Assembly (NCBI GenBank): GCA_034530875.2 | Contig: JAVRCJ020000053.1 | Coordinates: 1 to 41,820, forward strand | Direction of reading: 5' to 3' | Length of the DNA: 41,820 nt | Source of the DNA: Nostoc sp. DedSLP01 | Lineage (GTDB): Bacteria > Cyanobacteriota > Cyanobacteriia > Cyanobacteriales > Nostocaceae | Shown: piece by piece, positions 1 through 41,820 of the stretch | Position numbering within the stretch: the first letter of the stretch is position 1 | Layout of the letters: each line of letters begins with the position of its first letter | Notes under the pieces: model-generated | What the model was told of the DNA's origin: nothing | Seen by the model: only the letters and a program-made list of their open reading frames with translations | Database searches by the model: none | Translations under genes and position numbers: made by a program

Positions 1-141
1 CCAGCAAGCATTTTTTAATGTCTTGCCGCAGTATCAAGGGTTTGAGCTTCCAAGCCACCTTGTGAGCTAAACGCTTATACATAAATCATTTTGCCGTTTT
101 TGCCAAAATTTTTGTAGGCTCTTATTTTGGCAAAGGTATTG
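1..141 (+). mobile_element. End of an IS4-type element extending off the left edge of the window (terminal inverted repeat at 127-141)
   Basis: The reverse complement of 119-141 (CAATACCTTTGCCAAAATAAGAG) matches the left end of the IS at 40292 (CAATACCTTTGCCAAAAAAAGAG) at 22/23 nt. An open frame 2-70 (QQAFFNVLPQYQGFELPSHLVS*) may be a transposase C-terminus. Confidence 0.6.
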
Positions 142-212
142 AGTATTAAGATATATTTCGCCAACGGTATCCTCCCTAGCTCCACGCCAGTAAGTTGTGT
201 TCAGGTGACCAA

Positions 213-329
213 GCCCCGTTGGGGCGGAGTGTGGGGTGTCGGGAAAAATAGCCCCAACACTCTTCGTGGGTACAAGCCCTGCCCTTAAGGGCAATTGTGT
301 TGGTAGGGGTTTCAAGCCCCTTCCAACAC
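213..329. other. Cluster of four GC-rich hairpins; candidate plasmid oriT
   Basis: GCCCC-gtt-GGGGC (213-225); GAGTGT/GGGG...CCCC/ACACTC (227-262); palindrome TGCCCTTAAGGGCA (280-293); GTGTTGG.AGGGG...CCCCT.CCAACAC (297-329). GTGGGGTGT at 231-239 matches the F-plasmid nic core. Confidence 0.35.
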
Positions 330-338
330 CCTCTTCAC

Positions 339-367
339 TACACCCTACACCCTACCCCCTACACCCT
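339..367. repeat. STRR heptamer tandem repeat (TACACCC)x4 overlapping the leuS stop codon
   Basis: tacaccc tacaccc taccccc tacaccc read directly. Confidence 0.8.
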
Positions 368-2131
368 GTTGCTGACAAAGTTAATCGCTCGACCGGGAAC
401 GTAAACAACACGCCCAAGCTCCTGATTTTTGAGATACCATTGAACTGCTTTGGTTTGTCTGGCGATCGCCATCGCTTCCTCCTTTGAAGCTTCCGGTGAA
501 ATGGTAATTCTCGTTCGAGTACGTCCATCGATCTGCACTGCGACTGTCACCTGCTCGGTAATCAAGAATTCTGGATCGAACTGGGGAAAAGTTTGCTGAT
601 GAATCGAGCCAGATTCCCCCAATTGCTGCCAGAGTTCTTCTGTGACATGGGGTGCAAAAGGAGCCAACATCAACAGATACGACTTCAATTCCACCTCTGC
701 AATACTCGATTTTGATTGCAACATATTGAAATAACTCATCAAGGCGGCGATCGCTGTATTGTATTTCAGCGATTGAATATCTTTGGAAATCTTGTGGATT
801 GTTTGATGTAAACGCCGCTGCGATACCAAATCAGGCGGATTTGGTTGCAAACTATTTTTGTGTTTGTTCGCCCATTGATACACTCTATCCAAGAATCGCC
901 GGATACCAGCAATCCCGCCATCGGAAAAATCGCCACCTTGGTCGTATGGGCCCAAAAACATCAGATAAGTCCGCAAAGTATCTGCACCATAAAACTCGAT
1001 GTAGCGATCGGGATTTACCACATTACCCTTCGACTTACTCATTTTGGCACCCTGTTTCGTCAGCAATCCGTGGGCGCGGAACCGTTGAAAGGGTTCATAA
1101 AAGGGGATATGCCCCAAATCGTGCAACACCATTGTGATGAATCGACTGTACAACAGATGAAGCACAGAATGTTCTGCGCCACCAATATACATATCCACAG
1201 GCAACCATTTAGCTGTAATTGCTCCATCGAATGGAACATCAGCGCGATCGCAACAGGGATAGCGCAAAAAATACCAAGCAGAATCCAAAAAGTTATCAGA
1301 CACATCCGTTTCTCGCCGTGCGACACCACCACAGCAGGGACAGGTTGTATTGACGAATTCTGGAATGTCTGCCAAAGGCGAATTCCCTGTTCCTTGAGGC
1401 AACCAATTCTCAGTTTCCGGCAACTGTACTGGCAATTGCTCCTCTGGCACCGACACTATACCGCAGCGGGAGCAGTAAATAATCGGAATCGGCGGGCCCC
1501 AATAGCGTTGCCGTGAGATTAACCAATCTCGCAAGTGATACTGCACTGTGCCATCTATTTCGTCACGCCCAATCCAGTTGCGTTGAGCCGTTTTGACTTT
1601 TTCTGACCAGTCCAATCGATCCAAATTGTCCAACAACCGTTGAGCATACTCGGTGATTTTGAAAAACCACTGTTCCAATTCCCGTTGAATGGCGATCGCG
1701 CTGCACCGTTCGCATTCGCCGCCAATCACCTGCTCGTCGGCAAGTACTGTCTTGCAAGAAGGGCACCAGTTCACTGCCGCTTTTTTACGAACGGCTAATC
1801 CAGCTTTGAACAACTGCAAGAAAACCCACTGCGTCCATTTATAATACGCGGGATCGGTGGTTTGAATTTCATAATTCCAGCAGAAACGATTGCCAATTCT
1901 TTGCAACTGCGTTTCTCGAAATCGCTTCACATTACGTGCTGTCAATTCACGGGGATGAACGCCTTGCTTAATCGCAAAATTCTCGCTGTGAATGCCAAAG
2001 GCATCAAAGCCCATTGGCTCAAATACCGCTTTGCCCTGCATCGCCATGAAGCGGCCGTAGATGTCTGCTCCGGTAAAAGCATAGACATTCCCAACGTGCA
2101 AACCCTCAGCAGAAGGATAGGGGAACATCAT
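359..2131 (-). CDS. leuS: Leucyl-tRNA synthetase paralogue lacking the CP1 editing domain; LeuRS homology continues in frame upstream to ~2233
   Basis: MFPYPSAEGLHVGN (HIGH motif), GFDAFG, Zn knuckle CPSC...CERC, LRDWLISRQRYWG, YIGGAEH, KMSKS, C-terminal VQIDG...VYVPGRAINFV. The in-frame upstream sequence YDHRAIEARWQSIW...PFYNL is a typical LeuRS N-terminus. Confidence 0.95.
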   Translation of the reverse strand: MMFPYPSAEGLHVGNVYAFTGADIYGRFMAMQGKAVFEPMGFDAFGIHSENFAIKQGVHPRELTARNVKRFRETQLQRIGNRFCWNYEIQTTDPAYYKWTQWVFLQLFKAGLAVRKKAAVNWCPSCKTVLADEQVIGGECERCSAIAIQRELEQWFFKITEYAQRLLDNLDRLDWSEKVKTAQRNWIGRDEIDGTVQYHLRDWLISRQRYWGPPIPIIYCSRCGIVSVPEEQLPVQLPETENWLPQGTGNSPLADIPEFVNTTCPCCGGVARRETDVSDNFLDSAWYFLRYPCCDRADVPFDGAITAKWLPVDMYIGGAEHSVLHLLYSRFITMVLHDLGHIPFYEPFQRFRAHGLLTKQGAKMSKSKGNVVNPDRYIEFYGADTLRTYLMFLGPYDQGGDFSDGGIAGIRRFLDRVYQWANKHKNSLQPNPPDLVSQRRLHQTIHKISKDIQSLKYNTAIAALMSYFNMLQSKSSIAEVELKSYLLMLAPFAPHVTEELWQQLGESGSIHQQTFPQFDPEFLITEQVTVAVQIDGRTRTRITISPEASKEEAMAIARQTKAVQWYLKNQELGRVVYVPGRAINFVSNRV

Positions 2132-2359
2132 TAAATTGTAAAAAGGCTGAGCATTTGTTGCTAAATCGACCTCATGCAGTTGGTTCTGCTGCCAGATGGA
2201 TTGCCATCGGGCTTCGATTGCGCGGTGGTCGTAAGTAAAAGAAGGAGGAATAGAATCGATCGGATCTCTTCGATCCGGCTTTATAGGTCCCAGTCGTGCA
2301 TCATAAAATTCTCAATGCCTACTTGTAATATTATTGTAACACAAAGTGCCTTAAAACAC

Positions 2360-3334
2360 CTAGTAAATTTCTGGATTCACACAATGAGGTAATCTTTCGC
2401 CTTTCAAGCCAGCTATTAAATTATCAATTGCCATATTCGCCATTTTTTCTCGTGTTTGCAGACTAGCACTACCGATATGAGGAGTGATAATTAAGTTATC
2501 AAGAGTCAGCAATGGACTATCAGTAGGTATTGGTTCTGGTTGGGTGACATCAATAGCAGCAGCAGCAATTTCACCACTGCTTAACGCTTTGTATAAGGCA
2601 TTTGGATTAATAATTGCTCCCCGCGCTGTGTTGATGACAATCGCGGATTTTTTCATCAGTGCAAATTCATTTTCTGCAAACAAATTATCTGTCTCTGGAG
2701 ATAAAGGCGTATGAATTGTGACAAAATCTGATGCTTGTAATAGACTTTCAAAATTAGTAAACTCTACTCCTAATTTTTGTTCTAACTCCGTATCGCATCT
2801 ATGTCGGCTAGTATAAAGAACTCGCATATCAAAACCTTTAGCACGACGAGCGATCGCTTGACCAATCCGACCAAAACCAACAATTCCTAAGGTTGCACCC
2901 GCAATATTCGGCCCCAATAATAAATCTGGTTCCCAAGTCTGCCACTCTCCAGCACGCACAAAGCGATCTGCTTCTACTATTCTTCGCCCAGCTGCCATTA
3001 ATAACGCCCAAGTTAAATCGGCAGTTGCATCTGTCAAAACGCCGGGAGTGTGACCAACTGGGATACCGCGTGCCGTTGCCGCACCGATATCAATATTGTC
3101 ATATCCCACAGCCATCTGGCTAATCGCCTGTAAAGATATCCCCGTTTCCAGCAAGTGTTCATCAATTCGGTCGGTCAGCAAACACAGCAACCCATTTACT
3201 TCCTTCACTTTCTCCAACAACACTTTATATGGAGGTGGTTGGCGTTTTGGCCAAACCTCCACATTGGCAATTTCTTCTAGTCGCTGTAATTGGGTGGGTA
3301 AACGCCGAGTGATAAAGACTTGAGGTCGGGACAT
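2360..3334 (-). CDS. gyaR: D-isomer-specific 2-hydroxyacid dehydrogenase (D-glycerate dehydrogenase / glyoxylate reductase)
   Basis: VGYDNID, TPGVLTDATAD, Rossmann motif GIVGFGRIG, INTARG, DVTQPEP, TPHIGSAS. Confidence 0.93.
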   Translation of the reverse strand: MSRPQVFITRRLPTQLQRLEEIANVEVWPKRQPPPYKVLLEKVKEVNGLLCLLTDRIDEHLLETGISLQAISQMAVGYDNIDIGAATARGIPVGHTPGVLTDATADLTWALLMAAGRRIVEADRFVRAGEWQTWEPDLLLGPNIAGATLGIVGFGRIGQAIARRAKGFDMRVLYTSRHRCDTELEQKLGVEFTNFESLLQASDFVTIHTPLSPETDNLFAENEFALMKKSAIVINTARGAIINPNALYKALSSGEIAAAAIDVTQPEPIPTDSPLLTLDNLIITPHIGSASLQTREKMANMAIDNLIAGLKGERLPHCVNPEIY

Positions 3335-3389
3335 AAGGGACTTCCAATTTCAATCGCTGTGTAGGCAGGGGGGAGAAAGAAAACTATAC

Positions 3390-3572
3390 TAGGACTTACG
3401 TATTGACAAATTAGAAAAAAAATGCAATCAAAAATTAAGAAAAAACAGGCGATGGCTGCGCCAACGTCTTCTCTACGAGACGCTACGCGTAGCTTGCTTC
3501 CCCGAAGGGGTACGACGAACGCCGATCGCTCTTGGACTCTGGAGTTCAGTTTCATTTGCAAATGATATCGCT
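3390..3572 (+). mobile_element. Probable left-end remnant of an IS4-family element (no transposase left)
   Basis: TAGGACTTACGTATTGACA at 3390-3408 resembles, from recall, the AGGACTTACGCA terminus of cyanobacterial IS4 elements. No partner repeat is seen. Confidence 0.45.
3449..3529. repeat. Nested small dispersed repeats (SDR5-like) inserted into a HIP1 site
   Basis: Starts GCGAT and ends CGATCGC. Internal GC-rich mini-hairpins CGTCTtctctacgAGACG and CCCCgaaGGGG sit in AT-rich DNA. Confidence 0.6.
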
Positions 3573-3669
3573 GGTGTTGAGCCACCAGTTTAAGAAATAC
3601 TGTTCTAAATTTTCTTACTTTGCTATCTTTTGGCTTCTGAACTAAAACTCGTTCATGGGTTACTGTAGT

Positions 3670-4140
3670 CTACGCCGCATTCAACACTTTACGAAACACA
3701 ATCTTATCAGCTCCTGCCGTGTAGAAGTCCCGAATGCGAGCCTCCTCCTCGTAGCCGCACTTCGCGTAGAACTTCCTTGTGCGATCAAAGCTCGCTAATG
3801 TTTCCACCAGTAGCATTCGTCCACCACGCGCCTTCAAAGTTTCTTCAACATAGTGCAGCAATTTGCCACCGCGTCCTTGTCCCTGGTGGTCAGGGCGAAT
3901 GGCTATCAATTGTAGATTCCACGTCTGCTCGGTCATTCGTTCAGGCTCACAGTAGGCGACCCCCACCGGGCCGTCTTTGTCATCAAAGTCGGTGATCCAG
4001 AAGGGATCGCTATCGGTGTTACTGCCGAAGTAGTCAGCCAGCATTTTGCCAAGAGCCTCGATCTCGTGCGGTTGGAAACCGATTGTGTTGGCTACTTCAA
4101 TTAGTGCCACTGCATCTTCGGGTTTTGTAGGTCGGATCAT
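3670..4140 (-). CDS. GNAT family N-acetyltransferase
   Basis: Acetyl-CoA motif A IAIRPDHQGQGRGGKLL and C-terminal RKFYAKCGY. Confidence 0.92.
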   Translation of the reverse strand: MIRPTKPEDAVALIEVANTIGFQPHEIEALGKMLADYFGSNTDSDPFWITDFDDKDGPVGVAYCEPERMTEQTWNLQLIAIRPDHQGQGRGGKLLHYVEETLKARGGRMLLVETLASFDRTRKFYAKCGYEEEARIRDFYTAGADKIVFRKVLNAA

Positions 4141-4168
4141 GGAGAAGTTAAGTAATTGAGTTCCTTAA

Positions 4169-4348
4169 ATGCCAGTTATCTCGTTTTGTAACCAAAAAGG
4201 AGGGTGCGGCAAGACTACGGCTGCCGTGCATTTTGCTTTTTGGCTGCATAAAAAACGTAAAAAAGTCCATTTCATTGATGCTGATGCTCAAGCAAGTGGT
4301 TCTTTTTGGATGTCCGCCCTTAGTTATACATCTAAATCAATTGGTTAA
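4169..4348 (+). pseudogene. parA: Truncated ParA-family partition ATPase (59 aa N-terminal fragment; not in the ORF track)
   Basis: Translates to MPVISFCNQKGGCGKTTAAVHFAFWLHKKRKKVHFIDADAQASGSFWMSAL...*: deviant Walker A KGGxGKTT and A' motif IDAD.Q, then a stop. Confidence 0.85.
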
Positions 4349-4402
4349 TTTATTCTTTGGAAGTCCCTAATTGCGATCGTCTGGGGTTTTTCATTCTAAA
4401 TA

Positions 4403-4981
4403 TTATGGAGTTGTTTGCCTTTTAATGTCGTTGTTAGCAGCAACGCCCCAAAAATAGTAATCGGCTTGATAAGGGACTTTAACCTCAAGTTGTTTGTGGG
4501 TTGCATCGCAACCGCTGGCTGGAGCTTTGCCGCCAACTGTATTTAGGCGCTGTATCCAATTTACTTTGTTTAAGATACCATTGCCTTGATGCGATCGCTC
4601 TGACAACAGTAACCAAGGAATTGTATTGGCTTGCGGTGCATTTGCTTTTGCCTGAGCGACGACTTTAGTACCATCATTCAACTCCCAGGTAGGGCCTGCA
4701 TAATGTTTGCCTATTTGTTGTCCCTGTTCGTTGAATAATACTGCATCTGGAGCCTTAAGCGTCCACTCAAAAGAGTTGGGATTATCTGACTTAGCCTTGC
4801 AAACATATATTTGCGAACCTTTAGCAGACGCTTTCAACAGAAGGCTTTGGCCTGGCGGGACTTGCAGGTTTTTTGGTACCTGGGATGAAGTGGTGGATGT
4901 AGTTTGGGCTTGGCTATGACCAGCACTCAACCCGAACATCACAAGGAAGAGACTGATATTCAATAAATAAGTTTTGTTCAT
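4403..4981 (-). CDS. Secreted DUF3455-domain protein
   Basis: Signal peptide ending HSQA; GSQIYVC, WTLKAPDAVL, GKHYAGPTW, IPWLLL, IQRLNTVGGKAP, VPYQADYYF. Confidence 0.85.
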   Translation of the reverse strand: MNKTYLLNISLFLVMFGLSAGHSQAQTTSTTSSQVPKNLQVPPGQSLLLKASAKGSQIYVCKAKSDNPNSFEWTLKAPDAVLFNEQGQQIGKHYAGPTWELNDGTKVVAQAKANAPQANTIPWLLLSERSHQGNGILNKVNWIQRLNTVGGKAPASGCDATHKQLEVKVPYQADYYFWGVAANNDIKRQTTP

Positions 4982-5300
4982 CAAAATTTGCCTTCAAGAT
5001 GACCTCGTAGTTTCTGGATTTTAAGGGATTGACAAACGAGAAACATCTGAAAGAAGTCTCATATCATGGTAACCAAATATATCAGTGAATTGGGCGGCTC
5101 GAAGACTCTAGCCTTGGGTTAAGACTAAACACTAAACTCACGTAGCTTAGTTCAAGAATGTAGCTTATTTCCCGCAGAGTAACTCAAAATTTTCGTGGTT
5201 TTGTGGATTTTTACTTCATACCACTTCATAGGATTTTTTCCCTTTTCCATATCTTAAAAGTTTGAGTATGTTATAAATGCAAAAACTTATTCACCAGTTA

Positions 5301-5423
5301 TATAGAACTCACATTTGATTGCGTGAAAAAATCACTACATCCAGACAAGGCTTCTACCCTACTTCCCATTCCCTACTCCCTGTCTACACAAATAAATTCT
5401 CCAAAGCAAACCGGAATCCTATA
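5301..5423. mobile_element. MITE-like element with TA ends (IS630-type) containing STRR heptamers
   Basis: Left end TATAGAACTCACATTTGATT versus reverse complement of right end TATAGGATTCCGGTTTGCTT; internal CCCTACT/CCCATTC repeats. Confidence 0.5.
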
Positions 5424-5426
5424 GTG

Positions 5427-6050
5427 ATGAAAATTTATCGACTTGCGAAAATATTTATTCTTATTTTTTTAGCTTTTATATCTGCGATCGCCTTGCTTCA
5501 CTTTAAATCGCCAGATGAAAAACGAGGTAATTTTTGTAGCAGTTTTAAAGCTCTCAATCAAACCCCTGTTAAACATTACGATATGAATGGAATTAAATGG
5601 CGTCAAGGAACATTTAATACAAAAGTTTTTTTAAACGAACAAAGAGAAATAAAAGTAATTATTTTCCCTCAAGCACTTTCTCCTAAAATTTGGTCAGAAG
5701 TACCTCAAGCCTCAATTCAATATATTGGAAACGGTGGTGATAATAATTGGCGAGAATGGTTGAGTCCCGATTATTTTTATTTACTCACAGTTCCTCCGCA
5801 AACAACAGCCTTAGCTTTTGGCAGACTTTGTAATCGGAACGGAGATGTTGAGGTTGAACCTATTAAAAAATTGGAAAAAATTTCTGACACAAAAATAATC
5901 ATCAATAACAAAATTTATCTTTCGGTTTCATCTCCAGTACCAACGATTAATCAATATAGTGTTATTGTCAATACTGGTAGTAATCGTCTGGATACATTAG
6001 GTATTCAAACAGAGGTATATTTCACCAAAGAAAAACTAAAGTATGAGTAA
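5427..6050 (+). CDS. Hypothetical membrane-anchored or exported protein (207 aa)
   Basis: Open frame; ATG 5427 is followed by basic residues and a hydrophobic helix (IFILIFLAFISAIALL). The upstream extension to 5319 lies in the MITE. Confidence 0.7.
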   Translation: MKIYRLAKIFILIFLAFISAIALLHFKSPDEKRGNFCSSFKALNQTPVKHYDMNGIKWRQGTFNTKVFLNEQREIKVIIFPQALSPKIWSEVPQASIQYIGNGGDNNWREWLSPDYFYLLTVPPQTTALAFGRLCNRNGDVEVEPIKKLEKISDTKIIINNKIYLSVSSPVPTINQYSVIVNTGSNRLDTLGIQTEVYFTKEKLKYE

Positions 6051-6128
6051 AAAGCAGGGGGATACAAGGAGATAGGTAAAAAACTTGCAATAAATCTTTC
6101 ACCTCCTCCTGTTTCCCATACCCATTTC

Positions 6129-8006
6129 TTAAAACGTAAAAGTAGTCCGCAGTACACCTACTGTTGTCGTGTCGTTTCTGCTGTCACCCTCTGGATTAAA
6201 CAGAACAAATGCGCCAGGAGTAATGCTAATGTTATCGTTCAGTTTGACGCGATAATAGGCTTCTAAATGGTAAGGGGTAGCGCGATTTGTACCAAGTACA
6301 GCCGCACCACTAGCATCACTACGGTAAAGCGGCTGACCAAAAAGAATTCCGGCGTTGTTTCCTGTTTTGAATAAATCGCTGAAGTGAAGTCCTACCATCC
6401 AACTTGTAAAGGTCGTGGAAGCATCAACGTCTGGAGAGGAATCATCAACAAACAAAGCTGCACCGTACCCAGATAAGGCTAACTTGGGAGAAAATCGCCA
6501 TGTGACAGTACCACCGACAGAGTTGAGCTTCACTGGTGTCCCAGGCGCAAGACCAGATAAAGCACCAATGTCACTACTAATTAATCCGGTACCTAAGATA
6601 TTGATTTCGTGGTAGCTGTTAGCGTAGTTCAGACCAATATCAATGGCTGAGCTAGGCTTGAAGGTTAACTGGGCGGCGATAACACTACTACCGCTGAAAA
6701 GACCTGCTCCCAAAGGTGTAGTAGACACTCCTGCTAATCCTGGTACATCATTTGGAGATTTTTGAGGAAGATTAGCATTGACGCTGCCGTATAAAGCTCT
6801 GAAATCCAAACTTGGAGAAATAGTATAAATAAATCCTGCCGCCGATGCCAAACCAGTACCAGAAGTTCCACCAGAGACACGTAATACAGGGTTCAAACCT
6901 GCAAAACGAGAAATTGATTCTTGTCCCTCACCATAAAAAGGTGTGATTGTTGGAAAAGCATCCGATGTCTCGGCCGCAGTTCCAGCAAATAAAGTTAATT
7001 TACTAGCGACGGGAAAAATATACAGCAATTTGTAAAGCTGTACGCTATTGGCTCCAACAGCGGATAGAGTATTGACGTTAAGACCAGGAAACTGCGGCTC
7101 AAAACTAGTACGAGCGCTACTAGAACTCAATATAGATGAGGATAAGCCGAGACTTTCTTGCAAGCTACCGCTACCATCTGCTCCACCTAAAAAGTTGTAA
7201 GCTTGCAGACCGGTAATCAATAAATCTTTACCTGTAAAGCTACTAGTTAGATTTAACCGCACTCTATTGACTAGGATGATATTCGGATCGTCCCTATCGG
7301 GAGCGCCGCCACTGGCACCAATACCAGCAATAATTGCCTCACCGGTAAGTTTGGTAGTAGTAGAAAACTGATTTGCTTCTAGTTCTGCTGTACGCGCTTC
7401 TACAGCATCTACGCGACCGCGCAATGTTGCTAATTCCGCAGCAAATTCTTCTTGTAATTTTTGTAAGGTTGCTAAATCTTGTTTGCTAACTAAATCGCCA
7501 GTGGCGGTAGCAATTAGTTCGTTGATTCTGTCTAAACATGCATTTAAGCCAGCTGCAAATTCGTAGCGAGTCAACGCCCGATTGCCGCGATAGGTAAGAT
7601 TGGGATAACCGGCGATACAACCATAACGTTCTACTACAGATTGTAGTGCTTGAAAAGCCCAATCGCTCGGCTGTACGTCAGACAATTGTGTTACGGATGT
7701 AACTTGTGAAAGTTTATCTGATGAAGAAGGTTTTGTCGAGTTTGGAGCGATCGCTGGCAAAGAATTAGCAGTATTATCTAAGCGTAAATCTTGGCTTTTT
7801 TCTTGGCGATCGCTTGAGGATAAATCTTTTTGAGTTGATTCCTGAGCAATCAGACGAACGTTGGGATCTTTGCTAACGTTATCTCGTTCGATTGCTGGGT
7901 TTTCTTGGGAAACATTGAAATTAGTAAGGGCTTGTACAGGTAATAATCCGCAAATTAACCATAAAAAGCCAGCTCCACCAGCAGAGGCTAGTAGATATTT
8001 CGCCAT
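6129..8006 (-). CDS. Outer-membrane porin, SLH + OprB type (iron-uptake / carbohydrate-selective porin family)
   Basis: SLH motif LSDVQPSDWAFQALQSVVERYGCIAGYP...TRYEFAAGLNACL, coiled coil, FSTTTKL, C-terminal HLEAYY...ISITPG...GVLRTTFTF. Confidence 0.93.
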   Translation of the reverse strand: MAKYLLASAGGAGFLWLICGLLPVQALTNFNVSQENPAIERDNVSKDPNVRLIAQESTQKDLSSSDRQEKSQDLRLDNTANSLPAIAPNSTKPSSSDKLSQVTSVTQLSDVQPSDWAFQALQSVVERYGCIAGYPNLTYRGNRALTRYEFAAGLNACLDRINELIATATGDLVSKQDLATLQKLQEEFAAELATLRGRVDAVEARTAELEANQFSTTTKLTGEAIIAGIGASGGAPDRDDPNIILVNRVRLNLTSSFTGKDLLITGLQAYNFLGGADGSGSLQESLGLSSSILSSSSARTSFEPQFPGLNVNTLSAVGANSVQLYKLLYIFPVASKLTLFAGTAAETSDAFPTITPFYGEGQESISRFAGLNPVLRVSGGTSGTGLASAAGFIYTISPSLDFRALYGSVNANLPQKSPNDVPGLAGVSTTPLGAGLFSGSSVIAAQLTFKPSSAIDIGLNYANSYHEINILGTGLISSDIGALSGLAPGTPVKLNSVGGTVTWRFSPKLALSGYGAALFVDDSSPDVDASTTFTSWMVGLHFSDLFKTGNNAGILFGQPLYRSDASGAAVLGTNRATPYHLEAYYRVKLNDNISITPGAFVLFNPEGDSRNDTTTVGVLRTTFTF

Positions 8007-8618
8007 GATAGCTCCTATATATGAAATCAGAAAAACTTAATTGCGATATTTAAATACGATTGATAAGTAAATTTAAAGTCTAGTTAGCAAGCTCATCTTG
8101 TTTACTTTAAATTTCAGGAATGTAGTTCGCTGAAGTAACTCATCAATACATAAATCTTTATCGCAAGCATTAAATTATAGTAAATACTATTTCCAGGAAA
8201 ATTTTACAATCCTTACTATTGGGAAATTCTATTATTGCTATTGAGAAACTAAAATAATTTCAGGTTAGTGTAGTGATATAACAAACTAAGTGTTGGCGCG
8301 CGAGTAGCAACGAACAGAAAACCGGAATAAGAAAATAAACTCAAGAAAATTGCTAAAACCCTTGCCATATATACTTAACGAAGCTGAGGGGGTGACAAAG
8401 GGGCTGAAGCCCGGAAAATAGAGGAGTGAATAGCCAGAGATATAGATGTGAGTAGGGATATGGCTCGTTTATGGCGAAACCGATGAGCTACGTCAAACAG
8501 CAGTACCAGCAAGGCTCTTTACCAGTGCAGGAACCATTTAAGGCAGGGGAGCAGGGAGACAAGGTGAGGAATTTTCCCCTCTGCACCCTGTACCGTTGCT
8601 TCTTCCACTGGGAATGAG

Positions 8619-8924
8619 GTGATGGCGCAGATTTTCAACGAATGCGAGAAGTGCGGATTGGAACTGCTGGAGGATGGAATTTACCGAAATGATGTGAAAT
8701 TAGGCTCAGTTGGCTGTACAAATGGCTACTGGTGGGTCATCCGCGCTTCTTCAGGGCAGCACAAGAGGGCGTGTGAGTCGGTGGATGAGGCTGTGCAATT
8801 GCTGTTGGTGGTTGAAGCTGTGTCTTACGAAGAACTTTTGGATAGGGCTTTTGACGAGCTAACGGCTGACGAGTGGTTGATGATGATGGAGTCTGAGCCG
8901 GTAAGAGAACTCGTTGCGGCATAA
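8619..8924 (+). CDS. Hypothetical protein, probably the C-terminal remnant of a Nostocales plasmid-type gene
   Basis: 101-aa ORF ending LLDRAFDELTADEW...ELVAA. The upstream out-of-frame segment SYVKQQYQQGSLPVQEP (~8487-8537) is separated from it by GCAGGGG-type heptamers. Family recognised from recall only. Confidence 0.55.
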   Translation: MMAQIFNECEKCGLELLEDGIYRNDVKLGSVGCTNGYWWVIRASSGQHKRACESVDEAVQLLLVVEAVSYEELLDRAFDELTADEWLMMMESEPVRELVAA

Positions 8925-9096
8925 GCAAAAAGATCGCACTGTCACAGCTGTTAATATCGATGCTTTGGCCGATTTGGTGATGGAGAAATACCAACGGCAG
9001 CAGTTGATAAAAGCGGGAACTGAGATTATGAAGCTGGGCTATGCAACCGAAACCGAGTTCCCTGTCATCCTTCTAAGCTATCAATTAATAGCCTAA
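8914..9096 (+). CDS. Small hypothetical protein (plasmid-type), overlapping the upstream ORF
   Basis: 60-aa ORF with a TTG start overlapping the 3' end of 8619-8924. Confidence 0.45.
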   Translation: MRHKQKDRTVTAVNIDALADLVMEKYQRQQLIKAGTEIMKLGYATETEFPVILLSYQLIA

Positions 9097-9782
9097 AATT
9101 TGTTGTGTTCTGTGTGGATAATTTTGGATATCATCAAAAACCATAACTTATTCGGAAAAATTGTAGACACTCAACTTAACGTTTTACCATTTTTCTTTTT
9201 CTAAGTTAATATTTCGGGCAAGTCTATTTTATATCCTCAAAATAAATCACACCCCTAATACGCCTTTCAATTTGGAAAGGGGCATGAAAAAAATGATACT
9301 CTGCAATGTAGATTGGCAAAAAGTCAGTAATTTTGACTGCCCTGCCAAATATTTGTTAACAAGTTTTGTGGATGACAGTTTCCGTAACAGTCTCAGTAGC
9401 TAGCACACTCTTTTAAAGCTTTTTTATGATTTTTATTAAGCTAATAAAAATCATATTACATAGAAAATATTTATTTAATTAAAGTCTCAAAACATTAATT
9501 TTGTTGATTTTTTAAGCTTTATATGCCAGATATATTTATTGATTTAGTATAAATTAAATCTCCATATATATTGTTGGGGAACTTGACTTTTAAGTTTTGG
9601 TAAAAAAATCGTAAAATCACTTCAAATTACTATTTCAGGATAATTACGCTTATTTTTTTTAAGAGATATAGTCAAGATATATGGATAGAAGAACAAGTAA
9701 ATGCATGTATTTACTTAAGTTTAATCGTGAGATTTTCAAGACTATTGTCGAACCAACTAACATAAATGCCCAGGGTAAACTT

Positions 9783-12700
9783 ATGGCAGATAACAATCTC
9801 TCAATCTTCAACTCAATATTACCAACTACAGCAACAGAAATCATCACTGATTACGACACATCAACAACTACAGCATCTCTTTTACCCAGTTACATAAATG
9901 TCACCATCACTAATGGCGGACAACTGAATGGAGTCTATGACGCTTGGTGTGTTAATAGTACCGTTGCAATTAGTAGAGGTACTTATAATCAAGCTAGTGT
10001 ATATTCCACCTACGGCGACATACCCGCTGGTATCCTTTATGCAGGTTCACAGACAACCAATTCGCCTGCGGCACAATACCTGAATCAACTTAAGCAAATC
10101 AACTGGTTGATAAATAACGTTACAGAAGCAAGTAACCTAGTCAACGGCAAATATCGGTACAATAATGTTGACTACACTTGGGGTGATGTACAGCTAGCTA
10201 TCTGGAAACTGCTAGGAGAAACACCTGTATTAAATAACGTAGACTACGACTCATTGGAAGTTTATAGTCAGCAGAAAGCAGATACGTTAGTGAGTTTTGC
10301 TGTAACCAATGGCACTAACTTTGTACCAGTGGCAGGGCAAGATTTTGGAGTAATTGTTAAAAGTGCTAACCTGCAACCGATTTTGATGGAAGTCAAGACA
10401 GCAGGTATTGGAGATTTTGTTTGGCATGACTTAAATGCCAATGGGGTTCAAGAGGCTAATGAAGAAGGAATAGATGGTGTAACAGTTACGTTACTTGATG
10501 GCAAGGGTAATGTTCTTGGCACCACTCTTACTGGAGACAACCCCTACACAACACAAATTGAGAAGGGCTGGTATCAGTTTGGACCGCTACTGCCCAGTAC
10601 CTATCAGGTGAAATTTAGCTTACCAACAGGCTTTAATACAGTCAGTCCTTACCTGCAAGGCAACACATCTCTAGATTCCAATGCTGACTTCCGCAATAAT
10701 TTGACCTCCGCACCTATTACCTTAATTGGTGGAGAGGTTAACAGAACTATTGATGCAGGGTTCTACAAAACAGCATCTTTAGGAGACTTCGTATTCAATG
10801 ATGCCAACAACAACGGCATTCAAGATGTAACAGAAGCAGGGGTAGCAGGGGTAAAAGTAGAATTAATCAACCCAGCCAATGGTAGTGTCATCGTGACAAC
10901 TACTACAGATGCAAATGGTGGTTACAGCTTTAGCGGCTTAACCCCTGGAAATTATCAAGTTAAATTTACATCGCCAACAGGTTACAGCTTCAGCACAGCA
11001 AATGTAGGAGATGACAGCAAAGATAGCGATGCCGACACTACAACAGGTTTAACCCAAAAAGTCACCCTCACATCAGGCGAATTTAACGGTACATTAGATG
11101 CTGGGTTAGTACAACTAGCGAGCTTAGGTAACTTTGTCTTTGAAGACAAAAACGCCAACGGTATTCAAGATGCAGGTGAGATAGGTATAGGCAATGCCAC
11201 AGTTAACCTGTTGGATACAGCAGGTAATGTGATTACCACCACCACCACAGACGGTAATGGACTCTACTCCTTCAGCAACTTACAACCAGGAGATTACAAA
11301 GTTCAATTTGTACAACCCAATGGCTTTAATGGTGTTAGTCCCGTCAATATCGGCAGTAATGATGCGATTGACAGTAATGGACTGATTACCGATGTAATTA
11401 ACCTTTCTCCAGGGGAGAATGATACAACAATCGATTCAGGGTTCTACAAAACAGCATCCTTGGGAGACTTTGTATTCAATGATGCCAACAACAACGGCAT
11501 TCAAGATGCAGGAGAAGCAGGGGTAGCAGGAGTAACAGTACAATTAATCAACCCCGTTGACGGTAGTGTTATCAGTACAACCACCACAAATGCAAATGGT
11601 GGTTATAGCTTTAGCGGCTTAACCCCCGGAGATTATCAAGTCAAATTTACATCTCCAACAGGTTACAGCTTCAGCACAGCAAATGTAGGAGACGACATCA
11701 AAGATAGCGATGCCGACTGCACAACTGGCTTAACTCAAAAAGTCACCCTCACATCAGGAGAATTTAACGGCACATTAGATGCTGGGTTAGTACAACTAGC
11801 TAGCTTAGGAGATAAAGTTTGGTTAGACAAAAACGCCAACGGCATCCAAGATGCAGGTGAAACGGGAGTAAGTGGTGTAACTGTTACCTTAACTAGTGGC
11901 GGTTCAGATGGCATCATCAACGGCATTGGCGATACCACCATCACCACAATTACCAATGCTAATGGCAACTACAACTTCGCTGGACTAACACCAGGTCAAC
12001 AATATCAAGTCGGGTTCTCTAATTTGCCTGCTGGATATCAATTTACTCAAGCTAACATAGGTGCTAATGATGCTGTAGATTCCGATGCTAATGCCAGTAC
12101 TGGCAAAACTCAGATTGTTACCCTGGCTTCTGGGGAAAACAACCTGACTTTAGATGCAGGAATTTATCAAAATGCCGGCGACCTGTCAATTACCAAAACC
12201 GATGGTTTGACAACTGTTATCCCCGGACAACAAATTACCTACACCATCGTAGCTAAAAATAATGGTCTGATTACTGTTACCAATGCCTTGGTGAGTGATA
12301 TCATACCCAGCAATTTGACCAATATTGCTTGGACTAGCTTAGCCACTGATGGTGCAACGGACAATCAAACTAGTGGAACAGGCAACATCAACGATTACGT
12401 CACCTTAGCAGCCGGTAGCAGTATCACCTATACGGTGAATGCAACTGTAGCCGCTAACCCGCTTTCTTCCTATACCATTCCCACTACCATTAGCTTGACA
12501 AGTAGCGGTTCGAGCGATGGTAGTAAGGGCAACATTCGCACCTTCTCTGCTAATGGTGTTTCCGTCAACGCCAGTGCTTTCAGTAGTACCAGCACGGGAA
12601 TCTGGAATACCGCTGCTCTGGGTATCTATGGCAGTTGGGGTTTAGGTGTAATTGATGGCACTGAAGATGGTAATAATGGAAGCCATCGCGTCGATAATTC

Positions 12701-15176
12701 CGGTCTTAATAACTACGTTTTGCTAGAATTCTCTGAGTCGGTGGTTATTAACAAAGCTGCATTAGCTTACGTTGATGGTGGGGACAGTGATATCTCTATC
12801 TGGGTTGGTAACTTCAACAATCCTTACAGCAATCACCTTACCTTAAATAGTTCGGTTCTCAATAGCTTCGGCTTTACCGAATTCAACAACGGTGGTAGCA
12901 CCGATCGCACGGCAGATATCAATGCGAATAACATTGTAGGTAACGCTGTGGTAATTGCCGCTAAAATCGGCGACACCGACGATAGCTTTAAGCTCAAATC
13001 TCTTGATATCCTCAAAGCAACGACTCAAATCAGTGGCTCTCTTACTAATACTGCTACAATTACAGGCCCCACTGGGTTCACTGATACCAACACCAGCAAC
13101 AACAGCGCCACCGACACAGACACGATTATTGCTGCTTCTACTGTTAAAATAGGCGATCGCGTTTGGTACGATGTCGATGGAGATGGCGTTCAAGAAGCAG
13201 GTGAAGCAGGAGTTTCTGGTGTAGCTGTTAAGCTGTTTAACCAAGCAGGTACTCAAATTGGGACAACGACCACCGATACCAATGGTCTTTACCAATTCAA
13301 CGTCAACGCCAACAGCAGCTACAGCGTTCAATTCGTTCAACCCACTGGGTTCGATGGATTTACCACCGCCAATATGGGAAGCGATGCGGTTGATAGTGAT
13401 GTTGTTAATGCCAACGGCACAACGGCTCAATTCTCTGTCGGTACAACTGATAACCTGACAATTGATGCAGGACTTATTAAAAACATCGGCGACCTGTCAA
13501 TTACCAAAACCGATGGTTTGACAACTGTTACCCCTGGACAGAAGATTACCTACACCATTGTCGCTAAAAATAATGGTCTGATGACTGCTACCAATGCCTT
13601 GGTGAGCGATATTATGCCAACGAATCTCACCGATGTGACTTGGACTAGTGTCGCTACCGGAGGAGCTAAAGACAATCAAATCAGTGGAACAGGCAACATC
13701 AACGATTACGTAACCTTGACAGCAGGTAGTAGTATCACTTATACCGTAAACGGTACGGTAGCTAGTAACCCCGTCTCTGGTTCTACAGGTAGTCTCATCA
13801 CATTTGACCTCGCTACCAATCCTAGTAGTGCGCTGGATGGAACGGATGGAAATACTCGGACGTTTACAAAGGATGGTATTACTGTTACAGCCCGCGCCTT
13901 TAGCCGCGTTGATGGGACAAATGGAGCTTGGAGTAATGCTTATCTGGGTAGCTATTCTGGCGGTGGTTTAGGTGTTACCGATAGCAGTGAAGGAAATGGA
14001 AGTGGAACTCATCGCGTTGATAACGTTGGAGGGCGAGATAACTACGTCCTATTCCAATTCTCCGAATCTGTTATTTTAGACCGCGCCTATCTGCAATACG
14101 TCATCAATGACAGTGATATCTCAGTATGGATTGGTAACTTTAACAACAACAATACCATCACGACTTTAAACGACTCAATTCTTAACGGCTTTGGGTTCAA
14201 CGAAGTTAACGAAACCAATCTCACAAGCGATCGCTGGGCAGATGTGAATGCAGGTAAATATGCGGGTAACACCATCATCATCGCCGCTTCTGCGGTAGAC
14301 GCAACTCCCGAAGATGAGTTCAAGATCCGCTATCTGGATATTCTTAAACCTACTCCCGCTTCTTTAGTCAACACTGCTACAATTACAGGCCCAACTGGTT
14401 TCACTGACACCAACACCAGCAACAACAGTGCCACCGATACTGACACTATTCTCTCTGCTTCCACCCCATCAGCCCCTGGTGTACGTACTCCCGGCTTCTG
14501 GCAGAACACAACCTGGCAAACCTTCTGGGACGGTATTCAAGGCAACGAACCATCACAAAAAACAGAGTTCAACTTCGCAGACGGCGATCTTCTGTTCGCA
14601 CCTTACACTAATTCTGCACAACCTGGAAAAGTTCTCGATCCAGTAACCGGACAATATGAAATTGGTCTACTAGTCGGCGATTACAACCGCAATGGTAAAA
14701 CTGATGCAGGTGAAGATACTCTCTTCTATTCTCGTAAACAGGCACTCCAGATTGTTGATGCCGCCCAACACCCGAACGGAGATAAGCGTTACGATCTTGG
14801 TCGCTCTTTAGTTGCTGGTTGGTTGAATTACCTCGCTGGCAACCCCATTGACACCGCCAATACAACTGATAAAGATGCTCGATACTACATTAACGAAGGC
14901 ATCAATTGGTTGCAAGCCATAACTCCAGACGAAAATGGCGATAAGAAGGGCGATGGCGCATTGAACAGTATGACTGGTAGCAGTGTTAATAGCCCTCTTG
15001 CTGATACTTACTGGAATCAAGGCATTTCGAGTGCTTCCAGCTTGCCAAATCCCTACAGTTCCAACACCAATGTTCTTTATGGATTAGAGGCTGGTAGTGT
15101 AATTAATTCCAATCTAGATAAGTACAACAACGGTTTGGGTCTTGCAGATCGTGTTTACTACGGAGGAAACGCATAA
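9783..15176 (+). CDS. Large surface adhesin: N-terminal thioester-like domain, 6 SdrD B-like repeats, 2 DUF11 domains with inserted domains, unknown C-terminal domain
   Basis: Repeats ASLGDFV.xDxNxNG.QD.GE...YxFxxLxPGxYxVxF...DSDAD...DAG; DUF11 motifs DLSITKTD...ITYTI...N.G and LTNTATI...NNSATDT; N-terminal AWCV / VQLAIW / LQPIL. ATG 9783 is preferred over 9681, but the start is uncertain. Confidence 0.9.
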   Translation: MADNNLSIFNSILPTTATEIITDYDTSTTTASLLPSYINVTITNGGQLNGVYDAWCVNSTVAISRGTYNQASVYSTYGDIPAGILYAGSQTTNSPAAQYLNQLKQINWLINNVTEASNLVNGKYRYNNVDYTWGDVQLAIWKLLGETPVLNNVDYDSLEVYSQQKADTLVSFAVTNGTNFVPVAGQDFGVIVKSANLQPILMEVKTAGIGDFVWHDLNANGVQEANEEGIDGVTVTLLDGKGNVLGTTLTGDNPYTTQIEKGWYQFGPLLPSTYQVKFSLPTGFNTVSPYLQGNTSLDSNADFRNNLTSAPITLIGGEVNRTIDAGFYKTASLGDFVFNDANNNGIQDVTEAGVAGVKVELINPANGSVIVTTTTDANGGYSFSGLTPGNYQVKFTSPTGYSFSTANVGDDSKDSDADTTTGLTQKVTLTSGEFNGTLDAGLVQLASLGNFVFEDKNANGIQDAGEIGIGNATVNLLDTAGNVITTTTTDGNGLYSFSNLQPGDYKVQFVQPNGFNGVSPVNIGSNDAIDSNGLITDVINLSPGENDTTIDSGFYKTASLGDFVFNDANNNGIQDAGEAGVAGVTVQLINPVDGSVISTTTTNANGGYSFSGLTPGDYQVKFTSPTGYSFSTANVGDDIKDSDADCTTGLTQKVTLTSGEFNGTLDAGLVQLASLGDKVWLDKNANGIQDAGETGVSGVTVTLTSGGSDGIINGIGDTTITTITNANGNYNFAGLTPGQQYQVGFSNLPAGYQFTQANIGANDAVDSDANASTGKTQIVTLASGENNLTLDAGIYQNAGDLSITKTDGLTTVIPGQQITYTIVAKNNGLITVTNALVSDIIPSNLTNIAWTSLATDGATDNQTSGTGNINDYVTLAAGSSITYTVNATVAANPLSSYTIPTTISLTSSGSSDGSKGNIRTFSANGVSVNASAFSSTSTGIWNTAALGIYGSWGLGVIDGTEDGNNGSHRVDNSGLNNYVLLEFSESVVINKAALAYVDGGDSDISIWVGNFNNPYSNHLTLNSSVLNSFGFTEFNNGGSTDRTADINANNIVGNAVVIAAKIGDTDDSFKLKSLDILKATTQISGSLTNTATITGPTGFTDTNTSNNSATDTDTIIAASTVKIGDRVWYDVDGDGVQEAGEAGVSGVAVKLFNQAGTQIGTTTTDTNGLYQFNVNANSSYSVQFVQPTGFDGFTTANMGSDAVDSDVVNANGTTAQFSVGTTDNLTIDAGLIKNIGDLSITKTDGLTTVTPGQKITYTIVAKNNGLMTATNALVSDIMPTNLTDVTWTSVATGGAKDNQISGTGNINDYVTLTAGSSITYTVNGTVASNPVSGSTGSLITFDLATNPSSALDGTDGNTRTFTKDGITVTARAFSRVDGTNGAWSNAYLGSYSGGGLGVTDSSEGNGSGTHRVDNVGGRDNYVLFQFSESVILDRAYLQYVINDSDISVWIGNFNNNNTITTLNDSILNGFGFNEVNETNLTSDRWADVNAGKYAGNTIIIAASAVDATPEDEFKIRYLDILKPTPASLVNTATITGPTGFTDTNTSNNSATDTDTILSASTPSAPGVRTPGFWQNTTWQTFWDGIQGNEPSQKTEFNFADGDLLFAPYTNSAQPGKVLDPVTGQYEIGLLVGDYNRNGKTDAGEDTLFYSRKQALQIVDAAQHPNGDKRYDLGRSLVAGWLNYLAGNPIDTANTTDKDARYYINEGINWLQAITPDENGDKKGDGALNSMTGSSVNSPLADTYWNQGISSASSLPNPYSSNTNVLYGLEAGSVINSNLDKYNNGLGLADRVYYGGNA
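10756..11860 (+). repeat. Recent internal duplication in the adhesin (10756-11179 vs 11437-11860, offset 681 bp)
   Basis: Near-identical nucleotide blocks, both starting cagggttctacaaaacagcatc and ending caagatgcaggtga. Confidence 0.85.
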
Positions 15177-15214
15177 CTCGCAAGAAATAACAATTTTATA
15201 ACGGCCGTTCAGGA

Positions 15215-15274
15215 TGCCCCGGAGTTAATCATTGTAGAAACGTTACATGTAACGTCTCTACAATGACTTGGGGC
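15215..15274. repeat. REP-like GTAG palindrome / long hairpin after the adhesin gene (possible terminator)
   Basis: TCATTGTAGAAACGTTAC-AT-GTAACGTCTCTACAATGA (15229-15266, one mismatch) closed by TGCCCC...GGGGCA. Confidence 0.75.
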
Positions 15275-15424
15275 AGATTAATTTTCTTAACTACAAAATC
15301 CCTCATTACACTTAAATAAAAAGAAAATTTTTATACTTATTTAAAAATTTTGTTATACTCTAATTACAAAAAGATACATATTTTCTATGTATTAACACTT
15401 AATTAAATTTTAAAAAATATACTT

Positions 15425-18400
15425 ATGAAAAATACAGAAGATACTTTTCTAGAGTCTTATGCAAATCCTGAACAATTCTGGTGTGGTTTCTTACATGGTT
15501 TTACAGCCCCTGTTACAGAACAGGAAAGACATCAATTATTAATTGAATGGAATCAAACTCAGACAGATTATCCCCAAGATAAGTGCATTCATGAGTTATT
15601 TGAGGAACAGGTAGAGAAAACACCCGATGCGATCGCGGTGGTATTTGTAGACGCGCAAAGCGCGACTTCTCCTACGCATAGCGTCTCCGACAGGAGAAGA
15701 GTAAATCGACAACTTACTTATCAAGAACTCAATCAACGTGCGAATAAATTAGCTAATTATTTGCAATCATTAGGAGTAGGATCGGAAGTTTTAGTAGGTA
15801 TTTGTGTAGAACGTTCCCTAGAAATGCTTATAGGAATATTAGGGATTCTCAAAGCTGGTGGAGCATACCTACCTTTAGATATTGCCTATCCTCAAGAGCG
15901 TTTAGCTTTCATGCTGTCAGATTCTCAAGTTTCAATATTGTTAACACAACAGCATTTAGTTGAAAAACTTCCCGAACATCAAGCTAGAATAATTTGTTTA
16001 GATACTGATTGGGAAGATATCGTCAAAACACCAAGTCAACCAACAAAGATAGCCGTTAAGCCTAGTAACCTCGCCTATGTTATTTACACTTCTGGCTCAA
16101 CAGGTCAACCTAAAGGCGTTCTTATTTCCCACTGTAACGTCGTTCGTTTATTTGCAGCCACACAGCCTTGGTTTCAATTTAGCCAGAATGATATTTGGAG
16201 TTTGTTCCATTCCTACGCATTTGACTTTTCCGTGTGGGAAATTTGGGGTGCGCTTCTCTATGGTGGTCGTCTTGTTATTGTTCCTTATTATGTGAGTCGT
16301 TCTCCTGAATTATTTTATAATTTATTATTGCAAGAAAAAATTACAGTTCTGAATCAAACACCTTCTGCTTTCCAACAACTGATACAATTTGAAGCATCTT
16401 TAAGTAATAATATTAATTCTACTAGTAATTTGAACTTACGCTTTGTTATTTTTGGTGGAGAAGCACTGAATATTCAAAGCTTAAAACCTTGGTTTGACAG
16501 ACATGGAGACAAGTTTCCTCAATTAGTTAATATGTACGGTATTACGGAAACTACTGTTCATGTTACCTATCGCCCCATCAATATAGCTGATTTAAATTCT
16601 TCATCAAAAGTAATTGGTTGTACGATTCCGGACTTACAATTTTACATATTAGATTCTCATCTGCAACCTGTACCTGTTGGTGTAGCTGGTGAAATTTATG
16701 TCGGAGGTGCAGGTTTAGCGCGTGGTTATTTAAATCGACCAGAATTAACTGCCCAAAGGTTTATTTCCCATCCTTTTAATAATCAACCAGAAGCGCGTCT
16801 TTATAAAACAGGTGATTTAGCTCGTTATTTACCTAATGGCGATCTTGAGTATCTAGGAAGAATTGATAATCAAGTAAAAATTCGCGGTTTCAGAATCGAG
16901 TTAGGAGAAATAGAAACATTATTAAATCAACATCCAAATTTGAGAGAAGCTAAAGTTATCGCTAGGGAAGATCTTCCTGGAGATAAGAGATTAGTCGCCT
17001 ATATTATACCCAACTTTATAAAAGCTGAATTTAACTCATTACAATCAGAAATCTCATATCAAATACGCGATTACCTCAAACAGCAGTTACCTGATTATAT
17101 GATTCCTGCTGCTTTTGTAGTGTTAGAGTGTTTCCCTTTAACTAATAATGGTAAAGTTGACTATCGCGCTCTTCCTGCTCCCAATTACACATCTGTTCGA
17201 AGTAATTATGTTGCTCCTCAGAATCCTACGGAAAAAGTTATTGCTGATATTTGGAGTCAGGTGCTGAAGGTAGATAATATTGGAATTGATGACAACTTTT
17301 TTGAATTAGGTGGACATTCATTACTAGCGACACAAGTTCTATCTAGGATTAGACAGGCATTTAACCAAGAAATCCCAATCCATTTATTATTTGAATTTCC
17401 TACTATTGTTGAATTTTCCAAGCATATTGGCATTACAAAAACAAATAATAATAATAATTTATTAATACCACTAATAGAGCCAAGACAACAGCTAGAAATA
17501 CCCCTATCTTTTGCTCAACAACGTCTCTGGTTTTTAGACCAGTTACAACCTAATAACACTGCTTATAATCTCGTTTACAGTTTGAAAATTCAGGGTTTAC
17601 TTAACATCCCTATTTTGGAAAAAAGTATCGCTGACATCATAGAGCGTCACGAATTATTACGCACAAATTTTATTGTTATCGACGGACAAGCGATACAGAC
17701 TATTAATAATAATTGGAAAAATAGCTTTAGTTTACCCGTCATTAATTTACAATGGCTATCTGACGATCGACTAAAAATAGAAGTTGCAACAATAGCTAAA
17801 CAGGAAGTAGAAACATCTTTTAATCTTGCGAAAGATACTTTATTTCGCGTTCGTCTGTTGCAATTGAGCGCAGAAAAATTTATATTGATATTTAATATTC
17901 ATCACATCATTTTTGATGGCTGGTCTTTTGGGATACTATTTGCGGAATTGAACGCAATTTATACAGCTTATTGTGAAGGTTTGACTTCTCCATTAACGAA
18001 ACTTTCTATTCAGTATGCAGACTTTAGTTTATGGCAAAGAAAGTGGCTTACTGATAGGAGTTTAGAATCACAATTTAATTACTGGAAACAGCAATTAAGT
18101 GGAATTTTACCTATATTAGAATTACCGATAGACCGTCCTCGTCCCAGAGTCCAAACTTACACAGGAACAACAAAAACCTTCGTTTTATCACCAGAGTTAA
18201 CTGCAAGTATCACATCTTTTTCTCAAAAAGAGGGTGTGACTTTGTTCATGACTTTACTAACAGCATTTAAAGTCTTACTTTGTCGTTATAGTGGACAAGA
18301 AGATGTGATTGTAGGAACTCCCATTGCGGGACGTAACCGCAGAGAAATTGAGGGATTAATAGGATTTTTTGTTAATACTTTAGCATTACGGATTAATTTA

Positions 18401-21400
18401 GCTGAACATCCGAGTTTTAGAGAATTACTAAGTCGAGTCCGACGGATATGTTTAGAAGCATACACCCATCAGGATGTACCATTTGAGCAGCTAGTTGAAG
18501 TTTTGCAACCAGAACGCGATCCCAGTCATACTCCTATTTTTCAGGTGATGTTTGCTTTGCAAAATGCACCAATAGGAGAATTACAATTACCAAATTTAAA
18601 TGTAGGAGTTTTAGAACCATTAGTAACAACGGCAAAATTTGACATCACTTTGTCAATGGAAGAACTAAATGGGCAGTTAATAGGTGAGTGGGAATATAAT
18701 ACGGATTTATTTGATGATTCAACAATGGAGCGAATGCTCAAAAATTTCCAAGTTTTATTATCTGAGATATTGACCGATCCCGAACAAAATATTTGGCAAT
18801 TACCTTTACTAACTGAATCAGAAAAGCATCAATTATTAATTGCTTGGAATCATAGTGAGGTAAATATTAATAATGATAAATATATTTATCAATTGTTTGA
18901 AGAACAGGTAGAAAAAACACCTGATGCGATTGCGGTGGTGTTTGAAAATGAAGAAATAACCTATGAAGAACTCAACAAGAAAGCTAATCAAGTAGCAAAT
19001 TATCTGCGAAAACTAGGAATCAGTACGAATAAATTAGTCGGATTGTGTTTAGAACCATCTTTAGCAAGAATTATTGGGTTATTAGGAATTCTCAAAGCTG
19101 GAGGTGTCTATTTACCACTAGACCCAGTTTACCCTCAAGAACGTCTCAGGTTTATGATTGAGGACTCCCAAATTACTATTCTTTTGACCCAAAAATCTTT
19201 AGCTGATAAGTTATTCATAAATTTGCTGCAAGTTGTGAATTTAGATGCAGATTGGCTAGATATTGGAATCGAATCTACAAACAATCTGCAAAGTTGTATA
19301 AGTGCGGACAATCTGGCTTATATTATTTATACCTCTGGTTCAACAGGAACACCGAAAGGAGTTTTGATTTCACATGAAGCGATCGCTCATCACTGTCAGA
19401 ATGTTATACAACACTACCAGCTCAATTCGAGCGATCGCATTTTACAATTTGCCTCCCTCAGTTTCGATGCTTCTTTGGAGCAAATTTTAACAACGCTAGT
19501 AGTGGGAGCTACGCTGATCGTTGCTGACGCGAAATTATTATCTCCCTGGGAATTTCACCAAAAATTGATTGATTATAGTTTGACTGTTGTTGACATTCCT
19601 CCTGCTTACTTAACTCAATGGTTGCAGTCTCTAGATGAAAAGACTTGTTTCGCTCCCATAAATAAACTGAGATTAGTCATTTGCGGTGGTGAAGCACTAC
19701 CAGCAGAAACCCTAAAAATTTGGTACAAAAGTCCGATAAAAGGAGTAAGCTTAATTAATGCTTACGGGCCTACAGAAGCAACCATAACAGCGATCGCTTT
19801 TACAGTTCCTCAAGACATTACAGCAATCGAATCTTATACTAACATTCCCATTGGTCGTCCCTTACCAAACCGCAAAGTATATATTCTCGATCCTCAAAAA
19901 AATCTCGTTCCTATCGGTGCTATAGGGGAGTTATATCTTGGGGGAGAGAGTTTAGCACAAGGTTATTTAAATCGACCGACATTAACGAATGAGAAGTTCA
20001 TTTTTCATCCACTAGAAAATACCAAATTATATAAAACGGGAGATTTAGCTCGTTATTTACCTGATGGTAATATCCAATTTCTGGGACGCATCGATAACCA
20101 AGTTAAAATACGCGGTTTCAGAATAGAATTAGGAGAAATCGAAGCTTTATTAAATCAACATCCAGATTTGAAGGAAGCTAAAGTTATCGCTAGAGAATAT
20201 ATACCTGGCGAACAAAGATTAATTGCTTATATTATTCCCTACTCTGCCAAAGAGGCAGTAGATAATAAAGAAATAACCTTATTACAATCACAAATATCCC
20301 ATAAATTACGTGATTATTTGAAACAGAAGCTACCTGATTATATGGTTCCTTCTGCTTTCGTGACTTTAGAATCTTTCCCTTTGACTCCCAATGGTAAAAT
20401 TGACTATCATGTTCTTCCTGCTCCCGATTTTTCTGCTTCTCAAATTAAATATACGGCTCCAATAACTCATACACAAAAAATTCTTGCTAATATCTGGAGT
20501 CAAATCCTGAAAGTAGAAAATATTGGCATTGATGATAACTTCTTTGAGTTAGGCGGACATTCATTGCTGGCAACTGTTCTTGTCTCGCGTATCAGACAAA
20601 CCTTTAATCAAGAAATACCATTAAGATTACTTTTTGAATATCCTACTATTTCGCAACTTTCTCTTGCGATCGGTATTACTGAACAAACTAACAATTATTT
20701 ATTATTGCCACCAATTGAACCCAGACAGCAACAAGAAAATCTACCACTTTCATTTGCTCAACAACGTCTTTGGTTTCTCGCGCAAATAGAACCCAACAGC
20801 ACTGCTTATAATATGCCCTTCAAGCTACGACTTGAGGGTGTATTAAATATTACTGCCTTAGAAAAAAGTATAAGCGAAATTATACAACGTCATGAAATTC
20901 TGCGAACTAATTTTATTTCAAAATACGGAGAACCAACTCAAGTAATTACTAAAAATATTGATTTCAAATTACTTATCATTGATTTACAATCGTTGCCTAA
21001 TAAACAACGAGAAATAGAAGCAGAAAACATAGCTCAACAAGAAGCAGAAACACCTGTTAACCTAGCAAAAGATGTTCTCTTTCGTGTTAAACTGTTGCGG
21101 TTGAAGGCAGAATCGCATCTACTGTTATTTAATATTCATCACATTATTTTTGATGGTTGGTCTGATGATATATTGCAACGGGAACTGGCAGCACTTTATC
21201 AAGCCTTTTCTACAGGAAATCCTTTACAATTACCATCCCTTTCCATCCAATATGCTGATTTTGCCTTGTATCAACACCGCTGGTTTACAGATGAATTTTT
21301 AGAACCTCAACTTGTTTATTGGAAACAACAATTAGGTGGAGACTTACCTGTTTTAGAATTACCTATGGACTCTCCTCGTCCACAAGTACAAACTTACCAA

Positions 21401-24400
21401 GGTGCTTCCCATACTCTGTTGTTATCTTCGGAATTAACCGCAAACATCAAAACCCTCTGCCAAAAAGAAGGGGTCACTTTATTTATGACTCTATTGGCAG
21501 CATTTAAAGTATTACTTTCTCGCTACAGTGGACAAGAAGATATAATTGTGGGAACTCCCATCGTGGGACGAAATCGCACAGAAATTGAAAATTTAATTGG
21601 GTTTTTTGTCAACACTTTGGCTTTGCGGAGCGATTTGAGTGGAGATCCTAGTTTCCGAGAATTACTAAATCGCGTTCGACAAGTTACTTTAGACGCTTAT
21701 ACTCATCAAGATTTACCTTTTCAAAAGCTAGTAGAAGAACTCAAACTTGCAAAAAGTGTCAGTTATAATCCGGTATTTCAAGTTTGGTTTAACATGGTTA
21801 CCTTGGTTCATAATTCTCTCAAACTTAATGATTTAATAGTCGAACCAATTTCTATTATTGAAACCACTTCTAAGTTTGATTTGAGTCTCTATGTAGGAGA
21901 AGAAAATAATCAAATTCATTTGCGATTTGTTTACAATACGGTTCTCTTCAATGTAGATACAATTCAATGGATGGCAACGCATTTCCAGAAATTGCTAGAA
22001 AGAATTTCTACTCATCCAGAAAAAACAATCTCTAGTTTCTCGATTTTAACTGAAACGGAGCGTTATGAATTAACACATCAGCGTCATCAAGTTAGTCCTA
22101 CTAATTCATTTATAGAATTTCCAAAACAAGAAATTGAACAATCTATACCATCGCGATTTGAGCAGCAAGTAGCAAAATACCCTCATCATATTGCTGTCAA
22201 AACTCAAAATTATCAATGGACTTATAAAGAGTTAAATACTCAAGCGTGGAGGATAGCTCAAGCACTTCTTGAGGAAAATAACGAGCAAGAGGGTAAAATT
22301 GCCTTGTTATTTGACCATGATGCACCAATGATAGCTACAATATTGGGAGTCCTAAAAGCAGGTAAAACTTATATTCCTCTTGACCCCAAATATCCCCAAG
22401 ATAGGGTTTTATATATTCTCGAAGATTCCCTTGCTCAAGTGGTTTTAACTAATCACAAAAATTTGAGTTATGCTCAACAATTAGTTCAGGATAAATTGCC
22501 TGTTATTAATATTGACGATATTCAGATTAATGATTCGTTTTTAGAAATTAACCAAGAAATATCACTAGATAATATTGCCTATATTCTTTATACTTCTGGT
22601 TCGACAGGAAAACCCAAAGGAGTTATCCAAAATCACCGCAATGTCTTACATTTCATTAGAAACTATACTAATAATCTTCATATTTCATCAGAAGACAAAT
22701 TAAGTTTATTTGCATCTTATAGTTTCGATGCAGCAATTATTGATATTTTTTCGGCTCTTTTGAATGGTGCTACTCTGTATCCGTTTGATATCAAATCAGA
22801 AGGTTTAGCTCACTTAGCTGAGTGGTTAGAAGTAGAGAAAATTACTATCTATCATTCGACTCCTACGGTTTATCGACATTTTATTGAGATATTAAATTCC
22901 AAAGAATCAATTGCCAAAAAGCAGCTTTCTCAGGTGCGTTTAGTGGTATTGGGAGGAGAACAAGTTGTCAAAAATGATGTTGAATTATATCAAAAATTAT
23001 TTGCAGATGAATGTATTTTTGTGAATGGTTTAGGCTCAACAGAATCTTCTTTCAATCTTCAATATTTAATTGATAAAAACACCAAAATTACTCAGAGGAA
23101 TGTTCCAGCAGGTTATGCTTTTGAAGACACAGAAATCATTCTGCTTAATCGTGAATGTAAGCCAACCGATATCTATGGAGAAATAGCGATTAGAAGTGCT
23201 TATATTTCCCTTGGATATTGGCAGAAACCAGAATTAACAAAAGCAGCATTTTTAGAAGATCCGGAGGGTGGAAATAAAAGAATTTACCGCACTGGAGACT
23301 TGGGACGCTTGCGAGCTAATGGTGTCATAGAATGTTTGGGTAGAAAAGATTTTCAAGTTAAAATTCGTGGTTTTCGTATTGAATTAGGAGAAATTGAAGC
23401 TTTATTAAACCAACATCCTCAAATTAAAGAAACTGTTGTCATTGCTAGAGAATCTATGAATGGAGAGAAGCTATTAGTAGCTTATATTATTCCTAGAAAA
23501 GGTGAGAATATTATCAATGGAATAAAACAGTACTTGGAGCAAAAATTACCTGATTATATGCTTCCTGCTGCTTTTGTTGTACTTGATGTTATGCCTTTAA
23601 CTCCTAATGGTAAAATTAATCGTCTTGCGCTTCCCATTCCTGATTTTAACAAGTTGAAATCGGCAGAATATACTGCCCCATCTGATGATTTAGAACTAAA
23701 ACTTACTAAAATTTGGGAAAATGTGTTGGGTGTTCATCCTCTTGGGTTGAATGATAACTTTTTTGATGTAGGAGGACATTCTCTACTAGCTATAAGGCTA
23801 GTTACTCAAATTGAAAATATATTAGGTAAAAATATTACTCCAAATACTTTTTTTCAAGCTCCTACAATTAAAAAGCTAGCTAATATACTTCGTCAAAAAG
23901 AATTTTCAACTTCTAATTCTTCATTAGTTCCGATTCAACCTCATGGCTCCAAAAGACCTTTTTTCTATATACATACTATTTACGGAAGTTTGATATATAG
24001 CCTAAATTTGTTGTCTAAATTAGATGCAGATCAACCAGTTTATGGATTACAAGCAAAGGGTTTAGATGGTATAGAATCTCCCCATACCTGTGTTGAGGAT
24101 ATGGCATCTCATTATATTAAAGAAATAAAAACTGTTCAGCCACACGGGCCATATTTTCTGGGGGGATGGTGTGCAGGAGGTGTGATAGCTTATGAAATGG
24201 CACAACAACTTTACGCTCAAGGAGAGACTGTTGAATTACTAACTATTTTTGATGCCTATCCTCCGAAAATGATACCTTCAGCAAATAAAGGTGTGAATTC
24301 TGTATCTCCTATCAAAATAAAGTTATCTCGTATCCATGAATCTGTATTGAGTTTAAAGGATATGATTAAGCGCAGCTGTAGCTCTTTTGCTAATTTGACA

Positions 24401-24796
24401 TTTCAACAGCAGATAAAATCGGTTTTGGAAAAGATTAATCACCGAATTGAAAATCTAATTAAGGAAAATGTTTACCAATTTTATGTAAGGAAGAATCTGC
24501 CTTTACCTTCTGCATTTATCAACTTAGCAGTGAGAGATGCGATCGCGATTGCTTACAAAAATTATTATCCTACAGTTTATCCAGGGAAAGTAATCTTTTT
24601 TAGAGCAGTCGAACAAACTCAAGAATATACTCGTTATCTGGAAAGGTGGGAAGAATTAGCTGGTGGCGGTTTAGAAATTCATGATATTCCTGGTCATCAT
24701 GATAGTATTATGTCTGAACCTCATGTACGGGTTTTAGCTGAAAAATTAAAAGTTTGTATTGAAAGGTTGACTATCAAGGGGCGATGTCTGAGTTGA
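15425..24796 (+). CDS. Non-ribosomal peptide synthetase, A-T-C-A-T-C-A-T-TE
   Basis: Three YTSGSTGxPKG / YK(R)TGDL / KIRGFRIELGEIE A domains; T-domain GGHSL serines at ~17318, 20561 and 23780; C-domain HHIIFDG at ~17900 and 21137; TE motif GWCAGG at 24164-24181. Confidence 0.97.
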   Translation: MKNTEDTFLESYANPEQFWCGFLHGFTAPVTEQERHQLLIEWNQTQTDYPQDKCIHELFEEQVEKTPDAIAVVFVDAQSATSPTHSVSDRRRVNRQLTYQELNQRANKLANYLQSLGVGSEVLVGICVERSLEMLIGILGILKAGGAYLPLDIAYPQERLAFMLSDSQVSILLTQQHLVEKLPEHQARIICLDTDWEDIVKTPSQPTKIAVKPSNLAYVIYTSGSTGQPKGVLISHCNVVRLFAATQPWFQFSQNDIWSLFHSYAFDFSVWEIWGALLYGGRLVIVPYYVSRSPELFYNLLLQEKITVLNQTPSAFQQLIQFEASLSNNINSTSNLNLRFVIFGGEALNIQSLKPWFDRHGDKFPQLVNMYGITETTVHVTYRPINIADLNSSSKVIGCTIPDLQFYILDSHLQPVPVGVAGEIYVGGAGLARGYLNRPELTAQRFISHPFNNQPEARLYKTGDLARYLPNGDLEYLGRIDNQVKIRGFRIELGEIETLLNQHPNLREAKVIAREDLPGDKRLVAYIIPNFIKAEFNSLQSEISYQIRDYLKQQLPDYMIPAAFVVLECFPLTNNGKVDYRALPAPNYTSVRSNYVAPQNPTEKVIADIWSQVLKVDNIGIDDNFFELGGHSLLATQVLSRIRQAFNQEIPIHLLFEFPTIVEFSKHIGITKTNNNNNLLIPLIEPRQQLEIPLSFAQQRLWFLDQLQPNNTAYNLVYSLKIQGLLNIPILEKSIADIIERHELLRTNFIVIDGQAIQTINNNWKNSFSLPVINLQWLSDDRLKIEVATIAKQEVETSFNLAKDTLFRVRLLQLSAEKFILIFNIHHIIFDGWSFGILFAELNAIYTAYCEGLTSPLTKLSIQYADFSLWQRKWLTDRSLESQFNYWKQQLSGILPILELPIDRPRPRVQTYTGTTKTFVLSPELTASITSFSQKEGVTLFMTLLTAFKVLLCRYSGQEDVIVGTPIAGRNRREIEGLIGFFVNTLALRINLAEHPSFRELLSRVRRICLEAYTHQDVPFEQLVEVLQPERDPSHTPIFQVMFALQNAPIGELQLPNLNVGVLEPLVTTAKFDITLSMEELNGQLIGEWEYNTDLFDDSTMERMLKNFQVLLSEILTDPEQNIWQLPLLTESEKHQLLIAWNHSEVNINNDKYIYQLFEEQVEKTPDAIAVVFENEEITYEELNKKANQVANYLRKLGISTNKLVGLCLEPSLARIIGLLGILKAGGVYLPLDPVYPQERLRFMIEDSQITILLTQKSLADKLFINLLQVVNLDADWLDIGIESTNNLQSCISADNLAYIIYTSGSTGTPKGVLISHEAIAHHCQNVIQHYQLNSSDRILQFASLSFDASLEQILTTLVVGATLIVADAKLLSPWEFHQKLIDYSLTVVDIPPAYLTQWLQSLDEKTCFAPINKLRLVICGGEALPAETLKIWYKSPIKGVSLINAYGPTEATITAIAFTVPQDITAIESYTNIPIGRPLPNRKVYILDPQKNLVPIGAIGELYLGGESLAQGYLNRPTLTNEKFIFHPLENTKLYKTGDLARYLPDGNIQFLGRIDNQVKIRGFRIELGEIEALLNQHPDLKEAKVIAREYIPGEQRLIAYIIPYSAKEAVDNKEITLLQSQISHKLRDYLKQKLPDYMVPSAFVTLESFPLTPNGKIDYHVLPAPDFSASQIKYTAPITHTQKILANIWSQILKVENIGIDDNFFELGGHSLLATVLVSRIRQTFNQEIPLRLLFEYPTISQLSLAIGITEQTNNYLLLPPIEPRQQQENLPLSFAQQRLWFLAQIEPNSTAYNMPFKLRLEGVLNITALEKSISEIIQRHEILRTNFISKYGEPTQVITKNIDFKLLIIDLQSLPNKQREIEAENIAQQEAETPVNLAKDVLFRVKLLRLKAESHLLLFNIHHIIFDGWSDDILQRELAALYQAFSTGNPLQLPSLSIQYADFALYQHRWFTDEFLEPQLVYWKQQLGGDLPVLELPMDSPRPQVQTYQGASHTLLLSSELTANIKTLCQKEGVTLFMTLLAAFKVLLSRYSGQEDIIVGTPIVGRNRTEIENLIGFFVNTLALRSDLSGDPSFRELLNRVRQVTLDAYTHQDLPFQKLVEELKLAKSVSYNPVFQVWFNMVTLVHNSLKLNDLIVEPISIIETTSKFDLSLYVGEENNQIHLRFVYNTVLFNVDTIQWMATHFQKLLERISTHPEKTISSFSILTETERYELTHQRHQVSPTNSFIEFPKQEIEQSIPSRFEQQVAKYPHHIAVKTQNYQWTYKELNTQAWRIAQALLEENNEQEGKIALLFDHDAPMIATILGVLKAGKTYIPLDPKYPQDRVLYILEDSLAQVVLTNHKNLSYAQQLVQDKLPVINIDDIQINDSFLEINQEISLDNIAYILYTSGSTGKPKGVIQNHRNVLHFIRNYTNNLHISSEDKLSLFASYSFDAAIIDIFSALLNGATLYPFDIKSEGLAHLAEWLEVEKITIYHSTPTVYRHFIEILNSKESIAKKQLSQVRLVVLGGEQVVKNDVELYQKLFADECIFVNGLGSTESSFNLQYLIDKNTKITQRNVPAGYAFEDTEIILLNRECKPTDIYGEIAIRSAYISLGYWQKPELTKAAFLEDPEGGNKRIYRTGDLGRLRANGVIECLGRKDFQVKIRGFRIELGEIEALLNQHPQIKETVVIARESMNGEKLLVAYIIPRKGENIINGIKQYLEQKLPDYMLPAAFVVLDVMPLTPNGKINRLALPIPDFNKLKSAEYTAPSDDLELKLTKIWENVLGVHPLGLNDNFFDVGGHSLLAIRLVTQIENILGKNITPNTFFQAPTIKKLANILRQKEFSTSNSSLVPIQPHGSKRPFFYIHTIYGSLIYSLNLLSKLDADQPVYGLQAKGLDGIESPHTCVEDMASHYIKEIKTVQPHGPYFLGGWCAGGVIAYEMAQQLYAQGETVELLTIFDAYPPKMIPSANKGVNSVSPIKIKLSRIHESVLSLKDMIKRSCSSFANLTFQQQIKSVLEKINHRIENLIKENVYQFYVRKNLPLPSAFINLAVRDAIAIAYKNYYPTVYPGKVIFFRAVEQTQEYTRYLERWEELAGGGLEIHDIPGHHDSIMSEPHVRVLAEKLKVCIERLTIKGRCLS
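15647..15703 (+). repeat. In-frame SDR-like mini-element inside NRPS module 1
   Basis: VVF-VDAQSATSPTHSVSDRRRV-NRQLTY versus VVF-E-NEEITY in module 2; GC-rich with hairpin TTCTCCT...AGGAGAA. Confidence 0.75.
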
Positions 24797-24812
24797 GTGA
24801 TTCTGGATTAAT

Positions 24813-25234
24813 TAGATTTGTCCTAAATATTAACTTAGGAAAAGAAAAATAGTAAAACGTTAAATTGAGTATCTACCATTTTTCAGAATTAGTTATGGTT
24901 TTTGATTATATAGAGAAATACCCACACCGGACAAAACAAATTTTAGGAATTAGTTATGAACAACTACAATCACTGTTAAGATGTGCCGAAAAGTGAGACG
25001 TATGAGCAAATGATTTTAATAGTCTGTGGGTTGGGTAGATTGAGAATTGGTAGTTTGTTTTTCCAAACTTAGTACTATAAATAATTGTAAAATTTGAAAA
25101 ATTAGGAGTTGATTTTTATGCCTCTAAACTATCACTAACTATCTTAAACTCTTGTAATTACGTTTTGACGCATATATCAAAGTTTTGTCTCAAAGTTTTG
25201 AACAGTCCGGTTTTGGAATTTTCGGACAAGTCTA
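24813..25234 (+). mobile_element. Internally deleted IS5/ISL2-type element (MITE) with both terminal repeats
   Basis: TAGATTTGTCCTAAA versus reverse complement of right end TAGACTTGTCCGAAA, flanked by TA. It carries a transposase N-terminus MVFDYIEKYPHRTKQILGISYEQLQSLL (24895-24996) abutting the C-terminus TYEQMILIVCGLGRLRIG (to 25072). Confidence 0.75.
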
Positions 25235-25545
25235 GAGAATCGCAATATATTCTGCTGATGCGATCGCACAAAGATTGCATCTGTTCACATTCGCCAGGCA
25301 AGTAGTTATAAGATTTGAGATGCTGCACCTCAACGGTCACTTCTCCATCCCAAGTTCTTACAATGCAGCTAAACTCACCAACATAAGTAACAATGCACCA
25401 ACAGCCACCTTTGCCCCTGAGTTCGGGGTTGTCCTTGGCTAAAATTTGGCACACTTCACCGATCTGGTAGCTGTTAGGTACTTGGGTGCGTTCCATTATC
25501 TTTTGCACCGCATCTTTTACGATTCGATGAAATGGTACTTTCCCT
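25233..25545 (-). pseudogene. Fragment of a conserved Nostocales plasmid-type hypothetical gene, truncated by the MITE
   Basis: KGKVPFHRIVKDAVQKIMERTQVPNSYQIGEVCQILAKDNPELRGKGGCWCIV...; the frame runs into the MITE end at 25234. Family recognised from recall. Confidence 0.6.
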
Positions 25546-25791
25546 TTGGCAGAATATTGTTTTTGACAATCGCGATCGCTGCTGTGGGTATTGGTGCTAT
25601 CTGGCGCATAAGCTATGTTTGCGATTATAAATCGGATCGCGCAATCTCACATTTTTGGTGAAATCCTACCATTTTGGATGCAAGTAATAGCAGATTCAGG
25701 CAGATTGGGACAATAAACCTGACATATCTAAGTAGCTATTAAAAGTTCAATTCAATTATTCTAATATTAGGCAAGTAGTACAAATTCCACC

Positions 25792-26427
25792 ATGACCACA
25801 AGCATAGCCATTGCAGAAAAAATTACTACCCTTCGCCAAGTCGAAGAGAAACTAGGGTTAAGACTAAGTGAGGATAGTCAATTTTTTACCGAATGGAGGG
25901 CTGAAAAACCTGAATTAAGTGAAGTAGAGCAAGCGAGATTAGAGCAAGTTCGACAAAATTATCTCTATCAAATCTCCTATGGAAGTCTTTTAGAAGAAAC
26001 TATCAAAATGGTTGTCCTGTCACCATTACTTGAACTGGCAGGCTTTTACCAAGCACCCTACAGATTTCAAACCGAGGTATCCGTTGAGATTGAAGCTCAG
26101 GGAGATAATCAAGAGATTTTGCGCGGAAGAATTGATGTTTTAGTTTTGCAAGGTAAATTATGGATTGTCCTAATTGAGTCAAAAAAGACAACCTTCGATC
26201 TAGAATTAGCAATTCCCCAAACATTAGCTTACATGGCTGTTCATCCCAAACCAGAACAACCTTTGTATGGCATGATTGCCAACGGTAGCAGCTTTTTGTT
26301 TGTCAAAACCTTGGGAAAACAGTATGGTATTTCGGATCTATTTGCCACGCGATCCCAGTACCTTAACAATTTATCTGGAGTTTTAAAGATCCTCAAGCAT
26401 TTGGGTAGCATTGTTACAGAGTCTTAA
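25792..26427 (+). CDS. Type I restriction enzyme HsdR N-terminal-like PD-(D/E)XK protein
   Basis: LLEETIKMVVLSPLLELAGFY, GRIDVLV...LIESKK, AIPQTLAYM, YGMIANG. Confidence 0.85.
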   Translation: MTTSIAIAEKITTLRQVEEKLGLRLSEDSQFFTEWRAEKPELSEVEQARLEQVRQNYLYQISYGSLLEETIKMVVLSPLLELAGFYQAPYRFQTEVSVEIEAQGDNQEILRGRIDVLVLQGKLWIVLIESKKTTFDLELAIPQTLAYMAVHPKPEQPLYGMIANGSSFLFVKTLGKQYGISDLFATRSQYLNNLSGVLKILKHLGSIVTES

Positions 26428-26428
26428 G

Positions 26429-26972
26429 CTAGAGAAAGCCAAGCAGCTTACAGCAAAAAAATTTAAGCGTATGACCTTTTTTAAATTCAAAATTCAAAAA
26501 AGGTCATAGCGGATAAAGGGTATCAAGGAATTAAGAAAATACATCAATTGAGTCAAACAACAATTAAAAAACCAAAAGGTGGAACGCTGACAAAAGAGCA
26601 AAAGAAATCTAATCGAGAACTCAACCGATTAAGAATTACTGTTGAACACGTAAATCGTCGTCTAAAAATCTTTAAAATCTTGGATTATAGATATCGAAAT
26701 CGTCATCGACGCTTTGGTTTAAGGTCGAATTTAATTGCGGGAATTTATAATCACGAATTAGCCATATAAATTGCAGTTAATAGTTAAATAGATTAGAGAA
26801 TTTCAGTAATTAATTAATAACTGAAGCGATTTTGGCTCTCAATCTATTTGTTTAGCGATCGCCTGATAATACTTGCTTGAAAAAATTTATAACATCTTAC
26901 TATTTGAATTGCTAAAAATTGAAATTAAAACGACTACTGATTATATCACAAAATATTTATGCAAGAGTTCTA
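26429..26972 (+). mobile_element. IS5/ISL2-type (DDE_Tnp_4) element remnant with an internal deletion
   Basis: N-terminal LEKAKQLTAKKFKRMT (26429-26476); C-terminal KVIADKGYQG...RITVEHVNRRLKIFKIL...RYRNRHRRFGLR (26500-26769); probable right end TTTATGCAAGAGTTCTA (26956-26972). Confidence 0.85.
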
Positions 26973-27093
26973 ATCTTTCCATTAGGGCTGAGCACAATTG
27001 ACCAAATCCGCCCCGTGTGCGCTTCTATTATTTGCATATTGAGCTACAGCCTGAATTTTTAACTTTCCAGATTTTTTACAAAAGAATATATGA

Positions 27094-27172
27094 GAAAGGA
27101 AAAGGGAACAGGGAACAGGGAGACAAGGGGGATAATTCTTTACTTCTGACTCCTGACCGCTGACAACTAACC
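27094..27172. repeat. STRR heptamer runs (AGGGAAC and CTGACTC types)
   Basis: agggaac agggaac agggaga; ctgactc ctgaccg ctgacaa ctaaccc. Confidence 0.65.
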
Positions 27173-27360
27173 CCTTAAATTTCCTTACTTAACCTTAATT
27201 AACCTTTTTTGTTGTTCAATTTTGGGGAATCAAACTCCTTAAGTTATCCACATTTACTTTTTTGAGTGTAACAGGCAACTTATTAATAACAGCGATTGCT
27301 GCTTTGAACAAATATAGCTAATACACAAACTCATAACCAAATCAAAGGAAACATAAAATT

Positions 27361-28929
27361 ATGGCGATTATTAGTGGAAGCATAACCCAAGCGGATGACA
27401 GAATTGTAGCTGATGCAGCTAACGATAGAATCGATGCTCTAGCGGGTAACGATACGGTTAATGGTGGCGGGGGTAACGATGTTCTCATCGGCAACTTTGG
27501 CAATGATTCTCTATTTGGAGGACTTGGTAACGACTCCCTCGATGGTGGATTCAACAGAGATACCCTTGATGGTGGTGCGGGTAACGACACTCTCAACGGC
27601 GGCGACGACAATGACACCCTTTCTGGCGGGACTGGAAATAATCTCGTTAATGGCGGTGCGGGTAATGATATTCTCATCGCTCAAAACGGCAACTTTCCTG
27701 GTGTCGGCGATGTTGGCGATACTTTGATAGGCGGTGCTGGTAGTGATGAATTGCGGGTTGAGGGAGCCTCAAATTATTTCTTGAGTAGCGATCGCCTGTT
27801 TGTCGGTAATTTAGTTCATCAGTTTTCTGAGGTTGAGCGTGTTAGGCTCACTGGTACTTCCGGTAATGACACGATTAATGCATCTCAAGCTTTGTTGTCA
27901 GATCGAACCTTTCTCTTTGGCGGTGCGGGTAATGACACCATCACAGGTAGTCGCGGACTCGACCAGATCAATGGTGGTGATGGTAATGACAGCATAGTAG
28001 GAGGAACAGGGTTTAACTTCCTGCGCGGTAATGATGGTAATGACACCCTGATAGGTGGCAATGACGACAATAATTTTAATGGTGGAGCCGGGAATGACTT
28101 AATGCAAGGTGGAACCGGGAGGGATAGTTTTTCTGATAGTGCCTTTGATGGAGCTGGCGACGATCGATATATTGGTGGAGCAGGTGAAGACTTCTTATTT
28201 ATAGAGGGCGACAATAACTTTGAGTTGTTCTCGTTTGTTAACGAGCCAAACAAAAGCCAACTCAAAGGCGGTAAGTTTGGCCCCTTTGCCAATCTTGATG
28301 ACTCGGCCACGGGTACTGATACCCTCGAAGGAATTGAAAACGTCCAAATTAATGGAGGCGCTAGCAGCAATCGCATAGATGCTAGTCGCGCTAGTCAAAA
28401 CGTCAGTGTTACTATTCGTGGTTTCGATGGCAATGATATTCTGCTAGGTGGTAGCGGTAACGATGACATATCTGGTGGATTTGGTAGCGATCGCGTTGAA
28501 GGTGGCGCTGGCAACGATCGCTTAGATGGCGATCTTGGCAATGATACTCTTGTAGGAGGCAAGGGTAATGATACCCTCCTTGGTAGTGGTGGCTTTAATA
28601 GCGGAGAGATAGATGTTTTAACAGGAGGAAATTTCTTCCAAGGAGTTCAATCTGTTGATACATTCAACCTCAATAGTTCCTATCGGCAAGCTGGTCATGC
28701 CATTATCACAGATTTCTCTTTACTAGATGGAGACAAGCTGAATCTGCGCGGTTCTGCTAGCGATTACACATTTGTCCAGCAAAACTTTACTCCTCGTTCT
28801 TTGACGAATGACTCATCTATCTTAGATACCGTTGTCTACTTCGGAGCGGCTGCTTTCGGCGACGTTATTACTGTCCTTGAGGATGTCAGTATAACAGTGG
28901 TAACTCCTGGGGTTACATTTACGTCCTAA
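27361..28929 (+). CDS. RTX / hemolysin-type calcium-binding repeat protein
   Basis: More than 20 GGxGxDxLx nonapeptides; no signal peptide; C-terminal IITDFS...GDKLNL segment typical of T1SS substrates. Confidence 0.92.
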
Positions 28930-28970
28930 AATCGAAGGGTTTCAAAGGGTGTGGCGCAACGGGTGTAGAG

Positions 28971-29008
28971 TGTTACAATCCCACGTTTTAAAACGTGGGA
29001 TTGTAACA
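28971..29008. repeat. Perfect 38-bp palindrome (REP-like / terminator) after the RTX gene
   Basis: TGTTACAATCCCACGTTTT|AAAACGTGGGATTGTAACA. Confidence 0.85.
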
Positions 29009-29345
29009 GCTAGGTCTACCTCAAGGATTCTTATCGAGTCGCCTCGGTTGCGACTTTGAGCGAACACCTACTGGTTGTGGCAATGTTTGGTCATCGCCAG
29101 CCGTTGATTTTAAAACCCCTATTCCGCACTTCAAGTTGAACTACAAAGAGATTACAGTCAAGAGAAAAGAAAAACAATCAGGAGAATTAAGAAAAGAACA
29201 TTGAACTAATGTGCGCCGTGAAGAGAAATAATCAAACATACAATATTGGCTATGTAATTATTCGTAATTATTTCTAGGAAGGTTTCTCATTTATCCTAAT
29301 TAAGGGGTTGTAATTCACTGAAGTGCTGCTTATTTGAGAGGTGCA

Positions 29346-32096
29346 ATGTCTGGAATGACTCTATGGGGATGGGGTTGGCACAGGAAGTTGGCAGTTGGAA
29401 GTTGGTTGATAAGTAGTGCGATCGCCCCTGTAAATTGCGTCCTTGCCCAAATTACCCCGGATAACACCTTACCTAATAATTCCAGTGTCATCAGGGAGGG
29501 TAACACTTTTAATATCGTTGGAGGAACGCAAGCAGGAGGTAATTTATTCCATAGTTTTGGCGAGTTTTCTGTGCCTACTGGCAACAGTGCTGACTTTAAT
29601 AATGCTGTAGATATTCAAAACATTATTAGTCGAGTAACAGGTGGTTCAGCTTCTAATATTGATGGATTAATCAAGACCAACGGTACAGCTAACTTGTTTT
29701 TAATAAATCCCAACGGCATTATTTTTGGTCAGAGTGCGCGGTTGGATCTTGGTGGTTCGTTCATTGGTAGTACTGCAAGTAGCTTGAAATTTCGGGATGG
29801 TACAGAGTTTAGTGCAACTATGCCTCCAACTGTGCCTTTGCTGACTATCAGCGTTCCCGTTGGATTGCAATATGGGAAGAATCCGGCAAGCATCCTCAAT
29901 CAATCCCAAGCAATTAATAATAGCGGTGAAACCGTTGGTTTACAGGTACATTCAGGTAAGACTTTGGCGCTTGTGGGAGGTGATGTGGAGCTAAATGGCG
30001 GAAATTTGCAGGCTCTTGGCGGGAGAGTGGAATTAGGAGGACTAGCAGCAGCAGGAACAGTAGAATTGAACTTTGATAATAATCTACAGTTAAGTTTTCC
30101 TGCTAATGTAGCACTAACAGATATATTGTTGACCAATGCTTCTGCAATCAATGTAGTTGCAGAAAATAGAGGGAGTATTGCTATTAATGCTCGGAATTTA
30201 GATATTGTAAAGGAGAGTTCCTTAGTTGCTGGTATAGATACAAATTTAGGGGAGATTGGCTCCAAAGCAGGTGATATTACACTTAATGCTACAGGTGCGA
30301 TTAAATTTGAAGAACGATCGCAAGTTATTAACAGTGTTAATTTTAACTCTATAGGTAATGGGGGAAATATCATCATCCAAAGTGAATCAATCTTGTTTCG
30401 CGATGGTTCTACGTTATGGTCTTTGACTAACGGCAGAGGAAATACAGGTGATGTAATACTAAAAGCCAAAGATTCGGTAACATTTGAAGATAGTAGTGGT
30501 ACATTTACTTTTGTCAATAATGATGCTGTTGGTAATGGACCAAATATTATTATCCAAGCTCAGTCGTTCTCTATGCTCAATGGCTCTGCATTTGTTTCCA
30601 CTTCAGATGGCGAAGGAAATTCAGGTAATGTAACTATTGATGTCAACGGAGCTGTAACTTTTGCTGGAACGTCAATCAGTGGCTACCCTAGTAGTGTGTT
30701 TACCAACTCCAGTAGCATTGGCAAAGGCGGAAATATAACTATTCGGGCAAGTTCAGTTTCCTTGCATGATGGCGCTAATTTGGATACTAGTACTAGTGGT
30801 TCAGAACAAGCTGGGGATATAAAGATTGAAACTAGTGGTGCTGTCTCGTTGACAGGAGTAAATGGTGTGGGACTTGTTAGTTTTATAAGAAGTCAGGTTT
30901 ATTATAATGGCGTTGGCTCTGGTGGAAATATTAATATCAAAGCTAGTTCACTATCTCTGCAAAATGGCACTCAAATTAACTCCAACACGCTAGCTCAAGG
31001 AAATGCTGGTAATATAATACTGGAAATTAACGGCGCTGTATCTTTAGCAGGAGTCGATCGAGAAGGGAATGCTGGTGGTATATTCAGCAGTGTAGAACCT
31101 AATGCCATAGGTAATGGTGGTAATATTAACATTCAAGCTACTTCACTTTCAGTCACAGAGGGTGCTAGATTATCTGCCAGTACTGTCGGACAAGGAAATG
31201 CTGGCAATATCAATGTTAATATTGACGATGCAATCGCCTTTGACAGCATAAATAGCGTTAGCCCCAGTGGAGCATTTACCAGCGTAGAGTCGGGAGCAGC
31301 TGGTAACGCAGGCAACATTAATTTAATAACCCGTTCAATTCGTTTAGATAACCAAGCAGCTATTTCAGCAATTACGACATCAGGTAATGGTGGCGATATT
31401 AACTTGCAGGTGCAAGATATATTGCTATTACGCCGTAACAGTAAAATTTCTACCTCAGCAGGTACAGTTAGGCAAGGAGGAAATGGTGGAAACATTACCA
31501 TTAATGCTCCCAATGGTTTTATCATTGCTGTTCCTCAAGAAAATAGTGACATTACTGCTAATGCTTTCATAGGCAAAGGTGGGAGAGTAGATATTCAAGC
31601 TTTTGGTATCTTTAGTATTCAGCCTCGTCAAAGTCCAACTTTCGGAAATGACATAACTGCTAGTTCAGAATTAGGCATAGACGGCACTATAGAACTTAAT
31701 ACACCTGATGTTGACCCTAGCAGAGGATTAGTTGAGCTGCCAACAAATCCAGTTGATGCTTCCAATCAAATTGCTCAGGGCTGTACTCCCAGAGGCAAGC
31801 AAACTAGTAGTTTTGTTGCCACAGGACGCGGCGGATTGCCGGATAGTCCTAACGAGATGCTAGGCGATGATGCAATTGAGGTAAATTTGGTTACTCTCGA
31901 TCCGAAAGCAAATCGCTCTATTCCAACTATTTCTACGCTCCCACCTGCTCCCGTGCCAGCTCGTATAGTAGAAGCTCAGGGGTTTGTAATAGGTAACAAT
32001 GGCGAGGTAATCCTCACAGCCTCTGTCCCTACCGCCACACCCAATCATCCTGGGTTGACTCCACAATTGTGTCATGTATCACAACAAAGTCAGTAG
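29346..32096 (+). CDS. Filamentous haemagglutinin N-terminal domain protein (TpsA-type exoprotein)
   Basis: Signal peptide ending VLA-QITPD; TPS motifs NLFHSF, NIISRVTGG.SNIDG, NLFLINPNGIIFG; GNxGNIxI beta-helix repeats; C-terminal C...SSFVATGRGGLP...IVEAQG. ATG 29346 follows GAGAGG. Confidence 0.93.
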   Translation: MSGMTLWGWGWHRKLAVGSWLISSAIAPVNCVLAQITPDNTLPNNSSVIREGNTFNIVGGTQAGGNLFHSFGEFSVPTGNSADFNNAVDIQNIISRVTGGSASNIDGLIKTNGTANLFLINPNGIIFGQSARLDLGGSFIGSTASSLKFRDGTEFSATMPPTVPLLTISVPVGLQYGKNPASILNQSQAINNSGETVGLQVHSGKTLALVGGDVELNGGNLQALGGRVELGGLAAAGTVELNFDNNLQLSFPANVALTDILLTNASAINVVAENRGSIAINARNLDIVKESSLVAGIDTNLGEIGSKAGDITLNATGAIKFEERSQVINSVNFNSIGNGGNIIIQSESILFRDGSTLWSLTNGRGNTGDVILKAKDSVTFEDSSGTFTFVNNDAVGNGPNIIIQAQSFSMLNGSAFVSTSDGEGNSGNVTIDVNGAVTFAGTSISGYPSSVFTNSSSIGKGGNITIRASSVSLHDGANLDTSTSGSEQAGDIKIETSGAVSLTGVNGVGLVSFIRSQVYYNGVGSGGNINIKASSLSLQNGTQINSNTLAQGNAGNIILEINGAVSLAGVDREGNAGGIFSSVEPNAIGNGGNINIQATSLSVTEGARLSASTVGQGNAGNINVNIDDAIAFDSINSVSPSGAFTSVESGAAGNAGNINLITRSIRLDNQAAISAITTSGNGGDINLQVQDILLLRRNSKISTSAGTVRQGGNGGNITINAPNGFIIAVPQENSDITANAFIGKGGRVDIQAFGIFSIQPRQSPTFGNDITASSELGIDGTIELNTPDVDPSRGLVELPTNPVDASNQIAQGCTPRGKQTSSFVATGRGGLPDSPNEMLGDDAIEVNLVTLDPKANRSIPTISTLPPAPVPARIVEAQGFVIGNNGEVILTASVPTATPNHPGLTPQLCHVSQQSQ

Positions 32097-32170
32097 ATGC
32101 GTCACCAACAAAGGCGATCGCATTCCTTTGTTCCTTTGACAAATCTGCAAAGTGCATTGAGGGCAAAAAC

Positions 32171-34810
32171 GTGAAAAGAAAACGATCGTTATTTTTCCGT
32201 TTCCGCCGATTGTTGAAGTATTTGCATATAGGAGTGCATCATTGTGGAGTACTGATACTTTTGGCAATATTCTTAGGTACAAGCGTATTGCCCCCCACTT
32301 TCGCCTTGATGGCTACCCAAAACTCCGTTGTTCAATCTGTATCTAATGCTCAAGAGTTATTTCAACAGGGCAGTAAGTTATATGAAGCAGAACAGTTTCA
32401 TCAGGCATCTTTAATCTTTGAACAAGCATTAATTGCTTTCCAAGCTCAAAGGAATAAACTCATGCAAGCTATGACCTTGAGCAATCTTTCCTTGACATAC
32501 CAGCAATTAGGACAGCGGTCAAAAGCAACTCAAGCGATCGCCCAAAGTCTAAACTTATTACAGACTGGGCTAGTCTCTGAAGAAAGAGGTTCGCTAACGC
32601 AAATCCTAGCCCAAGCTTTAGATATTCAAGGTCGGCTACAGTTAGCACAGGGAAAAGCTGAATCAGCTCTAATTTCTTGGCAACAAGCAGCCGCAATTTA
32701 TGCAAAAACAAGTGACAACATTGGGTTAATCCGCAGTCAAATTAACTCTGCTCAAGCTTTGCAAACTTTAGGAAATTATCGTCAAGCCCAGAAGATATTA
32801 ACTCAAATTAACCAAAACCTGCAAAACCAACCAGACTCAACTCTCAAAGCTACAGGATTGCGTAGCCTTGGCAATGTACTGCGAGTCGTCGGGGATTTAG
32901 AACAATCTCGAAAGATTTTGCAGCAGAGTTTAGAAGTGGCAGAGCGAATGCAATTGCAATCTCCTCAAGCTATAAGTGAAACTTGGTTAAGTTTAGGTAA
33001 TACCGCTACAGCCCAACAGGATATCCCAGCAGCTTTAAATTACTATCAACAAGCTGCTACGTCTACTTCGTCAACTACACGTATCCAAGCTAATTTAAAT
33101 CAACTTCGTCTATTGTTGGATAACAATCAATTGGGTGCTGCTCAAGCATTGATATCTAAAATCCAAGCTCAAATCCCTGACTTACCTATCAGTCGCAAGG
33201 CGGTTTACGCTCGAATTAACTTTGCCCAGAGTTTAATAAAACTAAAAGCAAAAGGTGTAGATGGACATGAATTGAAAGAAATAGCCCAGCTTTTAGCTAC
33301 AGCAGTCCAACAAGCAAGAGATTTACAAGACCAGCGTTCAGTTGCTTATGCTCTAGGAAATCTTGGAGGATTATACGAACAAACCCAACAATTTTATAGC
33401 GCCCAAGACCTCACGCAGCAAGCCCTAGTTATATCTCAAGCTATTAACGTGCCAGATATTACCTATCGTTGGCAATGGCAGTTAGGACGTTTACTCAAAG
33501 CTAGGGGAGATATAAAAGGCGCGATCGCAGCTTACACCGAATCAGTTAAAATCCTTCAATCCCTCCGCAACGATTTAGTTGCAATTAATCCAGAGGTACA
33601 GTTTTCTTTCCGAGATGAAGTCGAGCCAATCTATCGGCAGTTGGTCAATTTGCTGTTGCAATCACAAACAGACTTCCAACCCAGCCAAAACAACTTAGTG
33701 CAAGCCCGCGCCGTCATTGAATCCCTACAACTAGCTGAACTGGACAACTTCTTTCGGGTAGCTTGCTTAGAAGGAAAACCCGTACAAATTGACTCTGTTA
33801 TCGATCGACAAGATCCTAGTGCGGCAGTTATCTATCCAATAATCTTGGCAGACAGACTAGAAGTTATTCTCAAGTTACCTCAACAACCGTTGCACCATTA
33901 TCAAACCAGCATTAGTGCAACTGAAGTAGAAAAAATTTTAGACCAATTACGCCAAGAACTGATCGAACCTTATACATTGCAACAGACTCAAGCATTATCC
34001 AAACAGGTATATAATTGGTTGCTACAACCAGCAGAGAAATACTTAGCTAAATCCCAAATCAAAACTTTAGTATTTGTTTTAGATGGTTCGTTACGAAACA
34101 TTCCTATGGCTGTCCTTTACGATGGTCAACAGTATCTGATTCAGAAATATGCGATCGCTTTGACTCCAGGGTTACAGTTATTAGCGCCCAGGTCTTTATC
34201 AGAGCAACAAATAAAAGCTTTGACTGCCGGAATAACTGAAGCGCGCCAGGGTTTTTCTGCCCTCAGCAATGTGGCACTAGAGTTGAATGAAATTAAGTCT
34301 GAGATGCCTACCAAAGTGCTACTCAATCAAAAATTTACCAGCAAGGCTTTTCAACAAGAAATAAACTCTATTCTTTTCCCTGTAGTACATCTAGCAACTC
34401 ACGGTCAGTTTAGTTCCAAAGCTGATGAGACGTTTATTCTTACCTGGGATGGTCGGATTAACGTTAATCAACTCGATACCTTACTACGTACTAGAGAGAC
34501 ACAAAGACCAAATGCGATCGAATTACTTGTTCTCAGCGCCTGCCAAACTGCTGCTGGGGATAAGCGAGCTACTTTGGGGCTTGCTGGCATAGCTGTGCGG
34601 GCGGGGGCACGTAGTACTCTTGCTTCTTTATGGAATTTGGATGATGAATCGACAGCAGAACTTATGAGTCAGTTCTACCGAGAATTAACTTCTAAAAAGC
34701 TGACTAAAGCCGAAGCACTCCGCCAAGCTCAACTAGCTTTGTTAAAAAACCCTAAATACCAACATCCATTGTTTTGGGCCGCTTACGTCCTAGTGGGAAA
34801 TTGGTTATAA
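32171..34810 (+). CDS. TPR + CHAT (caspase HetF-associated) domain protein with an N-terminal hydrophobic/signal segment
   Basis: TPR repeats; VLDGSLRNIPM, HLATHGQF (catalytic His), LLVLSACQTAAG (catalytic Cys), ASLW, AEALRQAQL, HPLFWAAYVLVGNW. Start uncertain (GTG 32171 or 32069). Confidence 0.92.
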   Translation: MKRKRSLFFRFRRLLKYLHIGVHHCGVLILLAIFLGTSVLPPTFALMATQNSVVQSVSNAQELFQQGSKLYEAEQFHQASLIFEQALIAFQAQRNKLMQAMTLSNLSLTYQQLGQRSKATQAIAQSLNLLQTGLVSEERGSLTQILAQALDIQGRLQLAQGKAESALISWQQAAAIYAKTSDNIGLIRSQINSAQALQTLGNYRQAQKILTQINQNLQNQPDSTLKATGLRSLGNVLRVVGDLEQSRKILQQSLEVAERMQLQSPQAISETWLSLGNTATAQQDIPAALNYYQQAATSTSSTTRIQANLNQLRLLLDNNQLGAAQALISKIQAQIPDLPISRKAVYARINFAQSLIKLKAKGVDGHELKEIAQLLATAVQQARDLQDQRSVAYALGNLGGLYEQTQQFYSAQDLTQQALVISQAINVPDITYRWQWQLGRLLKARGDIKGAIAAYTESVKILQSLRNDLVAINPEVQFSFRDEVEPIYRQLVNLLLQSQTDFQPSQNNLVQARAVIESLQLAELDNFFRVACLEGKPVQIDSVIDRQDPSAAVIYPIILADRLEVILKLPQQPLHHYQTSISATEVEKILDQLRQELIEPYTLQQTQALSKQVYNWLLQPAEKYLAKSQIKTLVFVLDGSLRNIPMAVLYDGQQYLIQKYAIALTPGLQLLAPRSLSEQQIKALTAGITEARQGFSALSNVALELNEIKSEMPTKVLLNQKFTSKAFQQEINSILFPVVHLATHGQFSSKADETFILTWDGRINVNQLDTLLRTRETQRPNAIELLVLSACQTAAGDKRATLGLAGIAVRAGARSTLASLWNLDDESTAELMSQFYRELTSKKLTKAEALRQAQLALLKNPKYQHPLFWAAYVLVGNWL

Positions 34811-34916
34811 TATCATGTCTGGTTAATTAGTTATGATTACCAGAACTGTGCAAAAACCAGGAAACCCTCTTTGCCCCTGCTGTCTTAATGATAAGTCTTT
34901 AACCGAACACGATATA
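34810..34916. mobile_element. MITE with TA ends between convergent genes
   Basis: TATCATGTCTGGTTAA versus reverse complement of right end TATCGTGTTCGGTTAA (13/16 match). Confidence 0.65.
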
Positions 34917-34917
34917 A

Positions 34918-35679
34918 CTATCGGCAGCAATTTACTATCGGTTCTGAAGCAATGTCATTCAGACCAACTGATTGCAAAAGGTTAGCCCAATTATTACGTT
35001 TGGGATCTAGGTAACGAAGTTGAGCTGAAGCAGCCACTAACTCGTACCAAATACCATGAGTAGCATAAAGATTAACGCGCTGCTGTGGTGTTGCTTTCTC
35101 TAACTGATTTTTCAAAATGGAGTTGGGTTCGATCCTTTCGATCCAGCCATCAACAAAAATAGGTGGTTGTTGTGGATAGCAGTAAATACTAAAGTACCAA
35201 TGATAGCGATCGCCAATTTTTAATGAAGAAGCTGTTGATGGCAAAGAGATGCCGACCGCCCCTGGTGTTCCAGATAGTGAAACAGGGCTTTGGTATACAG
35301 TTTGTCCCACTTCATTCTGTAACACGAACTCTGCGGCAGCTTTAGTCGTGTAAGGAACATAGAACCAGAAAGTTGGATGGGAAATAGTCGTTAGTCCAAA
35401 TACTAGTTCCGCATTTAGAGAGCTATAAACCGGAACTAACGCTGTCAATCGCTTTTCTTTAATTGTAGGAAGCTGCTTATTCATGTTCTCACAACCGCGC
35501 TTTCCTCCTGCTGTGCGATTACCAGGTGCGCCAATGTCATCTGGGGGAGGAGGTGCGTTAAAAATCTCTGTTTTGGAAATTTGAGATTTTACAGGTTGTA
35601 TTGGTACTAGTACCAAGCAAAGTGATGCTAAAGCGATCGCCCAGGCAAGCTTAATACTAGTTTGTAATTTGTAATTCAT
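34918..35679 (-). CDS. DUF928 domain protein (exported)
   Basis: Signal peptide; GAPGNRTAGGKRGC, LTALVP, TTISHPTFWFYVPY, YHWYFSIYC, VDGWIERI, YATHGIWYE, W.NLLQSVGL. Confidence 0.9.
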   Translation of the reverse strand: MNYKLQTSIKLAWAIALASLCLVLVPIQPVKSQISKTEIFNAPPPPDDIGAPGNRTAGGKRGCENMNKQLPTIKEKRLTALVPVYSSLNAELVFGLTTISHPTFWFYVPYTTKAAAEFVLQNEVGQTVYQSPVSLSGTPGAVGISLPSTASSLKIGDRYHWYFSIYCYPQQPPIFVDGWIERIEPNSILKNQLEKATPQQRVNLYATHGIWYELVAASAQLRYLDPKRNNWANLLQSVGLNDIASEPIVNCCR

Positions 35680-35854
35680 AATTCGTAGTTTTGAAAAATT
35701 ATATTTAATCTAAATTTTCTGTCAAACCTGTAGCCTTTTTTGCATAATTACTATCAGATGGAAAACTAAGTTCATTTCAACAAATACTCAAATTTATAAC
35801 ATCTTTGTTATTTGTTATTAGTGACTGTATAGTTTTACAGTTCTAGGAGAAATA

Positions 35855-35976
35855 TAAGTACCTAAGCAAAATTAATTGCACATAATAATTGAAAAACAAA
35901 ACCTCCGTACTCCTTACCTGTTCCCTGTTAAGAGTTCCCTGTCTTAAATATAAAATTTATTTTGCACGACTACTTA
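35855..35976. mobile_element. MITE with TA ends containing STRR heptamers
   Basis: TAAGTACCTAAGCAAAATTAATT versus reverse complement of right end TAAGTAGTCGTGCAAAATAAATT; internal cctgttc cctgtta agagttc cctgtct. Confidence 0.65.
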
Positions 35977-36184
35977 ATTAGCCGATTAACAAATTCGGTG
36001 GGTTTAAGTCCCCCAGTTCTATAATCGGTCAATTTTGTGGTGGGGCCCTTACAAAATCCAGATGGTCGGAAATCTCCGCTCTGGTTTTGCGCTAAATCCC
36101 CATTACAAAACTGTACTTCCGACTTCCGATTTCTTTAATAAAGGCTATTTATCTCATCAAAAGCAGTAAAAGTATTTTCGGAAA

Positions 36185-38599
36185 TTATTCGCTTTTATTT
36201 GGTTTTCCGAATGAAGAATTACGAATTACTATTACTACACTAGTGCCAGTTACGACTAAGGTAATAGTGGCAGGAATTAACGGTATCCAAATACCTTGAA
36301 GGAGCATAACAAAGCTGATTGCAGATATAACCACAACGACAAAAATTCCCACTAGTCCTAAAAGCAAGAAGTTACGAATCCGCCATGCCACTATTCCTCC
36401 AAAAACAGACCAGTAAAAAATCCACAAAACCTCACCCCAAACAGGCCAAATCCATAATAGAGTTCGCCCATCTAAAACTGCACTCAGAATTTGACTCACC
36501 ATTTGAGCATGAACAATAACTCCTGGCATTTCTTGCTTTTGGTCAGTATGGTCACTAGTGTAAGGCGTAGAAAAATAATCACCAGCATTTTGAGTAGTAA
36601 TGCCAATGAGTACGATCCGATTCTTTACTTGATTGGGATCTATATCACCCTTGAGTGCGTCTGTGAGTGTAATTTGCTCTATAGCCTTTAAAGGAGAATT
36701 AAAGGAACGGTAATTCAGCAATACTTGATAGCCCCTATCATCTAATCGTTGATAACCTCCTATATGCGCTCGTAATCGTTTAAACACAACTTTGCCGATT
36801 TGCAACTCCTTGTTTTTGGTGTACTGGGCAGAAATGCCCTCTGTTTTTAAGTAATGAAATGCCAATTGAGCACTGAAGGCGTAGGGCGTAGTACAAGGGG
36901 AGGGGGCGCTTGGTTTCATCGCAATCAAATGACGGCGGAGAATAGCATCGCTGTCCTTGACAAAATCGCTAAAGCCTTGACGTTCTGTAGGAATTTCTGG
37001 AGGAGATGAAACACCTGGTTCATGAATCTGAGGTTGGCTGACTCTGCAAATAGCAATGAAGTTGTCCTTGCGCTGCATCCAAGTCACTAGAGATTTTTCG
37101 CTGGGGTCTACGGGGAAATCGTGATAAATATCTAAGCCGATGGCTCGTACTTTGAACTGTTCGAGTTTTTGCACAAGTAAAGCAAGTGCGCGATCCGATA
37201 GCGAGCCTTTTCTTTGTTGTTGTTCTGGTAGCTTAAAATCATCTTCAGCGATCCCTACTACCAAAAGGCGCGGATCTGGTTTTTCGCTAGGGCGCAATCG
37301 TAGCAGTCGATCAAAAGCAGCTAGTTCCGCGGCTTGTAATAGTCCCAAATGCCGCACTCCCATTATCAAGGTTGTGACAATCACAGCTAACATCAGCACA
37401 ATTTGAAAACGCTGCTTTCTAGGCAATATTTGAGGCGGTTTCTCGATGACTGGTTTTAAGCTCGCTAACGCTTTCTCAACCCAACTTTGATTAAAAACAG
37501 CAGCATAAATGCGGTTATAAACTTTTAACAAACCTTGTTGCTTAACTACTAATCCTGATAACCGCAATTCCATTTGCTCAGAAGTATTATACGCTGCGAT
37601 TTGACCTATTTGTAAAATTTGTTGGTAAAGCTCTAGCAACTTCTGAATCTGTTGTTCGTCTCTGGAAATGCCATTGCTATCAATGTATTGGCAAAAAAGG
37701 CGATCGCGAATCGTTCTCAGATGCTCTGGTTCATCTTGGGATTCCCAGTTTTCAATGACTTGAGAACGTACTAGTTTTTCAACATACTCTGCTTCACCAT
37801 TTGTTGAAATCATAGAGGAAGAAGTGATAACTAACTGGCAAAGCTTCTGAGTTAGAAAAGGTTGACCACCACTCCAGGCTAATATTTCTTTTAACACTAT
37901 GTCAGGGTTACCAATTCCCACTAATCCCTTAGCTAATGGTTGAGCTTCAGACAATTGAAAGCCGTTTAGTTCTATAGCTCGACCAATGTTAAAGGGTGTC
38001 TGGTGTTTGTCTTGAATTAAATCGTAGGGAGTAGTCACTCCTAGCAGTACAAAACTCAGGCGCTGATAAGCGCCATTGTCGGCTCGTTTGTTATAGCAAC
38101 CTCGAATTAAAGCCAAAAAATCATCTTTGAAGTCCAGTTTGAGAATGCTATCAATTTCGTCTACAAAAATCACAATGTTTTGAGACACTTCCACTAGCAG
38201 CACTGACTCAATAAACTCACTCAAGCATTGTACTGGTGGAAGTCCAGAGCGTTCGCTCCACCAACTTAGTACTTTAAACTTAGGGATGAAACTACGTGCC
38301 AGCCTACGCATTACGCCCAAATACCATTGCGATGGGGTAATGTCTTGACTTCCAATCGCCGTAATGTCGATGACACCACAGGCAATACCTTCTGCTTGCA
38401 ATTTATGCATTGTTTGCACTCGCAGGCTGGACTTGCCCATCTGTCGTGAATTAAAGACATAACAAAATTCCCCAGCCTTTAGCGCATCATAAAATTCTTT
38501 GTCGGCTTGGCGTTGCACATAGCTTGGAGCATTAATTTGTAAGCTCCCCCCAACTTGATATTTATAAGCCGAGTTTTCTGTTTTATTTGTTGGACGCAT
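36185..38599 (-). CDS. AAA-like (AAA_35) ATPase + CHASE2 sensor transmembrane protein
   Basis: YQVGGSL...SYVQRQAD, Walker A SRQMGKSS, Walker B IFVDEID; TM helix; CHASE2 motifs [42 protein letters not shown]; three C-terminal TM helices. Confidence 0.92.
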
Positions 38600-38638
38600 C
38601 CTAAGTTAAAGCTTTTAGCAACGTCTGTTAGTCACAAT

Positions 38639-40102
38639 TTATAACTGACTCAGACGATTTTGAAAATACTGGCGGTACAAATCGCAACGTGGGATCGCCT
38701 TATTTTCATTACAATATATTACTAAACCCATACTATGTAGTTTAAACACTGACTCCGAGTCTATTTCTATCGCTACTTCACTCTTCACAACTTGGCTAAA
38801 AGCTGCTGCTAATTTAGGATGTTGTTCGAGATTACATAAATGTCCCCTCAGATGAACATTGTAAATTCCCGCTTCCGTTGCAGCTGTTTGCAACAACTGC
38901 TCAAATGTGATGTCCTGGTGTTGAACGTGATAAATAGCTAACCTTATTAAATAGGGATGTCCTCCTACCATGTCCATCAGTTTTTTAACCTGAGTATCAG
39001 TCCAATTGAGCCTTTGATGGCGCTCAACTAAAATTTGGATTTGTTCTTGACTAAACTCTTGTAATTCAATACTCAACCCTACATTAAAGGGAGATTGATT
39101 GAAATTTAGCGGAATATAAACTTCTTTAGAATGTACCAAAACTAGCCGCAGTTTTTTCCAGAGTTCGCTACTGCGATCGCCATATTTCGCATACTCGTAC
39201 CAAGCTCGCAATAAGCTGAAAAAGTCTTCCGCAATGTCGCGATATGGAAAAATCTGCTCGACACCATCTAAACTAATTACTAATGGGCTATCAATTTCTT
39301 CTAACAAACACTCTTCAAAGTAAGCAGTGGTTCTATCCTTACTGCCATAAATATTCCAATAATCATCTAACTGATTCAACCGCTTCAATTTCCTGCCAAC
39401 ACTCTCACAGAACCAGCGTAAGAATGCATCCAAGCTAGTGAAAACTGCTTTATCTGCTAAATGAAAGCTTAAGGATAGTGTTTGATAGCCATACTCTCTA
39501 GCTTCATTAAGAATCCTTACCATGAGTGAAGTTTTACCCATCTGTCCAGGTGCTTTGATACGAATTAAAGCACCTGGCTGCAAAATCTCTTGATAACAGC
39601 GTTCTTCAATTGGAGGGCGTTCAATATAAAAGCTAGAAGTCAGAGGGACTTGACCTACAGGAAATTCTGGTTCTGCGTTCAGTTGGGATAGTTCTTTTGT
39701 ATGGATAGTTAGTAATGCTTTCCCATTTGTTTGAGAAACTGAGTCGTTGGATATTATTTTCTCCATTTTTAGTGGTGAAGATGAAATCAGCTTTTGAGGC
39801 TGTAAAGCAGCCTTTGACTGCTTTAGTGAAGCAGTGTGTGAAAGCCCCAGCCTTTCTATTGCAGCTTGAAAGTTCTTTTTACTGACCTTTTCACCAATTG
39901 TGTTTGAGAGCATTTGCCATAGCTTAGGGCCAACATCATGCTGTAGGTATTCAGTCGTGTAGCCGTAATTTTGAGCAATTTCGTCATACTTTTGACCTTG
40001 CCAAGCACCACGAAGTATGATAACTTCAAGATCCTTTAAATGTCTTTTTGTCTGGGCAACAATTGCTGCATCTAGTATTTTGAATGCTGTTTCAAAGTCC
40101 AT
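38639..40102 (-). CDS. N-terminal HTH (vMAP-type) + AAA-like (AAA_35) domain protein
   Basis: LKDLEVIILRGAWQGQKYDEIA...VGPKLWQMLS..GEKVSKKNF; FYIERPPIE, APGQMGKTS, QSPFNVG, VGGHPYL. ATG 40102 is preferred over TTG 40180. Confidence 0.88.
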   Translation of the reverse strand: MDFETAFKILDAAIVAQTKRHLKDLEVIILRGAWQGQKYDEIAQNYGYTTEYLQHDVGPKLWQMLSNTIGEKVSKKNFQAAIERLGLSHTASLKQSKAALQPQKLISSSPLKMEKIISNDSVSQTNGKALLTIHTKELSQLNAEPEFPVGQVPLTSSFYIERPPIEERCYQEILQPGALIRIKAPGQMGKTSLMVRILNEAREYGYQTLSLSFHLADKAVFTSLDAFLRWFCESVGRKLKRLNQLDDYWNIYGSKDRTTAYFEECLLEEIDSPLVISLDGVEQIFPYRDIAEDFFSLLRAWYEYAKYGDRSSELWKKLRLVLVHSKEVYIPLNFNQSPFNVGLSIELQEFSQEQIQILVERHQRLNWTDTQVKKLMDMVGGHPYLIRLAIYHVQHQDITFEQLLQTAATEAGIYNVHLRGHLCNLEQHPKLAAAFSQVVKSEVAIEIDSESVFKLHSMGLVIYCNENKAIPRCDLYRQYFQNRLSQL

Positions 40103-40291
40103 TGCTCGGGATGAATAACAACAATTTGCATATTGAGCTACACTCCAGATTCTTAACTTTCCAGATTTTTTACCCAACAATATTTTAATGCTTGAAATTC
40201 AGGCAAGCTAAAAAAAGCGGATATTGATAATTTGCTAAAACTAGCGAGTATTTGCTCTGAGCTATCTAGAGAGTTAATAACTATTAATGAC

Positions 40292-41745
40292 CAATACCTT
40301 TGCCAAAAAAAGAGTATGAAGAGGTAGGGCTGTCGTAGTAGAGTTATTGTCTTCCCAAACGACAACTCAAAAACTACGATTCAGCCCATGCCGGACATCT
40401 TATCACTCTTGCAATGCCTTCTACCGCAGATAAACGCGACAACGATGCGGCAATTAAATCAAATCATCCTGGCAATGTTAGCTATGAGTGGTCGAGTCAC
40501 AATGTTGGGAATTGCCCGTTGGGCAGGGGAACGCGGTAGCTATCGGACAATGGGAAGATTTTTCTCGACAGTCATACCTTGGGCAACATTGTTTTGGCCG
40601 TTTTTTCGTCAATATTTGTGGGGAGAGCAGGATGTGTATTTGCTTGCAGGAGATGAAGTTGTAGTCAGTAAATCGGGTAAGCAGACTTACGGGGTAGATA
40701 GATTTTTTTCTAGCTTGGCTAGTAAACCAATTAATGGTTTATCTTTCTTCGTACTGTCATTAGTAAGTGTGGAAAGGAGACAGTCATTTCCTATTGGGAT
40801 AGAACAGGTAATCAAAAGTGATACCCAAATAAATAGCAGCTTACCAATCAAAAAAATAAAACCCAAAGAGAAACGTGGAAGGGGACGACCAAAAGGCAGT
40901 AAAAATAAAAACAAAACCGAAGTGATATTAACATCTGAACTATTACTAATTAAAAAGATGATTAACTCACTATTCGAGCTAGTAGCTAACTTTATCCCTT
41001 TGACGTACTTGGTAGTAGATGGTCATTTTGGTAACAACAATGTGAAAGCAGATGGCACGACAAGTTAACTTGCATATAATTTCCAAGTTGCGCCATGATT
41101 CAGCATTATACGTCCCTTATGAAAATCCTGACTCCAGTAAACGCTCTCGTCGTAAATACGGCAACAAGCTAGATTATCGTAATCTACCTGACACATATTT
41201 ATGTAAAAGTGCTATTGAGGATGAAATTAAAACTGATATTTATCAAGCTACTCTTCTTCACAAAGAATTTTCCCAGCCTCTGAATGTAGTTATTTTGATC
41301 AAAACTAATCTTAAAACCAATACGCGTAGCCATGTAATTTTATTTTCCAGCGACTTAGATTTGAAGGCTGATAAAATTATTGACTATTACAAACTTCGTT
41401 TCCAAATCGAATTTAACTTCCCTGATGCCAAGCAATTTTGGGGTTTAGAGGATTTCATGAATTCTTCCCAAACTGCTGTGACTAATGCGGCTAATCTTGC
41501 CTTCTTTATGGTTAATTTATCCCATCATCTTCTCGCTGATTTCCGTAAATATAATCCTCGGTCTAGCATTATTGACCTGAAAGCTTATTACCGGGGTTTT
41601 CGATATGTTCATGAAATGTTAAAAATACTTCCTCAAAAGCCTGAGCCTATTTTATTAGCCCAAATTTTTGCCAAGCTCACTTCTTTGGGACGTATTCATC
41701 CCCTTTCCACAGGCGTTGAACCCTCGTAAATTGGCTAAGGTATTG
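40292..41745 (+). mobile_element. IS4-family insertion sequence with 15-bp terminal inverted repeats
   Basis: CAATACCTTTGCCAA (40292-40306) and TTGGCTAAGGTATTG (41731-41745), one mismatch; no target duplication seen. Confidence 0.9.
40388..41729 (+). pseudogene. IS4-family DDE transposase, frameshifted near 41040-41052
   Basis: ORF1 carries LLAGDE and VVDGHFG; ORF2 carries YKLRFQIEFNF.DAKQ (YREK-like). The two ORFs overlap in different frames with no obvious slippery site. Confidence 0.85.
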
Positions 41746-41820
41746 TTCTGGGATACAATCATTTTTATTTGGGGTCATACTTCAAACTGCTGGAATTGTT
41801 GTGCAATATGCATTTTGGCA

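Follow-up and report, generated by a model that had tools for sequence, protein, structure and literature searches.

On the minus strand of the window analysed here (the whole stretch of 41,820 nucleotides from Nostoc sp. DedSLP01) lies a leucyl-tRNA synthetase gene, leuS2, which is devoid of the CP1 editing domain and has no start codon at the head of its conserved protein. How is such a gene expressed, and in which circumstances? A sequence-only reading had described the CP1 deletion and delimited the gene as 359..2233. This extent of the body was right; position 2233, taken as the start, is in fact a Tyr codon, the first in-frame ATG being found at 2131, 34 codons inside the conserved protein. 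The main feature of the locus was overlooked, i.e. a start-less gene preceded by a leader that contains a codon for the cognate amino acid (Table 1). The best explanation that we can offer, and which we hold to be rather probable, is that this uORF leader and a -1 slip at its "hungry" Leu codon drive leuS2.

Table 1. Features of leuS2 and of its leader (positions in the window).
Feature	Position	Strand	Remark
TACAAT, a -10-like hexamer at the upstream boundary of the mobile cassette	2333..2338	(-)	conserved in alignment; putative promoter
Shine-Dalgarno-like site for the uORF, GAGAA (GAGGA/GGAG in many relatives)	2309..2313	(-)	
uORF M(M)HDWDL-stop, last sense codon Leu (CTA)	2281..2304	(-)	
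G-GAC-CTA, predicted site of the -1 slip, with Asp in the P and Leu in the A site; new frame GGA-CCT	2284..2290	(-)	putative slip
Hairpin, 2-3 nt past the uORF stop, 5-6 nt past the Leu codon	2261..2278	(-)	
Extension of the protein at its N-terminus, leuS frame; remnant of the N-terminal end of SrmL (PDxxDP)	2234..2287	(-)	
Body of a CP1-less bacterial-type LeuRS, also devoid of the leucine-specific domain	359..2233	(-)	624 aa from Tyr1; TIGR00396 and PDB 3ziu match
HIGH motif variant HVGN	2087..2098	(-)	
Nine-residue linker RDEIDGTVQ in place of CP1	1541..1567	(-)	
TKQG replacing the leucine-specific domain, then KMSKS	1031..1060	(-)	

The motifs PSAEGLHVGN (2116-2087), AQRNWIGR (1588-1565), DEIDGT (1564-1547), VQYHLRDW (1546-1523) and HGLLTKQGAKMSKS (1072-1031) are all found on the minus strand where the sequence-only reading had placed them. 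About 10 residues occupy the CP1 region, vs about 190-200 in CP1-bearing LeuRS, and a Pfam search of the protein finds no editing domain whereas long relatives have PF13603; the deletion is thus confirmed. The protein scores 712 bits against the bacterial LeuRS model TIGR00396, above the curated cut-off of 548, and aligns with the Mycoplasma mobile LeuRS (PDB 3ziu) as one stretch, with full-length structures as two or three. The HIGH-type (HVGN) and KMSKS motifs are both present, and M36, F37, Y39, D77, F315, Y321, H355 and H359 align with T. thermophilus LeuRS, at residues which we take to form the leucine pocket. Judged from these features leuS2 is an intact second LeuRS without CP1, predicted to charge tRNA(Leu) with leucine. 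Its AlphaFold model, with a mean pLDDT of 59.6 and values below 50 at the junction, was set aside. A zinc-sparing paralogue was ruled out: leuS2 has cysteines 157/160/174/177, which are absent from the housekeeping enzyme. HVGN and the lack of the leucine-specific domain had also been counted with the deletion. Both are present as described; however, PSA(E/A)GLH(V/I)GN and the missing domain are common to nearly all relatives with an intact region among the best 120, a mix of short and CP1-bearing forms, and since CP1-bearing relatives have both traits, these stand outside the CP1 deletion.

That leuS2 is accessory, as had been supposed, is borne out by a separate full-length leuS on contig C65 of the same genome. 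Its higher GC is also real (47.7%, against 40.2% in the window as a whole and 45.5% in the housekeeping leuS); this value is reached by 7.8% of 2824 long ORFs, and its GC3 of 0.50 by 0.8%. We ruled out an assembly artefact, because the CP1-less junction is the same in relatives of 74-96% identity and is spanned gap-free by three outside contigs, two DNA contigs of other studies (X6, X13) and one from an RNA library (X18). In the X18 run the contigs cover leuS2 and its leader with no indel; they carry no strand, level or start information. Neither is leuS2 a strain-specific decay product: pooled dN/dS is 0.06-0.16 in the three long segments, vs 0.31 in the six-codon linker, synonymous sites of distant copies being close to saturation, and short homologues exist in other genomes. 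As for codon usage, 34 of the 50 Leu codons of the body are TTG and none is CTA. The genome has two tRNA genes each for Leu CAG, UAG, GAG and CAA, and 7 Met-CAT genes, which suggests an extra tRNA set.

By its sequence, the leuS2 lineage is of the Chloroflexota/CPR type. In two of the three non-cyanobacterial genomes that we checked, its CP1-bearing form is the only leuS found; in the third genome, and in both cyanobacteria that we checked, it is a second copy, and so is a short form from Roseiflexaceae. The lineage is present at 22 places (CP1 being kept at 4) in 20 of the 389 genomes from the family of the window, in 4/400 order-level and 1/400 class-level genomes, and in none of 400 other genomes of the phylum sample, with five candidates scored per genome. 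Some copies were found on plasmids. No conserved partner gene lies near leuS2, the best-shared neighbours within 8 kb being found in 6/18 loci, and 17 loci contain no tRNA gene nearby. The horizontal acquisition proposed earlier agrees with this patchy distribution, the plasmids and the lack of common neighbours; as far as sequence comparison tells, leuS2 is rare, mobile and under purifying selection. Upstream of the cassette, 6/18 loci (L013-L016, L021, L023) contain a pair of small unknown genes, frequently accompanied by an AraC-like one. Broken or contig-cut copies are found in L021, L023, L024, L026 and L183, the 5' end being replaced by foreign DNA in the latter. A metagenome pattern scan gave 24 matches, 5 preceding leuS and 19 chance-like ones without a leuS match; viral scans gave one chance-like match and nothing else.

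The rest of the window holds a repeat common to many public-run contigs directly after the leuS2 stop (300-376), a large SdrD-B repeat surface protein, an RTX-repeat protein and a cluster of TPS, TPR-CHAT, DUF928, CHASE2 and AAA genes (9681-15176 and 27361-40180), a three-module NRPS A-T-C-A-T-C-A-T-TE (15425-24796, plus strand) 13 kb from leuS2—linkage in relatives was compared within 8 kb—and a DDE transposase in two overlapping ORFs at the contig end (40388-41729, plus strand).

The absence of a start codon is shared by the cyanobacterial genes. The 34 codons ahead of ATG-2131 are probably translated, because they are under protein selection (dN/dS 0.164). Between the leader and Tyr1, ATG, GTG and TTG are missing from 25 of the 27 distinct cyanobacterial genes, the other two having unconserved TTGs. 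Among 63 non-cyanobacterial loci, 57 have an intact 5' end; an in-frame start exists in 56 of these and the uORF in none. Three records in or next to the clade, seen as protein only (P0027, P0039, P0040), have a Met start of their own in the annotation.

What precedes the cyanobacterial genes has a constant order: ribosome-binding site, ATG, two NAY codons, TNG, GAC, a CTA or CTG codon, TAA, two further bases and the hairpin, leuS lying in the -1 frame. We found this arrangement at 34 of 35 cyanobacterial loci, the 4 CP1-bearing copies among them; as certain loci are duplicates, the number of distinct leaders is 26. At the only locus that lacks it the 5' end is broken. All these loci are related by descent, and the counts therefore make them look more independent than they are. 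A purine-rich stretch occupies -12..-8 of the uORF in the 26 distinct leaders. Likeness to the relatives' contigs stops at 2338-2339; a promoter consensus scan did not list the TACAAT site, and several relatives have a TTGACA-like -35. Among 27 distinct leuS leaders, 16 have CTG and 11 have CTA as codon 6; G-GA is conserved in 25/26, and GAC is replaced by GAA in one leader. For the strict NAY at codons 2-3 our guesses are a dependence on queuosine-tRNA or plain A-richness for initiation.

Six core pairs of the hairpin are found in 27/27 distinct leuS leaders, one pair being G-U in 5; its energy ranges from -8.9 to -18.5 kcal/mol, and of 3000 random genomic 24-mers 0.2% attain this level. The leader alignment contains no two-sided compensatory change in the hairpin, and over its 96 nt the leader shows no unusual stability (z 0.39). 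The N-terminal extension is open in all 34 leaders, with lengths of 39, 54, 57 or 72 nt, every one a multiple of 3, and, owing to the fixed 2-nt spacer, no stop interrupts the -1 frame across the hairpin. Of the six Leu codons only CTA and CTG leave the next two -1-frame codons Leu-free, and only these two occur. The leuS-frame third positions of GGA, CCT and both CCG are invariant in 26/26 leaders, vs 1 of 119 four-fold sites of the gene body; this comparison indicates selection at the nucleotide level on the conserved shift-site region. A loose leader scan of the own genome gave 22 candidate rows, with a hairpin of -8.9 kcal/mol or lower at the leuS2 locus only, and it found no intact srmL, the second gene with this leader (see below). 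One decayed leader, MYDWNP-stop, has a -1 frame of just 51 codons in L210 (G1027:C66, about 20240-20285), where leuS appears lost.

Is the Leu codon linked to the enzyme? A stop-plus-hairpin pattern blind to codon 6 was run on the 389 genomes, with the reversed pattern as control. It gave 27 sites vs 1 in the control: all 22 leuS2 places and five others, of which two are chance-like at the start of another gene, one is a decayed leader and two precede a PheRS-like gene. In both of the last loci the leader reads MNYLDF-stop and the gene, in the -1 frame, was identified as SrmL (PheS-related mystery ligase, NF051887). Protein search added three more srmL genes (3/5 genomes), with Asp-Phe at uORF codons 5-6. 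Codon 6 is then Phe (TTC/TTT) in 5/5 srmL loci (L194, L195, L218, L219, L220) and G-GA is conserved in all five; the codon matches the downstream enzyme in both families. The leuS2-type hairpin is weak or different in 3/5 srmL leaders; an in-frame TTG occurs in at least two of these three, and the stop is gone from one. This Leu/Phe swap counts as one evolutionary event. We found only a catalytic core and an anticodon-binding domain in SrmL, and the Phe codon of its leader suggests that it works as a backup PheRS. A plasmid search with the srmL leader gave nothing clear, and a literature search found no paper on SrmL. Besides, 35 of 43 cyanobacterial-type SrmL records start at L or M of LTNP, probably too late. 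In L215 a MetRS-like gene (16106-17851, plus strand), 25% identical to metG of the window genome, lies 6 kb from srmL; it has no in-frame ATG ahead of its HIGH-like motif, and a leader of the leuS2/srmL type was not seen there.

A T-box is found upstream of the leuS2 relative in 4/4 Ktedonobacterial loci tested and in 0/2 cyanobacterial ones (L176, L178); by reading of the alignment the specifier position is CUG in one aligned Ktedonobacterial leader. Because these Ktedonobacterial genes have T-boxes, tRNA charging is sensed by another device in relatives of the leuS2 donor. An Rfam T-box search of window 2100-2500 gave no match up to E 1, nor has the leader any Rfam match. The srmL hairpin encodes PDLTDP, of which leuS2 keeps a PDxxDP or PGxxDP vestige, and DL[ST]DP..G is present in 58/75 more distant SrmL records, which indicates that the motif is native to SrmL. 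Judged from this vestige, the leader probably moved from srmL, in its Phe version, to an incoming Chloroflexota-type leuS where it would have replaced the T-box.

We propose that promoter, leader and leuS2 would form a self-contained mobile cassette, encoding a backup LeuRS turned on by a shortage of Leu-tRNA(Leu). Ribosomes would initiate at the ATG of the uORF. With ample Leu-tRNA the Leu codon would be read, termination would occur at TAA and no enzyme would be made. If Leu-tRNA for CUR codons became scarce (by starvation, or by damage or inhibition of the housekeeping LeuRS), the ribosome would wait with Asp-tRNA on GAC and the A site empty. The hairpin, then at the mRNA entry, could promote a -1 slip to GGA that puts a Pro codon in the A site, and the slip would yield a LeuRS of about 647 aa, which might recharge tRNA(Leu) and close the loop. 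That the leader senses the cognate aminoacyl-tRNA is in our opinion highly probable; that a -1 hungry-codon slip is the route to the enzyme we hold with moderate confidence. We lean, though only slightly, towards a wider statement: a portable leader programmed by one codon, in which the -1 hungry slip would switch on a backup LeuRS (Leu) or SrmL/PheRS (Phe), most of them editing-less, upon shortage of the cognate aminoacyl-tRNA only.

The slip would not be an easy one. In re-pairing from GAC to GGA, the Asp tRNA makes one Watson-Crick pair, one wobble and one mismatch, and the site is not of the X-XXY-YYZ type; according to one study, hungry -1 slippage is low on U-UUC, a better site than G-GAC, while slippage of the P-site tRNA during A-site waiting is established in vitro (PMC13620113). 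Two loci on different branches, L014 and L018, also speak against the slip: their uORF has TGA as codon 4, yet leuS is intact there with a normal dN/dS (0.09-0.19). The lack of two-sided changes in the hairpin, the deviant srmL leaders and the three records with a Met start count against it as well. The hairpin spacing of 5-6 nt fits the 5-9 nt given as usual for -1 stimulators in a recoding review (PMC5009743).

Other routes to the enzyme have to be weighed against the slip. The cognate aminoacyl-tRNA could be sensed in the same way and coupled to leuS2 through re-initiation at a near-cognate codon, either the CTG that overlaps uORF codon 4 or an ATT/ATC downstream, a stalled or terminating ribosome opening the hairpin or being pushed back by it. 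We judge this coupling unlikely. This CTG is present in 22 of the 27 distinct genes, and all 5 others have an in-frame ATT/ATC further downstream; in L014 and L018 the TGA at uORF codon 4 produces a CTGA stop-start overlap, and in ermC a leader event unfolds the mRNA and allows initiation, as the review reports (PMC5009743). However, the CTG has become CTC/CTT in these 5 genes on several branches and is missing from srmL leaders; near-cognate starts exist in every leuS2 gene but at no constant position, and re-initiation leaves the fixed G-GA and the fixed 2-nt spacer unexplained. Still on the uORF, the stop itself could be shifty: the Leu-tRNA in the P site would shift by +2, or hop 7 nt backwards onto a CTN codon, which would give a constant low expression without amino-acid sensing. 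The prfB-like arrangement, with a sense codon ahead of the stop, and a CTN codon 7 nt upstream in 26/26 leuS leaders speak for it; srmL leaders lack Phe at the corresponding place, and it would be mere chance that codon 6 fits the downstream enzyme in two families, so that we find such a stop very unlikely.

Most database records assume a start at ATG 2131, and the leader would then act as a transcription attenuator or be inert. It is hardly credible in our eyes: 23 of the 40 nearest database records are indeed annotated to start downstream of the first helix, and a weak terminator-like site overlaps the hairpin, but the 34 codons that such a start would leave out correspond in alignment to the first helix of solved LeuRS and evolve under purifying selection, and no U-tract follows the hairpin in relatives. 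The sequence-only reading had rather thought of immunity to a LeuRS inhibitor, as with AgnB2, or of aminoacyl-tRNA supply to a non-ribosomal pathway; the immunity would be constitutive. Its third suggestion, mistranslation under stress, may still apply. The gene is plasmid-borne and patchy, as resistance genes are, the leucine-specific domain is missing as in AgnB2, the one trait in common with it, and the NRPS is in the same window; inhibitor rescue even fits the hungry-codon slip, which it might trigger. Against immunity speaks that T42, A102, Q413 and Q573, the four determinants of AgnB2 (PMC5059758), are replaced in leuS2 by P40, N101, R235 and M398, i.e. the sensitive-type residues; against supply, no neighbour within 8 kb is common to more than 6/18 loci and none is, by reading, a biosynthetic or peptidyl-transferase partner. 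The start-less layout moreover speaks against constitutive expression, and we regard both functions as improbable.

Apart from its expression, the loss of CP1 calls for an explanation of its own. The proposed frameshift switch does not need it, as the 4 CP1-bearing copies with the leader show. With FastTree, CP1-bearing cyanobacterial copies are nested among short ones; with IQ-TREE on 26 of the 67 sequences, a single loss is not rejected (AU p 0.51), and given this value we do not claim several losses, or a regain, within cyanobacteria. In the FastTree phylogeny only, a separate short lineage including the Roseiflexaceae record suggests at least one more loss. The R-to-H change before LRDW was discarded as a mark of the loss, since it is unspecific: H occurs in 75/85 short and in 22/110 long proteins. 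Streamlining of a backup enzyme used only briefly is a plausible cause of the loss, which we put a little short of even; mischarging tolerated, or useful for relieving stalls, is possible with less likelihood, escape from an inhibitor acting via the editing site would be surprising, and some other cause more surprising still.

If the hungry-codon slip is true, leuS2 would be a natural case of starvation frameshifting put to productive use; the leader would take the place of the T-box at the level of translation, and would hint that SrmL is a backup PheRS. A leader of 45 bases, with its natural Leu/Phe swap before two unrelated synthetases, makes the question of productive hungry frameshifting testable by reporter. 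Our data also suggest that most database entries of the LeuRS2 and SrmL families would have wrong starts. Enzymes with and without CP1 that occur in nature under the same switch would give a means to ask when cells abandon proofreading. We found no published description of leuS2 or its leader, in a search that excluded most subscription papers and the supplements of genome-wide frameshift surveys; in the accessible parts of two papers, the LeuRS duplicates listed are archaeal only (PMC9437257) and a second cyanobacterial LeuRS is not mentioned (PMC4893482).

The LeuRS of Mycoplasma mobile is the housekeeping enzyme of a parasite. Like leuS2 it has neither CP1 nor leucine-specific domain; the linkers, KEEIDGKIT (PMC3643597) vs RDEIDGTVQ, have the same length and 4/9 identical residues, the tetrapeptides are GKDG and TKQG, and the M. 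mobile nonapeptide supports charging without CP1 (same source). By contrast leuS2 is accessory, mobile and regulated, and its closest relatives are CP1-bearing LeuRS of the Chloroflexota type; the trees being built without M. mobile, the two losses may be convergent. AgnB2 (PMC5059758) is also a plasmid-borne second LeuRS without the leucine-specific domain, but it is full length (822-aa chain) and 39% identical to leuS2. In the cyanobacterial loci retrieved, srmL has the same leader with Phe as its codon 6; SrmL differs as a class II enzyme, and its hairpin is weak in 3/5 loci.

For the regulation, the auxiliary TrpRS of Streptomyces is controlled by leader-peptide attenuation. T-box leaders (RF00230) resemble the leuS2 leader in that the charging of the cognate tRNA controls a synthetase gene, and differ in that control here is apparently exerted by the reading frame, not by transcription termination. 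Hungry-codon frameshifting (Gallant; the dnaX switch), as cited in PMC5009743 and PMC13620113, likewise involves a P-site slip awaiting a scarce aminoacyl-tRNA; the 2016 review (PMC5009743) knows of no productive hungry-codon frameshift for a starvation-specific protein. The nearest layout is that of the +1 shifts of prfB (RF2) and antizyme, for which the same review describes a short zero-frame ORF with its stop, an out-of-frame main gene without start and feedback by the product, plus, for antizyme, a 3' structure near the shift site (PMC5009743). In leuS2 too a short ORF1 with initiation signals overlaps an ORF2 without its own start; at the opposite, the shift would be -1, the proposed sensor is a cognate sense codon and not a stop or polyamines, and there is no internal Shine-Dalgarno. 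The CP1-less LeuRS is as a kind of enzyme already known; the direction of the shift and the signal that the leader would sense differ from those of prfB and antizyme, with which, by analogy, it would share the principle of autoregulation while belonging to neither.

Follow-up and report, generated by a model that had tools for sequence, protein, structure and literature searches.

The closest described systems are the thioester domains (TEDs) of Gram-positive surface proteins. The accessible text of Walden 2015 places TEDs "exclusively in Gram-positive bacteria" (PMC4450167), and those of Miller 2018 (PMC6194298), Monzon and Bateman 2022 (PMC9210967), the Bacillus pLS20 paper (PMC8092201), and a 2026 preprint (10.64898/2026.02.05.703941) keep them to Firmicutes and Actinobacteria; as far as these texts go, known TED targets are few. 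The TED of the pLS20 TIE protein serves contact between bacterial cells and not contact with an animal host, according to the accessible part of its description (PMC8092201). That protein differs from the one reported here in being class II, Gram-positive, and part of a conjugation operon, whereas no conjugation genes were seen at our locus. Proteins of the LapA/RTX type are fibrillar adhesins secreted by type I systems. In cyanobacteria, Anabaena has TolC-dependent adhesion proteins such as HesF, per the accessible text of PMC4390845. For nonribosomal peptide synthetases (NRPSs), the accessible text on ObiF ties a GXCXG-type cysteine thioesterase (TE) to transthioesterification and unusual release chemistry (PMC6668435). 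Literature searches on Gram-negative or cyanobacterial TEDs, on cyanobacterial SdrD proteins with NRPSs, and on VPEID-CTERM, covering main texts and few subscription papers, found nothing relevant.

The present study examined a 41,820-nucleotide stretch of Nostoc sp. DedSLP01 DNA (hereafter the window), in which a gene for a predicted TED on a repeat stalk stands beside an NRPS gene (Table 1). We compared the domain with the class I TEDs of Cpa (2XI9, 4C0Z), CpTIE (5A0G), SfbI (5A0L), PnTIE (5A0N), and FNE (5DCQ), and with PF08341. It resembles them in predicted fold, in its length of ~200 aa, in having no class II insert, and in the order of Cys strand, QxxphiW helix, and Gln strand, and it shares with Gram-positive TIE proteins an N-terminal position on a repeat stalk with predicted isopeptide-type domains. 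Unlike the class I TEDs, to which it is 10-18% identical, it carries WC and DVQ motifs, and unlike the TIE proteins the window protein belongs to a diderm, has no Sec leader or sortase signal, and is encoded by an NRPS-linked gene; it falls outside the sortase-anchored TIE proteins. With LapA/RTX-type adhesins and HesF it shares large size, the absence of a leader, and a repeat-rich stalk with calcium-type loops, and it differs from type I fibrillar adhesins in having no RTX or known retention module and in bearing a TED, a domain that the accessible texts do not describe for them. The window NRPS resembles ObiF (PMC6668435) and SulM, as given in the accessible parts of their descriptions, in its cysteine nucleophile and GXCXG TE, and differs from them in the absence of recognisable beta-lactone or beta-lactam pathway genes, in its variable two- or three-residue product, and in the adjacent adhesin gene. 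On balance, we lean towards a probably type I-exported thioester stalk that would bond covalently to an amine, most plausibly one linked to the co-inherited neighbouring NRPS.

Table 1. Positions of the TED-stalk gene, the neighbouring NRPS gene, and their features in the window.
Feature	Position	Strand	Remarks
TED-stalk gene	9783..15176	+	1,797-aa leaderless stalk protein; TED - 5 SdrD_B - DUF11(+insert) - SdrD_B - DUF11(+insert) - C-terminal module
Class I-type TED, predicted, residues 1-206	9783..10400	+	Model, fold searches, family Pfam matches
Cys56 (TGT), predicted thioester cysteine	9948..9950	+	WCVN
DVQLAIW helix motif (Gln137, Trp141)	10185..10205	+	Counterpart of TQxxphiW
Gln198 (CAA), predicted thioester glutamine	10374..10376	+	LQPIL; just before last strand
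Five SdrD_B stalk repeats	10401..12176	+	DxNxNGxQ[DE] loop in each
DUF11/CLIPPER domain 1, inserted XDP1-like domain	12177..13139	+	Lys805, Asp839, Asn1089: predicted isopeptide triad
Sixth SdrD_B repeat	13140..13484	+
DUF11/CLIPPER domain 2, inserted XDP1-like domain	13488..14459	+	Lys1242, Asp1276, Asn1530
Unnamed C-terminal module, 238 aa	14460..15173	+	TPGFW...LDxYNNG
NRPS, three modules, 3,123 aa	15425..24796	+	A-T-C-A-T-C-A-T-TE
NRPS thioesterase Cys2916, motif GWCAG	24170..24172	+	Cys replaces usual Ser

Fold and conservation of the N-terminal domain

The open frame extends upstream to 9681, and the start was placed at 9783 because the database protein has 1,797 aa and 11 of 12 matches span the whole query from that Met. 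The closest named relatives of the full protein are from Desmonostoc, Nostoc, and Calothrix (84-96% identity). Promoter and terminator scans gave a signal no better than chance. All six SdrD_B repeats are recognised by Pfam (E 2.8e-195), and the loops of the first five probably bind calcium, as judged from the motif. DUF11 is a proven isopeptide domain, renamed CLIPPER in the accessible text of PMC12617251; both copies here retain Lys, Asp, and Asn at equivalent positions, from which isopeptide bonds are predicted only, and the XDP1-like insert of the second scores 87 bits against NF041927, below the cut-off of 125.

A sequence-only reading of this DNA had proposed a Cys-Gln thioester domain from a cysteine, a DVQLAIW motif, and a glutamine lying in that order directly before the SdrD_B stalk. 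The three elements do stand so in the sequence; the interval it gave for DVQLAIW, 10188-10205, has the right end and spans VQLAIW only, the motif starting three nucleotides earlier. They depart from the canonical TED letters at two places: the residue before Cys56 is Trp and not [YFL], and the helix reads DVQ and not TQ. That reading made no mention of the co-inherited NRPS gene, the two DUF11/CLIPPER domains, or the conserved C-terminal module.

The proposed TED fold was borne out by structure prediction and fold searching, within the limits of a model. The model of residues 1-206, built from a 79-row alignment of the domain family, has a pLDDT of 86.9, and in a search against 48,161 chains its top eight matches were all TEDs (Z 7.4-10.1, rmsd 3.6-4.6, 138-176 residues aligned), the next match falling to Z 3.3. 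Among the eight were Cpa (Z 10.1, rmsd 4.3, 176 aligned) and CpTIE (Z 9.8, rmsd 3.6, 152 aligned). The best Foldseek matches were the TEDs of Cpa (E 3.7e-5) and SfbI (E 4.2e-5), with TM-scores to TEDs of only ~0.5 at 13-17% identity. In the model, Cys56 terminates strand 50-56, VQLAIW lies on helix 133-143, and the class II beta-sandwich insert is absent, the 206 residues matching class I chains from end to end; this match and the size indicate class I. All features assessable by sequence and fold are those of a class I TED, as which the modelled domain would work.

Profile evidence came from the family. As a single sequence the window domain matched nothing in Pfam, NCBIfam, or PDB chain sequences, and the 79-row profile matched no PDB chain; 58 of the 79 aligned family members nevertheless match PF08341 (TED) at E<=1, the best at 1.1e-5. 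A neighbouring Atlas cluster (score 0.92) has a TED annotated on 11% of its members, and NCBI names one cyanobacterial fragment (P0290) a "thioester domain-containing protein".

Published thioester pairs are Cys109-Gln261 in SfbI, Cys94-Gln247 in PnTIE, and Cys138-Gln267 in CpTIE (PMC4450167, accessible text). As an indirect register, the fold alignment sets model residue 206 against CpTIE 275, PnTIE 255, and SfbI 270, so that Gln198, if the last strand is ungapped, falls on CpTIE Gln267, PnTIE Gln247, and SfbI 262, one off Gln261. Through Cpa 583 the alignment puts Gln198 at Cpa 575, which we take to be its thioester Gln. Co-variation, a weak signal here (mean-field, 260 rows, effective 139), gave W55-E203 as the best inter-strand pair, at rank 52 of 12,188, and did not convincingly bring the two strands together.

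Conservation was counted in a genome scan seeded with the helix around Asn107, a segment without the Cys or the Gln. From the best 80 of 141 loci, 85 domains were counted in a 97-row alignment, the remaining 12 rows holding the query, a truncated domain, and five each of duplicates and further loci. The Cys is present in 84/85, the final Gln in 84/85, and both in 83/85, the exceptions being L051 (Arg) and L067 (Glu); the pair is thus kept in homologues, as the sequence-only reading required of a true TED. A profile search returned 2,004 clusters (50% identity) at E<=0.001, and in 164 domains from the best 150 of these we found the Cys in 161, Gln137 in 160, and Trp141 in 163, with W (113), Y (32), or F (15) before the Cys. 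Across the family, the Thr of the helix motif is swapped for Val or Ile. The final Gln occupies a single alignment column in only 117 of the 164 domains because a variable loop precedes it; the pattern Gln-x-hydrophobic-hydrophobic was found in 156/161 with a wide search window (Glu control 103) and in 142/161 with a narrower one (Glu 38), again in the best 150 clusters.

We consider it very likely that residues 1-206 form an internal Cys56-Gln198 thioester with loss of NH3. A TED-like fold with no working thioester, which would bind non-covalently or use Cys56 for other chemistry, is suggested by the divergent WC and DVQ motifs and by the few members that lack Cys or Gln (L051, L067, and P0136). 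Against it, Cys and Gln are near-invariant across bacteria and archaea at ~30% identity, and Cys56, as the sole Cys of the domain, has no disulfide partner; we regard this alternative as unlikely.

Record titles for the best 80 of 141 loci name cyanobacteria, Flavobacteriaceae, Bacteriovoracaceae, Planctomycetota, Chloroflexota, Acidobacteriota, and archaea, giving a family range in that set over cyanobacteria, Bacteroidota, Bdellovibrionota, Planctomycetota, Chloroflexota, and archaea including Asgard lineages. The cyanobacterial distribution is patchy: 15 of 401 genomes of the phylum and 32 of 251 of the family carry a TED, as do none of 13 other genomes of the same genus, and the present genome has a single copy. 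NCBI names two members (P0172, P0276) as Nostoc sp. PCC 7120 proteins, which places the family in a genetically tractable host. Elsewhere the domain is internal, tandem, on lipoproteins, or C-terminal. Archaeal members with intact Cys and Gln (L036, L046, L048, L054, L063, L075, L083, and L038) come from records of Promethearchaeota, Hodarchaeota, and Methanocella and have a mostly signal-like N-terminus. In Flavobacteriaceae the TED occurs on lipoprotein-like proteins (L040, L049, L050, L077, L079, L087, L090, and others), with tandem paralogue pairs at four loci. Two to five TEDs are spaced along a single chain in P0014, P0015, P0016, and L085, and the domain is internal in L012 and P0149.

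Export and orientation of the stalk protein

Export and anchoring signals were judged by a motif and hydropathy check. The sequence-only reading had reported no Sec signal, LPXTG, or PEP-CTERM, and we agree: the check found no hydrophobic segment (best 19-residue hydropathy 1.24) and no C-terminal LPXTG, PEP-CTERM, or RTX repeat. In 123/123 proteins, many of them fragments, no more than 15 residues separate the end of the C-terminal module from the terminus; 16 of these proteins also show a TED and five a hydrophobic N-terminal stretch. The model of the module is confident (pLDDT 88.5). The module matches no Pfam family, has a best Atlas score of 0.82, and in fold searches reached at most Z 3.9 with nothing under E 0.001 in Foldseek, which does not imply a new fold. 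It may serve as an export signal, an anchor, or a distal binding domain.

In relatives the module is replaced by RTX repeats (P0024, P0056) or a bluetail (L012), and NCBI names in the P0015 cluster combine "thioester domain-containing" with "type I secretion C-terminal target domain"; most of the 30 proteins scanned for tails had no named one. Six HlyD adaptors in the present genome score over the cut-off, and no transporter gene lies beside the TED-stalk gene. Given the RTX and type I tails of relatives, the HlyD adaptors, and the TolC-dependent adhesion proteins of Anabaena, the window protein is probably exported by a type I system, C-terminus first. The locus tags looked for in the main text of the PCC 7120 exoproteome paper were absent from it. 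Elsewhere in the window, a 522-aa RTX-repeat protein (27361-28929) is another likely type I substrate.

Type I-secreted adhesins that are retained have their N-terminus on the side of the cell, and a tip position for the TED therefore cannot be assumed; the domain may instead be a cell-side base or anchor. Alternatively, the TED would be a distal harpoon aimed at something foreign (a plant or fungal host, other cells, or a substrate), with the module as the anchor and the NRPS as a passenger or with a separate biofilm function. The harpoon would fit the constant C-terminal position of the module, the many TED relatives with no NRPS, an intact member (P0012) that NCBI names as from Trichormus azollae, a fern symbiont, and the domain order, which is that of Gram-positive TIE proteins: N-terminal TED, stalk, and C-terminal anchor (PMC4450167, accessible text). 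It is harder to reconcile with a C-terminal module that has no hydrophobic or known anchor motif and for which RTX-type tails substitute in relatives.

The neighbouring NRPS and the partner of the thioester

The NRPS gene starts 248 bp 3' of the TED-stalk gene, and its product lacks all but the first ~29 residues of the N-terminal half-condensation region that is typical of its NRPS family. Linkage was assessed in 251 genomes of the same taxonomic family, 32 of them with a TED, of which six were unjudgeable at contig ends and 26 assessable. An NRPS adjoins the TED gene or lies within 7 kb of it in 23/26. It is the adjacent gene in 22 genomes, downstream in 21 and divergent in one, a count that includes one case judged from a C-terminal piece on a second contig; among the remaining assessable genomes it lies 6.7 kb away in one and is absent nearby in three. 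The reverse test, a search of the 251 genomes with the half-condensation N-terminus, gave 13 matches at E<=3.7e-66, the next one falling to 5.6e-42. Every one of these 13 genomes carries a TED, against a base rate of 32/251; it lies directly upstream on the same contig in 11, the other two being split by contig ends.

Chance adjacency would be rare, since only 25 long open reading frames (ORFs) with both A and C domains occur among the ~7,800 genes of the present genome; the linkage counts overstate independence because the genomes are kin. No NRPS was found at 49 non-cyanobacterial TED loci or at 33 module-bearing loci that showed no TED in the stretch covered and had 2 kb or more of downstream sequence. 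Three supported TED clades, mutually ~30% identical, show the link in a quick tree whose backbone has no resolution and from which we claim no separate origin of the NRPS-linked clades. A fourth cyanobacterial clade has mostly members with no nearby NRPS. The two genes are divergent at L069, L028, L125, and L207. A single NRPS lineage for all loci was rejected, the internal C domains falling into at least two separate clades plus singletons. Cross-phylum transfer of the pair, raised by L028 with its title of Tabrizicola, was also rejected: seven phycobiliprotein matches make that genome (G622) look cyanobacterial and its label seem wrong, and TEDs were found in 3/301 genomes sampled from the family of Tabrizicola. 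The region upstream of the TED gene in L021, L023, L027, and L092 repeatedly holds an alpha/beta hydrolase gene and a divergent acyltransferase gene, possibly as plain synteny.

A functional link between the NRPS and the adhesin thus seems likely to us, and the gene linkage is the part most worth testing. That the linkage holds across ~30%-identical TED clades, in either orientation, and with NRPSs of more than one lineage also weighs against the distal harpoon with a passenger NRPS.

The A-domain codes of the window NRPS are DFWNIGMVHK, DAEDIGAITK (also read with Ala for Thr at position 9), and DAIHVGGFNK, of which the first presumably selects Thr and the second Arg or another basic residue. 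Predicted peptides differ among relatives, modules 1 and 3 varying and some having no basic residue, and one NRPS group is Val-like with a Ser TE. Among otherwise orthologous NRPSs (L211-L217, L219, and L221) the third-module code varies widely, and two of them carry an aberrant STSKTMSVSK code; this looks like diversifying module exchange. In the TE group of the window the motif is GWC[AV]G, and the Cys is present in 11/11 complete TEs of the three-clade-A/B type that were aligned, the window included; the other NRPS group has a Ser TE in 6/7. We found at the NRPS locus neither a starter acylation domain nor genes for tailoring enzymes or an exporter, and no exporter or display route for the peptide was found.

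The explanation that we favour would run as follows. Cys56 and Gln198 would form an internal thioester in the class I TED of the stalk protein; the protein would leave the cell by a type I system, C-terminus first; and the NRPS would work with the adhesin instead of being a mere fellow traveller. The NRPS would make a short unacylated peptide (Thr-Arg/basic-X), whose amine would attack at Gln198, and the TED would then be a self-anchor or a kin-specific glue and not a host harpoon. That the peptide is the partner of the TED is a tentative proposal, the likeliest single partner yet far from settled, and the distal harpoon with a passenger NRPS, itself doubtful, ranks close behind.

The NRPS might also cap or decorate the TED before export, for example by transfer from the cysteine TE, so that the peptide is displayed or the thioester silenced. 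Type I substrates cross the membrane unfolded, and the thioester would therefore form only outside, which counts against capping, as does the mostly Ser TE of the other NRPS group. Capping would agree with adjacent genes whose products are both cytoplasmic, with a locus that has no tailoring or export genes, and with the Cys common to all aligned TEs of the window's group, a motif linked in ObiF to transthioesterification (PMC6668435, accessible text). We judge it very unlikely.

The conserved NRPS neighbour offers a named candidate partner, which is usually missing from studies of TEDs, and a TED with a short defined peptide would, if the proposal is true, be a new covalent tagging pair.

A parallel on Rhodobacterales plasmids and other genes of the window

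On five Rhodobacterales plasmids (L223, L224, L225, L233, and L234) the TED lies at the extreme C-terminus of leaderless proteins in all five cases and retains Cys, Q-x-AIW, and Gln. The gene that follows encodes a 57-71-aa protein with a VPEID-CTERM-type tail (5/5): three of these mini-proteins score 29.5-30.6 bits, below the cut-off of 33, one is so annotated, and the fifth shows the motif by eye. Exosortase E comes next in 4/5. At L225, type I secretion genes lie just upstream.

In cyanobacteria and Rhodobacterales alike, the gene 3' of the TED gene would lead to a peptide that is very short and bears a free amine. It is possible, and we offer it only as a conjecture, that diderm TEDs are a self-assembly chemistry in which a giant protein, once secreted, takes hold of a tiny partner peptide specified by the next gene. 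The partner would be an NRPS di- or tripeptide in cyanobacteria and an exosortase-anchored mini-protein in Rhodobacterales, and the result would be a covalent surface anchor that needs no sortase, or a peptide "password", specific to the strain, for adhesion among kin. If true, this would give TEDs and NRPSs alike a new function.

The remainder of the window holds a known cyanobacterial set at 29334-40180, with genes for a filamentous-haemagglutinin-type (TPS) protein and for TPR-CHAT, DUF928, CHASE2, and AAA_35 proteins, followed at 40388-41729 by a DDE transposase divided between two overlapping frames.
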